61,624 bases of DNA, from positions 1 to 61,624 of the forward strand of contig CAYGMD010000003.1 of the NCBI GenBank assembly GCA_964350785.1, given 5' to 3'. The notes under the pieces are model-generated. The model was not told where the DNA came from. It did no database searches and worked only from the letters and a program-made list of their open reading frames with translations. The DNA is from an uncultured Acidobacterium sp. (GTDB taxonomy: Bacteria; Acidobacteriota; Vicinamibacteria; Vicinamibacterales; UBA2999). Within the stretch, counting starts at the first letter, position 1, and every line of letters begins with the position of its first letter. This document shows, piece by piece, positions 1-61,624 of this stretch. Both the position numbers and the translations under genes were made by a program.

Positions 1-1
1 C

Positions 2-1483
2 GCCGTTGGCGTCCATCCGGAAGATCTTCTCGTTGCCGCTGACCCGGACCAGGTAGACCAGCGAGCGGCCGTCGGGCGCCCAGGTCGGCGCGTAGTTCGA
101 GAACGGGTCTTTCGTCAGGTTGACGATTTCCTTGGTCTCGAGATTGACGGTGAAGATGTCGGCCTGGCTGTCGCGCATGCCCGAGAACGCGATCAGCCTG
201 CCGTCGGGCGAGAAGTCGGGCGACTCGGGCGCGTCGACCGTGGTCAGCGGGATGCGGACTTCAATCTTCTTCGAGACCACGTTCTGCACGATCAGCGAAC
301 GGTCCTTCTCGGTGCGCACGAAATACGCGATGCGATCGCCGGTCGGCGACCACGACATCCACGGCACCGAGTTCCAGCGGCCGCCCGGCGTGGCCAGGTA
401 CTCGAAGCCCATGCTCTGGTCGAAGCCGCTCGTCAGGTTGCGGATGACCGAGCCGTCCTTGGCCGAGATCAGCACGATGTCGTATTCCCGGTCGCGGCCG
501 TTGCCGGTCATGCCGGCAATCAGGTCGCCCGAGGGCGACGGTTCGATCGACAGCACGTTCGAGTAGTGACCCTTGCGCGGATCCGGCGCCAGGTCACGGC
601 CGTAATCGGCCGGCCGCTCCTTGTCGCGGAACGGCTTGAAGCGCTCCTTCAGGTAGCGATCGAACTGCTGGTCCCACTCCTCGGGCGTCATCTGGAACGC
701 CTCCTGGTAGGCATCGTCGCTGCCGCCGATCACCGAGCGGCGCAGGGCGAAGACGTAGGCCCGCACGCCTTCCTTGCCCCACTTCGACTCCATGAACTCG
801 AAGGCGGCGTGACCCAGGTTGTAGATCAGGCGCGGGTTGCTGAAGCCGCCGTAGTCCTCCATCTCGCTCATCTTCGGCACGATGTCCGAGACCGCGGCGT
901 CGCGCACGGTCATGATGTCGAGCGGGCGCCAGTAGCCGGTCATGTAGTCCGACATGCCCTCCATGGTCCAGAGCGGCATGTTGCGGCGGATCAAACCGGT
1001 CGGGATGATGTCGAACTGGAACTGGTGGGTGAGCTCGTGGACGATCAGCCGGTAGAGCAGGTCGGGCGGCTCGTCGATCGGCATCACCATGCGGTAGCGG
1101 CCGGGCTCGGCGAAGGCGCCGACGCCTTCCTGGGCGGCGCCCGGGATCACGTTCTGCTGCCAGAACTCGCTGGCCGTCGAGAACAGGATGAGCGGCAGCT
1201 TCATGGAGAGGTCGTGCTTCAGCTCCGAGCTGACATGCTGGTAGGCGCTTTCGGCATAGCCGGCCACGCGTTCCAGGTGCGGTTCAATCTCGGGGTAGTA
1301 GTAGATCTCGAAGTGCTCGGTCTGGTAGGTATGCCACTCGAAGGTGTCGTAGCGGATCTGGTTCTTCCCGAAGTACGGGATATAGCCGGTTTGCGCGCTG
1401 ACATCACGGGGGCACCCGAGCGCAAGTACCATGAGAGTCGCATGCATCACGAGCGCGCGCGACAGGCTTTTCCTAATGGACAT
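2..1483 (-). CDS. Secreted gluzincin/peptidase MA-like + PD40 (TolB-like propeller) protein; 3' end runs off the window
   Basis: Manual translation from ATG 1483 (GAGG RBS): MSIRKSLSRALVMHATLMVLALG signal, HELTH..EGMSDY motif, WSPTGD/FSPDG/WAPDG repeats. Not in the ORF track because it has no stop inside the window. Confidence 0.8.
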   Translation of the reverse strand, partial: MSIRKSLSRALVMHATLMVLALGCPRDVSAQTGYIPYFGKNQIRYDTFEWHTYQTEHFEIYYYPEIEPHLERVAGYAESAYQHVSSELKHDLSMKLPLILFSTASEFWQQNVIPGAAQEGVGAFAEPGRYRMVMPIDEPPDLLYRLIVHELTHQFQFDIIPTGLIRRNMPLWTMEGMSDYMTGYWRPLDIMTVRDAAVSDIVPKMSEMEDYGGFSNPRLIYNLGHAAFEFMESKWGKEGVRAYVFALRRSVIGGSDDAYQEAFQMTPEEWDQQFDRYLKERFKPFRDKERPADYGRDLAPDPRKGHYSNVLSIEPSPSGDLIAGMTGNGRDREYDIVLISAKDGSVIRNLTSGFDQSMGFEYLATPGGRWNSVPWMSWSPTGDRIAYFVRTEKDRSLIVQNVVSKKIEVRIPLTTVDAPESPDFSPDGRLIAFSGMRDSQADIFTVNLETKEIVNLTKDPFSNYAPTWAPDGRSLVYLVRVSGNEKIFRMDANG

Positions 1484-1569
1484 GACAACCTCGCCGACCA
1501 AGTCGGCGACGCGGCTGGCACGCGTCGCTGAGGACCAGTCCAGCGAGCGACCCGAACGTTACAGCTGGA

Positions 1570-2629
1570 TTACCACTGTGTGGTCCAACTCACAGCACAC
1601 CCTCGGACCGAGGGTCGCCACGATCGGTCAGGAGTCGGGCATCCGCGCGTAGCACTCAGTAGGGGCACCGACGATTTCAGCCCACCTTCGGTCAGTCGCA
1701 GCACGGCGTGCATGGTCCCGGACGCGAGGCCGAGTACCGCGGGCAGCAGCCCGACGATGGCGCCGGGGAGGACCAGGAGCGAACTGGTCAAGCCAATGGC
1801 CGCTTGCAGACGGGGGGCCACAAACCATTGAATGGCGAGCGCGGTGAGGCTGAGACCGATGTAGAAATTGGCGAACAACGCGGTCCGATCGGCGGCCCCA
1901 CCGGCGTACGACGACGCGGCGCGATAGAACTGGAACTCAATCAGCACGCCGCAGATGGCCGCAAGGGCCGCGATCGCCAGCAGGAGCCGCAGGTAAGCGC
2001 TGTCGGATGGCGGTGGTGAAGGCCGTCGACGCGACAATCGGGCCGGTGAGTTCCACCGCATGGACAACGGGAAACCGCCGATGCGTGAACACGATGGCCA
2101 GCATGGCCGCGGCCAGGGTGACCGAACCGATCAACAGCAGACCGCGCGGCGTCAGCCAGGGCGCCAGGCCGCGGGCGAGGCTCGCGCCGAGAAGGCCGCC
2201 CAGGATTGAGGCCGCGCCGACGCGGCTGAACGCCCGGGCCAGGTCCGGTGAATCGCGCCCGATGATCTCGCCCGCCAGCAGCCAGGCCAGCGAAAACAGG
2301 CCGCCGAAGACGACCGGGACGAGCATGAAGAAGAGCGTCATCGCCGGACTGCCGCCGGGCGTGCCAACGATCCCGACTCCCGCCAGCACCAGTGACATCG
2401 CACCGGTGGCCACCAGCCGCGCCCGCCGCGCCCCAAGCGACCGCACCAGCCACAGCAGCACCGCCGCCATCGGCAGCGCGAGCAAGGCCACGCCCATGTA
2501 GGCGAGCGGCAGCGACTGGATGCCGCCGTCTTGGAAGTAGAGCGCATCGCGGCCAGTGCGCGCGAGCATGAACGCCGCCGTCATCAGCAGCATGACGGCG
2601 CTGACGTGAGAGATGCGGCGAGTGGACAC
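1570..2629 (-). pseudogene. NTT/TLC-like (ADP/ATP translocase-type MFS) membrane transporter, frameshifted and truncated
   Basis: Hydrophobic helices with RTGRDALYF in ORF 1937..2737 continue in ORF 1570..2067 (LIEFQFY...LRLTEGGLKSSV) after a frame change near 1995; C-terminus missing. Confidence 0.6.
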
Positions 2630-2682
2630 GGCCGGCAACCGAGTCGATATGTTACCTCTCCCCAAGCGCGGCCGTGGACTTC

Positions 2683-2709
2683 TGTAACGACTCGGCCATT
2701 CCGGTAGAC
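2683..2709 (+). promoter_or_regulatory. ECF-type promoter TGTAAC-N15-GTAGAC
   Basis: Same bipartite motif as six other promoters in the window; upstream of the thioredoxin-like gene. Confidence 0.55.
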
Positions 2710-2770
2710 CTACCCAAGGTAAGGCAATTGCCCCCAATCAGAGAGCCTCGTGATGCCATCGAAGAACACC

Positions 2771-3172
2771 ATGCCGACCGTTACCGCCGACACGCACGTG
2801 ATCGAGTACTTCTACGCTCAGGACTGTGCCACCTGCAGGGAGGCCCTGGAGGTCCTCAGGCGGTTCCAGTCGGCGCACCAGGAGGTCTACGTCCTCGAGC
2901 ATGACGTGGCGATCTACGTGGGACTGGCCAATCGATATCGACTGGCGTCCACACCGGCCACGGTGATCAATGGACGAAGGCTCATCTACGGGATCCCCAC
3001 CCTGGAGGCTCTCACCGCCGTCAGTCAGGCAGCCCGGCGCCCAGCCAACGCCGCAACGACTGGCGCCCGGTCTCGGGCGTGGGCCCGGATTCTGGCGTGG
3101 GCGCGGCCCCCGTTGCAGCGCACCTCGAATCGCCTGTCCGGTGACGCGACAATGCGTGGGCTGGTGCGCTGA
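2771..3172 (+). CDS. Thioredoxin/glutaredoxin-like CxxC protein
   Basis: YAQDCATC motif and STPATVING cis-Pro loop; the C-terminal tail looks non-homologous. Confidence 0.75.
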   Translation: MPTVTADTHVIEYFYAQDCATCREALEVLRRFQSAHQEVYVLEHDVAIYVGLANRYRLASTPATVINGRRLIYGIPTLEALTAVSQAARRPANAATTGARSRAWARILAWARPPLQRTSNRLSGDATMRGLVR

Positions 3173-3189
3173 TGCCGCCAGTGGCACGT

Positions 3190-3277
3190 TGCTTGAAAAT
3201 GAGAATCGGCTGGCCTGCAACCGTGGCCGAGGCGGCACCGCCGAGCCCGTTGGTCGCGAGCCACTCGCGGGTCCCCG

Positions 3278-3281
<4 letters not shown>
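3190..3281 (-). pseudogene. N-terminal remnant of amylo-alpha-1,6-glucosidase (glycogen debranching enzyme)
   Basis: [23 protein letters not shown] matches the GDE N-terminal REWLxTNGLGGxAS motif; ATGA overlap with the GH63 stop; homology stops after about 25 codons. Confidence 0.7.
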
Positions 3282-5959
<2,678 letters not shown>

Positions 5960-6003
5960 AGATCGACGTTATCGCATCGGCCACGCGGTGGGATCGGGGG
6001 GCG

Positions 6004-6019
6004 TGTGAGTCACCTCACT
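6004..6019. promoter_or_regulatory. CRP/FNR-type box TGTGA-gtcacc-TCACT
   Basis: One mismatch to the CRP consensus; upstream of the GH63 start, which has TAACGT 6 nt before its GTG. Confidence 0.55.
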
Positions 6020-6599
6020 TCAACGGCAGATGAGGTGCGGGGGCGTCGCGCGGATGCGGGGGCATCCCGTCTTCGAGGTCCACGCCGAGCCCGTCGGCCA
6101 CACGGTTGATGTAGTTGAAATAGCTGACGATCTGCACCGCATCCGAGACGGCGCGGTCATCAAAACCCTCAGCTCGAAGCGCCACGACATCGTCCTGGAT
6201 CATGGCTGCCGGCTCGGCGGTCAGCTTGACGGCGAAGGCGAGCAGCGCGCGGTCGGCGGGCCCCAGCGGTGCCTTCGTCCAGTCCGTTTTCACCTGCTCC
6301 ACCAGCTCCGGGTCGTCGACCTCGGCACGGAGGTCGTCGGCATGCGCCTCGGTTCAATAGTGGCAGCCGTTGGTCCGCGAGACGACCACGGCCAGCATCT
6401 CTCGCTGCGCCCTGGTGAGGGGCGACCGCCCGCGCATCAGGGCGGCGTAGAGCGCCGTCGAGTGCTTCATCGCCGGCGGGTTGAGGCTCTTGATTCGAAT
6501 GATCTGCCACACCTTGCCCGCGCGGGCCAGCGCGGCGTCGTACTCGGCTCGCAACAACCCGGTGGCTTCGGCCACCGGCTTCAGATCGATCCAGGCCAT
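6015..6599 (-). CDS. AhpD/CMD-family selenoprotein (CxxU), Sec at UGA 6354-6356
   Basis: ORFs 6354..6599 and 6015..6302 are in frame: NGCHY-TGA-TEAHADD. The UGA sits at the second Cys of the AhpD CxxC; downstream hairpin present. Confidence 0.88.
6317..6336 (-). other. Putative bacterial SECIS hairpin
   Basis: CGACCUC-CGUGCC-GAGGUCG, 7-bp stem; loop starts 24 nt after the UGA. Confidence 0.7.
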
Positions 6600-6788
6600 C
6601 TCGCTTCTCCTTCCTTAGCATGACACCGATGCTGAATCCTCATCGGCTCTTGGTGGGTGTCCTGCTCGCCGCGGAGCCATGTGGCGTGTGGGCCTGGTCG
6701 CGCGGCCCGCTGCGGTGACGATCACCGCCGAGGCTGGGCCGTTTCTTGACCAGGCCGTTGTGTCGCGCTGATATCGCGACGGATACGC

Positions 6789-6804
6789 TGTGAGCGGGCT
6801 CACA
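6789..6804. promoter_or_regulatory. Perfect CRP-type box TGTGA-gcgggc-TCACA
   Basis: In the divergent intergenic region between the AhpD selenoprotein and the TVP38 gene. Confidence 0.7.
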
Positions 6805-6979
6805 GATCCACGCCCCCGGCACACGGTCTCCGCCGCTGGCCAACAAGCGTGTGCCATGCTGGCGCCATGCCTGACGTAACACTGGCGTGCGATACACCGA
6901 TCGCTTCGGCACGAGCTGCCGCGTCCCGCATGGAACCAGCAGCGGAGTTCACCGCCGATGGTCAGGTGACCGGTCGGTG

Positions 6980-7681
6980 ATGGTGACCGGAACACTCAAG
7001 GCCGGGATGATCGCGGCTGGCGTTGCCGCGGCGGCCTTCCTCGTCTGGCAGCTGCCCGTCGCGCCCTGGATTGTTGCCTTGGCCGACCGGCTGCGGGAAA
7101 TGGGCTGGCTTGGCATCGCGCTATTCATCGCGATCTATGTCGTGGCCGAGGTGGCCCTTCTGCCGGGCTCGCTCTTCACGCTGGCGGCCGGATTCGCTTA
7201 CGGCCCCGTAGGTGGCCTGCTCGTGGCGTCGCCGGCCAGCGTCCTGGCCGCCACGGTGGCCTTCCTGCTGGGTCGCACGGTGCTGCGGGACTGGATCCGC
7301 GCACGGATTCATCGCTACCCGAAGGCCCAGGCGCTCGATACAGCGATCGGCACCAACAGCTTCAAGTTGATCCTGCTGCTCCGCCTGTCGCCCGTCATTC
7401 CGTTCAACATCCTGAACTACGCCCTCGGCCTGTCGGACGCCAAGGTCGGGCGCTATGTCGTGGCCTCGTTTGTCGGCATGCTGCCAGGCACCTGGTTGTA
7501 CGTGTATCTCGGATCGCTCGCCACGACGGCCGCCCAGCTCACTGAAGCCGGCCAGACCGGCTCACCGCAGACACTGATCCTGACGGGCGTGGGTCTGGTG
7601 TCCACCGTGCTCGTCGTCGTGCTCGTGACTCGCGCGGCGCAGCGGGCGCTGGACGAACAACTGGCCGCGACCAGACGCTGA
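6980..7681 (+). CDS. TVP38/TMEM64 (VTT/SNARE-assoc, DedA superfamily) membrane protein
   Basis: LPGSLFTLAAGFAYG, LLRLSPVIPFNILNY motifs; start could also be 7007. Confidence 0.9.
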   Translation: MVTGTLKAGMIAAGVAAAAFLVWQLPVAPWIVALADRLREMGWLGIALFIAIYVVAEVALLPGSLFTLAAGFAYGPVGGLLVASPASVLAATVAFLLGRTVLRDWIRARIHRYPKAQALDTAIGTNSFKLILLLRLSPVIPFNILNYALGLSDAKVGRYVVASFVGMLPGTWLYVYLGSLATTAAQLTEAGQTGSPQTLILTGVGLVSTVLVVVLVTRAAQRALDEQLAATRR

Positions 7682-7686
7682 ATGCC

Positions 7687-9210
7687 TTACCGCGTCCATC
7701 GAAAATACCGCTCGAACCACCGCTTCACCGACGGCGTCAGCAATCCTCTCCGGTAGGCGTCGCCGGCCTTCTTCAGCGCCTCGGCCTGCGTCGGGTACGG
7801 ATGGATCGTCGCCGCCAGATCACCCAGCGAGCCACCGTGCGTCACGACATACGAGGCCTCCCCAATCAGGTCTCCCGCATGCGCCGCGACGATGGTGCAA
7901 CCGAGAAGCCGTCCGCCCACGTGATGCAAGCGCACAAACCCCTCCGCCTCTTCGTCGAGCACCGCGCGATCGACCTCGGCCAGTTCAATCGTGATCGTCT
8001 TGACGTCATGGCCCTTCTGGCGGGCCTCGGCTTCATACATCCCGACGTGCGCGATTTCCGGATCGGTATACGTACACCACGGCACGACCAGCGCGCTCGC
8101 CCGCTTGCGCCCGTAGAACAGCGCATTCTGAATGACGATGCGCGCCATGGCGTCGGCGGCGTGAGTGAACTTGTACTTGGAACACACATCGCCGGCGGCG
8201 TAGATGCGCCGGTTCGAGGTCTGCATGCGGTCGTTCACCACGACGCCGGCCTTGGTGACGGCCACGCCGGCCGCGTCGAGGCCGAGTCCTTCGATGTTCG
8301 GCGCGCGGCCCGCCGCCACGAGTATCTGGTCACCACCCGCCGCTCCCGACCCGGCGCCGTCGCGGCGCTCGTACCGGATCCGCACACCGGCCGCATCGCT
8401 CGTGGCCTCGACCAGCTGGACACCGAGCTCCAGCCGCACGCCGTCCTCGAGGAGTTGGCGCTGCACGATCGCCGCCGCATCGGCGTCCTCGTTGGGAAGC
8501 ACGTGCGGTGGGCGACCGAGCAGCGTGACCTCGCTGCCGAATCGCGCGAAGGCCTGCGCCAGCTCGCAGCCAATGGGTCCCGCGCCGACCACGATGAGCC
8601 GCGGCGGCAGTTCGGTGAGCCAGAACACGGTCTCGTTAGTGAGGAACGGAATGCCGTCGAGGCCGGGTACCGGCGGGGCGATCGGGCGGCCGCCGGTGGC
8701 GACGACCGCACGGTTGAACTTCAACGTGCGGCCGGCCACTTCGAGGGTGCGCGCGCTCGTGAACGCGCCGCTGCCCAGGAAGACGTCCACCCCGGCGCGC
8801 TGCAAGCGCTGCACCGAGTCGTTGACGCTGATACCGGCGCGGCGCTCACGCATTCGGCGCATGATGGCGGGGAAGTCGGCCTCGACCGGCCCAATGCGGA
8901 CGCCGATCCTGGAAGCCCGGCGCGCCTCGGCGATGGCGCGCGCCGACCGGATGAGCGCTTTCGACGGCACACAACCGACGTTGAGGCAGTCACCGCCAAG
9001 CAAGCCCCGCTCGACAAGCGCCACGCACGCGCCGAGGCCGGCGGCGCCGACGGCACTGACCAGGCCAGCAGTTCCGCCGCCGACGACGACGAGGTCGTAG
9101 ACATCTCGCGGCTCAGGATTCTCCCAATCCGATGGATGAACCGCCTGGAGCAGCGCCTGGTTGGCCGCGTCGAGCGGCCGCACCAGTGGATGGGGCGTGG
9201 TCGTCGTCAT
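7687..9210 (-). CDS. Mercuric-reductase-like pyridine nucleotide-disulfide oxidoreductase
   Basis: GGGTAG, GGDCLNVGCVPSK, GAGPIGCE, IHPYPT; no HMA domain and no C-terminal Cys-Cys. Confidence 0.88.
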   Translation of the reverse strand: MTTTTPHPLVRPLDAANQALLQAVHPSDWENPEPRDVYDLVVVGGGTAGLVSAVGAAGLGACVALVERGLLGGDCLNVGCVPSKALIRSARAIAEARRASRIGVRIGPVEADFPAIMRRMRERRAGISVNDSVQRLQRAGVDVFLGSGAFTSARTLEVAGRTLKFNRAVVATGGRPIAPPVPGLDGIPFLTNETVFWLTELPPRLIVVGAGPIGCELAQAFARFGSEVTLLGRPPHVLPNEDADAAAIVQRQLLEDGVRLELGVQLVEATSDAAGVRIRYERRDGAGSGAAGGDQILVAAGRAPNIEGLGLDAAGVAVTKAGVVVNDRMQTSNRRIYAAGDVCSKYKFTHAADAMARIVIQNALFYGRKRASALVVPWCTYTDPEIAHVGMYEAEARQKGHDVKTITIELAEVDRAVLDEEAEGFVRLHHVGGRLLGCTIVAAHAGDLIGEASYVVTHGGSLGDLAATIHPYPTQAEALKKAGDAYRRGLLTPSVKRWFERYFRWTR

Positions 9211-9284
9211 GCGTTCCTCAGACCATGTACGCGGTGGTGTCTTGAGGCTTCGCGGTGAAGTGCAGCCCCTGTGCCCGGACGACG

Positions 9285-9457
9285 GGCACCTTCTTCGGAT
9301 CACACCCGCGCAGCGCGCACGTGCCGCCGAACGGCTGCTTGCCGATCATCGCGACGGTCCACCCCGCGCCGCGGCACCGCGACGCGACGCTGCCGGCCGC
9401 GGATCCGGAACCAATCACGATCAGGTCGACGGCGCGAGGCGTCATCACTTGAGGCAT
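9285..9457 (-). pseudogene. N-terminal remnant of a glutathione-reductase-like flavoprotein
   Basis: VDLIVIGSGSAAG...FGGTCALRGCDPKK then loss of homology. Confidence 0.7.
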
Positions 9458-9520
9458 GGAAAGAGCATAGCCCGCAGCGGCCCTCGCGCCGCGACGCGCG
9501 TGCGGGTAACCGTCGCGAAC

Positions 9521-9536
9521 AGTGAGGCGCGTCACA
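9521..9536. promoter_or_regulatory. CRP-type box AGTGA-ggcgcg-TCACA (class II position)
   Basis: Centre 9528.5 is 41.5 nt before ATG 9570; -10-like TATCGT at 9558-9563. Confidence 0.7.
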
Positions 9537-9569
9537 GCAGGGATGGAGTGGCGCCCCTATCGTTGGGCG

Positions 9570-10547
9570 ATGGCCCACGTCGTTGAGTTCTTCTACAGCG
9601 AACACTGTATCGGCTGTCCGGAGGCGCGGCAGGTCGTCAGACAACTGGCGGCGGCGAGGCCGGATATCGCGATCGCCGAGTTCGATATCGCGACGCACAT
9701 CGATGAAGCCGGCCGGCATGGCTTGATTGCCACGCCGGCAGTGGTCATCGATGGCGGCCCGGCGCTCTATGGGATTCCTCGGATTTCGGATCTGGCCGCC
9801 CGGTTGGACGGACCGTCGGCTCGGGCTCGCGCGAGTGGTGAACGGCCGCTTATACTGTCGGGGATGGCGGCCCACACCAAGCTTTGGTACCTGCAGCATT
9901 TCCGTTTGCTGGAGGCCCTCACCGACGTCCAGAAGCGCGCCGTCGAGAAGATGACGCGCATGCTGGAAGTCAAGCGCGGCCAGCGCATTTACCTCCCGGG
10001 CGATCCGAGTGACCAGATCTTCCTGCTCAAGACCGGGGTGGTGAAGATTTCGACAGGCGGCGCCGAACAAGATACCATCCTGGCGTTGCTCTATCCGGGC
10101 GACATCTTTGGTGAGCTCGCCATGCTCGACGAGTCGCCGCGCGATCACATCGCCGAGGTCGTGGAAGACACCGTCCTCTGCGCGCTCAATCGAGACATGC
10201 TGCTGCAGATGATCCAGCAGTCGCCTGCGCTCGGCTACCAGATCACCAAGCTCATGGGACTGCGGTTGCGCCGCCTGCGAACGCGGGTCGAGGAACTGCT
10301 GTTCAAGAGCGCGCATGCCCGCATCGCCCACACCCTGCTTGACCTCGCCGCCGACTACGGCGTCAAAGACGATGATGGGGTGCTGATTCCGATTCGCTTG
10401 AACCAGGGCGACCTGGGCAACCTGGTCGGCCTGGCGCGTGAGACGGTGAACATCGTTCTGCAGGACCTGAAGCAGCGAGGCCTCGTCGAGACCAGCCGCC
10501 AGAACATCCGCCTCAAGAGTCCGGAGCTGCTGCGCGCGGTCGTGTAG
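9570..10547 (+). CDS. Thioredoxin-like (CxxC) domain fused in frame to a CRP/FNR regulator
   Basis: FYSEHCIGC...ATPAVVIDG, then from Met 9864 a cNMP-binding domain (FGELAMLDESPR) and HTH (LVGLARETVN). No stop between the two parts. Confidence 0.8.
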   Translation: MAHVVEFFYSEHCIGCPEARQVVRQLAAARPDIAIAEFDIATHIDEAGRHGLIATPAVVIDGGPALYGIPRISDLAARLDGPSARARASGERPLILSGMAAHTKLWYLQHFRLLEALTDVQKRAVEKMTRMLEVKRGQRIYLPGDPSDQIFLLKTGVVKISTGGAEQDTILALLYPGDIFGELAMLDESPRDHIAEVVEDTVLCALNRDMLLQMIQQSPALGYQITKLMGLRLRRLRTRVEELLFKSAHARIAHTLLDLAADYGVKDDDGVLIPIRLNQGDLGNLVGLARETVNIVLQDLKQRGLVETSRQNIRLKSPELLRAVV

Positions 10548-10554
10548 CGCCATC

Positions 10555-10620
10555 GTGAAACGCATCCTCGCGTTCGACGTCAACGACACGCCGCTCGACG
10601 TCCGGGCCCTCGAGACCTCG
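10555..10620 (+). pseudogene. N-terminal remnant of haloacid dehalogenase type II
   Basis: GTG-KRILAFDVNDTPLDVRALE resembles the HAD-II motif I region; only about 20 codons. Confidence 0.45.
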
Positions 10621-10654
10621 GTGGAAAGACGGCAGGGCGCCAACAGGCGATGAT

Positions 10655-11236
10655 GTGAAGGACCTCACATTCTGTTGCCGCCACGCCGACCTGCTGGCGA
10701 TTCAACAAGCCGCCAAGGGTGCCGCGACGCTGACCGGTAATCTGCTGGGCGTCGCGCGCCGGTACAGCGCCGGTGCAACCTACGCCAGCGTGACCGACGT
10801 GCTCAGCGCACCGTTGGACAACCTCGCGCGCGAGTTCGCCAGGCACCACATCACCGTCGAAACCGACTTCAAACCGGCGCCGGCGCCGAACGTCGACCTC
10901 AACTTGCTCTCCCAGGTGTGCCTGAATCTCTATCTCAACGCGCGGGACGCCATGATTCCGAAGGGCGGCGGCACGCTTCGCGTGTCGCTGCGTGGCACGG
11001 CTGACGGCATCGAGTTCACGGTGACCGACACCGGCACGGGCATTCCGGAAGCGTTTCGCTCGCGTATCTTCCAGCCCCTGCAATCCACCAAGGGCGATCG
11101 CGGCACCGGGCTCGGGCTCTCGGTCTCGAAGTCGGTCATTGAATCGATGGGGGGACGCATTCGATACGAGTCGGTCGAGGGCCTGGGCACATCATTCTTT
11201 GTCACGCTGCCGACGGACCCGCCGGGGCGGGCGTAA
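10655..11236 (+). pseudogene. Histidine kinase C-terminal (HATPase_c) fragment
   Basis: N box LNLYLNARDAM, G1 VTDTGTGI, G2 GTGLGLS; no H-box or sensor domain. Confidence 0.7.
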
Positions 11237-11306
11237 GAGCGATGCCACCGGCCAGGCGCGACAGCGTGATCCGATAGGCCTGGAGGCGTTCCACCCACGG
11301 CCCGCA

Positions 11307-11350
11307 GACGAGCCGCCGAGCGGGTCGATGCACAGGATGTACTTGGCCCC
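11307..11350 (-). pseudogene. Tiny remnant of class I fructose-1,6-bisphosphatase
   Basis: KYILCIDPLGGSS resembles the FBPase DPLDGSS motif; lies just after zwf. Confidence 0.4.
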
Positions 11351-11414
11351 TGGCCCGCACGCGATCTGCCGCGGCGCGCCGGGTGCCCGTCCGTCATCGG
11401 CTCCTCCCGGCCGG

Positions 11415-12980
11415 TCACGCGCTCGGGTCCCGCCAGGCACGACTGTCGCGCTCCAGCAGCGCGTCGGCCTGCGTCGGCCCCCAACTGCCCGCCTGATACT
11501 CGCGGACGGGGGCGCCGCCCGCCTGCCACGACGCCAGCATCGGCGCCACCAGTTCCCATCCAGCCTCGACGATATCGGCGCGGTGGAACAGCGTGGCGTC
11601 ACCAATCATGCAGTCGTACAACAGCGTTTCGTAACCGGTGCTCGGCGACTCGCCGAAGTGGTCGGCGTAGCAGAAGTCCATCTTCACGGCGCCCAGTTGC
11701 ACGCGCGGGCCGGGCACCTTGGCCTCGAACTGCAACGAGATGCCCTCGCGTGGCTGGATGCGCAGCACCAGCCAGTTCGGCTGCACGCATTCGGCCGGGG
11801 TGTCGCGGAACAGCGCCAGGGGCGGCTGCTTGAACTGGATCGCGATTTCCGTCACTCGCGACGGCAACCGCTTCCCCGTCCGCAGGTAGAACGGCACCTC
11901 GGCCCAGCGCCAGTTATCAATAAGCACCTTCAACCCGACGTAGGTTTCGGTGTCGGACAGGAGCGCCACCTTGGGCTCCGATCGATACGCCGGGACGGCA
12001 TGGCCGCCGAGCGTTCCCGCGGTGTACTGGCCACGCACCACGTCGCGTGTCACCGCATCCTCGGTGAACGGGCGGACCGCCTGAAGCACTTTGAGCCGCT
12101 CGTTGCGGACCGGCTCGGCCAGGAACGACGCCGGCGGCTCCATCGTGGTGACCGCGAGCAGTTGGAACAAGTGGTTCTGCAGCATGTCGCGCACGGCACC
12201 CGCCGTGTCGTAATAACCGCCGCGCTGCTCGACACCAACCGCTTCGGCGACGCAGATCTGCACGTGATCGACATAGCGCCGGTTCCAGATCGGCTCGAAA
12301 ATGCCGTTACCGAACCGGAGCGCCATGATGTTCTGGACGGTCTCTTTTCCCAGGTAGTGGTCGATGCGATAGATCTGGTGCTCGTGCACGACGCCGAGCA
12401 TTTGGCGGTTGAGGGCGCGCGCCGAGTCGAGGTCCCGCCCGAAGGGCTTTTCGACGATGACACGACGCCAGGCACCGGCGGCTTCATGGGCGAGCCCGGC
12501 GGCACCGAGTTGGTCGACGATCGGCCCGAACAGGTTCGGCGGTGTGGCAAGGTAGAAGACGGCGTTGAGCGAGCCACCCTCACTGCCCGCCAGTCGCCGA
12601 GCGATCTCCCGGTACGTGGCCTGGTCGTCGAAGCCGCCCGACACGTACGCGGCGCGCGCCAGTAACCAGTCGACGTCCCCGGCATCGACCGGCGGCGCCG
12701 CGAACTCAACTAAGTCACGGACAAGCTTTTTGTGATACTCGGGATCGGTCTGCGCGTCGCGTCCGACGCCGATCAGGGTGAACCGGTCGCCCAGCAGGCC
12801 GCTGCCGCGCAGGTTATACAAGGCCGGCACCAGCTTGCGCATGGCCAGATCGCCACTGGCGCCGAAGATGACGACCGCGCAGGGATCGGCCGGCGGCGCC
12901 GGGGCCTGCGTCCGTTCGGCGCACCCGGCCGTGACGCCCGGCTCCCCCGTGGATTTGAGCTTCATCGTCGTTGGCGCCAT
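11415..12980 (-). CDS. zwf: Glucose-6-phosphate 1-dehydrogenase
   Basis: GASGDLA, RIDHYLGKE, RWAEVPFYLRTGK. Confidence 0.95.
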   Translation of the reverse strand: MAPTTMKLKSTGEPGVTAGCAERTQAPAPPADPCAVVIFGASGDLAMRKLVPALYNLRGSGLLGDRFTLIGVGRDAQTDPEYHKKLVRDLVEFAAPPVDAGDVDWLLARAAYVSGGFDDQATYREIARRLAGSEGGSLNAVFYLATPPNLFGPIVDQLGAAGLAHEAAGAWRRVIVEKPFGRDLDSARALNRQMLGVVHEHQIYRIDHYLGKETVQNIMALRFGNGIFEPIWNRRYVDHVQICVAEAVGVEQRGGYYDTAGAVRDMLQNHLFQLLAVTTMEPPASFLAEPVRNERLKVLQAVRPFTEDAVTRDVVRGQYTAGTLGGHAVPAYRSEPKVALLSDTETYVGLKVLIDNWRWAEVPFYLRTGKRLPSRVTEIAIQFKQPPLALFRDTPAECVQPNWLVLRIQPREGISLQFEAKVPGPRVQLGAVKMDFCYADHFGESPSTGYETLLYDCMIGDATLFHRADIVEAGWELVAPMLASWQAGGAPVREYQAGSWGPTQADALLERDSRAWRDPSA

Positions 12981-12985
12981 GCCAC

Positions 12986-13966
12986 CTAACCTCCAGACGG
13001 ACGCTCGACGTGACCGCCGAACTTGAAGCGCATGGCCGACAGTACTTTCTCGCCGAAGGTATGCTCCTGGCGCGAGCGGAATCTGGCGAACAGCGCCGAC
13101 GCCAAGACCTCGACCGGCACCGCCTCGGCGATTGCCGCTTCGATCGTCCAACGTCCCTCGCCGGAATCCTGCACAAAGCCCGTGTACTGCGATAGCTTCG
13201 GGTCTTCGGCGAGCGCCATGGCCGTGAGGTCAAGCAGCCAGGATCCGACCACGCTCCCATGTCGCCAGACCTCGGCGATCTCCGCCAAATCGAACTCGTA
13301 GCGCTGCCCGGCTGGCAACTGGTCGCCGCCGGCGTTACGAAGAATGTCGAAGCCCTCGGCGTAAGCCTGCATCAGTCCGTATTCGATGCCGTTGTGCACC
13401 ATCTTGACGAAGTGCCCGGCGCCGGCGGGTCCGCAGTACAGGTAGCCGCGCTCCGCAGTGCCGCCGGCCGGCCGGCCCGGCGTCGGTGACACGCCGTCGT
13501 GTCCGGGTGCGAGTGTGGCGAAGATCGGATCGAGCCGACCCACCACGTCTCGTGGGCCACCCACCATCAGGCTGTAGCCACGGTCGATCCCCCACAGCCC
13601 GCCGCTCGTGCCGACGTCGAGGTAGTGAACGCCGCTGGACTTCAGCGCCTCCGCGCGGCGAACGTCGTCTTTGAAATTTGAATTGCCACCGTCGATCACG
13701 ACATCACCGGGGCTGAGCAACGCCGAGACGGCCGACACCATCTGCTCGGTCGCCTCGCCGGCCGGCACCATGAGCCACACCGCACGTGGCGGCGTCAGGG
13801 CCTGCACCAGCGCTTCGAGCGAGGCCGACGGGGTGGCGCCTTCGCCGGCCAGTTCCTGCATGCGCTCGGCGCTCAAGTCGAACACCGCCGCCGCGTGCCC
13901 GCCGCGCATCAACCGGCGCACCATGTTGGCGCCCATCCGTCCGAGACCAATCATTCCAATTTGCAT
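12986..13966 (-). CDS. gnd: 6-phosphogluconate dehydrogenase (decarboxylating, short type)
   Basis: [40 protein letters not shown]. Confidence 0.95.
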
Positions 13967-14000
13967 CATTTCCTCATGGCGGAGACCACGCACCGCGTGT

Positions 14001-14184
14001 TTACCACAGCGCCTCGTTCACCAGCGCGGCGAGCCCTTCGAGCCCGGCGGCCACGTCGGTGCCGAGGTGGACGCCGAGCAGCGGCCGGCCACGAGCCGCC
14101 AGCACGAATCGATCGCGGTCGGTCGATCGACAGCGTGCGGATCGTGTTGATGGAGGGCTGTTCCAGTGCGATTGTCTCGCTCAC
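14001..14184 (-). pseudogene. Chimeric remnant: transketolase N-terminus joined to transaldolase/PGI C-terminus
   Basis: MSETIALEQPSINTIRTLSID (tkt-like start) and, in another frame, RFVLAARGRPLLGVHLGTDVAAGLEGLAALV (tal-pgi-like end); directly upstream of gnd. Confidence 0.55.
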
Positions 14185-14272
14185 GAACTCTCCCCAACGT
14201 GGTTGGTGTCTGGCGGCGTCGCAAGCATGGGTGCATCATGGCTTACTTGGAGGCGGCAAAGTGTTGTCGACC

Positions 14273-14989
14273 TCACCTCGTGATCACCGACCATCCGGCC
14301 AATGCAACATGGCTGTTGACGCCCGGATTCGTTGCCAGGCGGTTACCGTTGGAGATGTGCTGAAAGCGGTACGCGACGACCAGACCCTGTCTGGAGCGAA
14401 CGGGTACCCGAACCCCGGCGCCCCAATGCGCGGTGAAATTGAATTGCGCCGCCTCGTCTGGAATGGCGCCTGAGCTCCCTAGAAAGCCACCGGCCAGCTC
14501 GGTAAACGCCGACCACCGGCGGCGAGGGACCAGGTTCCACCTCAGGCCGATTGGCGAGATGCCCAGCGCATAGACCCGGGTCGGCGCGAGCTCGATCAGG
14601 AGCGGCATCACTTCGATGACCCAGGCCAAACGCCCCCGCAAGGCGCCAGGACCGCGGTCCGAAGTCAACTCACGCGACCACGACACGGTGTGGGCGGCGT
14701 ATCGGATTCCTCCTCGAGAGTGAAACAGCTCAACGCTGACCGCGCCACCGGCTCCGAACATCCACTCGGCGGTGCCGCCATGCTCAGTGGGCGCGGACAG
14801 CGGCACGATGCCGACTGCTGATTCGCCGGGTTCGGCAGACTCGGGAGAAGACGAGGCACTGGGCGCCGCGCGCTGGAGACCACCGGGCTGGCCGCGTGCG
14901 GTCGACGGCCACGCGCCCAACGCGATGACAACTCCCGCGACCAGAAGCCTCCGGCTGCACCAAGCTGATCGGCGGGGGTCTCGAGCCAT
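14273..14989 (-). CDS. pagL: PagL-family lipid A 3-O-deacylase / acyloxyacyl hydrolase beta-barrel
   Basis: QFNFTAHWGAG and YRFQHISNG motifs; signal-like N-terminus. Confidence 0.75.
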   Translation of the reverse strand: MARDPRRSAWCSRRLLVAGVVIALGAWPSTARGQPGGLQRAAPSASSSPESAEPGESAVGIVPLSAPTEHGGTAEWMFGAGGAVSVELFHSRGGIRYAAHTVSWSRELTSDRGPGALRGRLAWVIEVMPLLIELAPTRVYALGISPIGLRWNLVPRRRWSAFTELAGGFLGSSGAIPDEAAQFNFTAHWGAGVRVPVRSRQGLVVAYRFQHISNGNRLATNPGVNSHVALAGWSVITR

Positions 14990-14997
14990 GGGGTTGG

Positions 14998-15023
14998 GTC
15001 GCACGACATGGCCTGGTGTTACA
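14998..15023 (-). promoter_or_regulatory. ECF-type promoter TGTAAC-N14-TGCGAC
   Basis: Ends 8 nt before ATG 14989. Confidence 0.65.
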
Positions 15024-15071
15024 GCTGTCAAAAGGCGGGGCCAGGTAGCTCCGGCCGTCGCGGTCAGATAG

Positions 15072-15087
15072 TGTGACCAGCATCACA
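15072..15087. promoter_or_regulatory. Perfect CRP-type box TGTGA-ccagca-TCACA
   Basis: Between divergent pagL and ECF sigma 1. Confidence 0.7.
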
Positions 15088-15125
15088 CACGCCGCCCGAT
15101 GAATCGCCGAGAATGTCCCTTGATT

Positions 15126-15773
15126 ATGTCCACGTACTCCGACCCGGGCGGCGGCAGGGCGTCCTCGGACGACCTGGCAACCGTCCAGCAGTTGTTGGCG
15201 GGGGACGAAGCTACGTTCACAGCCGTGGTGGAGCGCCTCCACCCCTCCCTCATCAGGTTCGCCCTCCTCTTTGTGGCGAGTCGGGAAGTCGCCGAGGAAG
15301 TCGTGCAGGACACCTGGGTCGCGGTGCTGAACGGCTTGTCCTCGTTCCAGGGCCGCTCGGCGCTCAAGAGCTGGATCTTCAGCATCGCCGCGAACCGGGC
15401 GAAGACCCGCGCCATCCGCGAGAGGCGAACCATCACGTTCTCGGAGCTGTCGGCACCCGGGGACGATGAACCCGCGGTCGATCCGGATCGGTTCTCGAGC
15501 GGCGGCGCGTGGTCGGCGCCACCGGGCCGATGGGATCGCGACACGCCGGAGAAACTCCTGCTCCGTCAGGAGGCGCTCGCCGTGGTGGCCGCCGCCATCG
15601 CGGAATTGCCACCCAGCCAGCAGGCGGTCGTCACCCTCCGCGATGTCGAGGGGCTCGACGCGGCGGAAGTCTGTAACGTTCTCGAGATTTCGGATACCAA
15701 TCAGCGGGTTCTGCTGCACCGGGGCCGATCGAAAGTACGATCGGCACTCGAGCGGTATACGCTGGAAGGGTAG
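15126..15773 (+). CDS. ECF sigma factor (ECF-1)
   Basis: Region 2 EEVVQDTW...FQGRSALKSWIFSIAAN; region 4 NQRVLLHRGR. Confidence 0.9.
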   Translation: MSTYSDPGGGRASSDDLATVQQLLAGDEATFTAVVERLHPSLIRFALLFVASREVAEEVVQDTWVAVLNGLSSFQGRSALKSWIFSIAANRAKTRAIRERRTITFSELSAPGDDEPAVDPDRFSSGGAWSAPPGRWDRDTPEKLLLRQEALAVVAAAIAELPPSQQAVVTLRDVEGLDAAEVCNVLEISDTNQRVLLHRGRSKVRSALERYTLEG

Positions 15774-15775
15774 AC

Positions 15776-16006
15776 ATGCTCACGTGTCAGGAAGTAACCG
15801 AGGTCGTCACGGACTATCTGGAGGGGCGCCAGTCGCTGATGCAGCGGCTGCGCTTTCAGATGCACCTGGGCATGTGCCGGCACTGCCGCGCGTACCTGAA
15901 GCAGATGAAGACGACCGTTGACACCATCGGTCGCCTCCCCAACGAGTCGATCCCTCCCGAAATGAGCAAGGAAGTGCTCGATCGCTTCCGCGCGTGGAAG
16001 CGGTAG
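15776..16006 (+). CDS. Soluble zf-HC2 anti-sigma factor
   Basis: HLGMCRHC (HxxxCxxC), 76 aa, no TM segment. Confidence 0.88.
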   Translation: MLTCQEVTEVVTDYLEGRQSLMQRLRFQMHLGMCRHCRAYLKQMKTTVDTIGRLPNESIPPEMSKEVLDRFRAWKR

Positions 16007-16017
16007 ACCGACCGTGC

Positions 16018-17100
16018 CTACTGGCCGGGCGCGCGTTCGCGGTCCAGCGCCTTCAGGCTTACCGTCCACGTCAGCGGCACCGTCTGCGGGTTGAAACACA
16101 CCTTGTCGTCGCACGCCTGGTAGTTCAGGATCCCCTCGATGGTGACGCTGGTGGCGCCCTTGAGCGCGGCCTGGCCGGCGGCCGACGAGTCGATCATCAC
16201 GTCCTGCACAATACGGAACGGCTTCTGGTACACCTGCACGTGTTCATCCAGCGGCTTGAAGTGGTAGTCCTCTGATTTGGGGTACTGAGCGGCCCGGACG
16301 ACGAGGCCCGGCTTGGCTTTGACCGTCAAGACGATCGGCTTGTAACCGGTAACGCCGGGCGCATAGACATGCACTCGCGGCGCGGGAGTGATGTCCAGCA
16401 CGATGGAGAAGTGGGTGCCGGGCGCCGCCGCCTGGTCGGTCGTGTACGAGGTGATCTCGACATTCGGTGATGACACCTTGGTCGCCGGCACATTCACCTT
16501 GCTGCCCATCCGAACGAGCACGCTCGACATCGTATTGCGCTCCTGGTAGCCGTCTTCGAAGAAGCGGGACGTCACCACGCCCCGGCGGTCAACGATGAAC
16601 ATGCCGGGAAACGGATATCCGAACAGGTTGTTCGACGGATCCACCGCCGTATTGAGGAGCCCGTACCGCTTGATGACGGCCGAGCCGGCATCTGACAACA
16701 GGGGAAACGTGATCTGCCGGCGTGCCGCGAACTCGGCGAGTACGGGAACCGGGTCGTAGGTGATCACGGCCAACTCGTAGCCGTTCTGCCTCACGTCGGC
16801 CAGCCGTCCCTGCATTTCGACGAGTTGCGTCTTGCAATAGGGACACCAGGACGCGGACCTCGAGAAGGTCAGCATGAGGCCCTTGGGGCCCATCAAGGAT
16901 TCCAGGGTGCGGGCACGCCCCGTCTGGTCCCGGAGGGAGAACGCCGGCAGCTTGTCACCGACCTGCGGGCCGAGCTTTCGCACGTCCGGCGCGGACGCAG
17001 CGGCGGCCGATTGCTCGGCGACCAGCGGTGACGAGACGGCGCCGGAGGCGATCACGCCACCGATCAAACACACACAGAAAGCGCACAGGCGAGCGAGCAT
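16018..17100 (-). CDS. Exported redoxin (AhpC/TSA-like, CxxC) + DsbD N-terminal-like domain; Cys paralog
   Basis: Signal peptide, SWCPYCKTQL, C-terminal YQACDDKVCF. Confidence 0.85.
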   Translation of the reverse strand: MLARLCAFCVCLIGGVIASGAVSSPLVAEQSAAAASAPDVRKLGPQVGDKLPAFSLRDQTGRARTLESLMGPKGLMLTFSRSASWCPYCKTQLVEMQGRLADVRQNGYELAVITYDPVPVLAEFAARRQITFPLLSDAGSAVIKRYGLLNTAVDPSNNLFGYPFPGMFIVDRRGVVTSRFFEDGYQERNTMSSVLVRMGSKVNVPATKVSSPNVEITSYTTDQAAAPGTHFSIVLDITPAPRVHVYAPGVTGYKPIVLTVKAKPGLVVRAAQYPKSEDYHFKPLDEHVQVYQKPFRIVQDVMIDSSAAGQAALKGATSVTIEGILNYQACDDKVCFNPQTVPLTWTVSLKALDRERAPGQ

Positions 17101-17148
17101 CGAATTCTCCTTCGGGTATCAGACTCGGTTTGGTGCCGGGAGACTGGA

Positions 17149-17748
17149 CTAGCGGGGTGGTGGCGCGGCAATGCGTTCGATGGCAACGCCCGGCGCCAGG
17201 CCGGCCAGCACGCGTACCTCCAACTCTGTGGTTTTCGCGTCGATCGCCCCCATGTGCCGCTTCACGATCCGGCCGTCACGATCGACCAGCAGCGTCATCG
17301 GCAGCGCGTGTACACCACCGAACAACCGGTCCAGTTCCGGCGTCATCATCACAATCGGAAAATCCATCCTCATGGCCGCGACGAAATTCTTGACCGGCGT
17401 GAGATCGCCCTCGTCCGCCGAGATACCGATGACCCGCAGGTGCTCGCGATACTTGACCTGGAGCCGGAGCAGGTCCGGGATCTCCACCCGGCAGGGACCG
17501 CACCAGGTCGCCCAGAAGTTCACGAGCGTGACCTGGCCGCGCCACTGGCCGGACCGCACCGTCTGACCATCCAGCGAGCGTGCGGTGAAGGCCGGCAGCA
17601 GGCCGGGGCTGGCGAGGAACTGCACCGAAGTGGCGCCGGCGGCCGGCGGTGCCGGCGAGCCTGATACCGCCGATTGGGCCCCCAGGTTGACCCCAACAAT
17701 TAGCAGGCCGGCCGCAATCGACGCGCGCAGAATGTGTTTTTTTTCCAT
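17149..17748 (-). CDS. TlpA-family thiol-disulfide oxidoreductase
   Basis: VNFWATWCGPCRVEIP, HALPMT. Confidence 0.9.
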   Translation of the reverse strand: MEKKHILRASIAAGLLIVGVNLGAQSAVSGSPAPPAAGATSVQFLASPGLLPAFTARSLDGQTVRSGQWRGQVTLVNFWATWCGPCRVEIPDLLRLQVKYREHLRVIGISADEGDLTPVKNFVAAMRMDFPIVMMTPELDRLFGGVHALPMTLLVDRDGRIVKRHMGAIDAKTTELEVRVLAGLAPGVAIERIAAPPPR

Positions 17749-17769
17749 GCGAATCCCCTCGGGTGGACG

Positions 17770-18417
17770 TCAGCCGATGATGGTGAACGTCTGCACGGCA
17801 AGGCTGCCCGCCTCGCGAAACAGCCGGGCACGCACCCGCACGGCCTTGCCCAGCAGCGCCGTGTCGTGAATCAGGTCGGCCGATGCCGGCTGCTCGACGA
17901 TGTTCCAGATGCGACCGTCACTTGTGGCAATCGCGCCGTGGTGGCCCGTCCGCTGGCACATCGGCGGTTCGCCGTGCCGTTTCTCGAGCTCACAGTCGCG
18001 GCACACCAGTTGCCCTTCGAGCACGATCTCCGTCGGCCCGGACCACCTGGCCACGGCGGAATCCATCGCGCCAACCACGGCGTCGGGAATCTGCCCACTA
18101 CTGGCCGCCGCCAAGCCGGCGCCGACAACCAGCACGAGCGACGCGGCGATCGCCACGCGACGCCCGGCGGCGGGCAGGTCGCGCGGCACCCACCACGGCC
18201 GCAGTGACCGCCGGACCCGCTCGCCAAGATTCGCGGGAGGGCTGTGCGCGAACACCGCCTGCCGTACCGCGCCGCGCAATCGCTCGAGATGGGCCACCAC
18301 CCGCGCGCAGGCCGCGCACTCGGAGAGGTGCGCGTCGGCGGCGGCGACGGCCTCCGCTGACAACTCGCCGTCGACGTAGCAATCGAGCAACTCGCGAAAC
18401 TGTTTGCAATCCATCAT
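17770..18417 (-). CDS. Membrane-anchored zf-HC2 anti-sigma with Cys/His-rich extracytoplasmic domain
   Basis: HLSECAAC, one TM segment, then VCRDCELEKRHGEPPMCQRTGHH. Confidence 0.8.
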   Translation of the reverse strand: MMDCKQFRELLDCYVDGELSAEAVAAADAHLSECAACARVVAHLERLRGAVRQAVFAHSPPANLGERVRRSLRPWWVPRDLPAAGRRVAIAASLVLVVGAGLAAASSGQIPDAVVGAMDSAVARWSGPTEIVLEGQLVCRDCELEKRHGEPPMCQRTGHHGAIATSDGRIWNIVEQPASADLIHDTALLGKAVRVRARLFREAGSLAVQTFTIIG

Positions 18418-18959
18418 GATTTCCGTTCCTTGGCGATCGGCGCGCGCGCCATCGGCGGCGCCGAGACTCGCCCGCGCAGCAGGCGCGCCAGCATGCGCCG
18501 GCCGCGGTTGATTCGAGACATCACAGTGCCGATCGGGCAGCCCATCGCGGCCGCAATCTCCTGGTAGGTCAGCTCTTCAACATCGGCCAGCAATACGGCG
18601 AAGCGGAACGCCTCGGGTAACTGCCCGAGCGCCCACGTCATGTCCGCGGACACTTCCTCGCGGAGGAAGTCACCCTCCCAGTCGTAGTACGGCTCCGTCC
18701 TGACTTCCTCCACGTCGCCGACCGGCAGTTCCAGCCGGGTCTTTCGCCACTGCGTGACCCAAGCGTTGTGAAGAATGCGACACAGCCAGGCGCGGCAGTT
18801 GGTCGCTGGATCGAACTGGTCAAAATGCGCCCACGCCCGCAGGAACGTCTCCTGGGTGAGGTCGTCGGCCAGTCGCGCACCGCCGAGTTGCCAGGCCAGC
18901 CGATAGACGGCCGTCAGGTGTGGCATTGCGACGGCCTCGAAGTGCTGTCTGGTGCTCAT
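18414..18959 (-). CDS. ECF sigma factor (ECF-2)
   Basis: DDLTQETFLRAW, GTVMSRINRGR; overlaps the anti-sigma start by 4 nt. Confidence 0.9.
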   Translation of the reverse strand: MSTRQHFEAVAMPHLTAVYRLAWQLGGARLADDLTQETFLRAWAHFDQFDPATNCRAWLCRILHNAWVTQWRKTRLELPVGDVEEVRTEPYYDWEGDFLREEVSADMTWALGQLPEAFRFAVLLADVEELTYQEIAAAMGCPIGTVMSRINRGRRMLARLLRGRVSAPPMARAPIAKERKS

Positions 18960-19061
18960 CTCAACACGTCGGCGGTTGACTCCAGTTATCCTAAAGAACG
19001 CAGGGTCCCGGCCGGATATTCCTGGCCTCTCGTTCGCCCCGGCCCCGACCCATTCTGACCA

Positions 19062-19087
19062 GTCACGCCCGGGGTCGTTGTGTTACG
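19062..19087 (-). promoter_or_regulatory. ECF-type promoter CGTAAC-N14-CGTGAC upstream of ECF-2
   Basis: Likely autoregulatory promoter. Confidence 0.65.
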
Positions 19088-19094
19088 GATCACA
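19079..19094. promoter_or_regulatory. CRP-type box TGTGT-tacgga-TCACA overlapping the ECF -35
   Basis: One mismatch to consensus; covers 19082-19087. Confidence 0.6.
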
Positions 19095-19193
19095 CGCCGC
19101 GCACTTCGCCATTGACTGCGGCAACCGCACGGCCATACTGGCGACAGCCGCGTGGCACACTCGCCGGCGCGGGCCGGATGAAAAGGTGGGCTA

Positions 19194-20216
19194 ATGCGCG
19201 CGATGTTGATGTGGGTACTCTTCGCCGGCACGATGTCGGCTCAACTATCGTGGACCGAGCAGGCCACGATCGATGGCGATCCGGTGATGCGTGGCCTGCC
19301 CAAAGACGCCATTCCCGCGATTGACAAGCCCGTCTTCGTGCCCGTCGCCCAGGCGAAGTACATGCAGGACGAGGAACCGGTAATCGGCGTCGCGTTCGGC
19401 GCCGTCGCCCGCGCCTACCCCACCTGGCTGCTCAACGGGCACGAGATCGTCAACGACACCATCGCGGGGCGCGCGATTACGGTGACCTGGTGACCGCTCT
19501 GTTACACGGGCATCGTGTATGCCCGCACGGTCGCTAACCGCGAACTGACCTTCGGCGTGTCCGGCATGCTCTGGCGCGACAACCTGGTCATGTACGACCG
19601 CCAGACCGACTCCTGGTGGGCACAGGCCACCGGCACCGCCATTGCCGGGCCCCTCAAGGGACAAGTGCTGACCATTCTGGCCTCCGATATGATGACCTGG
19701 AAGCAGTGGCGCAGTCTGCACCCGGGCACGGTGGTCTTGTCCAAGGAGACCGCGGCCGGTGCCGACGGCACGAGCGACCGCTATGACGGCTATCACGCGC
19801 GCGGCGGAATCGGCGTCACAGGCCGCACGACGTCCGCCGGTGCTCTCGATCCGAAGGCGCGGGTGCTCGGTTTCCGCATCGAGGGCCGGCCCTACGCCGC
19901 AGCGCTCGATGTACTGAAGGCCAATCCGGTACTGCCGGTGGCGAGCGTGCCCGGTGGCCTGATCGTCGTCGCCACGCCCGACCGGTCAGGCGCCAAGGTG
20001 TTCGCCGCGGGCGGAAGGGCCTTCGAGGCGGCGGGCACAGAGGGCGACCGGACGACGATCCGAGACCGTGAGACCGGATCGCGGTGGGACGGTTATCAAG
20101 GCCTGGCTGTGTCCGGGCCGCTCAAGGGGCAGCAGCTCGCCGCCACGCCCGCGTTCGTGTCGTACTGGTTCTCGTGGCGGTCGTTCTTTCCGGCCACCGA
20201 GATCATACGGCGGTAG
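19194..20216 (+). CDS. DUF3179-family selenoprotein (UxxC), Sec at UGA 19491-19493
   Basis: ITVTW-TGA-PLCYTGIVY joins ORFs 19194..19493 and 19515..20216; PKDAIPAID, SGMLWRDNLVMYDRQTDSWW. Confidence 0.88.
19507..19525 (+). other. Putative SECIS hairpin
   Basis: CGGGCAU-CGUGU-AUGCCCG; loop 20 nt after the UGA. Confidence 0.75.
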
Positions 20217-20228
20217 CGACAAGGTGCC

Positions 20229-20771
20229 TCAAGAGCCGAAGCGCTCCTCGAGTTCGACGCCCAGTCCGTCCGCCAGGCGGTTGACGAAGGCGAAGTAACC
20301 GACGATGGTACAAACGTCGTGGATGGCCCGATCATCGAAGCCGGCGGCGCGCAGCAGGTCGACATCGGCGACCGTCATCGCGGCCGGGGTGCGCGTCAGC
20401 TTCATCGCATACACCAACATTGCCCGGTCCGGTGCGCTCGTCGCGGCGGACTCCGGGTGTTCCACCAGCGCACGCAGCATGTCGTCCTGGGCCGACGGCG
20501 CAATGCCCTCGCGGGTGAGCAACAGACGGAGACCCGCTCCGTGATGCTGAGTTCAATAGTGACAACCGTTGGCTGCCGACACGGCGGTCGCCATCATCTC
20601 CCGCTGAATCCGCGTGAGCGGCCCCGACCGCCGCATCAACTCGACGTAGAGATCGAAGTGCAGGCGCATCACCCGGCTGTGCACGCCGTGGATGCGGAGA
20701 ATGTTGTCGGTGTCATCGACGCGATCCTCGACGGGAATCTCGCTGTCTGGCAGATAGTGAATATGGGCCAT
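20229..20771 (-). CDS. Second AhpD/CMD-family selenoprotein (CxxU), Sec at UGA 20553-20555
   Basis: NGCHY-TGA-TQHHGAGL joins ORFs 20553..20771 and 20229..20522; FVNRLADGLGV C-terminus like the first copy. Confidence 0.88.
20520..20549 (-). other. Putative SECIS hairpin
   Basis: CAGCA/UGUUG lower stem, ACGGAG-CGGGU-CUCCGU upper stem; loop 16 nt after the UGA. Confidence 0.7.
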
Positions 20772-21479
20772 TTACGCGGAGAGTCTATCAGAGCCGCCCT
20801 CGGCACGCTCCTGGTGGTCGTACTGTGCGCGCCGCAGCCGGCCGCCCAGGCCCCGCCGATGGCGAACGGTGTTGACCCGAGACTCACCGAGGCGATCGCG
20901 TGGTACACCGGCACCGCCGGACACGTGGACGACGACCGTGCGCATGAGCTGCTGCTCCAGGCCGTCGCGGACGCGGACCCCGTGTCGGTGATGTGGCTCG
21001 CGCGCTGCCACTCGCGCGGGCGCATGCGGTTCGAGCGAGATCCGGCGAAGGCCACCGCGCTGGCACGCCGGGTTATTGGCGACATCGGGCGACTCGCCGA
21101 AACGGACTTGCCCGAGGCGGTGTTCCTGACGGGAACGGCGTACGACGAGGGCCTCGGCGTGGCTGTCAACACTGCCCTGGCCGCGGCGTGGTTTCATCGC
21201 GCCGCCGACCTGGGGCACCTGCTGGCGAAACACAATCTCGGCAACGCGTACGCCGACGGTCGAGGCGTGCCGCAGAGTGATGCCATGGCGGTCTACTGGT
21301 GGCGCGAGCCCGCCGACGCGGGCGATGCCATTCCGCAGTTCCGCATGGCGAAGATGTACGAGGAAGGACGCGGCGTGCCCCGCAATCCGCTGCTGGCCCT
21401 TCAGTGGTATCGACGTTCAGCCGAGCGCGGCCACGGACCGGCACGCGAGGCGCTGACCCGCCTCGGGGCGGGCAGGTAG
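20763..21479 (+). CDS. Sel1-repeat protein (start uncertain)
   Basis: AAAWFHRAADLGH, AKHNLGNAYADGRGV, QWYRRSAERGH repeats. Confidence 0.8.
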   Translation: MGHLRGESIRAALGTLLVVVLCAPQPAAQAPPMANGVDPRLTEAIAWYTGTAGHVDDDRAHELLLQAVADADPVSVMWLARCHSRGRMRFERDPAKATALARRVIGDIGRLAETDLPEAVFLTGTAYDEGLGVAVNTALAAAWFHRAADLGHLLAKHNLGNAYADGRGVPQSDAMAVYWWREPADAGDAIPQFRMAKMYEEGRGVPRNPLLALQWYRRSAERGHGPAREALTRLGAGR

Positions 21480-21930
21480 AAAGGCGTCAGGCGCGGGAGC
21501 CTCCGTAACGAATGCGCCCTCCGGCCCTCTTCGAACGGGTTCTGCTCGAGAAACTCTGGAACGACCTCGACCGGAGCGCGATTGACATTTGCGACTACCA
21601 CACACGATTCAAGCGCGAGCTGGATGCCCGGGCAACGGACGGGCCGGCCCGCGCAGCGGGTCGATTCTGAGCAAGATGATCCGCAGTGGCATCGGCGACG
21701 CTCACGCGGTGCCCGACATCCTCGGCGCCCGGTTCGTCGTCGGTAATCGGCGGCAGGCGTATGCGCCCGAACGACGACTGGTCCAGGCGCTCGGTGGGCC
21801 GTTCCGATGGCGAGACCGTGTCGACACGCTTGGCGGCGACGAGGACTTTCCAGAAGACATCTTCGGGTTGCATGCGCACGCCTGAGCGTCTCACGGGATC
21901 ACTGGCGCGTCGAAGTCCGCCGCGACTACT

Positions 21931-22836
21931 ATGGAGACGACGATGGTCGCCCTCGTGACACGTCGGCCGTGGCCCCGCGCGGTGGGGTTGGCGTTTCGAC
22001 TCGCGCCCGTGCTGCTGATCGTGGTCGGCCTGTTCGGGGCCGGCCTCCTGTCCGCGTTCGCTGAAAGCATCTCGCTGCCCGGGGCCGGAACCCTGACCGC
22101 GCGCTATTACCTCGGCGTCGCCCGCGATGAAGAGTTCTGGGCCTCGCTGGCGTTCAGCTTGTGGGTCTCGGTCGCCAGCACCACGATGGCCGCGGCGGCA
22201 GGCGTGGCCACGGCGTTGATCTTGTCCCGCTTGGCCGCCGGACGAGGGCTGGCCTACGCACTGCTGCAAGTGCCGCTCGCCGTGCCCCACCTGGCGATGG
22301 CGGTCGCCGTGCTCATGCTCATGGCCCCGAGCGGATGGATGGCGCGCATGGTGGCGATCACCGGATGGATTACGGCGCCCGCCGATTTTCCGGCGCTGGT
22401 CTACGACCGCTACGGCATTGGCATCATCCTGGCGTACGTTGCCAAGGAGGCTCCCTTCATCGCCATCGTCGCCACCGCGCTGCTGGTGCGGGTCGGACCG
22501 CAATACGACCGGGTCGCGGCCACCCTTGGCGCGTCGCCCTGGCAGCGGGTGCGCCACGTTACCCTGCCGATGCTGGCACCCGGCGTCGTCAGTGCCTCGC
22601 TGATGGTGTTCGCGTTCGTCTTCGCGGCGTTCGAGACGCCGTTTCTCCTGGGACGCCGCTATCCCGCCATGCTCTCGGTGGTCGCCGAGCGGCGCTACCT
22701 CAGTCTCGACCTGAACGACCGGCCCGACGCGATTGCGTGGGCACTCGTCATGACCGGCCTCGCGGCCATCGTGGTACAGGCCTACCTGGCGCTGTCGCGT
22801 GCGATCGACGCGCGGGGCCGGCCGGTGGTGTTCTGA
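21931..22836 (+). CDS. ABC permease (YnjC N-half-like)
   Basis: Six TM segments; VAATLGASPWQRVRHVTLP EAA loop. Confidence 0.85.
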   Translation: METTMVALVTRRPWPRAVGLAFRLAPVLLIVVGLFGAGLLSAFAESISLPGAGTLTARYYLGVARDEEFWASLAFSLWVSVASTTMAAAAGVATALILSRLAAGRGLAYALLQVPLAVPHLAMAVAVLMLMAPSGWMARMVAITGWITAPADFPALVYDRYGIGIILAYVAKEAPFIAIVATALLVRVGPQYDRVAATLGASPWQRVRHVTLPMLAPGVVSASLMVFAFVFAAFETPFLLGRRYPAMLSVVAERRYLSLDLNDRPDAIAWALVMTGLAAIVVQAYLALSRAIDARGRPVVF

Positions 22837-23624
22837 TGCGCGGTGTTCGCGGACGAGGGCTGTCGGGCCCGCTGGTCGTGATCGGCGTGGCCGCGCTCGC
22901 GATCGGCCCCATCGCCCTGCTCGCGATTGCCAGCGTCGGCCGGAACTGGTTCTGGCCGGCGTTGTTGCCGGCGGAGTGGAGCTGGCGCGGCTGGGACTAC
23001 CTGATGTCGGATGGCGCCGGCGTGGGCACGGCGCTGAGCCGCAGCCTGGGCATCGCCACAACGGTGTCGATCGCCGCCGTCGCGGCGGCGTTGCCGGCGG
23101 CGCGCGTGCTCGCCTTCGAGGAGTTCCGCGGCAAGCGGCTCTTGCTCTTCGCCCTGCTGCTGCCGGTGCTGACGCCGCCGTTGGCGGCCGCCATGGGGAT
23201 CCATGCCGTGTTCCTGCGAGCCGGCCTCGCCGACTCGATGGCCGGCGTCACGCTGGTCCACTTGATCCCCGCCGTGCCCTACGCGACCCTGATGCTGACG
23301 GGCAGCTTCGTCAACTTCGACCGCACGCTGGAAGACCAGGCCCGGACCCTGGGGGCAACGCCCTGGGCGGTGTGGACGAGGGTCACGCTGCCGATCATGC
23401 TCCCCGGCATCATGGTCGCGGCCACGTTTGCGTTCCTGATCTCGTGGAGTCAGTACCTGCTCACCCTGATTATCGGCGGCGGCCGCGTCATCACGCTGCC
23501 GCTGCTGTTGGTCGCGTTTCAGCGGGCTGGCGATGATGCGGTGAGCGCGGCCATGGCGATCGTGTTCATTGCGCCCACCCTGGTGTTGTTCGCGCTCGTG
23601 GCTCGTCACCTGAAGGAACTCTGA
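22836..23624 (+). CDS. ABC permease (YnjC C-half-like)
   Basis: LEDQARTLGATPWAVWTRVTLP; TGATG overlap with neighbours. Confidence 0.85.
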   Translation: MRGVRGRGLSGPLVVIGVAALAIGPIALLAIASVGRNWFWPALLPAEWSWRGWDYLMSDGAGVGTALSRSLGIATTVSIAAVAAALPAARVLAFEEFRGKRLLLFALLLPVLTPPLAAAMGIHAVFLRAGLADSMAGVTLVHLIPAVPYATLMLTGSFVNFDRTLEDQARTLGATPWAVWTRVTLPIMLPGIMVAATFAFLISWSQYLLTLIIGGGRVITLPLLLVAFQRAGDDAVSAAMAIVFIAPTLVLFALVARHLKEL

Positions 23625-24853
23625 TGCGACCGTACCTGATGACACTGATCACCGGCCTATCGGTGGCGGTCGCGGCGGCCTGCCACAGCGTCGGCCCGCG
23701 CCCGCCGGCGGCGGCCGAGCTGCTGGCCGGCAACTGGGCGGAGATCGAGCAGCAGGCGCGGGGGACAACCGTGTCGTTCGCGATGTGGGCCGGCGAGGAT
23801 GCCCGCAACCGGTTCTACCAGGGACCGGTGACGCAGACGCTGCGCGAGCGTTTCGGCATCGAGCTGCGCATCGTGCCTTTGACCGCGGTGCCTGACGTGA
23901 TCAACCGGCTGCTCAACGAGGAGCGGGCCGGGCGGGATCGGGCAGGAGCCATCGACCTGGCGTGGATCAACGGCGAGAACTTCCGCACCGCACGCCAAGG
24001 TGACCTGCTGTGGGGGCCATTCGCCGACTCGCTGCCCAATATCGTGCACTTCGATGAACAGGCGCGGCGGCGGGACTTCGGCACGCCCACCGACGGATTC
24101 GAAGCCCCGGTCGAATCGGCGCAGTTCGTGTTCGCGTACGACTCGGCCAGGTTGGCCGAGCCACCCCGGACGCTGGCGGCCCTGCGCGAGTGGATCGAAG
24201 CCCATCCCGGGCGCTTCACCTATCCGGCCCTCCCGGACTTCACGGGATCAGCGTTTGTCCGTCACGTGCTGTATCACGCTGGCGGCGAGCCGCCAGCGGC
24301 GTTCGCGGATGGATTTGACGAACAGCGCTACGCCCGTGCCTCGGCACGGGCCATCGCGTGGCTGCGGGACATCAAGCCATTCCTCTGGCGGAAGGGCGAA
24401 ACCTTTCCGGCCACAACGGCCGATCTCGATCGTTTGTTTGCGAACGGTGAGGTCGATTTCTCCATGAGCTACCGGCCCACTTTCGCCGCGGAGAAGATCC
24501 GCCGGGGCGAATTTCCGGCCTCGACGCGCACCTCGGGTTTCGAGGAGGGCACGATCTTCAACTACAGCTTTCTGGCTGTGCCCTTCAACGCCGCGAATCC
24601 GGCCGGGGCCCTGACCGTGATCAACTACTTCCTGTCGCCAGAACATGCGCTGGCGCGGATTCGGATGCTGGGCGGCCTGTTCCCGCAACGCCTCGACAAC
24701 GTCGCCGCCGAGATCAGGGCCGCGGTCGACTCGCTGACGAGCGACCCGGCCACGCTGCCGCTCGAGTGGCTCGCCGGCCATCGCATTGCCGAAGGGGACG
24801 CCGAGTATCTCATTCGCTTTGAGAAAGACTGGCAGCGGAGCGTCTTGCGATGA
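23624..24853 (+). CDS. ynjB: YnjB-like ABC substrate-binding lipoprotein
   Basis: Lipobox AAAC; IDLAWINGENFRT and FTYPALPDFTGSAF resemble E. coli YnjB as recalled. Confidence 0.75.
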   Translation: MRPYLMTLITGLSVAVAAACHSVGPRPPAAAELLAGNWAEIEQQARGTTVSFAMWAGEDARNRFYQGPVTQTLRERFGIELRIVPLTAVPDVINRLLNEERAGRDRAGAIDLAWINGENFRTARQGDLLWGPFADSLPNIVHFDEQARRRDFGTPTDGFEAPVESAQFVFAYDSARLAEPPRTLAALREWIEAHPGRFTYPALPDFTGSAFVRHVLYHAGGEPPAAFADGFDEQRYARASARAIAWLRDIKPFLWRKGETFPATTADLDRLFANGEVDFSMSYRPTFAAEKIRRGEFPASTRTSGFEEGTIFNYSFLAVPFNAANPAGALTVINYFLSPEHALARIRMLGGLFPQRLDNVAAEIRAAVDSLTSDPATLPLEWLAGHRIAEGDAEYLIRFEKDWQRSVLR

Positions 24854-25839
24854 CTCCGGCGCTCCACCTCGAGCAGATCGCGGCAGGCTACGGGCCACGC
24901 CGAGTGCTCCACGACTTCAACCTCGAAGTCGCCGCCGGTACCCTGACGGTACTGCTGGGACCGTCTGGATGCGGCAAGACCACCGTGCTGAACGTGGTGG
25001 CCGGGCTGTTGCCGGTGACGGGCGGCCGGGTCTTGCTGAACCAGAAGCCGCTCACCGAAGTCCCCGCCGAGCGGCGGGGCATCGGCGTCGTCTTTCAGAA
25101 GCCGTCGCTGTTTCCACACCTGACCGTCGCCGACAACGTCGCGTTCGGGCTCGCGATGCGTGGCGTCGCGCCGGCCAGGCGCCGCGCCGCGGCAGACGAA
25201 GCGCTGCGGCTGGTGCAGCTCGACGGCTTTGGCGATCGCACGCCAACGGCCCTGTCCGGCGGCCAGGAGCAGCGCGTGGCGCTGGCGCGGGCACTCGTGC
25301 TGGAACCGCGCGTGCTCCTGCTCGACGAGCCCCTGTCGGCCCTCGACGAAGGCTTGCGGGGAGAAATGCGGGCATTGCTGCGCAATCTGCAACGCCGGCT
25401 CGGCGTCACCACTCTCTTTGTTACCCACGACCAGCGCGAGGCAGTCGACATTGCCGACCAGGTGGCGGTGATGCTTGACGGCTCGATTGCGCAGGCCGGC
25501 CCACCGCGGCTGTTTTACACCGACCCTGCCACTGAACAGGTCGCGCGATTCTTCGGATGGGCGCTGCTCACCGGGTCGGGTGGTGGCACTGCGTTTCACC
25601 CTTCATCCGCCCGGCTCTGTTCCGGGCAGGACGACCACGGCGCCGACGCCGTAGCCGTCGAGGTGGTCGTCGAGCGAGTCCTCGACCTCGGCGCACAGAT
25701 TCGGGCCGTCGTGAGACTGCCCACCGGAGAGTCGATCGAGATCACCCAGGCGCCGGGCTCCGAGCTGGCACTCGAGTCCGCCTCAGGCACGGCAGCCGCA
25801 CGCCTCTTCGTCCCGAAGTCCGGCCTCCGCACCTTCTGA
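24850..25839 (+). CDS. ABC ATP-binding subunit
   Basis: GPSGCGKT, LSGGQEQR, LLLDEP. Confidence 0.92.
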   Translation: MTPALHLEQIAAGYGPRRVLHDFNLEVAAGTLTVLLGPSGCGKTTVLNVVAGLLPVTGGRVLLNQKPLTEVPAERRGIGVVFQKPSLFPHLTVADNVAFGLAMRGVAPARRRAAADEALRLVQLDGFGDRTPTALSGGQEQRVALARALVLEPRVLLLDEPLSALDEGLRGEMRALLRNLQRRLGVTTLFVTHDQREAVDIADQVAVMLDGSIAQAGPPRLFYTDPATEQVARFFGWALLTGSGGGTAFHPSSARLCSGQDDHGADAVAVEVVVERVLDLGAQIRAVVRLPTGESIEITQAPGSELALESASGTAAARLFVPKSGLRTF

Positions 25840-25847
25840 ACGGTCCC

Positions 25848-25873
25848 TGTAACGTTCGGCCCGTCCGCGATAC
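25848..25873 (+). promoter_or_regulatory. ECF-type promoter TGTAAC-N14-CGATAC
   Basis: Upstream of bufA copy 1; shares TGTAACGTTCGG with the copy 2 promoter. Confidence 0.6.
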
Positions 25874-25938
25874 TCAACTCCAGTTGGCCGGCGGTCAGGA
25901 TGAACCTGGCCGCGCCGGGCCATCAGGCTGGAGCCTCC

Positions 25939-26205
25939 ATGAATCCTCGTTTCGTTATCGCCTCGGCGTTCGCCGCGGCCATCGCCGTCCCCGCCCTGCT
26001 CTCGGCCCAGAAGCCCGCCGAGATGCCCACCTTCAAGGCGGAAAAGTGCTACGGCATCGCCAAGGCCGGCGCCAACGACTGCGCGTCGACCGGCAACAAC
26101 TCGTGCGGCGGCACCTCCAAGCGCGCCAGCGACAGCAAGGCCTGGATGTTCGTGGCCGAGGGCACCTGCGACCGCATCGTCGGCGGCAGCAAGACCGCGA
26201 AGTAA
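25939..26205 (+). CDS. bufA1: DUF2282 bufferin-type precursor, copy 1
   Basis: Signal peptide + EKCYGIAKAGANDCA...SC...C, four Cys, 88 aa. Confidence 0.85.
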   Translation: MNPRFVIASAFAAAIAVPALLSAQKPAEMPTFKAEKCYGIAKAGANDCASTGNNSCGGTSKRASDSKAWMFVAEGTCDRIVGGSKTAK

Positions 26206-26217
26206 GCACGGGACCAA

Positions 26218-26577
26218 GTGGCCATCACCATGTCGTCGACTCATCGCGCTCCGGTCCGGGCCGGCGTCGGCCCGAGATTGCCGCACATCGAAGAGGTGGT
26301 GGCCACTCGGCTGCCCTATGACCGGGAGACGCTCGACACGGTGACGCGACACCTGCGCGAGGTCCAGGACGGCCTGGGTCGGCCATACCTGCTGGAGAAC
26401 CCATCCAGCTACGTCGGCTTCGCGGGCTCGACCATGACGGAAACGGAATTCCTGAACGAGCTGGTCGACCGCACCGGCTGCCAAGTGGCGATGCCCGTGT
26501 GGGGCAGCGACGCCCGTCGTTCGCTCATGGTTTCTCCGTCACAGATCCAGGGTGAGGTCAGTCGAATGGGCGCGTGA
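26218..26577 (+). pseudogene. DUF692 (MNIO) maturase remnant
   Basis: Versus the intact copy at 39930 it has an 86-codon in-frame deletion (ATR/LPYDRET) and loses homology after DRTGC. Confidence 0.9.
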
Positions 26578-27486
26578 GACGCACGTGCACATGTACTGCT
26601 CTCGGAGCCCCTGCGAGAGGCAGACGTCGCGGTGGTCCGGCTCGCCAGCGACGACCCGCGTCATGCAGGAGGCGCACTCGCCGCGGCGACACTCGTACGG
26701 CGCCCACACGCCGGCGTTGAGGATGGCATCGAGGATAGTCTCCCCGGGGACGACCTGGACGGTGAGCGCCGAGCGCGCGAGGTGGACTTCGACAACCCGG
26801 TCACCGGGAAGCAGCGTCGGGCCGAAGCTTTCGAAGTGGATCTGGGCTTTCGGCCAACCGGCCTGTTCGCCCAGGGATGTCACCGCGCGGATCAACACCG
26901 GCGGGCCACACACATAGACGTGCGCCCCGCGCCGTGGCGTGGCCAGAAGGGCCTCGAGGTCGACCAGTTGGGGCGGCTCCACGTGACTGAAATAGAAGTG
27001 CGCCCGGTCGCCGGCGAGCGCCTCGATTCCCTCGCCGAACGCCATCCGGGCCGGCGTGCGCGCGGCGTAATGCAACTCGAAGCTGCGCCGATGGTGCACG
27101 AGCGTCTGGACCATGCTCAGGAGAGGCGTGATGCCGATCCCGCCCGCGATGAGGATGGTGTGGTCGCCGTCGAGCAGGGGGAAGCCGTTCTCCGGCGGAG
27201 CCACTCGGAGGATCGAGCCCGGCTCGATCCGCTCGTGCATGAAGCGGGACCCGCCCCGGCCCTCGGCCTCCAGGAGGACGGCGATCCGGTAGCGATTTCG
27301 ATCCCGCGGATCCCCGAGCAGGGAATAGTGCCTCTGCGCGGCCCGTCCGTTCGCGAGCTCGACCTCGACCTGGAGATGGGCGCCGGCCTCGAAAGGCGGC
27401 AGATCCGCACCTCCCGGATCCCGCAACTCGAACGAGCGGATCTGCTCCGCTTCGTCGCGGAGGTCCGTAACGCGGAGGGTCATCAT
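26539..27486 (-). CDS. PDR/VanB-family FMN/2Fe-2S oxidoreductase
   Basis: RHYSL, GGIGITP, CRRGECASC...C. Confidence 0.9.
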   Translation of the reverse strand: MMTLRVTDLRDEAEQIRSFELRDPGGADLPPFEAGAHLQVEVELANGRAAQRHYSLLGDPRDRNRYRIAVLLEAEGRGGSRFMHERIEPGSILRVAPPENGFPLLDGDHTILIAGGIGITPLLSMVQTLVHHRRSFELHYAARTPARMAFGEGIEALAGDRAHFYFSHVEPPQLVDLEALLATPRRGAHVYVCGPPVLIRAVTSLGEQAGWPKAQIHFESFGPTLLPGDRVVEVHLARSALTVQVVPGETILDAILNAGVWAPYECRRGECASCMTRVVAGEPDHRDVCLSQGLREQYMCTCVSRAHSTDLTLDL

Positions 27487-28376
27487 GCCTCGATCGGTGG
27501 GTTGAACGGAGATTCATCGACCAGGCGCCAATGGGTCGCGCCGGGCAATGGCGAGACGACCCACGCGCGGGGCCTCAAGGTCCAGGCGCGCCCGGTGCCC
27601 GCCATTTCCACGCTGACCTCGCCGCTCAGGTGCAGCTGCCGTCGCGCCTCGAAATCGACGAGAGCCAATCCCGCGCGCGGTTCGACCACCATGTTCCCGA
27701 GGCTGCAGAACATGGAATTCCCCGGGTAGTCGGGCACGACGACGGTATCGCCGTCCAATCGCATGTACCCGCGTCGCCCGCCGCGATGCGAACAGTCGAG
27801 CCTCCCGTCCGGCCCGATGCTCGCGACGAATGCCGTATCGGTGCGAGTCAGCCACGATTGCAGCTGAGCCGGGGCGCCCAGTCCCCTCGACGTCGTCGCC
27901 GACGGCACGAGTGTGGCCGCATCGACGCGTTCGCGCCGCTGGATGTACTTGGGGCAATTCGGAAACGCTTGCTCAACAGCGACCCGCAGGTCGCGGTCCG
28001 TCGATCGCTCGACGACCCCATTGACCCGTAATCGACGCCTCGTGGCAAGGTCGATGACCAGCATGCCGACCGCGCCCGTCGCGCGCACATCGTCGTGGAA
28101 CGAGCCGGGCGGTGTGAGACTGCCCGTCGTACGAATCGTCACGGCGGTCCCGTCCTGGTCGCAAGACGCAAACCCAGGCCCACCCACCGCCAGCGACGCC
28201 CAGGGATTGCCCGACGGGTCGCGCCAACCGATCGCGACAGAGGATTGTTGACCGACGAAGGACCGGGCAGGCGCAGGGATGACACTCGAGAACACACGGC
28301 CATTGAGGACCGCCTGACTGCGTTCGCCAGCCAGTTCCTGAACGGCGATCTCACCTCGGTGATACAACTCGGCCAC
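27483..28376 (-). CDS. Pyridoxamine 5'-phosphate oxidase-like (double FMN split barrel) protein
   Basis: YHRGEIAVQ, RRRLRVNG, NCPKYIQRR, DCSHRGG, PDYPGN. Confidence 0.85.
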   Translation of the reverse strand: MAELYHRGEIAVQELAGERSQAVLNGRVFSSVIPAPARSFVGQQSSVAIGWRDPSGNPWASLAVGGPGFASCDQDGTAVTIRTTGSLTPPGSFHDDVRATGAVGMLVIDLATRRRLRVNGVVERSTDRDLRVAVEQAFPNCPKYIQRRERVDAATLVPSATTSRGLGAPAQLQSWLTRTDTAFVASIGPDGRLDCSHRGGRRGYMRLDGDTVVVPDYPGNSMFCSLGNMVVEPRAGLALVDFEARRQLHLSGEVSVEMAGTGRAWTLRPRAWVVSPLPGATHWRLVDESPFNPPIEA

Positions 28377-28390
28377 GATGACTCTCCTAG

Positions 28391-28424
28391 AAAAAAATGG
28401 GGCGGGACCCAGTCGGCCCCGCCC
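28391..28424 (-). terminator. Intrinsic terminator after dsrE-like gene
   Basis: GGGCGGGGCC/GGUCCCGCCC stem followed by a U7 run. Confidence 0.7.
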
Positions 28425-28445
28425 GGTCACAACCTCGCGGGGTGG

Positions 28446-28823
28446 TTAGAAGTTCAGGACGCGGTAGCCGGCGTCCAGGTACTTGGACAGATCGATGATT
28501 CCGGAGGTGCCCGGAATCGCCTTTTCGTGAATCAGGTTTGCACCGGCATTCCTGGCGTCCTGCGTCGCACCGAACACGTCGGCGCAACCACCGCACACGC
28601 CGACCACGCTGTCCTTGACCGCGTTGTAGAGCGCGTGCGCCGGGTGTTCGGGCTTCACCAGCTCGCTGGCCCAACGCACGCCGGTGCCCTGGAAGATCAG
28701 CGCCACGTCCTGCTTCTTCTCGAGCAGTTCGTAGGCCACGAACATGCCGTTGAACAGCCGGCCGAGCGCTTCTTCACTGCCGGACTTCGGATCGGAATAG
28801 ATGACAATTGCGGTCTTCGACAT
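28446..28823 (-). CDS. DsrE-family protein
   Basis: LIFQGTGV and VCGGCADVFG. Confidence 0.75.
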   Translation of the reverse strand: MSKTAIVIYSDPKSGSEEALGRLFNGMFVAYELLEKKQDVALIFQGTGVRWASELVKPEHPAHALYNAVKDSVVGVCGGCADVFGATQDARNAGANLIHEKAIPGTSGIIDLSKYLDAGYRVLNF

Positions 28824-28900
28824 CAGTCACTCCTGAAAATTGTGGTCTGCAAATGGCCGATTAAGTCGTGTACGAGCGCGGCGTGGCCCTGCGCCGCGCG

Positions 28901-29374
28901 TCAGAGGTTGAGATCCGACAACGAGGGATGCCCCTCGGGCCGCGGGCCGGCCGGCCACCGGAACAGCCGGTCGGCCTCGAGAATCGGCCGCTCGTTGATG
29001 CTGGCCAGGCGGCGCCGCATCAGCCCGGCGGTGTCGAACTCCCAGTTCTCGTTGCCGTACGACCGGAACCAGTTCCCGCTGTCGTCGCGCCACTCGTAGG
29101 CGAAGCGAACGGCGATCCGATCGGCGCCGAACGTCCACAGCTCCTTGACAAGCCGGTAGTCCAGTTCGCGCGCCCACTTCCGCCGCAGAAACGCGACGAT
29201 GGCGGGGCGACCGGCAAGGAACTCGACCCGGTTGCGCCAGATCGAGTCCGGCGTGTAGGCGAGCGACACGCGCTCCGGATCGCGGCTGTTCCAGCCGTCC
29301 TCCGCCATCCGCACCTTCTGCGTGGCGGTCTCAGGGGAAAACGGCGGTGCAGGTGGACGAATCGGTAAAGACAT
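28901..29374 (-). CDS. DUF1348 / NTF2-like protein
   Basis: [36 protein letters not shown]. Confidence 0.9.
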
Positions 29375-29404
29375 GGGCACAGTCCTCTCGTTGACCGGGC
29401 GTTC

Positions 29405-30208
29405 CTACTTGAGCGACGACAGGACCTTCACGGCGCTCGCCGTGCTCCAGATGTCGCTGGCAATGAGCCGGAAGTTGACGTAGGCGGCCTCGTAGCCGTC
29501 GAAGCCCGGAAGTTTCGCGGCGGCCGTCGCGTCGGTGACGACGACGACCTCGAAGCCCTGCTCGAGCAGCTCGCGCATGTGCGACTCGGTGCAGAGATTG
29601 GCCGACATGCCGGCCAGCACGACCTGGCCGATTCCGGCCTTTCGAAGCTGCAGCACCAGATCGTTGGTCTCGGGTCCGAACACCTTGTGCGGGCTGGAGA
29701 CGACGGTCGTGCCGTCGTTCAGGTACGGCTTGTAGCGATCCAACCAGTCGGCGCCTGATCCCTCGAACGCTTCCTGCGTGAGCGCGCCCTTGCGGTCGAA
29801 CATGCCGATGTTGTGCATCAGCACCTCGAGCGCGCCCGCGAACTTCCAGCGATGGTCGTGCGCGAAGTAATAGTGCGGGCTCACGAACACCGGCACATCC
29901 GCGGTCTTCGCGGCCTTGAGCAGCCGCTCGATGTTCTCGACCGTGCCGTTCTCCTTCACGCTCTCGCCGACGACGCCCCAGGCGACGCCCTTCGGGCTGA
30001 GGAAATCGTTCTGCGGATCGGTGACGAGCAAGCCGACGCGGCCCTTGATGGGGGTCATGCCGGGACGCGGCACCGGCGCGTCGGCTCGCGGACCACTGAA
30101 GTGCGGCAGGGTGGGTGTCGCGCGCTGAGCGACGAGGTGGGGCGCCACGGCCAGGGCCGAAGCGCCGACAATCAGGGCGATAACTGACAAGCGGATGATA
30201 CGGGTCAC
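29405..30208 (-). CDS. Isochorismatase-family cysteine hydrolase with signal peptide
   Basis: TDPQNDF, SPHK, GMSANLC catalytic triad. Confidence 0.88.
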   Translation of the reverse strand: MTRIIRLSVIALIVGASALAVAPHLVAQRATPTLPHFSGPRADAPVPRPGMTPIKGRVGLLVTDPQNDFLSPKGVAWGVVGESVKENGTVENIERLLKAAKTADVPVFVSPHYYFAHDHRWKFAGALEVLMHNIGMFDRKGALTQEAFEGSGADWLDRYKPYLNDGTTVVSSPHKVFGPETNDLVLQLRKAGIGQVVLAGMSANLCTESHMRELLEQGFEVVVVTDATAAAKLPGFDGYEAAYVNFRLIASDIWSTASAVKVLSSLK

Positions 30209-30284
30209 GGTGGTCTCCTTCGACCGATGAGCAAACACGGTTCCTTAGGACGAATCGTCCTGACTCGTCCCCGCCGACCGATAT

Positions 30285-30301
30285 ATCAAGTTGCCTGCCA
30301 A
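30285..30301 (-). promoter_or_regulatory. sigma54-type promoter TTGGCAGGCAACTTGAT
   Basis: GG-N10-GA variant of -24/-12; faces the hydrolase operon, next to a bEBP gene. Confidence 0.55.
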
Positions 30302-30340
30302 CTTGTGACCTGACGTGTAAGTTACTGTTTCAATTGATGT

Positions 30341-30356
30341 TGTGACAGATTTCAGA
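30341..30356. promoter_or_regulatory. CRP-type box TGTGA-cagatt-TCAGA
   Basis: One mismatch; divergent AT-rich intergenic region. Confidence 0.5.
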
Positions 30357-30462
30357 CATTATCCGGTAACGACCAAATATCGTCGCCTACCATTTTTCGT
30401 TGCACATAATAGTTGTTTTTCGTAGTCTACCAGCGGTGAACACGCTTCAGTTACCTGGTGTC

Positions 30463-32016
<1,554 letters not shown>

Positions 32017-32403
32017 TTGACGGCGGACAGTTCGGCACACGCAGCCGCGCAGCTTCTCGAGAGGACCGCCGCGCGGTCCGGCCACCAGCGGTGCCCACCG
32101 CTACCTCAAGGCGACGATTCGGTCCGCACATCCTGACCACCCGCGGTTGCGGCGCTCGTCGGCATCCGCGTCTTTGCGCGGGAGCTGAACAGAAGCACGT
32201 TGCCTTCGAAGGGGGTCGATGCGGCTTTCGCAGGCGTGAGCTGGTTCGGCGGTCTTCTCGGTGGCGTGGGAACAGGTCTGTGGATGCTCCGGTGCCGCCG
32301 CATTCCGATCGTGCGAGCGGCCGCCCAAGCGACCTGCCGTGGGCCGTCGCTTTTCCCGGCGCCGGACTGCGGCAGCCCTGACGACTGCCAGCCCTTCGTG
32401 CCG

Positions 32404-33198
32404 TCAGTGATGCGCCGGCCGTTGCGCTGATCGCTTCCATAGGGCGATCCCTCCGAGCAGGCCGGCAGCGTTGTCGACCACGCGCACGCGGCGGCCCAGG
32501 TGGAAATCGATGCGCGCGGCGTTGCCCCCACCCAGATAGAGCCGGTCGAAGTTGAAAACGGTCTCGAGAATGCCAATGACGCGACGCACGCGCCGGCGCC
32601 ACTTGCGAGTGCCCAGCCGCTTACGCGCCGCATCGCCGAGGTACTGATCGTAGGTCTTGCGGCCGCGGACCGGGTGCTGTGACAGTTCCAGATGCGGCAA
32701 CAGCGCGCCGTCCTGAAACTGCGCGCTGCCCACGCCGGTTCCCAGCGTGATGACCAGCTCGAAACCTTGACCCGCGATCACCGCAAGCCCCTGGACCTCG
32801 GCGTCGTTGACCACCCGAACCGGCCGCTTGAGAATCTCCTCCAGCGCGCGTGCGAGATCGAATCCGCGCCAGGTCCGACTGGCGAAGTTCGGTGCGGTGC
32901 GTACGACACCATCTCGAACCACGCCTGGAAAGCCTGCCGAGATCCGATCATACTCGGCCAGGGGCGCGACCAAGTCGCGGATTGCGCGTACCACGGTCGA
33001 TGGCGGCCGGCCGGCGGGTGTTGGCGTACGCACGCGGTCGCCTATGGGCTTGCCGCGAGCATCGAGGACCACGGCCTTCAGTCCCGTTCCGCCGATGTCG
33101 ATCGTCAGCGTCAGAGGGCCGGCGCGTCTACGACGCTGTTGCCTCGCACGGGCGGCTGCAGGGGGCTTGGTTGAAATGACAGGCTCCTTCGGCGTCAT
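32404..33198 (-). CDS. ROK-family kinase (polyphosphate glucokinase-like)
   Basis: DIGGTGLK, VNDAEVQG, LGTGVGS, LGGGNA. Confidence 0.85.
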   Translation of the reverse strand: MTPKEPVISTKPPAAARARQQRRRRAGPLTLTIDIGGTGLKAVVLDARGKPIGDRVRTPTPAGRPPSTVVRAIRDLVAPLAEYDRISAGFPGVVRDGVVRTAPNFASRTWRGFDLARALEEILKRPVRVVNDAEVQGLAVIAGQGFELVITLGTGVGSAQFQDGALLPHLELSQHPVRGRKTYDQYLGDAARKRLGTRKWRRRVRRVIGILETVFNFDRLYLGGGNAARIDFHLGRRVRVVDNAAGLLGGIALWKRSAQRPAHH

Positions 33199-33244
33199 AT
33201 GGCTTAGGTTAGTCGCCGTCGTGAGTTGTCTGTTACCGCCGACC

Positions 33245-33260
33245 GGTGATCCACATCACA
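33245..33260. promoter_or_regulatory. CRP-type box GGTGA-tccaca-TCACA
   Basis: Upstream of the ROK gene, which has TAACCT 7 nt before its ATG. Confidence 0.55.
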
Positions 33261-33344
33261 CATCCCGCACATCGCTCGTCTCGTTCCACCAAACCGGGCA
33301 CACACGTTGGACATCACGCGGGCACGTTCAACTCTGGCGGAATC

Positions 33345-33520
33345 TGATGCACCCGCATATTGGTCGGTCGATGTTAATGGTTAAACCCGGCCTGCGGATG
33401 GTGAGGGTCAAGCAGGCATTTGGAGTCTTGATTCTCGGCACAGCGCTCTACTACGGCTATGTGGCGTATGAGTTGTTCGCCAATCGCTGGGTGGACGCCT
33501 CCTCGGCGGCGACGCGCGAA
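33345..33520 (+). pseudogene. DsbD/CcdA transmembrane-domain remnant
   Basis: KPGLRMVRVKQAFGVLILGTALYYGY resembles the DsbD PxPGxWMxxxKxxxG segment. Confidence 0.55.
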
Positions 33521-33631
33521 CCGGGCGAGTTGTCCAGCTCAATCGCCGTACCATCACATCTCTATGATGCAAAGGGGCTACAGAACAGAGCACCCCTGGC
33601 CATTTGGTGGCGGGACCCCTTGTGCGAAGGC

Positions 33632-33647
33632 TGTGAGCGGAGTCACA
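33632..33647. promoter_or_regulatory. Perfect CRP-type box TGTGA-gcggag-TCACA (class II position)
   Basis: Centre 33639.5; TATGAT at 33670-33675; GTG 33680 / ATG 33683. Confidence 0.75.
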
Positions 33648-33682
33648 CCTTGGGCGCGATCAGTGCGCGTATGATGCGGGTG

Positions 33683-34831
33683 ATGAAAGGTGCGGCGAGT
33701 TTCTGGTCAATGCTGGCGCTGCTGTGCGCCCCGCTGTTCTCGCAGGTGCCGGCGCCGCGGGCGCCCGTGGACGTGGCACGGCTCGGACCGCAGGTCGGCG
33801 AACACGTTCCTGGATTCAGCCTGACGGATCAGTCGGGCAAGACGTGGACTCTGTCCTCCGTCATGGGCCCGAAGGGCGCCATGATCGTCTTCTACCGATC
33901 GGTGGATTGGTGACCGTATTGCAAAACGCAGCTCGTGGAGCTGCAAGGACGGGTGGACGAACTCACGGCGCAAGGCCTCGGCCTAACCGCCATCAGCTAT
34001 GACTCGCCGGAGCTGCTGGCGGATTTCAGCCGCCGGCACCGGATCACGTTTCCGCTGCTCTCGGACACCGGCTCGGCGACGATCACGACCTACGGCATTC
34101 TCAACACCGTCGCCGACGAAGCGCTCGAGACCCGACCCGGCAACGCCACCCTGCGGGAGGATGTGAAGAAGTACGTGGCGACCAACGGATCGCGCAGCGT
34201 CGCCGAGCTGACGAAGGGAACGCCGTTCCCCGGTACGTTTGTCGTCGATCGCGAGGGTCGCGTCACGGCGCGATTCTTCGAGGAGTACTATCGCGAGCGG
34301 AACACGGCATCGAGCATCCTGCTCAGGCTCGGAAACGGTGCGCCGCCGGTCGCCGCCACGCGGATCGCGGCTGCACATCTCGACATCACGGCGTATGCGA
34401 GCGACTCGACGGTCTCGCCCGGCACACGCTTCGCGCTTGCCGTGAGCGTCGTGCCCCGGCCGCGCATCCACGTCTACGCCCCGGGCGCCGATGCCAACGG
34501 GTACCGTGTCGTGTCCTTGAGCGTCGCGCCGCAGCCGTTCGTGCGGACGCTGCCGATTCGTTATCCCCCTTCGGAGATCTACGATTTCAAGCCGCTCGAC
34601 GAGCGCGTGCCGGTGTACCGGAAGGCGTTCACCTTGCTACGGGAAGTGGTCGTCGAGGTCACCTCCGAAGCGGAGCGGGCCCTGCGCGATCGGAAGACCC
34701 TGACGATGACCGGCGTCCTCGAGTATCAGGCCTGCGACGACAAGGTGTGTTTCACTCCGGCAACGGTGCCGCTGACGTGGACGGTCGCGCTCACACCAAA
34801 CATTACCGAGCGCCCGAATCGTCCGCAGTGA
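33683..34831 (+). CDS. Exported redoxin + DsbD-N-like selenoprotein (UxxC), Sec at UGA 33911-33913
   Basis: FYRSVDW-TGA-PYCKTQL aligns with FSRSASW-C-PYCKTQL of 16018..17100. Confidence 0.9.
33928..33944 (+). other. Putative SECIS hairpin
   Basis: GCAGCUC-GUG-GAGCUGC; loop about 20 nt after the UGA. Confidence 0.75.
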
Positions 34832-35031
34832 CACGGGCGCGGGCCCCGGCCCTCGACTCACCATCGCGATGAGCCTGCTGCTTTTCGTCGTGCTGATCCG
34901 GATGCGCCAGACGGTGGCAGGCGAATCTCGACGCGGTCAGCGCACCCAGCCTCCTCAATCTGCCCAGCCCGCGGATCTTCAATGCTTTGAATCAATCCTG
35001 CGGCCGTATTGGATCGTGGCTCCGAGCTCGC

Positions 35032-35058
35032 TGTAACGAAAGTCCTTCACTAACGGAC
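35032..35058 (+). promoter_or_regulatory. ECF-type promoter TGTAAC-N15-ACGGAC
   Basis: Upstream of the TonB-dependent receptor. Confidence 0.55.
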
Positions 35059-35084
35059 TGTGCGACTGACGAGGAGGATCCGAC

Positions 35085-38000
35085 ATGGTGCATGACATAG
35101 ACAAAACGCCAGTGCGACAGCCTGGCTCAAGACGGAGTGGAGTGGCGGCGCTGGCCTGCGTCTTCGCACTGCTGCTCGCGACGCCCGCACTGGCGCAGGA
35201 ACAGCGCGGGAGCATCGTAGGAACGGTCACCGACACCTCGGGCGGCGTGCTTCCCGGCGTGACGGTCGAGGCGCGCAGCGCCGGCGGCACCGTCGTTACC
35301 GCGACCACGGATGCGTCCGGGGGCTACCGGTTCCCCGCGCTGGCGCCCGGCACGTACGAGGTCACCGCCACCCTCGCTGGCTTCAGAGCGCAGAGAGTCG
35401 ACAAGGTCCAGGTCGCGGTGAGCCAGATCCGGAAACTGGATGTCGCCCTCGCCGTGGGCGGCGTCGCGGAGGCCGTACAGGTGACCGCTGAATCGCCGAT
35501 CATCGAGGTCACTCAGAGCGAGAAGGCGACGCATATCCGGGACGAATTCATCACAAACCTCCCGAAAGGGCGGGACTTCTCGACCCTGCTCATTCAGGCG
35601 CCCGGTGCCAACGCCGAGAGCCGTTTCGCTGGCCGCATTTCGATTGACGGCTCGAGCGCCGGCGAGAACCGGTTCTTCGTCGACGGCGTCGACACGACGC
35701 AGATGGTCAACGGCACCCAGGGCAAGAAGGTGGTGACCGACTTCCTGGACGAAGTCGAGGTGCGCTCGAGCGGCTACACCGCCGAGTTCGGCGGCTCCAC
35801 GGGCGCCGTGGTCAACGTGGTCGGCAAGAGTGGCTCGAACGCATTTCACGGCGACGGGGGCTTCTACTTCTCGGGGGATTCGCTGACGTCGAGCCGGCGC
35901 CCCACGCTGCGGCTCAACCTCAACAACTCCGAGCTCGCCGAGTTCGTGACGTTTCCTGAAGATGACGAGACCCAGGTCGAGCCCGGCGTCACAATTGGCG
36001 GGCCGATCGTCAAGAATCGCGTCTGGTTCTTCGGCGGCTACCAGCCGGAACTGATTGACAGAGAGCGGACCGTGACGCTCACGGCAAACGGTGAGACAGT
36101 CTCGCGCGGGCAGGACGAGACCACGCACAACGTCACGGCCAACGTCCGCAGCCAGATCAAGAACAACCTCACGGGCCGGCTCGCGTTCAACATGAGCTCG
36201 TCCCGTAGAGAGGGACTGCTGCCGGACCTGAGCGGCACGGACGCGCCGGGCACGCTCTACGACATCGACCGCACAAGTCCGAACCGGACGTTCTCCGGGC
36301 ATCTCGACTATGTGGCAACCCCGAAGCTGTTCCTGGGCGTTCGTGGCGGGTATTTTTTCTCCGACATCACAGACAAAGGCGTGCCGCAATCGCCGAACGT
36401 CACTTTCCAGACCTCGAACATTGGCCAGGCGGGCGTGCCGGCGCAGTTCCAGCGCTCGACCGGATTCTCGACGCTTTCCACCAACAACGAGACGCGGAAG
36501 GACGAGCTGACGCGCCTGAACTTCCAGGGCGATGCGACCTACTACGCCGACTTCGGCGGCAAGCACACCTTCAAGGGCGGCGTGCAGATCGATCGCATCG
36601 GCAACGACGTCGATTCCGGGGAGACCGGTCATCGCACGCTGGTGTTCTGGAACCGATCGATCGGCGGCCAGCGCGGGACATTCGGCTACTACCGGATTCG
36701 CAGCAACGGTTTGCGGCCAGAGCTGGGATTCCTGCGCCAGGGCGACATCAATCAGAACAACGTGGGGCTGTTCATCCAGGACGCCTGGGCCGTCACTGAC
36801 CGGCTCACGCTCAACATCGGTCTGCGCAGCGAGAACGAGCACATCCCCTCGTTCACGACCGAGGGCGGCATTCCGTCGACTGCGATCAAGTTCGACTTCG
36901 GCGACAAGCTGGCGCCGCGCCTGGGGGCGGCCTACGACGTCCTCGGGGACGGGCGCTGGAAGGCCTACGGCTCGTGGGGCCTCTACTACGACATCACCAA
37001 GCTCGAGCTGCCGCGCGGATCGTTCGGCGGCGAGCACTGGCTGGAGTATTGGTTCGCGCTCGACACGCCGGATTTCAACTCGCTCAACCCCGCCGGCTGT
37101 CCGCCGGCCTGCCCCGGCCGACTGCTCAGGGGACCCACCAACTTCCGCAGCCCGTCGAATTCGCCCGGGGACGAGACGATCGATCCGGGCATCGACGCGA
37201 TGAAGCTCCAGGAGGCCGTCGTCGGGCTCGATCACCAGCTCACGCGGGACATCGCGATCGGCGCGCGCTACGTCCACAAGCAGATCGACCGCGCGGTCGA
37301 GGACATCGGGTTCCTCGACGCCGCCGGGAACGAGATCTTCAAGATCGGCAACCCCGGCTTCGGCCAGTCGCACGAATTCCTCCCTGACGGCGGCACCAGC
37401 GTGATCGCTCAGCCGAAAGCGGTGCGCGACTATGACGGCGTGGAGGTCTCCCTCAACAAGAGCCTGTCGAACCACTGGGCGCTGCGGACGAGCTATCTCT
37501 GGAGCCGCCTCCATGGCAACTTCTCCGGGCTGTCGCAATCGGACGAGAACGGCCGCCTCAGCCCGAATGTCGGCCGGAACTTCGACGCCCCGATCATGTC
37601 GTTCAACGCGGAGGGGGAGCCCGTCTTCGGGGCCCTGGCGACCGACCGGCCGCACCAGTTCAAGGCACATTTCATCTACGCCCTGCCGTTCGGCACGACC
37701 GCCGGCGTCAGCCAGTTCGCGTCAAGCGGCGTCCCGGTGACCCGCGAGGCCGCGTTCATTCTGGGGAGCAACTTCCCGGTCATGTACCTCGGGCGGAAGA
37801 GCGACGGGCGCACGGAGAAGTTCACGCAGACCGATCTCGTGGTGATGCACGAGTTCGGTTTGGGGGCCGGTCAGGGCCTGCAGGTGAGCTTCAACATCCT
37901 GAACCTGTTCAATCAGGACGCCGTCACCGAGAAGTTCCGTACCCAACTGGCCTCGGGTACGTCGATCAACGTGACGGAGGCGGAGTTCTTCAACGGCGTC

Positions 38001-38114
38001 GATACGCGAGCGCTCATCAGCCAGCAGCGGCTCCCGCAGGACCCGCGCTTCCTCCAGCCGTCGGGCTTCCAGGCGCCGCGCTCGATGCGGTTCGGCGTGC
38101 GCTGGCGGTTCTGA
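35085..38114 (+). CDS. Oar-like TonB-dependent receptor with carboxypeptidase-regulatory-like N-domain
   Basis: GTVTDTSGGVLPGVTV, FFVDGVDTT, AEFGGSTGAVVNVV, C-terminal RFGVRWRF. Confidence 0.92.
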   Translation: MVHDIDKTPVRQPGSRRSGVAALACVFALLLATPALAQEQRGSIVGTVTDTSGGVLPGVTVEARSAGGTVVTATTDASGGYRFPALAPGTYEVTATLAGFRAQRVDKVQVAVSQIRKLDVALAVGGVAEAVQVTAESPIIEVTQSEKATHIRDEFITNLPKGRDFSTLLIQAPGANAESRFAGRISIDGSSAGENRFFVDGVDTTQMVNGTQGKKVVTDFLDEVEVRSSGYTAEFGGSTGAVVNVVGKSGSNAFHGDGGFYFSGDSLTSSRRPTLRLNLNNSELAEFVTFPEDDETQVEPGVTIGGPIVKNRVWFFGGYQPELIDRERTVTLTANGETVSRGQDETTHNVTANVRSQIKNNLTGRLAFNMSSSRREGLLPDLSGTDAPGTLYDIDRTSPNRTFSGHLDYVATPKLFLGVRGGYFFSDITDKGVPQSPNVTFQTSNIGQAGVPAQFQRSTGFSTLSTNNETRKDELTRLNFQGDATYYADFGGKHTFKGGVQIDRIGNDVDSGETGHRTLVFWNRSIGGQRGTFGYYRIRSNGLRPELGFLRQGDINQNNVGLFIQDAWAVTDRLTLNIGLRSENEHIPSFTTEGGIPSTAIKFDFGDKLAPRLGAAYDVLGDGRWKAYGSWGLYYDITKLELPRGSFGGEHWLEYWFALDTPDFNSLNPAGCPPACPGRLLRGPTNFRSPSNSPGDETIDPGIDAMKLQEAVVGLDHQLTRDIAIGARYVHKQIDRAVEDIGFLDAAGNEIFKIGNPGFGQSHEFLPDGGTSVIAQPKAVRDYDGVEVSLNKSLSNHWALRTSYLWSRLHGNFSGLSQSDENGRLSPNVGRNFDAPIMSFNAEGEPVFGALATDRPHQFKAHFIYALPFGTTAGVSQFASSGVPVTREAAFILGSNFPVMYLGRKSDGRTEKFTQTDLVVMHEFGLGAGQGLQVSFNILNLFNQDAVTEKFRTQLASGTSINVTEAEFFNGVDTRALISQQRLPQDPRFLQPSGFQAPRSMRFGVRWRF

Positions 38115-38239
38115 ATATCTGAAGGCGGGCCGCGTCGGGACGCGGCTCGCCTCCCTCGGCGCGGGCCGCGATCGAGCACGAGCAGGCCCACCTGCACATC
38201 AGCGCCGCCACCCGCTGGGAAATGGCGAACAAGGCGACC

Positions 38240-38594
38240 CGTGAAAGTGCGGGAGTGCTCAACAGAAGAACAAAGCAAGAACGATTCTGGTTGCCCAGAA
38301 TCGGCGAGAGGTCGCTGTTGAGGCCGACCACGGGGCGCTCGATCGAATCGCTGCTGCTGAAGAACTTGAAGGGCACGCCGTCGAAGCTGGCGCCGCCCAG
38401 GCCCGCAAACGACAGGTAGTCGTAGCCACGCAGCTCGGCGTTCCCCCCGAAATAGGTGAAGTCGGGATTGTCGCCCCAGCTCGAGAAGCCACGCGCACGG
38501 AGCACGAGGACTCCCCAGCGCCGAGGCGAAGATACTTGCGCGCGTCGACGTCGAGCGTTTGCCGCGAGAGCGTGTTGCCGATCTTCGGCGCCAA
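38240..38594 (-). pseudogene. Omp85/BamA-like barrel C-terminal fragment, frameshifted
   Basis: LSRQTLDVDARKYLRL, frameshift near 38520, then VLVLRARGFSSWGDNPDFTYFGGNAELRGYDY (RGY loop motif). Confidence 0.65.
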
Positions 38595-38717
38595 CTCGTT
38601 AGAACTGGAATTCGATCAGCACCCCGCAAAGGGCGGCCAGCGCGGAAACGGCGAGCAGGAGCCGGACATACGACTCGATGACGCGACACTGACGTTAGAT
38701 ATGTTACCTGCCCGTCG

Positions 38718-38743
38718 TGTAACGGCACGCCGGAAGGGGAGAC
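38718..38743 (+). promoter_or_regulatory. ECF-type promoter TGTAAC-N14-GGAGAC
   Basis: Upstream of membrane protein 38768. Confidence 0.6.
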
Positions 38744-38767
38744 CACATCAGCATAGGGAGCCCCTCA

Positions 38768-39300
38768 TGAATGCGCGCAACTACGTGCTCGACCGGCCGG
38801 CCGGGTGGTCGCCTGACTCGGCGCTGACCTGGTCCAGCGGATTCCTCGCCACACTCGCCATCAGCACGACGAGCTACCTGCTTCCCGCAATCGGGCTGCC
38901 GCAGGTCGATCTCCCTGTCTGGGTGGCACGGTTGCTTGTCGCCGATCCCGTTCACGTCGGCGCGGTGGGACTCGCGGTGCACCTGGTCGCCGGCTTCACG
39001 TTCGCGTGGCTCTACGTCACGCAGGTCGAGCCACGCCTCACCTTCGGGCCGGGAACGAGCGGCCTGATCTTCGGCGCCGGGCTCTGGTTCTTCGTCCAGA
39101 CTGTTGCTGTGCCGATGCTCGGCGCCATCGGTAGTGTCCTCGGCGCGGTTGGAGGCGAGCCCGGCCTGCTGTCGGCGCGCTTTGGTGTGGCCGCCGCCGG
39201 GGCTAGCCTGGTTGCGCATCTTGCCTATGGCGGTGTGCTTGGCTACGTCTATGGCTGCCGGGGTGGTGGGCGCTGCCGGCGGGTGCGGGAAGCTGGCTAA
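38768..39300 (+). CDS. Four-TM membrane protein of unknown function
   Basis: GLAVHLVAG and [10 protein letters not shown] His-containing helices; GGGAG RBS. Confidence 0.7.
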
Positions 39301-39329
39301 GGTGCCGAGTCCGCCGGCTTCGACACCCA

Positions 39330-39432
39330 CCATCGACACACTCAGTCAACGCCCGGAGTAGTTCGGCGACACTCCACGCTTGCGCAGTGCAGCCCCGCGG
39401 CGTGTGCGGTGGGTCGCCGTCGAACAGTTCGC
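39330..39432 (-). pseudogene. C-terminal remnant of amylo-alpha-1,6-glucosidase
   Basis: [27 protein letters not shown] matches the GDE_C terminal motif. Confidence 0.75.
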
Positions 39433-39560
39433 AGTTGCGGAGTCTCGCGGGGACAGTGGATTTCCGCCCGAAAGTGGCCCCGAGATGCAGGCCACGCAGT
39501 TGGTGGTCCCGGCCGCCAGCCTGCGTTTCTTCTGGCTCGACCGGGCACATTCGCACCGAG

Positions 39561-39586
39561 TGTAACGTTCGGGCCTCCCTCAAGAC
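39561..39586 (+). promoter_or_regulatory. ECF-type promoter TGTAAC-N14-CAAGAC
   Basis: Upstream of bufA copy 2. Confidence 0.65.
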
Positions 39587-39652
39587 TCATTCTGTTGTGG
39601 CCGGTCGACCGGGATGGACCCGGGACCGCGCCTGGCCACCTGTGGAGCACCC

Positions 39653-39919
39653 ATGAACACTCGTATCGTTATCGCCTCGGCGTTCGCGGCGGCCATCGCC
39701 GTCCCCACCCTCCTCGCCGCACAGAAGCCCGCCGAAATGCCGAGCTTCAAGGCCGAAAAATGCTACGGCATTGCGAAGGCCGGCGCCAACGACTGCGCAT
39801 CGACCGGCAACAACTCGTGCGGTGGCACGTCGAAGCGGGCTGGCGACGGAAAGGCATGGATGTTCGTGCCTGAGGGAATCTGCGACCGCATCGTCGGCGG
39901 CAGCAAGACCGCGAAGTAG
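39653..39919 (+). CDS. bufA1: DUF2282 bufferin-type precursor, copy 2
   Basis: 79/88 aa identical to copy 1 by manual alignment. Confidence 0.88.
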   Translation: MNTRIVIASAFAAAIAVPTLLAAQKPAEMPSFKAEKCYGIAKAGANDCASTGNNSCGGTSKRAGDGKAWMFVPEGICDRIVGGSKTAK

Positions 39920-39929
39920 GAGGGGACAG

Positions 39930-40814
39930 GTGGCCATCGCCATGTCATCGATGCGAATGCCAGCCCGAGCGGGCGTCGGCCTGAGACTGCCGCACATCGA
40001 AGAGGTGATGGCCACCCGGCCGTCTGCCGGGTGGTTCGAGATCCATCCGGAGAACTTCGTGGCCAATCCCCATGCAACCGAGCTCTTGCAGGATCTGGCG
40101 CAGCAGTATCCCGTCTCCGTTCACACCGTCGGCCTGTCAGTTGGCAGCGTGGGCGGAATCGATCGCGGACACCTCGCCCGCGTGCGCGCGCTCATTGATC
40201 TCATCGATCCGATCCTGGTGTCCGGTCACCTCGCGTGGTCGACGCACAAGGGCGAGTACCTCAATGATCTTCTGCCGCTGCCGTATGACCGTGAGACCTT
40301 GGACACCGTCGCGCGGCACCTGCACGAGGTCCAGGACGGACTCGGCCGACCGTACTTGCTCGAAAACCCATCGAGTTACGTCGGCTTTGCAGGTTCGACG
40401 ATGACAGAGATCCAATTCCTGAACGAACTGGTGGATCGCACCGGCTGTCGGTTGCTGTGCGACGTCAGCAACGTGTATTTGAGCGGTCGCAACATGGGGT
40501 ACGACGCGCGCGGCTACATCGATGGACTGCCTGCCGACGCCATCCGTGAGTTACATCTCGGAGGATTCACACCGGAAGACGACGAGGCGACGCCTGGCGG
40601 CGAAGTGCTCATCGACACCCACGCAACTCCCGTCGCGGAACCCGCATGGGATCTCTATGCCTATGCGATCCGTCGGTTCGGCCCAAGACCGACGCTGATC
40701 GAGTGGGACAACGAGATCCCGGCGCTGGGGGTGCTGCTCGACCAGGCGGAGAGAGCCAACGCCGTCGCGCACGAAGCAGTTACAGGCGAGGCACACCGTG
40801 TTGCCGCTCGCTGA
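39930..40814 (+). CDS. bufB: DUF692 MNIO bufferin maturase
   Basis: EIHPENF, SGHLAWS, LLENPS, LCDVSN, ELHLGG, IDTH, LIEWD. Confidence 0.92.
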   Translation: MAIAMSSMRMPARAGVGLRLPHIEEVMATRPSAGWFEIHPENFVANPHATELLQDLAQQYPVSVHTVGLSVGSVGGIDRGHLARVRALIDLIDPILVSGHLAWSTHKGEYLNDLLPLPYDRETLDTVARHLHEVQDGLGRPYLLENPSSYVGFAGSTMTEIQFLNELVDRTGCRLLCDVSNVYLSGRNMGYDARGYIDGLPADAIRELHLGGFTPEDDEATPGGEVLIDTHATPVAEPAWDLYAYAIRRFGPRPTLIEWDNEIPALGVLLDQAERANAVAHEAVTGEAHRVAAR

Positions 40815-41637
40815 CATTCAACAACGCATCCGCGACGCGGTCGTCGCTGGCGACCTCAGCGCCGCCGCACCCCTTTTGATCGGCGGCGTGGATGCCACCA
40901 GGCGCCTCGCGATCCATCGCCGCCATTATGAAACAAGCCTCGTGGCCGCGTTGTTGGGCCGATTTCCCGCCACCGGCTGGCTCATGGGAACCGCGACCAT
41001 CGAATCCGCCGCTCGCGTATTTGTGCGCGCACAGCCGCCCTCGGCGCCGTGTATCGCCGAGTACGGCCAGGACTTCCCGAAGTTCCTTGCGGAATGGCCT
41101 GGGTGTGAACGCGTCCCCTATCTGCAGGCGTTCGCGGATCTTGATTGGCACCTGGGTCGACTCGCGGTGGCGGGAGACCTGCCTGCGGTCACACGGACCA
41201 GCATCGCCGCCGTTCCGCCCGCTCAATTGGCGGACACGACGCTGACGATTCAGGCCGGCATCCACTACCTCGCGGCGTCCCGCCCCATCGATGACTTGAT
41301 CATGCTCTATCTCGCTGACGACACGCCGGATCGCATCGAGTTGCCGGAGGCCGACGTGTGGGTCGAGGTCCGTGGCGCACGGGGAGCGTTTCGCTTCGCG
41401 CGGCTCACACCGGCCACCTTCGCCTTCCGGGTCGCCCTTGCGAGTGGGTTGTCGATCGGCGATTCGGCAGAGCGTGCGTGGGCAGTGGATACTTCCTTTG
41501 ATCCGGGCGCGGCGCTCGCGCTGCTGGTGGATGCGGGCCTCGTCGTCGCCATCGACGGCCGCGAGATGAGCGCGGCATGGCCTGATGAGCTACGCCCTCG
41601 ACCTCTACGCCTCGCCACAACGCCACGTATCCGGTGA
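40798..41637 (+). CDS. bufC: DUF2063 (HvfC/BufC-like) partner protein
   Basis: RLAIHRRHY, YGQDFPKFL, ADLDW; follows DUF692. Confidence 0.85.
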   Translation: MLPLADIQQRIRDAVVAGDLSAAAPLLIGGVDATRRLAIHRRHYETSLVAALLGRFPATGWLMGTATIESAARVFVRAQPPSAPCIAEYGQDFPKFLAEWPGCERVPYLQAFADLDWHLGRLAVAGDLPAVTRTSIAAVPPAQLADTTLTIQAGIHYLAASRPIDDLIMLYLADDTPDRIELPEADVWVEVRGARGAFRFARLTPATFAFRVALASGLSIGDSAERAWAVDTSFDPGAALALLVDAGLVVAIDGREMSAAWPDELRPRPLRLATTPRIR

Positions 41638-41756
41638 TCGCTGTCGCCGCGTCCTTGGGTTGCGGTGACTACCTCGCAGCAATGCGATTGACCTCACCAC
41701 CCCAGTCCATCGCCGGACGAGGCATCAATCAGCGCCTGCAGAACTATACTGGCCGC

Positions 41757-42503
41757 ATGAGCCTTCAGGCGAACCACGTCACGTACGCGTTCGGCGACGT
41801 GATCGCGCTTGATGACGTGTCGCTGTCGGTTCCGCGCGGACAGTGCCTCGCGCTTGTCGGGGAAAGCGGCGCCGGGAAGACCACCCTTCTGCGCTGCTTC
41901 AACCGGATGGTTGTTCCATCGAGCGGTCAAGTGTGGGTCGATGACATCGACGTCGCGCGGCAACCCGTGGCGGAACTCCGTCGGCGGATCGGATATGTCC
42001 CGCAGCACGGAGGACTACTGCCGCATTGGACCGTTCTTCGTAATGTCGCACTGGTCCCCGATCTGTTGCGTCAACCTGACGCCGCTGCGGCGGCACCGCG
42101 AGCACTCGAGCAGGTGGGCCTGTCGCCTCGCGACTTCGGGAACCGCTATCCGCACGAGTTGTCAGGTGGCCAGCGTCAGCGTGTCGCGCTGGGCCGCGCT
42201 ATTGCCGCACGACAGGACGTGCTGCTCATGGACGAGCCCTTTGGAGCGCTGGACGCTATCAGCCGCTCCGAGCTTCAGGCGCTCTTTGCATCTCTTCGTA
42301 TGCAAACGGGCGTAACGACGCTGATCGTGACGCATGACTTGTTGGAAGCCGACTTCCTGGCCGACGAGATCGCGGTCATGCGCGGCGGCCGGATCGAACA
42401 GCGATCCACACTGGACACCCTTCTTACCACGCCAGCGACGCCGTACGTCGAGTCCCTCCTCGCTCGAGCGCTATCAGGCGGGCGGCGCAGGAGGGACTCA
42501 TGA
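41757..42503 (+). CDS. Osmoprotectant ABC ATP-binding subunit
   Basis: GESGAGKT, YPHELSGGQRQR, MDEPFGALD; TATACT 6 nt before the ATG. Confidence 0.9.
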   Translation: MSLQANHVTYAFGDVIALDDVSLSVPRGQCLALVGESGAGKTTLLRCFNRMVVPSSGQVWVDDIDVARQPVAELRRRIGYVPQHGGLLPHWTVLRNVALVPDLLRQPDAAAAAPRALEQVGLSPRDFGNRYPHELSGGQRQRVALGRAIAARQDVLLMDEPFGALDAISRSELQALFASLRMQTGVTTLIVTHDLLEADFLADEIAVMRGGRIEQRSTLDTLLTTPATPYVESLLARALSGGRRRRDS

Positions 42504-44137
42504 CTCGACGGCTCCCCTGTGCACTGACCCTGGCGGTATTTTGCCTGGCCGCGCTGACACCGGCCTGGGGACACGCGCAACAGGGCGTGGCTCCGGTCGT
42601 GGTCGCCTCAAAACCTTTTGGAGAGTCGTACCTGCTCGCGGAGATGTTCGCGCAGTTGCTGGAGGGGGGCGGCGTCTCAGTCAAGCGGCTTCCGGGTCTC
42701 GGCAGTACCGAGATCATCTTTCAAGCATTGCGGGCTGGCGACGTAGACGTCTATCCCGAGTACACCGGCACTGGGCTGATTGCCATCTTGAAGGACGCGC
42801 TGCCCGATCAGGCACTCGCGGATCCTCGGCGCGTGTTCGCACACGTGTCGGAAGCGTTTGCAGGGCGCTACGGCATGCGCTGGTTGCCGCCGCTCGGCTT
42901 CGAGAACACCTTTGCGCTGGCGGTGCGTCCCGACACCGCGCGCCGATACCGCTTGCGGACGCTCACCGATCTCGCGCGGGAGAGCTCGCAACTGACGGCC
43001 GGCTTCACGCCCGACTTCGTGCAGCGTCCCGACGGCCTCGCAGGCCTGGCGCGAGCCTATGGCGACACCATTCGGCCCGGAACAGTGAAGCCACTGCTCC
43101 CCGCCCTCAAGTACCAGGCGCTCGCCGAGGGGGCAGTGGACGTCATCGACGGGTTCTCCACCGACGGTCTGCTCGAGCGCTATGACCTGGTTGTGCTCCA
43201 GGACGACCGCCGATTCTTTCCGCCGTACGAGGCGGCTGCCCTCCTCGGGAAAAGGGCAACGGGCCGCGCTGACGTGGTGTCCAGGCTCACGCTCCTGAGC
43301 GCGACACTGAGCGAAGCCACCATGCGCGCGTTAAATCGCCGCATCGAAGTGGACGGCGAAGACGTACGACAAGTCGCGTCGGCGGCGCTCGACGCAGTCG
43401 GCCTGGGCGCTGCACGCTCGGCGACGCAACCCGGCGGCAACGCATCTGCCGGAGCATTCACACCGACTTCCGGGCGGCTCGACGAATCCTTCGGCGTATA
43501 TATCTGGACGAGGCGCGACACGCTGGTGCGACTGACGGTTCAGCATCTCTGGCTGGTAACGCTTGCGCTGCTCGCCGCGGTCCTCATCGCCCTGCCGCTG
43601 GGCCTTGCCCTCGAGAGGGCTCGGCACATCGCGGGCCCTGCGCTTGCCGGGCTCGGCGTGATTCAGACGATTCCCAGTATCGCGTTGCTGGCATTCATGG
43701 TTCCGTTCCTGGGGGTCGGCGTGGTCCCGGCGCTCATCGCCCTGTGGCTTTATGCGCTCTTGCCAATCGCGCGCGGCACTTTCAGCGGCGTGCGAGACGC
43801 CGATCCGTCCGCGGTTGAGGCTGCCGAAGCGCTGGGCATGACGCCGCGACAACGACTGGTGACGGTCCGGCTGCCACTGGCGGCTCCGGTGATTATGGCC
43901 GGAGTTCGCACCGCGGCAGTGATCACGGTTGGCGCGACGACCCTGGCTGCGTTCATCGGCGCCGGCGGGCTCGGTGAGCCAATCGTGACCGGACTCGCGT
44001 TGGCAGACACCAGGATGGTCCTCTTCGGCGCGGTTCCTGCCGCCGCCCTCGCCGTTCTGGTCGACGTCGCCCTGGCCATCGTCGAGAAACGCGTCAGACC
44101 CGCACACCTGCGTCGCCGCCGTCGGCGGCTGATGTGA
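42500..44137 (+). CDS. Fused glycine-betaine-type ABC substrate-binding + permease
   Basis: VASKPFGES, YPEYTGT, FFPPY, QTIPSIALL, FIGAGGLGEPI. Confidence 0.9.
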   Translation: MTRRLPCALTLAVFCLAALTPAWGHAQQGVAPVVVASKPFGESYLLAEMFAQLLEGGGVSVKRLPGLGSTEIIFQALRAGDVDVYPEYTGTGLIAILKDALPDQALADPRRVFAHVSEAFAGRYGMRWLPPLGFENTFALAVRPDTARRYRLRTLTDLARESSQLTAGFTPDFVQRPDGLAGLARAYGDTIRPGTVKPLLPALKYQALAEGAVDVIDGFSTDGLLERYDLVVLQDDRRFFPPYEAAALLGKRATGRADVVSRLTLLSATLSEATMRALNRRIEVDGEDVRQVASAALDAVGLGAARSATQPGGNASAGAFTPTSGRLDESFGVYIWTRRDTLVRLTVQHLWLVTLALLAAVLIALPLGLALERARHIAGPALAGLGVIQTIPSIALLAFMVPFLGVGVVPALIALWLYALLPIARGTFSGVRDADPSAVEAAEALGMTPRQRLVTVRLPLAAPVIMAGVRTAAVITVGATTLAAFIGAGGLGEPIVTGLALADTRMVLFGAVPAAALAVLVDVALAIVEKRVRPAHLRRRRRRLM

Positions 44138-44241
44138 AGACAGGAAGATTGCCCTCGGCGGCCACTGGATCGATCCCTCAACAGCCGTTCGGCGACAACA
44201 GGTAACCCTCCCAGAACTGCCGGACCGACACTAGATGATGA

Positions 44242-44330
44242 TGGCGGAGAGGGTGGGATTCGAACCCACGTGCCCTTTCGGACAACACGCTTTCGAGGCG
44301 CGCCCGTTACGACCACTTCGGTACCTCTCC
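44242..44330 (-). tRNA. tRNA-Ser(CGA)
   Basis: GGAGAGG/CCTCTCC acceptor stem, CT-CGA-AA loop, long variable arm, GGTTCGAATCC, CCA end. Confidence 0.95.
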
Positions 44331-44366
44331 GCTAGGGTGGGACCGCGACTGTCGCCGGAATCTCCG

Positions 44367-44395
44367 ATTATATCAGAGACCGACGGGACGGCACT
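44367..44395 (-). promoter_or_regulatory. sigma70-like tRNA-Ser promoter
   Basis: TATAAT at 44372-44367. Confidence 0.5.
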
Positions 44396-44516
44396 TTTTG
44401 TCGGGGCGGCACTTCTTGACTCAAGACCGGTCACGCCGTCGTAAGTCCCCGGCAGGCAGTGCCATCCCGTCAGGCACTCGCTCCGCCTCCCATCCGCTGT
44501 GGGATAATAGGAGGGT

Positions 44517-44774
44517 ATGGCTGAGCGCCCTGACGTGACCGTCCGGGTCTTTTCGTCGATGGCCGAGCAGGATCGCCACGATGCCGCCTACTGGGCCGCG
44601 CTCCCAGTCGACGTCCGAGTGATGCAGGTCTGGAAGCTCAGCCTCGAGCAGTGGCAACTTCAGGGTGCGCCGCCTCATGAACCAGGACGCTCGATCTATT
44701 ACGGTCGTTCGGCGCCCATAGCGCCGCGACAAGGATCGGTTCGACGTCGTCCCTCGAATAGGCGAGGCCGCTAG
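44517..44774 (+). pseudogene. Small antitoxin-like ORF followed by a collapsed nucleotidyltransferase remnant
   Basis: EQDRHDAAYW...VWKLSLEQW, overlapping ATG 44677 (MNQD) and an RDKDRFDV tail within about 85 nt. Confidence 0.45.
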
Positions 44775-44986
44775 CGGCCGAACAACTTCTGCAAGAACGA
44801 CTTCGGCCGCGGACACTGGCAGCGCTGCCCCTTCGGCACGTCGCCCAGCACCTGCTCAACGTGCTGGCCGCAACCCACCCAGGTGGGCTTGCCGCATTTC
44901 GGACACTGAACCCGCTGGCACATGACTGAATCCTCGTCTGGATCCAGTCTACCAGCCGCGCGTCAGCGCTTCCCGGCCGACCGGTG

Positions 44987-45706
44987 TCACGGCGCCTCGC
45001 AGAGCGGCCTGAAGCCAAACCCCCGCGCGCGCAACTCAGGCACCAGGCGGCGCACCGCCTCGGCCGCGTGACGGCGATCCGCGCGCGGGTCCTTGTGGTG
45101 GCCGTCGTGAATCACCACGATGTCCCCATCCGACGCCTTCCCCGCCAGCCGCGCGGCGATCTGGTCGCCCTGCGGACGCCGCCACCAGTCGAAGTCCCAC
45201 ATCCCCCAGCTCCAGCCGGCCAGCCGGTAGCCGGCCAGGTCGAGCCCCGCATACATCTGCCCGCCGCGCCAGCCCGCGTGCGGCCGGAACAGCCGGCACG
45301 GCTCGCGCCCGGTGATGGCGGCAATGCGGGCCGCGGCCTGGTCCAACCGCCGCGCCAGGTCCTGCGGCCGCTCGAGCATCAACCGCCGCGTGCCGCTGTG
45401 CAGGCCAATCGCATGCCCCTCGTCGGCCATCCGCCGGACGATGGCCTCGGTGGCGGGGGTGATGTGATCGTCGATCAGGAAGAACGTCGCCTTGGCGTCG
45501 GTGTCGCGCAACGCATCGAGCAGCGCCGGCGTCCACGCCCCATTCGGGCCGTCGTCAAACGTGAGGTAAAGTGAGGACCCATCGCCCGGACGGCTGTCGA
45601 CGTGCCACAACGAGCGGGATGGGCTGAAGGCCTCGAGGAAGGACGGAAACGGCGCCGTGTGTGCCAGCGCCATCACCGCCGCGGCAATCGCTATGAACAC
45701 CAACAC
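44987..45706 (-). CDS. Polysaccharide deacetylase (NodB)
   Basis: LTFDDGP, GHAIGLH, FRPHAG, VVIHDG. Confidence 0.9.
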   Translation of the reverse strand: MLVFIAIAAAVMALAHTAPFPSFLEAFSPSRSLWHVDSRPGDGSSLYLTFDDGPNGAWTPALLDALRDTDAKATFFLIDDHITPATEAIVRRMADEGHAIGLHSGTRRLMLERPQDLARRLDQAAARIAAITGREPCRLFRPHAGWRGGQMYAGLDLAGYRLAGWSWGMWDFDWWRRPQGDQIAARLAGKASDGDIVVIHDGHHKDPRADRRHAAEAVRRLVPELRARGFGFRPLCEAP

Positions 45707-45710
45707 GGCG

Positions 45711-46610
45711 TCACGTCCCCTTGATCGCGTGCGGATCCTTCTCGGCGAACGACTCCGGCTTGGGCTTCACGCCGCGCCGCTGGGCGTAGACCCGCGTGAA
45801 CTCCGCGCCGAACAGCAGGATCTGGCACGAGTAGTACACCCACAGCAGCAGCACCATCATCGACCCCGCGGCGCCATAGGCCGTGGCCATGCTGCTCTGT
45901 CCCAGGTAGAGGCCGATCAACTGCTGGCCAATCGCAAACAGCACCGCCGTCACCAGCGCGCCGGTGGTCACGTCGCGCCAGTGCAGGCGCACGTCGGGCA
46001 GAAAGCGGAACAGCAAGGCAAACAACCCGGTCGTCACCACGACCGACACCAGCAGGCCGAGCGCCGTCCACACGAGCGGGACCTCGGGGGAGAGGCGGGA
46101 CAGCCATTCGTTGAGGGCGGCCAGCGCGGCCGTGACCGTCAGCGAGACCAGCAGCAGAAAGCCGACCGCCACCACCAACCCGAACGACCGCAGGCGATCG
46201 ATCAGGTACGCTCGGAGGTTGACGCCCTCCTTCACCTTCACGCGCCAGATGGTGTTGAGGGCGACCTGCAACTCGAGGAACGCGCCGGTTGACGCGACCA
46301 GGAAGGTGATGCTGCCAATCACGGTGGCGAGGGCGCCGGCGCGCCGCTGGCTGGCGCCCTCGAGCAGGCTCTGCACCGCCAGCGCGCCCTCGCGCCCGAC
46401 GAGCGAGTCGAGCTGGCCGACGATCTGGCCCCGCACCGCCGCCTCGCCAAACGCCGCGCCCGCGATGGCCGTCGCCACCAGCAGGATCGGCGCGATCGCA
46501 AACAGCGTGTAATACGCCAGCGAGGCGCCCAGCCGCGGCGCGTCATCGTCCCACCAGGCGCGGGCCGCGCCGCCAAACAGCCGCAGAAATTCCACCACGC
46601 TCATGGGCAT
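45711..46610 (-). CDS. YihY/BrkB family membrane protein
   Basis: LGASLAYYTLFAIAP, YGAAGS...WVYYS. Confidence 0.9.
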   Translation of the reverse strand: MPMSVVEFLRLFGGAARAWWDDDAPRLGASLAYYTLFAIAPILLVATAIAGAAFGEAAVRGQIVGQLDSLVGREGALAVQSLLEGASQRRAGALATVIGSITFLVASTGAFLELQVALNTIWRVKVKEGVNLRAYLIDRLRSFGLVVAVGFLLLVSLTVTAALAALNEWLSRLSPEVPLVWTALGLLVSVVVTTGLFALLFRFLPDVRLHWRDVTTGALVTAVLFAIGQQLIGLYLGQSSMATAYGAAGSMMVLLLWVYYSCQILLFGAEFTRVYAQRRGVKPKPESFAEKDPHAIKGT

Positions 46611-46637
46611 CTCCATCACACTGTAACTTGACTGCCC

Positions 46638-48455
46638 ATGCCCGAACTCCCGAACACGCTGAAACCGTGGATTACCTTTGCCGGCAGCGTGCTGATCGTC
46701 GCGGTGCTGTACTGGGCGCAGGCGGTGCTGGTGCCGGTGGCGCTGGCCGTGCTCATCGCGTTCGTGCTGGCGCCGCCGGTCACCTGGCTCGAGCGCTGGC
46801 TCGGCCGTGTCCCGGCCGTGTTGCTTGTCGTCACCCTGGTGTTCCTCGTGCTGGGCCTGGCCGGCTGGGGCCTGGCCCGGCAAATGGAGAACCTCGCTGA
46901 GGACCTGCCCCGCTACCGCGTGAACATCCTGGCCAAGATCGCCGACGTCCGCGGCGCCGGCAAGGGCGGCACGGTTGAAAAGCTGCAGGAAACGATCGCG
47001 GACATCAAGACCGACCTTGGCAAGACCGAGGCCCCGAAAGGCCAACGGGCGGCGCCGGTGATGATTACCTCCGAGCTGGTCGGCGGCTTCCCCGCCATCG
47101 CCTGGCTCGGCCCCATCGTCGGACCACTTGGCACCGCGGGCCTGATCGTGGTGCTGGTGATCTTCATGCTGCTCGAACGGCGCGACCTGCGCGACCGCTT
47201 GATCGGGCTGTTCGGCCAGGGCCACCTGACGGTGACCACCAAGGCGTTTGACGAAGCCGGCAGCCGCGTCAGCCGCCAACTGCTGATGCAGTCGCTGGCC
47301 AGCCTGGTCTACGGCGTGGTGGCCGGACTCGGCCTCTACCTCCTCGGCGTGCCGTATCCGCTGGTCTGGGGCGCGCTGGGCGCGGCGCTTCGCTACATTC
47401 CGTATGTCGGGCCGGTGATCGGCGCCGGCGGCCCGATTCTGGCCAGCCTCGCCGCCATGCCGGGCTGGACCGGCCCGCTCTCGGTAATGGGCATGTTCGT
47501 CGTGCTCGAGTTGTTCACGAACCTGGTCCTCGAGACCGTCCTGTATGCCGGCGCGGCCGGCGTCTCGCAAGTCGCGCTGCTGGTGTCGGTCGCGTTCTGG
47601 ACGTGGCTGTGGGGGCCGCTCGGCCTGTTAATGGCCACGCCGCTCACCGTGTGCGTGGTGGTGCTCGGCCGGCACGTGCCCGGCCTGTCGTTGATCGGCA
47701 CGCTGATGGCCGACACGCCGGCCCTGGCGCCGGAGTTCACCTACTACCAGCGCCTGCTGGCGCGCGATCCCAGCGAGGCCGCCGACATCCTCGATCGGCA
47801 CATCAAGAACGAGGCGTGGGGGTCGGTCTACGACGCCCTGTTGCTGCCAGCGCTCAACTACGCCGAGCGCGACCGGCTGGAGCGCCGCTTGTCGGACGAG
47901 GAAGAGAACGCGGTGATCGACGCGACGCGGGAACTGCTGGCCGACGCCGCGGATGCAATGCGCCGCCTGCAACCGTCGACGCCGGCCACCGACGCGGTGG
48001 TGCTGCCCGCGCCGCGCGAGCCGCTGCGCGTGCTGGGCTACGCCGCCAACGGCACGGCCGACGAGCTGGCGCTCACCATGCTCGGGCACGTCCTGGCCGA
48101 CCAGCCGATCGTGATCGAGATGACGAAGACGCGCGTGCTGGCATCGGAGCTGGTCTCGCTGGTTCACGCGCAGGGCGTATCGGTGATCTGCATCGCCGAC
48201 CTGCCGCCAAGCCCGCCGTCGAAGACCCGGTACCTGGTGAAGCGCCTGCACGCCGCGCTACCCGACCTTCGCATTGTCGTGGGGCGATGGAGCCCGCCGG
48301 CGCTGGCCGACGACAGCACGCAGGCGCTGCGCGACGCCGGCGCCACGCTGGTGTGCGCCACGCTGATCGAAACGCGCGATTACCTCGGCAGCCTGATCGA
48401 GATGCCGCGCCTCCCCGCACCGGAAGCCGGCGACCCGCCGGTCGCCGCCGCCTAG
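46638..48455 (+). CDS. AI-2E family transporter with C-terminal cytoplasmic extension
   Basis: LRYIPYVGP, WLWGPLGLLMATP; C-terminal B12-binding-like fold. Confidence 0.9.
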   Translation: MPELPNTLKPWITFAGSVLIVAVLYWAQAVLVPVALAVLIAFVLAPPVTWLERWLGRVPAVLLVVTLVFLVLGLAGWGLARQMENLAEDLPRYRVNILAKIADVRGAGKGGTVEKLQETIADIKTDLGKTEAPKGQRAAPVMITSELVGGFPAIAWLGPIVGPLGTAGLIVVLVIFMLLERRDLRDRLIGLFGQGHLTVTTKAFDEAGSRVSRQLLMQSLASLVYGVVAGLGLYLLGVPYPLVWGALGAALRYIPYVGPVIGAGGPILASLAAMPGWTGPLSVMGMFVVLELFTNLVLETVLYAGAAGVSQVALLVSVAFWTWLWGPLGLLMATPLTVCVVVLGRHVPGLSLIGTLMADTPALAPEFTYYQRLLARDPSEAADILDRHIKNEAWGSVYDALLLPALNYAERDRLERRLSDEEENAVIDATRELLADAADAMRRLQPSTPATDAVVLPAPREPLRVLGYAANGTADELALTMLGHVLADQPIVIEMTKTRVLASELVSLVHAQGVSVICIADLPPSPPSKTRYLVKRLHAALPDLRIVVGRWSPPALADDSTQALRDAGATLVCATLIETRDYLGSLIEMPRLPAPEAGDPPVAAA

Positions 48456-48471
48456 CGCCAAAGGCAGCAGG

Positions 48472-49758
48472 ATGGCCACCGCCTGGTTCCTGATCACCGG
48501 CGCGCTCCTGATCGGCTTTGCGCTCGCCGGCACGGTGCTCAAGCGCCTGCCGGTGACGCCGTCGATGTTCTACCTGGCGGCCGGCGCCTGGCTGGGCCCA
48601 TGGGGCGCCGGGCTGCTGCACGTCGACGCGCTCGACGACACCGCCATGCTCGAACGGCTGACCGAAGTCGCGGTCATCATCTCGCTGTTCACCGCCGGCC
48701 TGAAGCTGCGCCTGCCGTGGTCCGATCGCCGGTGGCGCACCGCGCTGCTGCTGTCGTCGGTCGCCATGCTGCTGACCATTGCCGGCATCGCCGCCTTCGC
48801 GGTCGCCGTGGGCATGGCGCTGCCGGTGGCGCTGCTGCTCGGGGCCATCCTGGCCCCGACCGACCCGGTCCTGGCGTCGGATGTCCAGGTCAGCCACGAG
48901 CACGACGCCGAACCCGTGCGCTTCAGCCTCACCGGCGAGGCCGGCCTGAACGACGGCACCTCGTTCCCGTTCGTCATGCTCGGCCTCGGCCTGATGGGCG
49001 CCTACGACCTGGGCACGCTGGGCTGGCGCTGGTGGACCATCGACCTCGTATGGGCCATCGCGGCCGGCCTCGGCGTGGGCACCGCCTGCGGCGCCGGCAT
49101 TGCCCGGCTGGTGATCTACCTGCGGCGCGTGCACAAGGAGGCCGTCGGCCTCGACGAGTTCCTGGCCCTTGGCTTGATTGCCCTGTCGTACGGCATTGCG
49201 CTGCTCATGGGCGGCTACGGTTTTCTCGCGGTGTTTGCGGCCGGGTTGTCGGTGAGGCGCATCGAGCGCGAACACGCAGAGGTGACACCGTCGAAACAGA
49301 TCCGGCAGGCCGGCCTCAGCGACGAGGACCAAGCCACCAACCCGGCCACGGCGCCGGCCTACATGGCCAACGCCGTGCTGGGCTTCAACGAGCAGTTGGA
49401 GCGCCTGGGCGAACTGGCCGTCGTGGTGGTGGTGGGCGCGATGCTGGCCCGCATCGACAGCGTCGGTCCCGGCCTGTGGCTGGCGTTGGTCCTGTTCGTG
49501 GTGATTCGCCCGCTGTCGACGTCGCTCACGCTGCTGCCGACGCGGCTGTCGCGCGCGCAGCGGGCGTTCATCGCCTGGTTTGGCGTGCGCGGCGTGGGCT
49601 CGATCTACTACCTGGCGTTCGCACTGGCGCACGGCGTGGACGGCCCGATCGCCCGCCAACTCGTGGACCTCACCATGGTCGTGGTCGCCACGTCGATCGT
49701 CGTGCACGGCGTGTCGGTGACGCCGCTGATGCAGCTGTACTCGGCCCGCCGCCGGTAG
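48472..49758 (+). CDS. CPA1/NhaP cation:proton antiporter
   Basis: LAPTDPV, EAGLNDG, WFGVRGVGS. Confidence 0.92.
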   Translation: MATAWFLITGALLIGFALAGTVLKRLPVTPSMFYLAAGAWLGPWGAGLLHVDALDDTAMLERLTEVAVIISLFTAGLKLRLPWSDRRWRTALLLSSVAMLLTIAGIAAFAVAVGMALPVALLLGAILAPTDPVLASDVQVSHEHDAEPVRFSLTGEAGLNDGTSFPFVMLGLGLMGAYDLGTLGWRWWTIDLVWAIAAGLGVGTACGAGIARLVIYLRRVHKEAVGLDEFLALGLIALSYGIALLMGGYGFLAVFAAGLSVRRIEREHAEVTPSKQIRQAGLSDEDQATNPATAPAYMANAVLGFNEQLERLGELAVVVVVGAMLARIDSVGPGLWLALVLFVVIRPLSTSLTLLPTRLSRAQRAFIAWFGVRGVGSIYYLAFALAHGVDGPIARQLVDLTMVVVATSIVVHGVSVTPLMQLYSARRR

Positions 49759-49780
49759 GCGGCCGCGCGGCCGCGCGCCG

Positions 49781-50707
49781 CTAGGGTTCCCGCTCGGCCG
49801 CGGCGCGCTCCTCTTCCTCCCATCGCCGCCGGTGCTCCGCGTGGCGGCGGCGCCGGACCCACACCGCCAGGGTGGCCACGCCGATCACCAGCAGCCAGAA
49901 GGCCTCGCCCGACGTGAAGAACGGCACCCACCGCGTCCACACGCGCTGCCGGCTCCAGAACTCGTCCTCGACCCCGCCGAGCGTGCGTCGGGCGACGCTC
50001 ACGACCGCCCGCTCGAACGGCACATCGTCGCGGACCAGCCGCAGGATCGCGGCCGGCGCGGCGGCGCCGTGCTCGCGAATGAGGTCGCGGACCACGGCGG
50101 CCGACAGCGTGTACGCGCGCGACTGCACGGCCGGACCGCCGTCGAACATCGCGTCGATCTCGCGCAGCCGCAGCCGCGGTCCGGCCAGTATCTCCCACGC
50201 CAGCCGCGACCGATCCTCGAGGTCCCACGGCCGCTCGACCACCACCGACAGCCCTTCGTGAAACCAGCGGGGCACCTCGCGGCCGCCCGCGGCGCGCGCG
50301 ATCAGCACGTGCGACACCTCGTGGCGCAGCACGTCTTCCAGCGTGTCGTGCGGGTAGCTGGGGGCACGGGCGGGAAACAGCACGACCAGGCCGGCGTTGC
50401 TGACGGCGTAGCCGGCAATCCAGGCGCCCGCACGGCGTGCCGCATCGCTATCTTCGCCGGCAAGCACCACCTGGATCACCGGGCCCGGGTCGGACAGGCC
50501 CACGGTGCCGGCGATGCCGGCCAGCGAGGCGCGGTCGAATCGTTCAAGCCGCGCGCGCGCCGGCGCCAGCTCCGCCGGCGCCATGATCGACAGCGAAGGC
50601 GCGGTTTGCGCCACCGCCGGCGGCACGAGGATGCCGGCGGACCAGGCCAACACCAGCCAGACGGCCAGGCGCCGCCCACGGCGGCTGTGAGAAACTACTC
50701 GCCGCAT
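49781..50707 (-). CDS. Peptidase MA-like metallopeptidase (start uncertain)
   Basis: LRHEVSH...PRWFHEG. Confidence 0.8.
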   Translation of the reverse strand: MRRVVSHSRRGRRLAVWLVLAWSAGILVPPAVAQTAPSLSIMAPAELAPARARLERFDRASLAGIAGTVGLSDPGPVIQVVLAGEDSDAARRAGAWIAGYAVSNAGLVVLFPARAPSYPHDTLEDVLRHEVSHVLIARAAGGREVPRWFHEGLSVVVERPWDLEDRSRLAWEILAGPRLRLREIDAMFDGGPAVQSRAYTLSAAVVRDLIREHGAAAPAAILRLVRDDVPFERAVVSVARRTLGGVEDEFWSRQRVWTRWVPFFTSGEAFWLLVIGVATLAVWVRRRRHAEHRRRWEEEERAAAEREP

Positions 50708-51284
50708 GGGCAAAGGCCGGCTCGAAGCGTTCAGTGACGGCGTCATCGCCATCATCATCACTATCATGGTCCTCGAGATGAAGGTGCCGCACGGCGAGTA
50801 CCTCGACTCGATTGCCCCGCTGTGGCCGGTGTTTGTCAGCTACGTCCTCAGCTTCATCATCGTCGGCATCTACTGGAACAACCATCACCACATGCTGCAC
50901 TCGGTGCGGCACGTCACGGGCGCCGTGCTGTGGGGCAACCTGCACCTGCTGTTCTGGCTGTCGCTGATGCCGTTTGCCACCGGCTGGATGGGCGAAAACC
51001 ACTTCGCGCCGCTGCCGGTCGCCCTCTACGGCTTCGTGCTGTTGATGGCGGCGATCGCCTACTTCCTGCTGGTGCGCGCACTGATTGCCGGGCACGGCGG
51101 CGATTCGGAGTTCGCCGCGCGCATCGGCTCGGACTGGAAGGGCAAGATCCCGCTGGGGGTCTACGCCGCCGGCATCGGGCTGGCGTTCGTGAACCCGTGG
51201 ATCTCGATGGTCCTGTACGCCGCCATCGCCGCCCTGTGGTTCATTCCCGATCGCCGGTTCGAACCGCCTCGCGGCGGTGCTTGA
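50706..51284 (+). CDS. TMEM175-family K+ channel
   Basis: RLEAFSDGVIAIIITIMVLE, YWNNHH. Confidence 0.92.
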   Translation: MGKGRLEAFSDGVIAIIITIMVLEMKVPHGEYLDSIAPLWPVFVSYVLSFIIVGIYWNNHHHMLHSVRHVTGAVLWGNLHLLFWLSLMPFATGWMGENHFAPLPVALYGFVLLMAAIAYFLLVRALIAGHGGDSEFAARIGSDWKGKIPLGVYAAGIGLAFVNPWISMVLYAAIAALWFIPDRRFEPPRGGA

Positions 51285-51714
51285 AGAACGCCTGGATGAT
51301 GGCGCGGCACTCGTCTTCGAGCACACCGCCGATGGCCGCCAGCCTGTGGTTGAGCCCGCCCAACTCGTGCGCGCTCGTCATGGAGACGATGGCGCCGGCC
51401 CGCGGTTCGGTGGCGCCGTAGACGACCGTGCCGACACGCGCGTGCACCATGGCGCCCACGCACATCAGGCACGGCTCCACCGTCACGTACATCGTCGAAC
51501 CGCTGAGGCGGTAGTTCTGGAGCGACGCCGCCGCGGCACGCAACGCGACGACTTCGGCATGGGCGGTGGGATCGTTTGCGGTGATCGGCTGGTTGTAGCC
51601 GGCGCCAATCACGACGCCGTCAAGCACGAGGACGGCGCCAACGGGGACTTCGTTGGCAGCCAATGCGAGGGCGGCCTGGGCAAGCGCAAGCCGCATGAAG
51701 TCGTCAGGCCCCAT
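51241..51714 (-). CDS. tadA: tRNA adenosine(34) deaminase
   Basis: EVPVGAV, HAE, EPCLMC, FFKHRR. Confidence 0.9.
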   Translation of the reverse strand: MGPDDFMRLALAQAALALAANEVPVGAVLVLDGVVIGAGYNQPITANDPTAHAEVVALRAAAASLQNYRLSGSTMYVTVEPCLMCVGAMVHARVGTVVYGATEPRAGAIVSMTSAHELGGLNHRLAAIGGVLEDECRAIIQAFFKHRREAVRTGDRE

Positions 51715-51727
51715 GCGGCGATTGTAC

Positions 51728-51792
51728 CGGGAGTCGGGAACCGGGAACCGACTCTCGACTCCCGACTCCCGACTCCCGACTCCCGACTCCCG
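51728..51792. repeat. Heptamer tandem repeat (CGACTCC)x6 preceded by inverted units
   Basis: 51749-51790 six units; 51728-51748 CGGGAGT/CGGGAAC/CGGGAAC. Confidence 0.9.
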
Positions 51793-51800
51793 GCAAGTAT

Positions 51801-52370
51801 CTACCTAATCGTCGGCAGGCCGTGGGCCGCCGGGTCGCCGGGGAACTGGAACTCGTCCAGGCGGAGGAAGCCGTCCGAGCCCCGGTGCAGGACGACGGTG
51901 CCCTTGGCGCCAGGCTCGCGATCCAGGTGCAGGCAGTGGAACGCCACAACCGGATTCTTCTGGTCCTCGAACTTGTAGATGTAGGTGCACGGCCCGCCGG
52001 CGGCCATGCGGTCGTTGTCGTGTTCGATCACGTAGCGGCCCTGCAGGATGTTGTTGCCGATCCGCACCGGCTGCTGGAACCACACCACCGTGGCCTGGCG
52101 GGCCGGCGCGGTGGCGGCAGGAGGAACGGGCCGTTCAAACGATACAGCCAGGAAGAACGGGTCGGTGAGGTCGGCGTCGGCCATGGCCACGGGCGCCTTG
52201 TGGTCCTTGCAGCACGGCATGTCGCAGCAGGCGTGATCGGCCGGCTTGGCCTTGTCCTGGCAACACGTCATGACCTTGTCCTGGCAACAACCGTTATTGG
52301 CGGCGATGGCAGCCGGCGTAGCAACGAGTAATCCCGCGAGTCCGATGAATGCGACCAATCGTGAATGCAT
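51801..52370 (-). CDS. Secreted hypothetical protein with four Cys-Cys pairs
   Basis: GGAGG RBS; signal peptide; GCCQDKVMTCCQDKAKPADHACCDMPCCKDH. Confidence 0.75.
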   Translation of the reverse strand: MHSRLVAFIGLAGLLVATPAAIAANNGCCQDKVMTCCQDKAKPADHACCDMPCCKDHKAPVAMADADLTDPFFLAVSFERPVPPAATAPARQATVVWFQQPVRIGNNILQGRYVIEHDNDRMAAGGPCTYIYKFEDQKNPVVAFHCLHLDREPGAKGTVVLHRGSDGFLRLDEFQFPGDPAAHGLPTIR

Positions 52371-52553
52371 ATGAAGCCTCCGCTTGGCCGTTACCAGAGC
52401 GAAACGCGTGCCACGTGTCGATCGCGAAAACAGGCGTAATTCGCCTGACAGGCGCCCCCCGGGGGGCGGAGATTCCCCTGCCCCGTCGAAAATTCCCCGC
52501 CTGCCGGTCGTTGATATGATGGCCGCACCGATTTCATGCGCCTGGAGGATTCG

Positions 52554-54164
52554 ATGACCGTTCGTTTCTGTCGTATTGCGGCTGTGTGTCTGTGTTGTCT
52601 GGTGGCCGGCTCCTCTGCGGGCTGGGCTCAAGAGAGTCATCTCGATGCCGCGGGCGAAGTCCCCAAATACGTGAAAGACCCCATTCCCCTCTACACCGCC
52701 GCACTCGGCCCTTTCCAGCGACCCATTTCCTCCAAGAACGCCGAGGCCCAGGCTTATTTCAACCAGGGCTTCCAGATGATGTACGCGTTCGCGCGCATCG
52801 ACGCCATCCGTTCGTTCCGCGAGGCGTGGAAGCGCGACCCGGACTGCGCCATCTGCTATTGGGGCGAGGGGTGGGCGTGGGGTTCCTATTTGAACGGCCC
52901 GATGTCGGCCGACCAGTCGCCGTTTGCCTATGCGGCGACGCAGAAGGCCATCAGCCTGAAGGACAAGGCGACGCCGGTCGAGCGCGCCTTCATCGCGGCG
53001 CTCAGCGTCCGCTACGTCAAGGACTTCGACGTCAAGACCCGCAAGGAACAGGACCAGGCCTACGCCGACGCCATGAAGAAGGTCGCGGACCAGTATCCAA
53101 ACGACCTCGACGCCATCACGCTGTACGGCGACGCGCTGTTCCTGCTGGAACCGCGCCGCGGCACGCGCGACATCAACCAGCCGGGCGTCAAGCGCCTGCA
53201 CGGTGTGCTCGAATCCGTGCTCAACAAGGATCCGAAACATCCCGGCGCCTGCCACCTCTACGTGCATGCCACCGAATCGACGGTGGTGCCCGACAAGGCG
53301 GTGGCGTGCGCCGAGTTCCTGGGCAAGACCATCCCGGGCGCCAGCCACATCAACCACATGCCCTCGCACACCTGGAACGTGGTGGGCCGCTGGGCCGACT
53401 CGGTGCGGGCCAACCTCGACGCGTGGCATTCGGACCTGAAGGCCGACAGCGGCGAAGGCTTCGCCATCTACCCGGATCACAACCTGCACATGCTGCTGTT
53501 TGCCGCGTCGATGGACGGCCAGGGCGCCATTGCGACGCAGGCCGGCAAGGACTACACCAAGCGCACCAGCGACACCATGTACCAAGTGCTGACGCTGATT
53601 CGTTTCGGCCGCTTCGATGAAGTGGTCGAAATCACCAAGCGGCCCGAGCGCGAGATTCCCGCGGCCGCCTTCGACTTCTCGCAGGGCTACGCCAGGCTGA
53701 AGCTGGGCGACGTCGATTTCGCCAGGGCCTACCTCGCCAAGGTGGAGAAGGCGGCGGCCACCTCGAAGCAGGAGTTCCGCCAGCATTCGGCGGCCCGCCT
53801 GGGCGGCATCATGGCCGGCATCCTCGAGGGCGAGATTGCCCGCACCGAGGGCCGCCTGGACGAAGCGATCGCCCACTTCGAGACGGCGGCCAAGCTGGAC
53901 GACGAGCTGGAATATGACGAGCCCGAGCCGCTGCCGTTCGCGGCGCGGCACTGGCTGGGCGCGGCGCTGCTCGAGGCCAAGCGGCCCGCCGACGCCGAAC
54001 GCGCCTATCGCGAAGACCTCAAGGCGCACCCCCACAACGGGTGGGCGCTGCTCGGCCTGCAGCAGGCGCTGAAGGCGCAGGGCAAGACCGACCCGGCGGT
54101 GGACGAGGACCTGGCCAGGAGCTGGGCCCGGTCCGACACCTGGATCCGGGCGTCCCGTTTTTAG
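52554..54164 (+). CDS. Secreted TPR-like protein
   Basis: AQAYFNQG, HPGACHLYVH, HINHMPSH, HPHNGWALLGL. Confidence 0.85.
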   Translation: MTVRFCRIAAVCLCCLVAGSSAGWAQESHLDAAGEVPKYVKDPIPLYTAALGPFQRPISSKNAEAQAYFNQGFQMMYAFARIDAIRSFREAWKRDPDCAICYWGEGWAWGSYLNGPMSADQSPFAYAATQKAISLKDKATPVERAFIAALSVRYVKDFDVKTRKEQDQAYADAMKKVADQYPNDLDAITLYGDALFLLEPRRGTRDINQPGVKRLHGVLESVLNKDPKHPGACHLYVHATESTVVPDKAVACAEFLGKTIPGASHINHMPSHTWNVVGRWADSVRANLDAWHSDLKADSGEGFAIYPDHNLHMLLFAASMDGQGAIATQAGKDYTKRTSDTMYQVLTLIRFGRFDEVVEITKRPEREIPAAAFDFSQGYARLKLGDVDFARAYLAKVEKAAATSKQEFRQHSAARLGGIMAGILEGEIARTEGRLDEAIAHFETAAKLDDELEYDEPEPLPFAARHWLGAALLEAKRPADAERAYREDLKAHPHNGWALLGLQQALKAQGKTDPAVDEDLARSWARSDTWIRASRF

Positions 54165-54202
54165 GCTCGCATCTTGCAACCGGAGCGAGAGGAGACTTCA
54201 CC

Positions 54203-54568
54203 ATGTACCTCTTGCTTCGGTTGCTGATTAACGCCGGCGCCCTCTGGGCCGCCACCATGCTCGTCCCCGGCATCTCGTTCGTGGGCGACACCGGCCGCTT
54301 CCTGGTCGTCGCGCTCGTCTTTGGCCTGCTGAACGCCCTGGTCCGGCCAATCCTCCTGCTGCTCTCGCTGCCCCTCCTGATCCTCACGCTCGGGTTGTTC
54401 ACGTTCGTACTGAACGCGCTCATCCTCATGCTGCTGGGATCGCTGTCGGAAGGCTTTGGCCTGGGCTTCCACGTCAACGGCTTCTTCCCGGCATTTGTGG
54501 GCGCGCTGATCGTCACGGTGGTCAGCTTCGTGTTGTCGATGGTGGTAAAGCCGGCGAGCGACCGCTAG
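54203..54568 (+). CDS. YvlD/phage-holin-like 4-TM membrane protein
   Basis: LNALVRPILLLLSLPLLILTLGLF. Confidence 0.85.
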   Translation: MYLLLRLLINAGALWAATMLVPGISFVGDTGRFLVVALVFGLLNALVRPILLLLSLPLLILTLGLFTFVLNALILMLLGSLSEGFGLGFHVNGFFPAFVGALIVTVVSFVLSMVVKPASDR

Positions 54569-54592
54569 GTAAGCGCGCCGGGCTTTCGACAG

Positions 54593-54814
54593 CCACCGAT
54601 TACACAGATTGCGCAGATGCACAGGCCCGTGGCGGCCTCCGGCCGCCAGCTCCGAAACAAGGCCCTGATTCCGAGAGTCGCCAGAAAGCAGATGACTCTC
54701 GAAATCAGGGCCTTGTTTCGGAGCGTGGGCGCCGTGGGTTTTCCAGGCGCCCACGGGCCTTGCCGTAAAAAATGCCCGCGCGCGCACATCTGCGTCATCT
54801 GCGTCATCTGTGGC
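54593..54814. repeat. Nested inverted-repeat element (MITE/REP-like or structured RNA)
   Basis: 30-bp stem with one mismatch at 54649-54724, plus 10-bp and 17-bp outer arms. Confidence 0.8.
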
Positions 54815-54828
54815 CCTAGAATGGCGGG

Positions 54829-56721
54829 ATGCGACAAGCCACGCTGGCGATTCTAATCTTCGGCATTCTGTCCATCGGCGTCGACGGCCAGCAGTGGCCG
54901 CACTACGCCGGCGACCAGACCGCGTCGCACTACTCACCGCTCGAACAGATCACCGCCGCCAACGTCGGCTCGCTTCAGATCGCGTGGGAGTGGAAGCCCA
55001 ACGAGAAGGTCCTCTCTGAGTTCGGCACCCGGCCGGGCGCGTTCCAGAACACGCCGCTGATGATCGACGGCGTGCTCTACGTCAGCACGCCCTACAACCA
55101 GGTGGCGGCGCTCGATGCGGTGAGCGGCAAGGAACTCTGGCGCTACGATCCCAAGGCCTACGAAGACGGCCAGCCGCCCAACGGCCAGGGCTTCGCCCAT
55201 CGCGGCGTCGCCGCCTGGCGGGACGCGGCCAACGGCCGGCTTCGCATCTTCCTGAACGCGCGCTACAAGCTGATCCAGCTTGATGCCGCCACCGGCAGGC
55301 CCGTGCCGGCGTTTGGCACGGCCGGTGTCGTCGACCTCAGCGAGGGCCTGGTGTGGGCCATCAACAAGAAGCACTACACCAACACGTCCCCGCCCATCGT
55401 CTTCAAGAACCTGATCATCGTCGGCAACGGCGTCGGCGATCGGCTCACTTACAAGAACGATCCGCCCGGTGACGTGCGGGCGTTCGACGCGCGGACGGGC
55501 AAGCTGGTGTGGAAGTTCAACACCATCCCGCAGCGGGGCGAGTTCGGCAACAACACGTGGGACGCCGGTTCGTGGCAGTTCACCGGCCACACCAACGTGT
55601 GGGCGCCCATGAGCGTGGACGAGGCGCGCGGCCTGCTCTACCTGCCGGTCAGCACGCCGAGCAACGACTACTACGGCGGCCGCCGGCCCGGCCAGAACCT
55701 GTTCGCCGAGTCGCTGGTGTGCCTCGATGCCAATACCGGCGCGCGCAAGTGGCACTTCCAGATCGTGCATCACGGGTTGTGGGACTACGACCCCGCATCG
55801 GCGCCCAACCTGGTCACCCTCACCGTTGACGGCAAGCGCATCGACGCCGTGGTGCAGCTCACCAAGCAGGGCTGGGCGTTCGTGTTCGACCGGGTGAACG
55901 GCCGGCCGGTGTGGCCGATCGAGGAGCGCGCCGCGCCGCGCAGCGACGTGCCCGGCGAAGCCTCGTGGCCGACGCAGCCCTTCCCCACCAGGCCACCGGC
56001 GTTTGAATCCCAGGGCGTGACGCTCGACGATGCGTTCGATGCGACCCCGGCGTTGAAGGCGGCGGCGCAGGCCGAGTTGAAGAAGTATCGCCTGGGTCCC
56101 ATCTACACGCCGCCGTCGTTGCAGGGCACCGTGGTGCTGCCGGGCGTGTGGGGCGGCGCCAACTGGGGCGGTGGCGCCTTCGATCCCGAGACCGGACGCC
56201 TGTACGTGAAAACCTCGCGCAGCCCCGGCATCTTCAAGATGGAGCGTTTCGAGCCACCCGCGTCCACCGACGATCGGGCCGGCGAAGTGGACGCGGAGTG
56301 GATCAACCGCACCCAGCCCGGGTTCGTGGACGGCGTGCCCATCCTGAAGCCGCCCTACGCGCACCTGGTGGCCCTCGATCTCAATCGCGGCGACATTGCC
56401 TGGAAGGTGCCGTTCGGCGACGCGCCGGAACTGCGCAACGTGCCGGCCCTCAAGGGCGTGCCGCTGCCCGATCGTCTCGGCGCGGTCGGGCCGCCGGGCG
56501 CGATCGTCACGAAGGGCGGCCTCGTGTTCGTCGGCGGCAACGACATGGCCCTTTCGGCGTTCGACAAGGTGACGGGCCGTGAAGTGTGGCGTCACGTGCT
56601 GCCGCGCCAGGCCACCGCCACGCCCATGACGTACCTGGCGGCCGACGGCCGCCAGTTCGTCCTGATTGCCACCGGCCGTGGCGAAGACACGGCCCTCGTC
56701 GCCTTTGCTTCGTCCAAATGA
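54829..56721 (+). CDS. PQQ-dependent dehydrogenase (glucose/quinate type)
   Basis: FQNTPLMIDG, HHGLWDYD, NWGGGAFDP, ATPMTY. Confidence 0.92.
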   Translation: MRQATLAILIFGILSIGVDGQQWPHYAGDQTASHYSPLEQITAANVGSLQIAWEWKPNEKVLSEFGTRPGAFQNTPLMIDGVLYVSTPYNQVAALDAVSGKELWRYDPKAYEDGQPPNGQGFAHRGVAAWRDAANGRLRIFLNARYKLIQLDAATGRPVPAFGTAGVVDLSEGLVWAINKKHYTNTSPPIVFKNLIIVGNGVGDRLTYKNDPPGDVRAFDARTGKLVWKFNTIPQRGEFGNNTWDAGSWQFTGHTNVWAPMSVDEARGLLYLPVSTPSNDYYGGRRPGQNLFAESLVCLDANTGARKWHFQIVHHGLWDYDPASAPNLVTLTVDGKRIDAVVQLTKQGWAFVFDRVNGRPVWPIEERAAPRSDVPGEASWPTQPFPTRPPAFESQGVTLDDAFDATPALKAAAQAELKKYRLGPIYTPPSLQGTVVLPGVWGGANWGGGAFDPETGRLYVKTSRSPGIFKMERFEPPASTDDRAGEVDAEWINRTQPGFVDGVPILKPPYAHLVALDLNRGDIAWKVPFGDAPELRNVPALKGVPLPDRLGAVGPPGAIVTKGGLVFVGGNDMALSAFDKVTGREVWRHVLPRQATATPMTYLAADGRQFVLIATGRGEDTALVAFASSK

Positions 56722-56765
56722 CACCTGTAGCGTCCGGCTTTAGCCGGACCATTCAAGGAGACCCC

Positions 56766-57170
56766 ATGGCCGACCGTTACACGAAAGCTGTCCTCACGCT
56801 GATCGCCACTGCCCTCGTCTACCTGTGCATCGCCCTCACGCCGCTGCCGGGCGTGCAGGCGCAGGCCACGCTGAGGCCCGGCGAACCGACCGGGCCCGTG
56901 CAGGTCGTCGTCGTCGGCTGGCGCGGTGCGCCGGGCGAAAGCATCCCGGTGTCGGCCCGCGCGCCGGTGCCGGTCTCAATCGCCGCGCCCGTGCAGGTGG
57001 CCGGCCTGGTCGAGGTCAGGGGCAGCGTCAAGACCGAGAAGGCCACGGATCGCGCCGACCGCGTCGTCATGGTGGGATGGGAAGAAGGCGGCAGCCGGGA
57101 CGGCAAGGTCGTGCCGGTGATGAAACCCATCACGGCCCTCGACGCCCTGCCCGTCAGCGTCAAGCGATGA
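56766..57170 (+). CDS. Hypothetical protein with N-terminal TM/signal
   Basis: GGAG RBS; DRYTKAVLTLIATALVYLC; repeated VVVVGW/VVMVGW. Confidence 0.65.
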   Translation: MADRYTKAVLTLIATALVYLCIALTPLPGVQAQATLRPGEPTGPVQVVVVGWRGAPGESIPVSARAPVPVSIAAPVQVAGLVEVRGSVKTEKATDRADRVVMVGWEEGGSRDGKVVPVMKPITALDALPVSVKR

Positions 57171-57222
57171 GGGCTCGGGCGAGCCGGTACGCCCTTTGCT
57201 GAGGTAACCGCCGAGGAACCTG

Positions 57223-57429
57223 ATGAGCACAACCGTAATCGACCCGAAGACCCCCGCCACCAAGCCGCACGGCACCACCGACGACCAGATCAAGGAGATG
57301 GAAAGCGAAGGCCAGGCGAGCACGTCGCAGGCTACGCCCGAGGAACCCGCCAAGACGCCGAAGGCCACGGAGCCCGACAGGGGCGACCAGGACATCGACA
57401 CGGCCGGCACTGAAGCCGACAAGCCCTAA
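57223..57429 (+). CDS. Small acidic low-complexity protein
   Basis: GAGG RBS; high-GC3 codons. Confidence 0.55.
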   Translation: MSTTVIDPKTPATKPHGTTDDQIKEMESEGQASTSQATPEEPAKTPKATEPDRGDQDIDTAGTEADKP

Positions 57430-57432
57430 GCC

Positions 57433-57639
57433 ATGGCAACCGGCGACCCAATTCCGAACCGGCAAGACCGCAATGTGGAAGAGCCGGGCGACACCAACGC
57501 GGCCGACATCGTCGGCCGCACGGGCGAAGAGATGCCCACGCAGAGCCATGACGGCGTGGACGACGAGGATCGTACCCCGCCGCCCGCCGACGCCGGCGAT
57601 GATGACGACCATGAGGCCCAGAGCGGCCATCCGATCTAG
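57433..57639 (+). CDS. Small acidic low-complexity protein
   Basis: 3 nt after the previous stop; D/E-rich. Confidence 0.55.
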   Translation: MATGDPIPNRQDRNVEEPGDTNAADIVGRTGEEMPTQSHDGVDDEDRTPPPADAGDDDDHEAQSGHPI

Positions 57640-57648
57640 GATGGGCGC

Positions 57649-57819
57649 ATGAGCGATCGAGTTGTGGTCCACCTGCCGGCTATGCCCCAGCCGAAAGATT
57701 TCGGTCTGGACGCGAAAGTCAACGAAGACACGCCCGCCGCGGCGCGCTACGACAAGGCGCTGAAGGTGTGGGAGCGGGTCGTTCGCGACATTTCAAAGCG
57801 AGTCGGCAAAAAGAAGTAA
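57649..57819 (+). CDS. 56-aa hypothetical protein (below ORF-track cutoff)
   Basis: Manual: MSDRVVVHLPAMPQPKDFG...WERVVRDISKRVGKKK. Confidence 0.5.
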   Translation: MSDRVVVHLPAMPQPKDFGLDAKVNEDTPAAARYDKALKVWERVVRDISKRVGKKK

Positions 57820-57892
57820 CGGCCGGCGCCAGCCGGACCGTGCCGCGCGGGCAGGGTACGCGATATGCACAGGGATCATGCGGAGGATTCTT

Positions 57893-59044
57893 ATGTATTC
57901 GCGTGCGCTGCTTTCTCTTTCGTTCGTAGCTTTTTCGACCTCATTCGCCTTCGGCGCCACGGCTGAGCAGGCCCGCCCCGCCAGCATGCGCTTCGAAGCC
58001 ATGGATCGCAACGGCGACGGCGTGATCACGCGCGACGAATGGCAAGGCTCCGCGCGTTCGTTCCAGGTCCACGACTGGAATGGCGACGGCCGTCTGGCCG
58101 GCAACGAGGTCCGCATTGGCGCCCAGCGCAATGACGACCGCGAAGTGGCCGACCACGTTCCCGGCCGCACCGAGCGCTTCTTGAACTGGACGCCCGCCGG
58201 CTTCACCAGCCTCGACCACAATCGCGACAATCGCATCACCGCCAACGAGTGGCACTTCGACCTCGAGTCGTTCCGGCGCGCCGACGTCAACCGCGACGAC
58301 GTGCTGACGCGGGCCGAGTTCCTGGGCGAGGACGATGTCGATGACGACCGCGAAGACAGCTTCGACGACCTCGACGTGAACAACAACGGGCTGATCGAGC
58401 GCGGCGAGTGGCATGCCAGCACCAGCATGTTCAGCGTGCTGGACCGCAACCGCGACGGCGTGCTCAGCCGCTTCGAAGTCGTCGGCTCGGCGCCGAGCCA
58501 GGACACCTACGACGAGTTCGCCAGTCTCGACATCAACAGCAATGCGTCGATCGACCGCGCGGAATGGCACTGGTCAACGGCCAGCTTCACGCAGCGCGAC
58601 ACCAACCGCGACGGCCGGCTGTCGCGCCGCGAGTTCGACGCCAGCGGCGGCGCCCCCGCCGTGGCCTCGGCCGCCGGCACCGAGACCGTGCGCGTCAACG
58701 CGCAGCAGCGCTGGACCGACGCCGTCCTCACCGTGCGCGCCGGCGACACGATTACCTTTGACGCCAACGGCACGATCACGATGAGCGGCGACAACAACGA
58801 CACCGCCTCGCCGGCCGGCTCGAGCCGCGGCCGCACGGCGCCCGACGCGCCGGTGCTGAACCAGCTTGCCGGCGGCCTGATCATGCGGATCGACAGCTAC
58901 GGGCCGATCTTCATCGGCAACCGCCGCACCATCACGGCGCCCGTCAGCGGGCGTGTTTACCTTGGCGTGAACGACGACCACCTGCCCGACAACCAGGGCG
59001 AGTTCGTGGTGACCATCGGCGTCCGCGGCCGCACGTCACGATGA
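57893..59044 (+). CDS. Secreted multi-EF-hand protein with C-terminal LecA/PA-IL-like domain
   Basis: Eight DxNxDxxxxxxE loops; C-terminal GLIMRI...VYLGVNDDHLPDNQGEF. Confidence 0.8.
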   Translation: MYSRALLSLSFVAFSTSFAFGATAEQARPASMRFEAMDRNGDGVITRDEWQGSARSFQVHDWNGDGRLAGNEVRIGAQRNDDREVADHVPGRTERFLNWTPAGFTSLDHNRDNRITANEWHFDLESFRRADVNRDDVLTRAEFLGEDDVDDDREDSFDDLDVNNNGLIERGEWHASTSMFSVLDRNRDGVLSRFEVVGSAPSQDTYDEFASLDINSNASIDRAEWHWSTASFTQRDTNRDGRLSRREFDASGGAPAVASAAGTETVRVNAQQRWTDAVLTVRAGDTITFDANGTITMSGDNNDTASPAGSSRGRTAPDAPVLNQLAGGLIMRIDSYGPIFIGNRRTITAPVSGRVYLGVNDDHLPDNQGEFVVTIGVRGRTSR

Positions 59045-59047
59045 ACC

Positions 59048-59195
59048 TGACGGGAGGGCGCTTCTTGACGGGGGGACACATCTTGACGGGAGGGCACCTC
59101 CCGTCGGGAAACAACTCACCGTCAAGACGCATCTCCCGTCAGGAAGCAACTCCCCGTCCGTCAAGAGACGGCTCCCCGTCTGTTTTTTTGACGGG
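59048..59195. repeat. Array of GACGG/CCGTC motifs with about 18-nt period; last unit forms a terminator-like hairpin
   Basis: TGACGGG at 59048, 59066, 59084; CCGTC at 59101, 59119, 59136, 59154, 59158, 59176; AGACGG-CTCC-CCGTCT-GT7. Confidence 0.75.
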
Positions 59196-59224
59196 CATTT
59201 CCTGTGTTAAGCTTGAAAGTCTGT

Positions 59225-59302
<78 letters not shown>

Positions 59303-59501
59303 CACCTCTTCGCAATCAACTACTTCCACGCACGAGCCAGATTTCGACCTGAATTCTTAGCATGAATTTGGGTCATTTCCGGCAAGTTACACGCCATCAG
59401 TAGGTTAGGGGTCAGCTCCCTGACGCTTCCTGCGGCTCAGTGAACAATTCGATCAGGCTTACGTCTCTGACGTAGTCCGTTATTGACGTATAACCTGGTC
59501 A

Positions 59502-59559
59502 GTGACGTTCGTCGGAACGAAGCTCTTCACGGGAGGAGGAGATCGATGCCGAAGGCTAA
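59502..59559 (+). pseudogene. Collapsed RelE/HigB-like toxin
   Basis: GTG-TFVGTKLFT joined out of frame to EEIDAEG-stop overlapping the antitoxin ATG. Confidence 0.55.
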
Positions 59560-59818
59560 GCGGAATGTCGGCCAGGAGGTTCTCGAGGGCATCCGTCAGC
59601 TCAAGCGAGGCGAACACGGACGCGTGGTGAAGGTGCCGCCGGTCACTCGCATCCGCGAGAAGACCGGTCTGTCGCAACCGCGGTTCGCGGCGTTACTTGG
59701 AGTGTCTGTGCGTAATCTCCTGGAATGGGAGCAAGGTCGTCGTGCACCGTCGGGCGCGGCCCGAACATTGCTGCTCGTCGCGGAAAGGAATCCTCGTGCC
59801 CTTCTTGACGTCGCCTAA
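59546..59818 (+). CDS. HigA/NadS-like XRE HTH antitoxin
   Basis: IREKTGLSQPRFAALLGVSVRNLLEWEQGRRAPSGAA. Confidence 0.85.
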   Translation: MPKAKRNVGQEVLEGIRQLKRGEHGRVVKVPPVTRIREKTGLSQPRFAALLGVSVRNLLEWEQGRRAPSGAARTLLLVAERNPRALLDVA

Positions 59819-59846
59819 GAGGTAGCCTCGTCTAAACGGCCGGCCG

Positions 59847-60086
59847 TTACATGGTGGGCCAGAAAACCTCGTTCTCTTCGATCTCCCGAAAGCAATCCGC
59901 CGCCGTCAGTCCGCGGAAGACCGTGCACCACTTGTCCGTGTGGCGAAAGTACGCGAGATCGAATCTGCCGAAACCGGTCAGCGTCATCCGCGTGTGGCGA
60001 ACAACGAAGTCATCTTCGGGCCTGCGGCTTCGAGCGCGGTATCGAACGTTCAAGTAGAACGCCTTGCCGCGCCACTCCGGGAACAC
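59847..60086 (-). CDS. Hypothetical, DUF3024-like; 5' end uncertain
   Basis: WRGKAFY...RFDLAYFRHTDKW; the frame stays open upstream to 60243 without an ATG. Confidence 0.4.
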   Translation of the reverse strand: MFPEWRGKAFYLNVRYRARSRRPEDDFVVRHTRMTLTGFGRFDLAYFRHTDKWCTVFRGLTAADCFREIEENEVFWPTM

Positions 60087-60693
60087 GGCGATCGGATAGT
60101 TGAAGGGACCGGGATCGGCTTCAAATGGCGCCCTGTTGACGCTGCTCGCGCGTGCACGTCCGAAGAGGATCTTCTCACCGAACTCGTTGGCCGAAGCAGG
60201 CGATCGCCTCGAACGGAGGCCAGATGGACGCGAGTGGATCTTTCACTGCGCGCGAGCCTTCCGTATGGTTCCACTACCGCAATCCCAGAGGCGTCAGTGT
60301 TCGGCGCATGGACCGCTGCCGTCGTGGAGCAGGCTGATGCTGTGTTTACCGAGGTCAAGGAGAGGGACGGGCGCATCCTCGCCGTCCACGGCGGCCACGA
60401 CGGTCTGGAACTGCACTCGCGGTGCAACTCTGATGGAGTAATCTCGCTCACTGCCGTCGCGATCTCGGCATTCCGCATCGTTCGCGTGCCACGGGCGTGG
60501 GACAGTCCCGAGTGGCGCGCGGCGGAGGGAGATTCGCATCGCGAGCTCGATCGACTGGCGCGTAGGTTCCGAACGGCGATTGACGACTGGACGCAGAGTA
60601 TTGCCTCGCTAGCTACCTGGATCCGGTACTCGCCGCCAGTTGAGTGAGCCGTCAAGCTGTAAACACTCCGACGGTCTGAGGCTCAGGGCCTCG

Positions 60694-61074
60694 TTAGGAC
60701 TTCTTCGATCCGATCGGCAGGATTCGCACTTTGCCACGCGATTCGTCCACTGTGACGATCGCCCCTTCCTCCAGCTGCGATTCGTACGTCCGGATCACCG
60801 AGACGACCATCGGCCCGATACGGTCCGGGAGTACGTCGTGAGCGCGAACTTGGACGACGCTCGGACCGGATTCGCGCGTCAACGCGAGCAATGTTCCAAA
60901 GTCCAGATCGTGCGTGAAGATGACGCGCCGGTTCTCCCTGGCCCACGCCGTAATTGTTCGGTCCTTCGCGCGAGGATCGCCAACGGTGGACCAATGCACG
61001 GCGGGCCAACCGTGGCGGACGACAACGTCAACCCATAGCGGCGACAAATTAACGTCGACGACGAGGCGGATCAC
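60694..61074 (-). CDS. DUF5615 PIN-like (VapC45-type) toxin
   Basis: LVVDVNLS, AKD, IFTHDLDFG. Confidence 0.88.
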   Translation of the reverse strand: MIRLVVDVNLSPLWVDVVVRHGWPAVHWSTVGDPRAKDRTITAWARENRRVIFTHDLDFGTLLALTRESGPSVVQVRAHDVLPDRIGPMVVSVIRTYESQLEEGAIVTVDESRGKVRILPIGSKKS

Positions 61075-61298
61075 TTGCCGAGCGGGACCTCGGTCTCCTC
61101 AACGCGCCACGCGGCATAGGTCAGCGCCTCGCGGATGTCGTCCTCTTCCAGGTAGGGGTACGCGGCGAGGATCTGTGGGGTGTTCCGCCCGCTGGCCACG
61201 AGGCCGACGATCATCCCTACCGTGACGCGCAGTCCACGGATGCAGGGTTTGCCCCCCATCACGTCAGGGTCAAGCGTGATTCTGGTCAGTGGCGTCAC
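61071..61298 (-). CDS. DUF433 (VapB45-type) antitoxin
   Basis: RITLDPDVMGGKPCIRGLRVTV...YPYLEEDDIREAL. Confidence 0.9.
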   Translation of the reverse strand: MTPLTRITLDPDVMGGKPCIRGLRVTVGMIVGLVASGRNTPQILAAYPYLEEDDIREALTYAAWRVEETEVPLGK

Positions 61299-61452
61299 AG
61301 CGCGGCTCCCGTGATCTATTGTCGCACCGAACGCCGAGGCCGGTGCATGTGAACAATTCGTGAACAATTTCCACCAGAACACCAGGTGACAACGGGTCCT
61401 CAGTGGGGGCTAAACCAACGAAGAACCTTCGAGAAATAACACCTGCAGCAAC

Positions 61453-61497
61453 CTACGAACCAGGAGGTCGCATGTTCGAATCATGCTGGGCGCACCA
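61453..61497 (+). repeat. attR copy of the tRNA-Arg 3' half
   Basis: Identical to 59258-59302. Confidence 0.92.
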
Positions 61498-61571
61498 ACC
61501 TTCGCCAACCTATGCCATCATCCGTTGGCTACGGCTGGCAGGCCAAGCCCAAGAATCTAGCCACGCGGCTT

Positions 61572-61624
61572 TGCGTATTCCGGCCATTGTGATCACTCAG
61601 TCCGGTCATCGTGATCGCCGATTC
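61572..61624. mobile_element. Probable IS21-family terminal region
   Basis: TGCGTATTCCGG start, then TCCGG..AT.GTGATC units with a 22-nt period (61579, 61601, 61623). Confidence 0.6.

What the first reader, a model, noticed from the sequence alone, without database searches (positions are those of the whole stretch)
19062..19194. CRP box sits directly on the ECF auto-promoter -35
TGTGT-tacgga-TCACA (19079-19094) covers the minus-strand CGTAAC (19087-19082). Bound CRP should block ECF-2 transcription, while lying about 60 nt upstream of a possible -10 (CATACT 19134-19139) for the divergent Sec-DUF3179 gene. This is the physical basis of the proposed toggle.
Basis: partly seen in the sequence, partly recalled or inferred. 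Interest (0 to 1): 0.75.

Follow-up and report, generated by a model that had tools for sequence, protein, structure and literature searches.

The report
Shared CRP-type operator between divergent promoters
A conserved 16-base binding site for a thioredoxin-fused CRP-type regulator lies between a selenoprotein gene and a stress sigma-factor operon in a soil/groundwater acidobacterium. It does overlap a sigma-factor promoter element, but not the one that sigma factor uses for itself, so the proposed on/off toggle is only partly right.

Summary
**Observation.** It is correct. TGTGTTACGGATCACA lies at 19079-19094, CGTAAC on the minus strand at 19087-19082, and CATACT at 19134-19139.

**The box is a real operator.**
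- CRP-type boxes are strongly concentrated in this window: 10 of the genome's 33 sites, all apparently intergenic.
- The box and its 39-nt spacing to CATACT are kept in five genomes.
- The likely binder is the island's own thioredoxin-CRP fusion (9570-10547). Its recognition helix is RETVN, and most of its orthologues carry a box just upstream of their own gene.

**The ECF part is half right.**
- CGTAAC-N17-GACT matches a GTAAC-type ECF promoter motif enriched in the window (6 found, 0.64 expected). The overlap with the box is conserved.
- It is not the ECF-2 autopromoter. Two relatives keep box and motif but lack ECF-2 and its anti-sigma.
- ECF-2 is SigH-like. All nine ECF-2 operons examined carry GGAAT-N18/19-GTT, here at 19022-18997, 57 bp from the box.

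**Best reading.** One operator is shared by two older divergent promoters.
- Rightward it sits at a class I-like position (about -60) for Sec-DUF3179.
- Leftward it sits at a class II-like position (-41.5, CAGAAT) on the TlpA operon promoter, overlapping the ECF-type -35.
- The ECF-2 module, with its own promoter, lies downstream of that leftward promoter.

The direction of leftward regulation is unresolved. This is an ordinary kind of element in an interesting island.

The parts
19079..19094 (.). CRP-type operator TGTGTTACGGATCACA (9/10 of TGTGA-N6-TCACA)
   Evidence: Conserved in G027, G025, L024 and L025.
19112..19117 (+). -35 TTGACT of the Sec-DUF3179 promoter
   Evidence: Sigma-70 scan. 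TTGAC is kept in 4 of 5 genomes.
19134..19139 (+). -10 CATACT of the Sec-DUF3179 promoter; places the box centre at about -59.5 to -61.5
   Evidence: GCCATACTG is invariant in 5/5 genomes, always 39 nt after the box.
19194..20216 (+). Sec-DUF3179 gene (in-frame UGA at 19491-19493, motif TW-U-PLC), preceded by SD AAGGTGG at 19183-19189
   Evidence: Pfam PF11376, E = 2.9e-81 when TGA is read as U. UxxC DUF3179 is a listed selenoprotein family (PMC9312934).
19082..19087 (-). CGTAAC, a GTAAC-type ECF -35 lying inside the box
   Evidence: Part of YGKAAC-N17-GACY: 6 in the window against 0.64 expected. GTAAC/GGAAC is kept in 5/5 genomes.
19061..19064 (-). GACT, the -10-like partner of CGTAAC (N17 spacing)
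   Evidence: GACTGGT is kept with N17 spacing in the window, L024, L025 and G027, but not in G025.
19052..19057 (-). CAGAAT, a sigma-70-like -10 located 21 nt from the box edge (box centre -41.5, class II geometry)
   Evidence: nAnnAT is kept at 21-22 nt in 5/5 genomes. The same geometry is seen at 9521, 15072, 30341 and 33632, and in 8 regulator orthologues.
18997..19022 (-). GGAAT-N18-GTT, SigH-type promoter: the probable ECF-2 auto-promoter (P2)
   Evidence: The only match to GGAAT-N17-CGTT in the window. The GGAAT-N18/19-GTT motif is present upstream of 9/9 ECF-2/anti-sigma operons and of two ECF paralogues in the genome. ECF-2's closest solved homologue is M. tuberculosis SigH.
18414..18959 (-). 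ECF-2 sigma factor (SigH-like)
   Evidence: Pfam Sigma70_r2/r4_2; PDB SigH, E = 5e-25; NCBIfam SigH_actino is among the best hits, below its cut-off.
17770..18417 (-). Anti-sigma-2 (zf-HC2, one TM helix, Cys/His periplasmic domain)
   Evidence: Full-length homologues are absent from 193 other genomes of the family but common in metagenomes next to DUF3179, redoxin and DsbD genes.
16018..17748 (-). TlpA-like thioredoxin (17149-17748) and redoxin-DsbD_N (16018-17100): the ancestral cargo of the leftward promoter
   Evidence: Pfam. In G027 and G025, TlpA is the gene directly divergent from Sec-DUF3179.
9570..10547 (+). Thioredoxin-CRP fusion regulator, the probable binder; its own box is at 9521-9536
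   Evidence: Pfam Thioredoxin_3 + cNMP_binding + HTH_Crp_2. Helix ARETVNIVL against M. tuberculosis CRP SRETVNKAL. A box lies upstream of 12 of the 13 orthologue loci scanned. Within the genus it is found only in G000, G027 and G025.

Best explanation
The palindrome at 19079-19094 is a working operator for the island's own thioredoxin-fused CRP-family regulator (9570-10547). Two divergent promoters share it, and both are older than the ECF-2 genes.

- **Rightward.** A sigma-70-type promoter (TTGACT-16-CATACT) drives the selenoprotein gene Sec-DUF3179. The box centre is at about -60, a class I-like activating position.
- **Leftward.** This is the ancestral promoter of the TlpA/redoxin operon. 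The box centre is 41.5 nt from the start predicted by a -10-like CAGAAT. That is the same class II geometry this regulator uses at its own gene, at ECF-1 and at the Sec-redoxin gene.
- **Overlap.** On the left side the box also covers a GTAAC-type ECF -35 (CGTAAC-N17-GACT). This motif recurs across the island and is read by a sigma factor other than ECF-2, possibly ECF-1.
- **ECF-2.** ECF-2 and its anti-sigma lie downstream of this composite promoter. They carry their own SigH-type auto-promoter, GGAAT-N18-GTT (19022-18997), which the box does not touch.

The most likely outcome is that the regulator co-activates both directions, or swaps which holoenzyme uses the upstream leftward promoter, while ECF-2 auto-amplifies independently.

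**Shown:** the sequences, their spacing, their conservation, the motif enrichments and the gene co-occurrence.
**Inferred:** binding, transcription start sites, the sign of regulation and the identity of the GTAAC-reading sigma factor.
For: **Box enrichment and spacing**
- Enrichment and N6 spacing specificity.
- 10 of 33 genome sites lie in the window, apparently all intergenic.

**Regulator identity**
- The RETVN helix resembles M. tuberculosis CRP.
- Trx + cNMP + HTH architecture.
- Within the genus, the regulator occurs only in the three genomes with the most perfect boxes (7, 5, 5 against 4 or fewer).
- A box lies upstream of 12 of 13 regulator orthologue loci scanned. In eight fusion orthologues it has box, 21-22 nt, TAnnnT, 6-8 nt, start codon.

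**Rightward promoter**
- It is the only sigma-70 hit in the region.
- GCCATACTG and the 39-nt gap are invariant in 5/5 genomes while the sequence between diverges.

**Leftward class II geometry**
- CAGAAT, CAGGAT, GAGGAT, CATGAT or CACGAT lies 21-22 nt from the box in 5/5 genomes.
- ECF-1 promoters in G000, G025 and G027 have box, 21 nt, (G/C)A(G/A)AAT, 7-11 nt, ATG.

**The promoter region predates ECF-2**
- G027 and G025 have TlpA directly divergent from DUF3179. They keep the box and have no ECF-2 or anti-sigma-2.

**ECF-2's own promoter**
- GGAAT-N18/19-GTT is present in 9/9 operons, in the window's orthologues and in two paralogues.
- ECF-2 is SigH-like. SigH-type promoters are GGAA(T/C)/GTT (PMC6338062).

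**GTAAC motif**
- 6 found against 0.64 expected. N17 spacing is kept in relatives at two loci.
Against: - There are no binding data and no transcription start sites. No RNA runs hold this sequence.
- The box deviates from consensus at one base, and all five genomes keep that deviation. It is exactly the base that makes AAC of the ECF -35. This suggests selection for the ECF element, and it fits competition or occlusion as well as it fits activation.
- The leftward -10-like hexamers are weak (3-4 of 6 matches). They could simply be the initial transcribed region of the ECF-type promoter.
- Class I spacing comes out at -59.5 with a 7-nt -10-to-start distance, which is 1-2 bp off the canonical -61.5.
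- The cNMP pocket reads R-D-H where CRPs have R-S/T, so the effector is unknown.
- A few TGTGA-N6-TCACA sites are conserved in genus members that lack the regulator. Another protein with similar specificity may therefore exist.
Confidence: 0.55

Rival explanations
1. Modified toggle. The regulator bound at the box occludes the GTAAC-type ECF -35 and so shuts off the ECF-dependent upstream promoter of the leftward operon, while activating Sec-DUF3179 from about -60. The sigma factor displaced is not ECF-2 but the one that reads the GTAAC regulon.
For: - The box covers CGTAAC, and AAC is kept in 5/5 genomes at the cost of a consensus half-site base.
- The GTAAC-N17-GAC motif is enriched and conserved at two loci.
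- GTAAC is a documented ECF -35 type (PMC6338062, PMC3511200).
Against: - The same box-to-(-10) spacing is used at promoters where the regulator almost certainly activates.
- G025 keeps the box and GGAAC but has lost the GAC partner.
- ECF-2 could still be expressed from GGAAT-N18-GTT, so the operon would not be switched off.
Confidence: 0.25
2. CGTAAC is the -35 of the ECF-2 auto-promoter, and CRP binding blocks ECF-2 autoregulation.
For: - The motif lies upstream of ECF-2, and ECF sigma factors are often autoregulated.
- SigH-type sigma factors can weakly use GTAAC-type promoters in Corynebacterium (PMC6338062).
Against: - G027 and G025 keep the motif without ECF-2.
- 9/9 ECF-2 operons have GGAAT-N18/19-GTT instead. 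L026, L027 and L121-L124 have no box at that promoter.
- ECF-2 is SigH-like.
Confidence: 0.07
3. The box is bound by one of the genome's four other Crp/Fnr paralogues, or by an unidentified protein, rather than by the Trx-CRP fusion.
For: - Five Crp/Fnr genes are present.
- Some perfect boxes, for example TGTGAAGGATATCACA, are conserved in genus members that lack the fusion.
Against: - Only the fusion has the R-E-T-V recognition helix.
- Island boxes co-occur with the fusion.
- A box precedes most fusion orthologues.
Confidence: 0.1
4. The palindrome is a chance match with no function.
For: Outside the window, sites with up to 1 mismatch are no more frequent than base composition predicts: 23 found against roughly 50 expected from my own mononucleotide estimate.
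Against: - The window has 10 sites, against about 0.6 expected from base composition (my estimate).
- The site is conserved in five genomes within otherwise diverged intergenic DNA, with invariant spacing to both flanking promoter elements.
Confidence: 0.03

Closest known systems
Mycobacterium tuberculosis CRP (Rv3676) and E. coli CRP operators, with class I (-61.5) and class II (-41.5) promoter architecture
   Same: - A 16-bp TGTGA-N6-TCACA palindrome.
- Recognition helix RETVN; the best PDB hits are the mycobacterial CRPs (E about 1e-28).
- Box centres at about -60 and -41.5 relative to -10 elements.
- A site upstream of the regulator's own gene.
   Different: - The regulator carries an N-terminal CxxC thioredoxin domain.
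- The cNMP pocket reads R-D-H instead of R-S/T.
- The regulon is confined to one accessory selenoprotein/thiol-redox island rather than being global.
- Several target promoters appear to be leaderless.
- Binding and the effector are untested.
SigH/SigR (ECF12-type) autoregulated promoters, GGAA(T/C)-N17/18-GTT
   Same: - ECF-2 is most similar to M. tuberculosis SigH.
- It has a zf-HC2 anti-sigma.
- GGAAT-N18-GTT precedes all nine operons examined.
   Different: - The anti-sigma is membrane-anchored with a periplasmic Cys/His domain, not a soluble RsrA/RshA.
- NCBIfam SigH models match below their cut-offs.
GTAAC-type ECF promoters: Corynebacterium SigD (GTAAC(A/G)...GAT) and Caulobacter sigmaF (GTAACC-N16-CGAA)
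   Same: - A -35 of (C/T)GTAAC with a short G-A-containing -10 17 nt downstream.
- The motif precedes envelope and metal-stress genes, including a bufferin-type precursor (38718), as sigmaF does in Caulobacter (PMC3511200).
- Overlapping sigmaA and ECF promoters are documented in the SigD regulon (PMC6338062).
   Different: - The -10 reads GAC(T/C), not GAT or CGAA.
- The cognate sigma factor is not identified.
- Neither ECF-1 nor ECF-2 carries the motif as an obvious auto-promoter facing its own gene.

Membership tests
CRP-type operator (CRP/FNR family, TGTGA-N6-TCACA class) | Inverted repeat TGTGA / TCACA with a 6-bp spacer | tested here: met
   9 of 10 core bases match. The single mismatch (A to T in the left half-site) is kept in all five genomes.
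CRP-type operator (CRP/FNR family, TGTGA-N6-TCACA class) | A cognate regulator with a CRP-type recognition helix (R-E-x-x-x-R/K) is encoded in the genome | tested here: met
   Gene 9570-10547 has helix ARETVNIVL. R and E are present; the third basic residue is Ile, so the match is partial at that position.
CRP-type operator (CRP/FNR family, TGTGA-N6-TCACA class) | Sites are non-random, intergenic and conserved at orthologous promoters | tested here: met
CRP-type operator (CRP/FNR family, TGTGA-N6-TCACA class) | Demonstrated protein-DNA binding and effector dependence | not testable with these tools
   Needs EMSA or footprinting. The organism is known only as a metagenome-assembled genome.
Class I CRP-dependent promoter | Box centred near -61.5 (or -71.5, -82.5, -92.5) from a mapped start site | tested here: inconclusive
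   The centre is 47.5 nt upstream of the first base of CATACT. That gives -59.5 to -61.5 depending on the start site, which is not mapped.
Class II CRP-dependent promoter | Box centred at -41.5, overlapping the -35 region, with a -10 about 21-22 nt from the box edge | tested here: inconclusive
   The geometry is met on the minus strand (CAGAAT at 19057-19052) and conserved in 5/5 genomes. However, the hexamer is weak and the start site is unmapped.
   The element is present without ECF-2 in G027 and G025. ECF-2 operons carry GGAAT-N18/19-GTT instead.
GTAAC-type ECF promoter | -35 GTAAC and a fixed-distance -10, recurring before several genes, with conserved spacing in relatives | tested here: met
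   YGKAAC-N17-GACY occurs 6 times against 0.64 expected, with 0 of 100 shuffles reaching 6. One hit (21806) is probably coding. N17 spacing is kept in L024, L025 and G027, and at locus 1563 in G027.
GTAAC-type ECF promoter | An identified cognate sigma factor that initiates there | not tested
   ECF-1 is a candidate only by proximity. A scan upstream of all 26 sigma-70-family genes gave no convincing auto-promoter of this type.

The most novel reading that the evidence does not exclude
The site is a sigma-switch node in a three-input circuit.

- A redox-sensing thioredoxin-CRP regulator activates ECF-1 from a leaderless class II promoter.
- ECF-1, or another GTAAC-reading ECF sigma factor, drives the island's envelope and metal-stress genes.
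- At this one composite promoter the regulator's operator is superimposed on the ECF -35. Regulator binding would then exchange ECF-holoenzyme for sigma-70-holoenzyme at nearly the same start point, forming a feed-forward loop.
- At the same time it would turn on the divergent selenoprotein gene.
- A laterally acquired SigH-like ECF-2 module, placed just downstream, would add a third, self-amplifying input.
Probability: 0.2. Interest if true: 0.6.

Novelty: new member of a known kind. Interest (0 to 1): 0.4.

Why it matters
Vicinamibacterales are abundant soil and groundwater Acidobacteriota, few of them cultured, and I found no published work on their transcriptional wiring.

This site gives a concrete, testable promoter map for a selenoprotein gene and a thiol-redox envelope operon. 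The map has one operator, two divergent promoters, and two distinct ECF promoter types arranged in tandem.

It assigns the CRP-type boxes to an unusual thioredoxin-fused regulator.

The element itself is a conventional kind of operator. Its value lies in anchoring the logic of the island, not in a new mechanism.

Tried and rejected
- **Rfam scan of the window.** Only two tRNAs were found, with no RNA element at the site.
- **Public RNA runs.** All runs holding this sequence are DNA metagenomes, so there is no start-site evidence.
- **Anti-sigma-2 orthologues in 193 other genomes of the family.** None were full-length, so the ECF-2 overlap could not be tested within the family. I turned to metagenome contigs instead.
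- **A box-free TlpA orthologue in the genus as a comparator.** TlpA is as island-restricted as the regulator, so none exists.
- **Finding the GTAAC-reading sigma factor by autoregulation.** I scanned upstream of all 26 sigma-70-family genes. The only hit (C45) lies at or inside the coding start, so I rejected it.
- **A strict genome-wide regex for the ECF-2 promoter (GGGAAT-N17-CGTT).** It missed the window's own AGGAAT and returned apparently coding hits, so I dropped it.
- **The GTAAC-N17-GACTGG version of the motif.** It is not enriched genome-wide (4 found, about 1.8 expected), so I relied on window enrichment and conservation instead.
- **Literature on Vicinamibacter plus Crp.** Nothing relevant was found.
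- **The perfect box in L005 (G048).** It is not at an orthologous position; there DUF3179 follows TlpA in one operon.

Full report
**1. Observation**

The sequence is as described.
- TGTGTTACGGATCACA occupies 19079-19094.
- Its minus strand reads TGTGATCCGTAACACA, so CGTAAC lies at 19087-19082.
- CATACT lies at 19134-19139.

The region is the 234-bp spacer between two genes.
- On the minus strand is an ECF sigma gene, ECF-2 (18414-18959). It is followed by a zf-HC2 anti-sigma, a TlpA-like thioredoxin and a redoxin-DsbD_N protein.
- On the plus strand is a DUF3179 gene (19194-20216) with an in-frame UGA. Reading TGA as U gives PF11376 at E = 2.9e-81.

Titles of near-identical relatives identify the organism as a Vicinamibacterales (Acidobacteriota) metagenome-assembled genome.

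**2. Is the box more than chance?**

Yes.
- With up to one mismatch, the pattern gives 10 strand-matches in the window against 1.68 expected. None of 100 shuffles reaches 10.
- In the whole 5.08-Mb assembly, perfect TGTGA-Nx-TCACA occurs 7 times at N6. It occurs 0-1 times at every other spacing from N2 to N11.
- Of 33 sites with up to one mismatch, 10 lie in this window, which is 1.2% of the genome.
- By a crude GC3-based gene map, all ten appear to lie outside genes.
- Outside the window such sites are no more common than base composition predicts. The regulon is therefore essentially this island.

Genes next to the window's boxes:
- three of the four selenoprotein genes: the CMD/AhpD-like gene at 6614, Sec-DUF3179, and the Sec-redoxin gene at 33683;
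- a MerA-like flavoprotein reductase;
- ECF-1;
- a sigma-54 activator;
- a Crp-family gene.

**3. Who binds it?**

The window encodes a fusion of a CxxC thioredoxin domain to a cNMP-binding domain and a Crp-type HTH (Pfam).
- Its recognition helix is ARETVNIVL. The best PDB hits are the mycobacterial CRPs (SRETVNKAL; E about 1e-28), which bind this palindrome class by my own knowledge.
- The genome's other four Crp/Fnr paralogues lack the R-E pair.
- Among 37 genomes of the genus, only G000, G027 and G025 have this regulator. They are also the three with the most perfect boxes: 7, 5 and 5 against 4 or fewer.
- Twelve of the 13 orthologue loci scanned across the family carry a box just upstream.
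- In eight fusion orthologues the layout is box, 21-22 nt, TAnnnT, 6-8 nt, start codon. That is a class II, apparently leaderless, auto-activating layout.
- The same geometry recurs at ECF-1 in three genomes. Within the window it recurs at 33632 and 30341.

**4. The rightward promoter**

- An independent consensus scan finds a single sigma-70-type promoter in 18900-19260: TTGACT-16-CATACT on the + strand. Shuffles give 0.0.
- I aligned five orthologous spacers: the window, L024, L025, G027 and G025. GCCATACTG is invariant. The gap from box to CATACT is exactly 39 nt in all five, although the intervening sequence diverges.
- This places the box centre at -59.5 to -61.5, the class I range.

**5.

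- G027 and G025 keep the box but have no ECF-2 and no anti-sigma-2. In them the divergent gene is TlpA itself.
- Full-length anti-sigma-2 homologues are absent from the 193 other genomes of the family.
- The box and its flanking promoter elements therefore belong to an older TlpA/DUF3179 divergent pair. The ECF-2 module sits just downstream of the leftward start, and DNA homology with G027 begins at 19046. Whether it was inserted here or lost from the relatives cannot be told.
- ECF-2 is most similar to M. tuberculosis SigH (E = 5e-25).
- I fetched eight further ECF-2/anti-sigma operons from metagenomes, with 47-89% anti-sigma identity. All nine operons, this one included, carry GGAAT-N18/19-GTT upstream.
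- In the window this promoter lies at 19022-18997. It is the only match to GGAAT-N17-CGTT in 61 kb. Two ECF paralogues elsewhere in the genome have the same motif.
- It is the SigH-type consensus, -35 GGAA(T/C) and -10 GTT (PMC6338062).
- It lies 57 bp from the box, so a regulator bound at the box cannot occlude it.

**6.

- CGTAAC is not random. (C/T)G(T/G)AAC-N17-GAC(C/T) occurs six times in the window against 0.64 expected, and none of 100 shuffles reaches six.
- The sites are at 1563, 15023, 19087, 38718 and 39561, plus one probable coding hit at 21806.
- The N17 spacing is kept while the spacer sequence diverges. This holds at 19087 in L024, L025 and G027, and at 1563 in G027.
- GTAAC is a documented ECF -35 type: SigD uses GTAAC/GAT (PMC6338062), and Caulobacter sigmaF uses GTAACC-N16-CGAA (PMC3511200).
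- The single base at which the box departs from consensus is kept in all five genomes. It is exactly the base that makes AAC rather than ATC.
- G025 reads GGAAC at this position, which is still an ECF-type -35.
- The overlap of the operator with an ECF-type -35 is therefore real and conserved. Because the element survives without ECF-2, another sigma factor must read it. ECF-1 is a candidate only by proximity; a scan upstream of all 26 sigma-70-family genes found no convincing auto-promoter of this type.

**7. Sign of regulation**

Two readings of the left side remain.

(a) Class II activation of sigma-70 RNAP:
- the box centre is 41.5 nt from the start predicted by CAGAAT (19057-19052);
- nAnnAT is kept at 21-22 nt in 5/5 genomes;
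- the geometry is identical to the regulator's own promoters.

(b) Competition with an ECF holoenzyme at GTAAC/GACT.

The data fit (a) slightly better, since G025 has lost the GAC partner but keeps the hexamer. The conserved AAC argues that the ECF element matters too. Both may operate as overlapping promoters, as documented for SigD/SigA promoters (PMC6338062). Only start-site mapping and in vitro transcription can decide.

**8. Verdict**

The operator is real, the class I position for Sec-DUF3179 holds, and the overlap with an ECF-type -35 holds.
- That element is not the ECF-2 auto-promoter, and a simple block of ECF-2 is unlikely.
- The element is a new member of a known kind, a CRP-type operator shared by divergent promoters.
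- The more unusual features are the thioredoxin-fused regulator and the island-restricted, selenoprotein-centred regulon. Neighbouring findings cover those.

Noticed in passing
window 18997-19022 (-); also G000 contigs C255 and C311: A SigH-type promoter, GGAAT-N18-GTT, precedes ECF-2 and two ECF paralogues elsewhere in the genome. It also precedes all eight metagenomic ECF-2/anti-sigma operons examined. This defines a second ECF promoter class, distinct from the GTAAC class.
   Followed up: yes
window 9521-9572; L032, L033, L038, L041-L044: The Trx-CRP gene appears to be leaderless and positively autoregulated. The layout is box, 21-22 nt, TATCGT-like -10, 6-8 nt, ATG/GTG, and eight orthologues across the family keep it. 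The true start is therefore Met at 9570, not 9543.
   Followed up: yes
window 15072-15128; L042 11780; L041 3145: ECF-1 has a perfect box followed after 21 nt by GAGAAT, GAAAAT or CAGAAT, then ATG 7-11 nt later, in three genomes. The CRP-type regulator probably activates ECF-1. In G025 and G027, ECF-1 directly follows the regulator gene. G000 has about 4.5 kb inserted between them (HATPase fragment, gnd, zwf, pagL).
   Followed up: partly
L121-L124, L026, L027 (metagenome contigs): The anti-sigma-2 family (zf-HC2, one TM helix, periplasmic Cys/His domain) is repeatedly found next to DUF3179, redoxin-DsbD_N, DsbD or DUF302 genes in unrelated contigs. This suggests a dedicated envelope thiol or metal stress module.
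   Followed up: partly
G000 C77:15649, C68:7967 and same-genus genomes: A few perfect boxes (TGTGAAGGATATCACA, TGTGAAACTTCTCACA, TGTGACGAAGATCACA) are conserved across genus members that lack the Trx-CRP regulator. Either another protein shares this specificity, or these lie in conserved coding or RNA sequence.
   Followed up: no
window 1495-1530 (-) and 1599-1657: Downstream of the GTAAC-type promoter at 1563 lies a perfect inverted repeat, GCGACGCGtgccagcCGCGTCGC, also present in G027. On the other side of the 1579 box, a 59-nt block with the hairpin GACCCTCGGtccGAGGGT is 92% identical in G025.
   Followed up: no
window 19491-19524: The UGA of Sec-DUF3179 is followed after 14 nt by a 6-bp stem, GGGCAT-CGTGT-ATGCCC, with GU in the loop. 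This is a plausible bacterial SECIS. Three other in-frame UGA genes are present: CMD at 6354 and 20553 (C-H-Y-U), and redoxin at 33911 (W-U-P-Y-C).
   Followed up: partly
window 10247-10270 (residues FGELAMLDESPRDHIAEV of the regulator): The cNMP pocket keeps G-E and R. After the Arg, however, it has Asp-His where cAMP-binding CRPs have Ser/Thr. cAMP may therefore not be the effector, and the fused CxxC thioredoxin domain may be the sensor.
   Followed up: no

Follow-up and report, generated by a model that had tools for sequence, protein, structure and literature searches.

Probable decay of a resident Buf1-type bufferin locus beside an intact paralogous set in a Vicinamibacterales genome

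Introduction

Bufferins are copper-binding peptides, marked by conversion of cysteines to 5-thiooxazole and by binding of Cu(I)/Cu(II). The founding Buf1 cluster, buf1ABCD of Caulobacter vibrioides (CCNA_03363-03366; PMC11626156), consists of genes for a DUF2282 precursor, an MNIO enzyme (DUF692), a DUF2063 protein and DoxX (bufD). Its precursor carries a Sec signal peptide and four cysteines, and its expression is under the control of an ECF sigma factor. Modification requires neither DoxX nor the signal peptide, BufB together with BufC being sufficient, and a DoxX gene is a frequent but non-essential part of such clusters (PMC11626156). A second cluster in the same organism, buf2ABC (CCNA_02999-03001), has three genes without DoxX and responds to the same sigma factor; its precursor has six cysteines and does not belong to DUF2282. 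[quoted passage not shown] Stand-alone bufferin precursors are also common, and their modification in trans has already been proposed; DUF2282 genes away from an MNIO gene nearly always have one elsewhere in their genome, 21 of 4072 being the exceptions (PMC12452194).

The window analysed here (the whole stretch of 61,624 nucleotides) comes from an uncultured acidobacterium of soil or groundwater, and thus from a different phylum, the Acidobacteriota, order Vicinamibacterales, and contains two bufferin loci (Table 1). Their gene order and the putative signal peptide and four cysteines of their precursors are those of buf1ABCD, and the -35 GTAACC of the Caulobacter cluster resembles the TGTAACG found here. 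Unlike buf1ABCD, neither copy is followed by DoxX or has an adjacent sigF-nrsF pair. Locus 2 resembles buf2ABC in being a second, three-gene cluster without DoxX, but both Caulobacter clusters are intact, whereas here locus 1 is broken. As with the stand-alone DUF2282 genes, the locus-1 precursor has no adjacent MNIO, and an MNIO/DUF2063 pair lies elsewhere in the genome. In contrast to those genes, the origin of this orphan can be seen directly, through a bufB stub, both deletion junctions and intact orthologues at the same site.

We propose, with a probability of about 0.8, that this genome came to hold two paralogous Buf1-type sets, and that the resident locus 1 was recently gutted by two deletions once it was redundant, through ordinary cluster decay.

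Table 1. Positions of features at and around the two bufferin loci, numbered from the first letter of the window
Feature	Position	Strand	Description
ECF-type promoter-like motif, locus 1	25848..25878	+	TGTAACGTTCGG-N11-GATACTCA
5′-UTR stem-loop before bufA, locus 1	25885..25930	+	Candidate extended hairpin (RNAalifold, 7 loci)
bufA, copy 1	25939..26205	+	Intact 88-aa DUF2282/BufA1 precursor, orphan; Pfam 69.4 bits (cut-off 22.4)
bufB (MNIO/DUF692) relic	26218..26577	+	119 codons, the final 31 being unrelated read-through; gene callers begin it at 26230 (115 aa)
Deletion 1 junction	26311..26312		258 bp (86 codons) missing in frame, copy-2 positions 40021-40278
Deletion 2 junction	26483..26484		About 3.95 kb missing; left side corresponds to L030 up to 9530 (inside bufB), right side to L030 from 13479
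Arginase-family gene relic, first 14 codons	26487..26528	-	Translates MSERRASLPHTGIA; the L030 arginase begins MSERPASLPHTGIA
ECF-type promoter-like motif before the 4-TM gene	38718..38745	+	TGTAACG-N17-GACC
4-TM membrane protein	38767..39300	+	Putative member of the DUF6789/DUF1440 (YagU-like) family; outside the bufferin unit
ABC ATPase gene 3′-end relic	39429..39540	+	Upstream of locus 2; matches the C-terminus of the L034 partial ATPase ORF (ESRGDSGF...)
ECF-type promoter-like motif, locus 2	39561..39591	+	TGTAACGTTCGG-N11-AAGACTCA
bufA, copy 2	39653..39919	+	88-aa DUF2282/BufA1 (PF10048) precursor; Pfam 69.8 bits (cut-off 22.4)
bufB, copy 2	39930..40814	+	Intact MNIO (DUF692, PF05114); MbnB_TglH_ChrH 314 bits, profile 2-262/263
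bufC, copy 2	40798..41637	+	Intact DUF2063/HvfC_N (PF09836) partner; Pfam 59.7 bits

An intact set and a resident wreck

By Pfam, locus 2 (39561-41637) is a complete bufA-bufB(MNIO/DUF692)-bufC(DUF2063) set, as the original prediction had it, with a near-complete MNIO profile, a DUF2063 partner and a BufA1 precursor above the cut-off. Its BufB has 3bww, 8hci and MbnB as relatives in the PDB and is 93% identical to P0089, and its BufC aligns end to end with five homologues, varying only in the C-terminal tail. A profile search of the whole genome returned two DUF2282 genes, two DUF692 matches, one DUF2063 gene and no more.

Locus 1 is not a spare duplicate of this set, as synteny shows. In three related Vicinamibacterales contigs (L030, L031 and L032/L033), an intact bufABC occupies the locus-1 position between the same flanks, namely an ABC transporter on the left and a PDR reductase/PNPOx/DsrE/DUF1348/isochorismatase module on the right. 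This makes locus 1 the resident copy and the syntenic orthologue of the intact loci of these relatives. At 27 of 30 informative sites copy 1 sides with their orthologues, and it is 93.8% identical to L033 against 86.0% to copy 2. Support in the tree is low throughout, except for the clade that joins copy 2 with L034 (bootstrap 90). Gene conversion between the two bufA copies was considered for the gap between their dS (0.43) and that of the bufB fragment (1.36), and for the C-terminal residues D79 and T86 that they have in common. We rejected it because bufA dS is low in all the locus pairs compared, even those drawn from different organisms, and because only 3 of the 30 sites are copy-2-like.

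Locus 2 may have been duplicated within this lineage or acquired from a relative. Its upstream ATPase relic is paralogous to the ATPase gene at 24850-25839, upstream of locus 1. It could be recognised only through L034, where the partial ATPase ORF sits upstream of a type-2 bufA; a tblastn search with the locus-1 ATPase gave no match ahead of copy 2. In one genome of the order (G111), a search for an unoccupied locus-2 site gave none, owing to rearrangement of the region. Among about 300 sampled genomes of the order, none had two bufferin copies, and an intermediate with two intact copies was therefore not observed.

Two deletions with base-exact junctions

Comparison of the two copies by BLASTN pairs 25848-26311 with 39561-40020 (83% over 468 nt) and 26310-26480 with 40277-40447 (81%, ungapped), after which homology stops at 26480-26483. 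The bases missing at the first junction are present in copy 2 and in L033, L030, L031 and L032, and about 2 nt of microhomology mark the break; at both junctions, microhomology is no longer than 2 nt. The stretch corresponding to the second deletion, L030 9531-13478, carries the 3′ half of bufB, bufC, genes for a 144-aa membrane protein and a 282-aa AhpC-like protein, and an arginase gene. The membrane protein found downstream of bufC in type-1 loci (144/166 aa) is unrelated to the 4-TM protein near locus 2.

What survives of the maturase covers only positions 106-166 of the 263 in the Pfam profile, plus some 30 N-terminal codons, and its version of the conserved GVGLR motif has an L-to-P substitution peculiar to it. 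DUF2063 is absent from locus 1, and copy 1 has no adjacent full-length MNIO. The predicted in-frame loss of 86 codons and of the tail from DUF692, together with the disappearance of DUF2063, is thus borne out by the BLASTN gap and by Pfam. An exact look-up of the 119-aa relic returned no match, since gene callers start it at 26230. In another genome (G016), a truncated bufB has its start at most 4 codons from the right edge of deletion 1. A deletion hotspot common to both was considered but set aside; the proximity may be coincidence or may reflect a slippery CTGCTGCCGCTGCC stretch.

The source is a metagenome-assembled genome of 375 contigs, 95% complete and with 3% contamination, and copy 1 could in principle be a chimeric or collapsed region of such an assembly. 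We consider this extremely improbable. Both copies lie on a single 21.6-kb ENA contig (ERZ27247837 k141_1325915), and copy 1 is also contained in a Logan contig (SRR22388248); these come from different assemblers, each has 1 base that departs from the window, and both reproduce the two junctions, contrary to the misassembly that had been named as grounds for abandoning the case. Further, the copies are only 83% identical and therefore too divergent to collapse, and the sequence on either side of each junction is collinear with relatives.

The orphan precursor

Locus 1 (25848-26577) retains its promoter, the whole 88-aa BufA1 and the 119-codon bufB relic. The two precursors differ at exactly 9 of 88 residues: 4 fall within the putative signal peptide, and the other 5 lie in the core (5/64), where none is a cysteine. 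Four cysteines are kept in both copies and in all orthologues (EKCYG, NDCAS, NSCGG and G(T/I)CDR). The ribosome-binding site and predicted signal peptide of copy 1 are intact, and by eye this putative Sec signal peptide, MNPRFVIASAFAAAIAVPALLSAQ/KP, has the n-, h- and c-regions typical of BufA1. The copy-1 protein differs from its L033 orthologue at 3 residues, and an identical protein is called in two other assemblies. The expectation that promoter and precursor were both intact, with nine differences between copies, was therefore accurate, given the conserved motif, the Pfam score and the count.

The promoter-like motif of locus 1 recurs, identical or nearly so, in L030, L031, L033, copy 2 and L034, and is conserved at all 8 loci compared. 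Within the window, TGTAACG-N17-AC occurs 5 times against 0.14 expected, and its -35 element resembles the Caulobacter sigmaF motif GTAACC-N16-CGAA (PMC3511200). In the candidate 5′-UTR hairpin, a G-C pair is replaced by A-U on both sides in copy 1 and L033, which lends the structure weak support. The orphan bufA is probably still transcribed from its ECF-type promoter, and its product is probably exported.

Recent loss and the question of retention

The loss of the locus-1 enzyme is recent. The dN/dS of the bufB relic against copy 2 is 0.033, compared with 0.017-0.03 when intact pairs are measured across that third of the gene, and a relic that still bears so strong a signature of purifying selection must have been lost recently. 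It has 8 lineage-unique substitutions, 5 synonymous and 3 non-synonymous, and this non-synonymous excess is not significant (3/8 against 4/21 in intact lineages). Because the deletions are recent, an intact 267-nt bufA is the null expectation, and its intactness says nothing about retention by selection.

This bears on a reading that we regard as possible rather than probable, in which selection keeps the orphan precursor because BufB and BufC of locus 2 mature it in trans, providing a higher dose or a second variant. Such a role would fit a gene whose promoter, ribosome-binding site, signal peptide and four cysteines are all intact, whose core is 5/64 from that of copy 2, and which both deletions left untouched. 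It would also fit the many DUF2282 genes that lie away from any MNIO, nearly always in MNIO-bearing genomes, for which trans modification has been proposed (PMC12452194). However, the very recent loss recorded in the relic makes that intactness uninformative, and the branch leading to copy-1 bufA has just 1 synonymous and 1 non-synonymous change. bufA and its promoter make up about 7% of the ancestral locus, and it is therefore unsurprising that two deletions missed them. The claim that retention suggests trans-maturation is consequently unsupported, and nothing in the data shows selection to be keeping the orphan. Maturation of the copy-1 precursor by the surviving BufB and BufC is itself plausible: between the two types the enzymes share 86-93% identity and the cores differ at 5/64 positions, no cysteine among them, for which reason conversion in trans would be probable.

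Under recent decay, the course of events would be as follows. Each set would comprise bufA, for a Sec-exported four-cysteine precursor, bufB, for an MNIO iron oxidase, and bufC, for its DUF2063 partner, within a sub-lineage without DoxX. Locus 1 comes immediately after a YnjBCD-like ABC transporter, which would be the ancestral and syntenic site, and locus 2 would stem from a copied segment that took in the 3′ end of that transporter's ATPase gene and now lies behind the 4-TM gene. With two redundant sets present, locus 1 is probably being lost from the population, through two illegitimate deletions, one taking 258 bp out of bufB and the other about 3.95 kb between bufB codon ~170 and arginase codon 14. 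Of the locus, they left the promoter with its 5′ UTR, an undamaged bufA and a defunct stub of bufB.

The missing DoxX and the 4-TM protein

As predicted, neither copy is followed by DoxX: the gene after copy-2 bufC is an ABC ATPase gene at 41757, and the genome's six DoxX genes are all on other contigs. DoxX is also absent from the L030, L033 and L034 loci, and the whole type-1/type-2 bufABC clade lacks it; it is present in G024, G111, G187, G060 and G199. The 4-TM protein had been put forward as its substitute. Its own Pfam matches fall below the cut-off (DUF1440, 18.2 bits; DUF6789, 17.9 against 27.1), although PF20587 or PF07274 is precomputed for many of its homologues (50-66% identity), and the DoxX profile (PF07681) gave no match to it at E<=0.01.

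We think it very unlikely that this protein takes the place of DoxX (BufD) and supplies the bufferin system with its membrane component. Its gene lies directly upstream of copy 2 and has the same promoter-like motif as both bufA genes, and the predicted co-regulation holds as far as the motif goes. Further, 5 of the 11 genomes of the order with this family also have bufA, within 23 kb on one contig in 4 of the 5. However, an ABC ATPase gene relic separates it from the copy-2 promoter, it shows similarity to DUF6789/DUF1440 and none to DoxX, and other members of the DoxX-less clade (L030, L033 and L034) have no 4-TM gene nearby. The survey of neighbourhoods decides against substitution, because the promoter is kept without bufferin and DoxX occurs alongside the family elsewhere: 6 of the 11 genomes have no bufA yet retain the motif, and in four genomes (G187/L025, G060, G199 and G111) the family co-occurs with a DoxX-containing bufABCD. 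DoxX is, in any case, dispensable for both modification and copper protection in Caulobacter (PMC11626156).

We can only speculate, at rather long odds, that the 4-TM (DUF6789-like) protein belongs, as a fixed member, to the ECF-sigma regulon from which bufferin genes too are driven in the Vicinamibacterales, and may be the sigma factor's membrane-embedded negative regulator, a functional analogue of Caulobacter NrsF. Of 12 other contexts in which its homologues occur, 10 have a similar promoter motif ahead of the gene, some of them in genomes that lack bufA, and GTAACG-N17-GAC is found before the gene in 11 of 13 contexts. The gene often lies near TonB-dependent receptors and ECF sigma genes, and in G187/L025 it stands directly behind an ECF sigma gene divergent from bufABCD. 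A search for NrsF in the present genome found none.

Implications

Locus 1 is a case of ordinary gene-cluster decay and does not represent a new system. In the organism described here, the missing DoxX gene calls for no substitute, and the two precursors would form a clean test case for modification in trans, with near-identical cores and a single surviving BufB/BufC, although such a test is easier in Legionella or other cultured organisms. The locus also teaches that, as long as the wreck beside it is young, an intact gene gives no evidence for selection. For the family, it shows how a stand-alone bufferin precursor can originate stepwise: a paralogous set is present, the resident bufABC becomes redundant, and its maturase genes are deleted.

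Two bufferin loci in one genome

The source genome (G000) is a MAG of 5.08 Mb in 375 contigs, 95% complete with 3% contamination, and the window is all of its contig C3. The named relatives of the window's proteins are from Vicinamibacterales (Acidobacteriota) MAGs. The window carries a known system twice, a Buf1-type bufferin cluster in its bufABC form, and the resident copy is in early deletional decay. The original prediction described both loci correctly in every element. In BLASTN comparisons of copy 1 with copy 2, 25848-26311 matches 39561-40020 at 83% over 468 nt and 26310-26480 matches 40277-40447 at 81% without gaps, after which similarity ends at 26480-26483. Copy-2 bases 40021-40278 (258 nt, or 86 codons, in frame) are missing from copy 1. 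Both small ORFs are assigned to DUF2282/BufA1 by Pfam. The two 88-aa precursors differ at nine residues, four in the signal peptide and five, none of them a cysteine, in the 64-residue core; all four cysteines are present in both. Whole-genome searches found no DUF2282, MNIO or DUF2063 genes beyond the two loci, and six DoxX genes, all on other contigs.

A protein identical to copy-1 BufA is called on two further contigs, one from ENA (ERZ27247837 k141_1325915; 21,646 bp) and one from Logan (SRR22388248), followed on both by the same 115-aa MNIO stub and then the convergent reductase gene. Each contig differs from the window by one base, outside the locus, and the ENA contig extends on through copy 2. 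Different assemblers thus agree on the junctions and on how the two copies are linked, and copy 1 is very unlikely to be an assembly artefact.

Features of the bufferin loci, their relics and associated genes
Feature	Location	Strand	Remarks
Copy-1 bufB stub	26218-26577		119-codon ORF; MNIO model, only profile positions 106-166 (Pfam)
Arginase relic	26487-26528	minus	First 14 codons, still readable: MSERRASLPHTGIA
4-TM gene	38767-39300		Upstream of copy 2; behind a motif site
ABC ATPase C-terminus relic	39429-39540		~32 codons, between 4-TM gene and copy-2 promoter; recognised via L034
Copy-2 bufB	39930-40814		MbnB_TglH_ChrH (MNIO, formerly DUF692), profile positions 2-262 of 263 (Pfam)
Copy-2 bufC	40798-41637		DUF2063/HvfC_N (Pfam)
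5' UTR hairpin	25885-25930; 39597-39645		Same position in L030, L031, L033, L034, L015
Thioredoxin-like ORF	2750		Behind a motif site
Small zf-HC2-type anti-sigma ORF	15776		Behind a motif site; just after ECF sigma gene (about 15.1-15.77 kb)
TonB-dependent receptor	35085		Behind a motif site
Both bufA			Behind motif sites
AhpC/redoxin-like genes after bufferin clusters	L030 11652-12500; L033 5842-6690; L034 3169-4014; L015 11255-12058
AhpC/redoxin-like, G024-like kind, away from buf genes	33953-34831		In window
AhpC/redoxin-like, G024-like kind, away from buf genes	about 16530-16970	minus	In window

Copy 1 as the resident locus

Among close homologues of the copy-2 MNIO, both surviving copy-1 enzyme fragments are nearest to P0091, P0096 and P0097, not to copy 2. 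The contigs of these homologues (L030, L031 and L032/L033) carry intact bufA (88 aa), bufB (291-298 aa) and bufC (260-266 aa), immediately preceded by the four-gene ABC transporter also found upstream of copy 1. Further on they have the minus-strand module found on the 3' side of copy 1: PDR-type reductase, PNPOx-like, DsrE, DUF1348, isochorismatase, then a sigma-54 activator. Where copy 2 departs from a state common to all three orthologues, copy 1 is orthologue-like at 27 sites and copy-2-like at three; across 486 shared nucleotides, its identity is 93.8% with L033 and 86.0% with copy 2. This site-by-site comparison indicates that copy 1 is the resident locus, not a spare duplicate.

In pairwise BLASTN, the window is collinear with these contigs apart from two gaps, both with microhomology of at most 2 nt at the junction. 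Deletion 1 is the 258-bp in-frame gap (junction 26311/26312). Deletion 2 fuses bufB at window position 26483 to the counterpart of L030 13479, with loss of L030 9531-13478 (3,948 nt): the 3' ~125 codons of bufB, bufC, genes for a 144-aa membrane protein and the type-1 282-aa AhpC/redoxin-like protein, and most of an arginase gene. A further small gene-content difference in this neighbourhood lies within the sigma-54 module, where an SDR (adh_short) gene that separates DsrE from DUF1348 in relatives (L030 15892-16665, L032 6840-7613) is absent from the window (28823-28901).

Origin of copy 2

Copy 2 clusters with the JGI contig L034 (MNIO 93% identical, bootstrap 90). In L034, bufA is preceded by the C-terminal part of an ABC ATPase, a paralogue of the one upstream of locus 1, and downstream is a 281-aa AhpC-like gene, 78-80% identical to its counterpart in type-1 loci. 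These two features, with the ATPase relic in the window, indicate that the founding unit of the second type comprised the ATPase 3' end, promoter, bufABC and AhpC-like gene. In G000, this unit could have come either from internal duplication or from a relative. Across the order, bufA occurs in 16 of 301 sampled genomes, with two copies only in G000.

A 68-nt stretch (44160-44227), next to tRNA-Ser(CGA) at 44242-44330 on the minus strand, matches L034 2638-2705 at 98.5% identity; in L034 this segment sits between bufC/NTP_transf_9 and the AhpC-like gene. The window has a two-gene OpuA-type ABC transporter (41757-44137) separating the stretch from bufC, suggesting insertion or replacement downstream of locus 2. 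AhpC/redoxin-like proteins of ~280 aa, with weak T4-deiodinase-like or DsbD_N-like matches, follow bufferin clusters of all three kinds in the order, and the gene is a candidate conserved accessory component of bufferin loci in Vicinamibacterales.

Age of the damage and fate of the orphan precursor

The 57-codon middle fragment of the stub diverges from copy 2 with dN 0.045 and dS 1.36 (dN/dS 0.033), compared with dN 0.016-0.030 and dN/dS of roughly 0.02-0.05 for intact bufB pairs over the same third. In 74 alignable stub codons, the copy-1 lineage has five synonymous and three non-synonymous unique substitutions, and one of these changes replaces L with P in the GVGLR motif, which is invariant elsewhere; combined totals for the four intact lineages are 17 synonymous and four non-synonymous. 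Relaxation of the stub is at most slight and non-significant. With dN/dS near the intact level, nearly all of its divergence accrued before the enzyme lost its function, and the deletions are recent. For bufA, this branch shows a single synonymous and a single non-synonymous change, and a 267-nt gene would by default survive intact for such a brief period. Consequently, the proposal that retention of the precursor suggests trans-maturation is without evolutionary support, though not contradicted either.

Among copy 1, copy 2, L030, L033 and L034, dS is two- to four-fold lower in bufA (0.18-0.50) than in the adjacent bufB (0.3-1.7) for almost every pair, the exception being the close pair of copy 2 and L034 (0.47 against 0.30-0.37). 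Synonymous sites or mRNA structure may be under constraint here, or the precursor gene may be homogenised frequently.

Identity between type-1 and type-2 enzymes is 86-93%. [quoted passage not shown] Copy 1 has the same promoter-like motif as orthologues with intact operons (TGTAACGTTCGG-N11-GATACTCA) and a GGAG ribosome-binding site ahead of the bufA ATG, and its expression is likely. Modification of copy-1 BufA by the copy-2 enzymes is plausible, at about even odds. The idea of trans-maturation is already published: sizeable shares of Buf1 precursor genes are unlinked to MNIO genes, tandem-precursor clusters and up to five DUF2282 genes in one genome occur, and unlinked precursors may be modified by enzymes encoded elsewhere, or unmodified (PMC12452194).

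DoxX, the 4-TM protein and a putative ECF regulon

No DoxX gene follows bufC in L030, L033, L034 or copy 2 (the L031 contig stops shortly past bufC), whereas more distant Vicinamibacterales loci (G024, G111, G187/L025, G060 and G199) have bufABCD with DoxX. The absence is thus a property of the type-1/type-2 clade that predates the duplication. No replacement is called for, since DoxX is dispensable for both modification and copper protection in Caulobacter (PMC11626156).

The 4-TM protein had been proposed as such a replacement. Inspection predicts four helices, Pfam gives weak matches to DUF6789/DUF1440, and homologues of the protein carry PF20587. bufA is present in five of the 11 genomes with this family and in 16 of 301 overall, a co-occurrence above random, and in four of the five both genes are on one contig, at most 23 kb apart. 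The gene adjoins buf genes only in G000 and G187/L025; in G187/L025 it follows an ECF sigma gene that is itself divergent from a DoxX-containing bufABCD. Other contexts include TonB-dependent receptor, ECF sigma, AhpC-like, MerR/MerA-like or glycosidase genes. The DoxX-containing cluster beside it in G187/L025, the six genomes with the family that lack bufA, and the dispensability of DoxX leave a BufD-like role unsupported. Rather, the 4-TM gene appears to belong to the same ECF stress regulon in its own right, and to have been moved beside copy 2 by rearrangement; the ATPase relic lies between the two.

Its predicted co-regulation with bufA is supported by a common promoter-like motif. (T/C)GTAACG-N16-17-GAC stands 25-35 nt before the 4-TM start codon in G000. 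Ten of 12 homologue contexts have it there too, some of them in genomes that lack bufA, and a like motif is found ahead of bufA at each of the eight loci compared and ahead of the L025 ECF sigma gene. Its -35 half is similar to the Caulobacter sigmaF site GTAACC-N16-CGAA (PMC3511200). TGTAACG-N17-AC, a pattern derived from these same sites, occurs five times in the window against 0.14 expected. Seven TGTAACG-N16-18-(G/T)AC sites stand before genes, at 1538-1563 (minus strand), 2683, 15672, 25848, 35032, 38718 and 39561, in what looks like an ECF regulon spread over the contig. The 5' UTR of bufA holds a conserved extended hairpin (TGGCCGG...CCGGGATGAACCCGG...CCGGGCCA), located after the ECF-type promoter and before the ribosome-binding site. 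One stem pair is changed on both sides, from G-C to A-U, in copy 1 and L033; covariation is weak.

Possible bufferin turnover in Vicinamibacterales

Another decayed bufferin locus is found in a same-genus genome (L016; G016:C2, 7320-8416, minus strand). Here, bufA and the first ~110 bufB codons are lost, the remaining bufB begins at most four codons from the right edge of the window's deletion 1 (LLPLPY), and the first ~110 bufC codons run in frame into the last ~70 DoxX codons. This decay, together with the presence of bufA in so few of the sampled genomes (16/301), suggests frequent gain and loss of bufferin clusters.

The present case is neither surprising nor mechanistically new. With its mapped junctions, intact orthologues and young relic, it is a tidy example of the origin of an orphan RiPP precursor.
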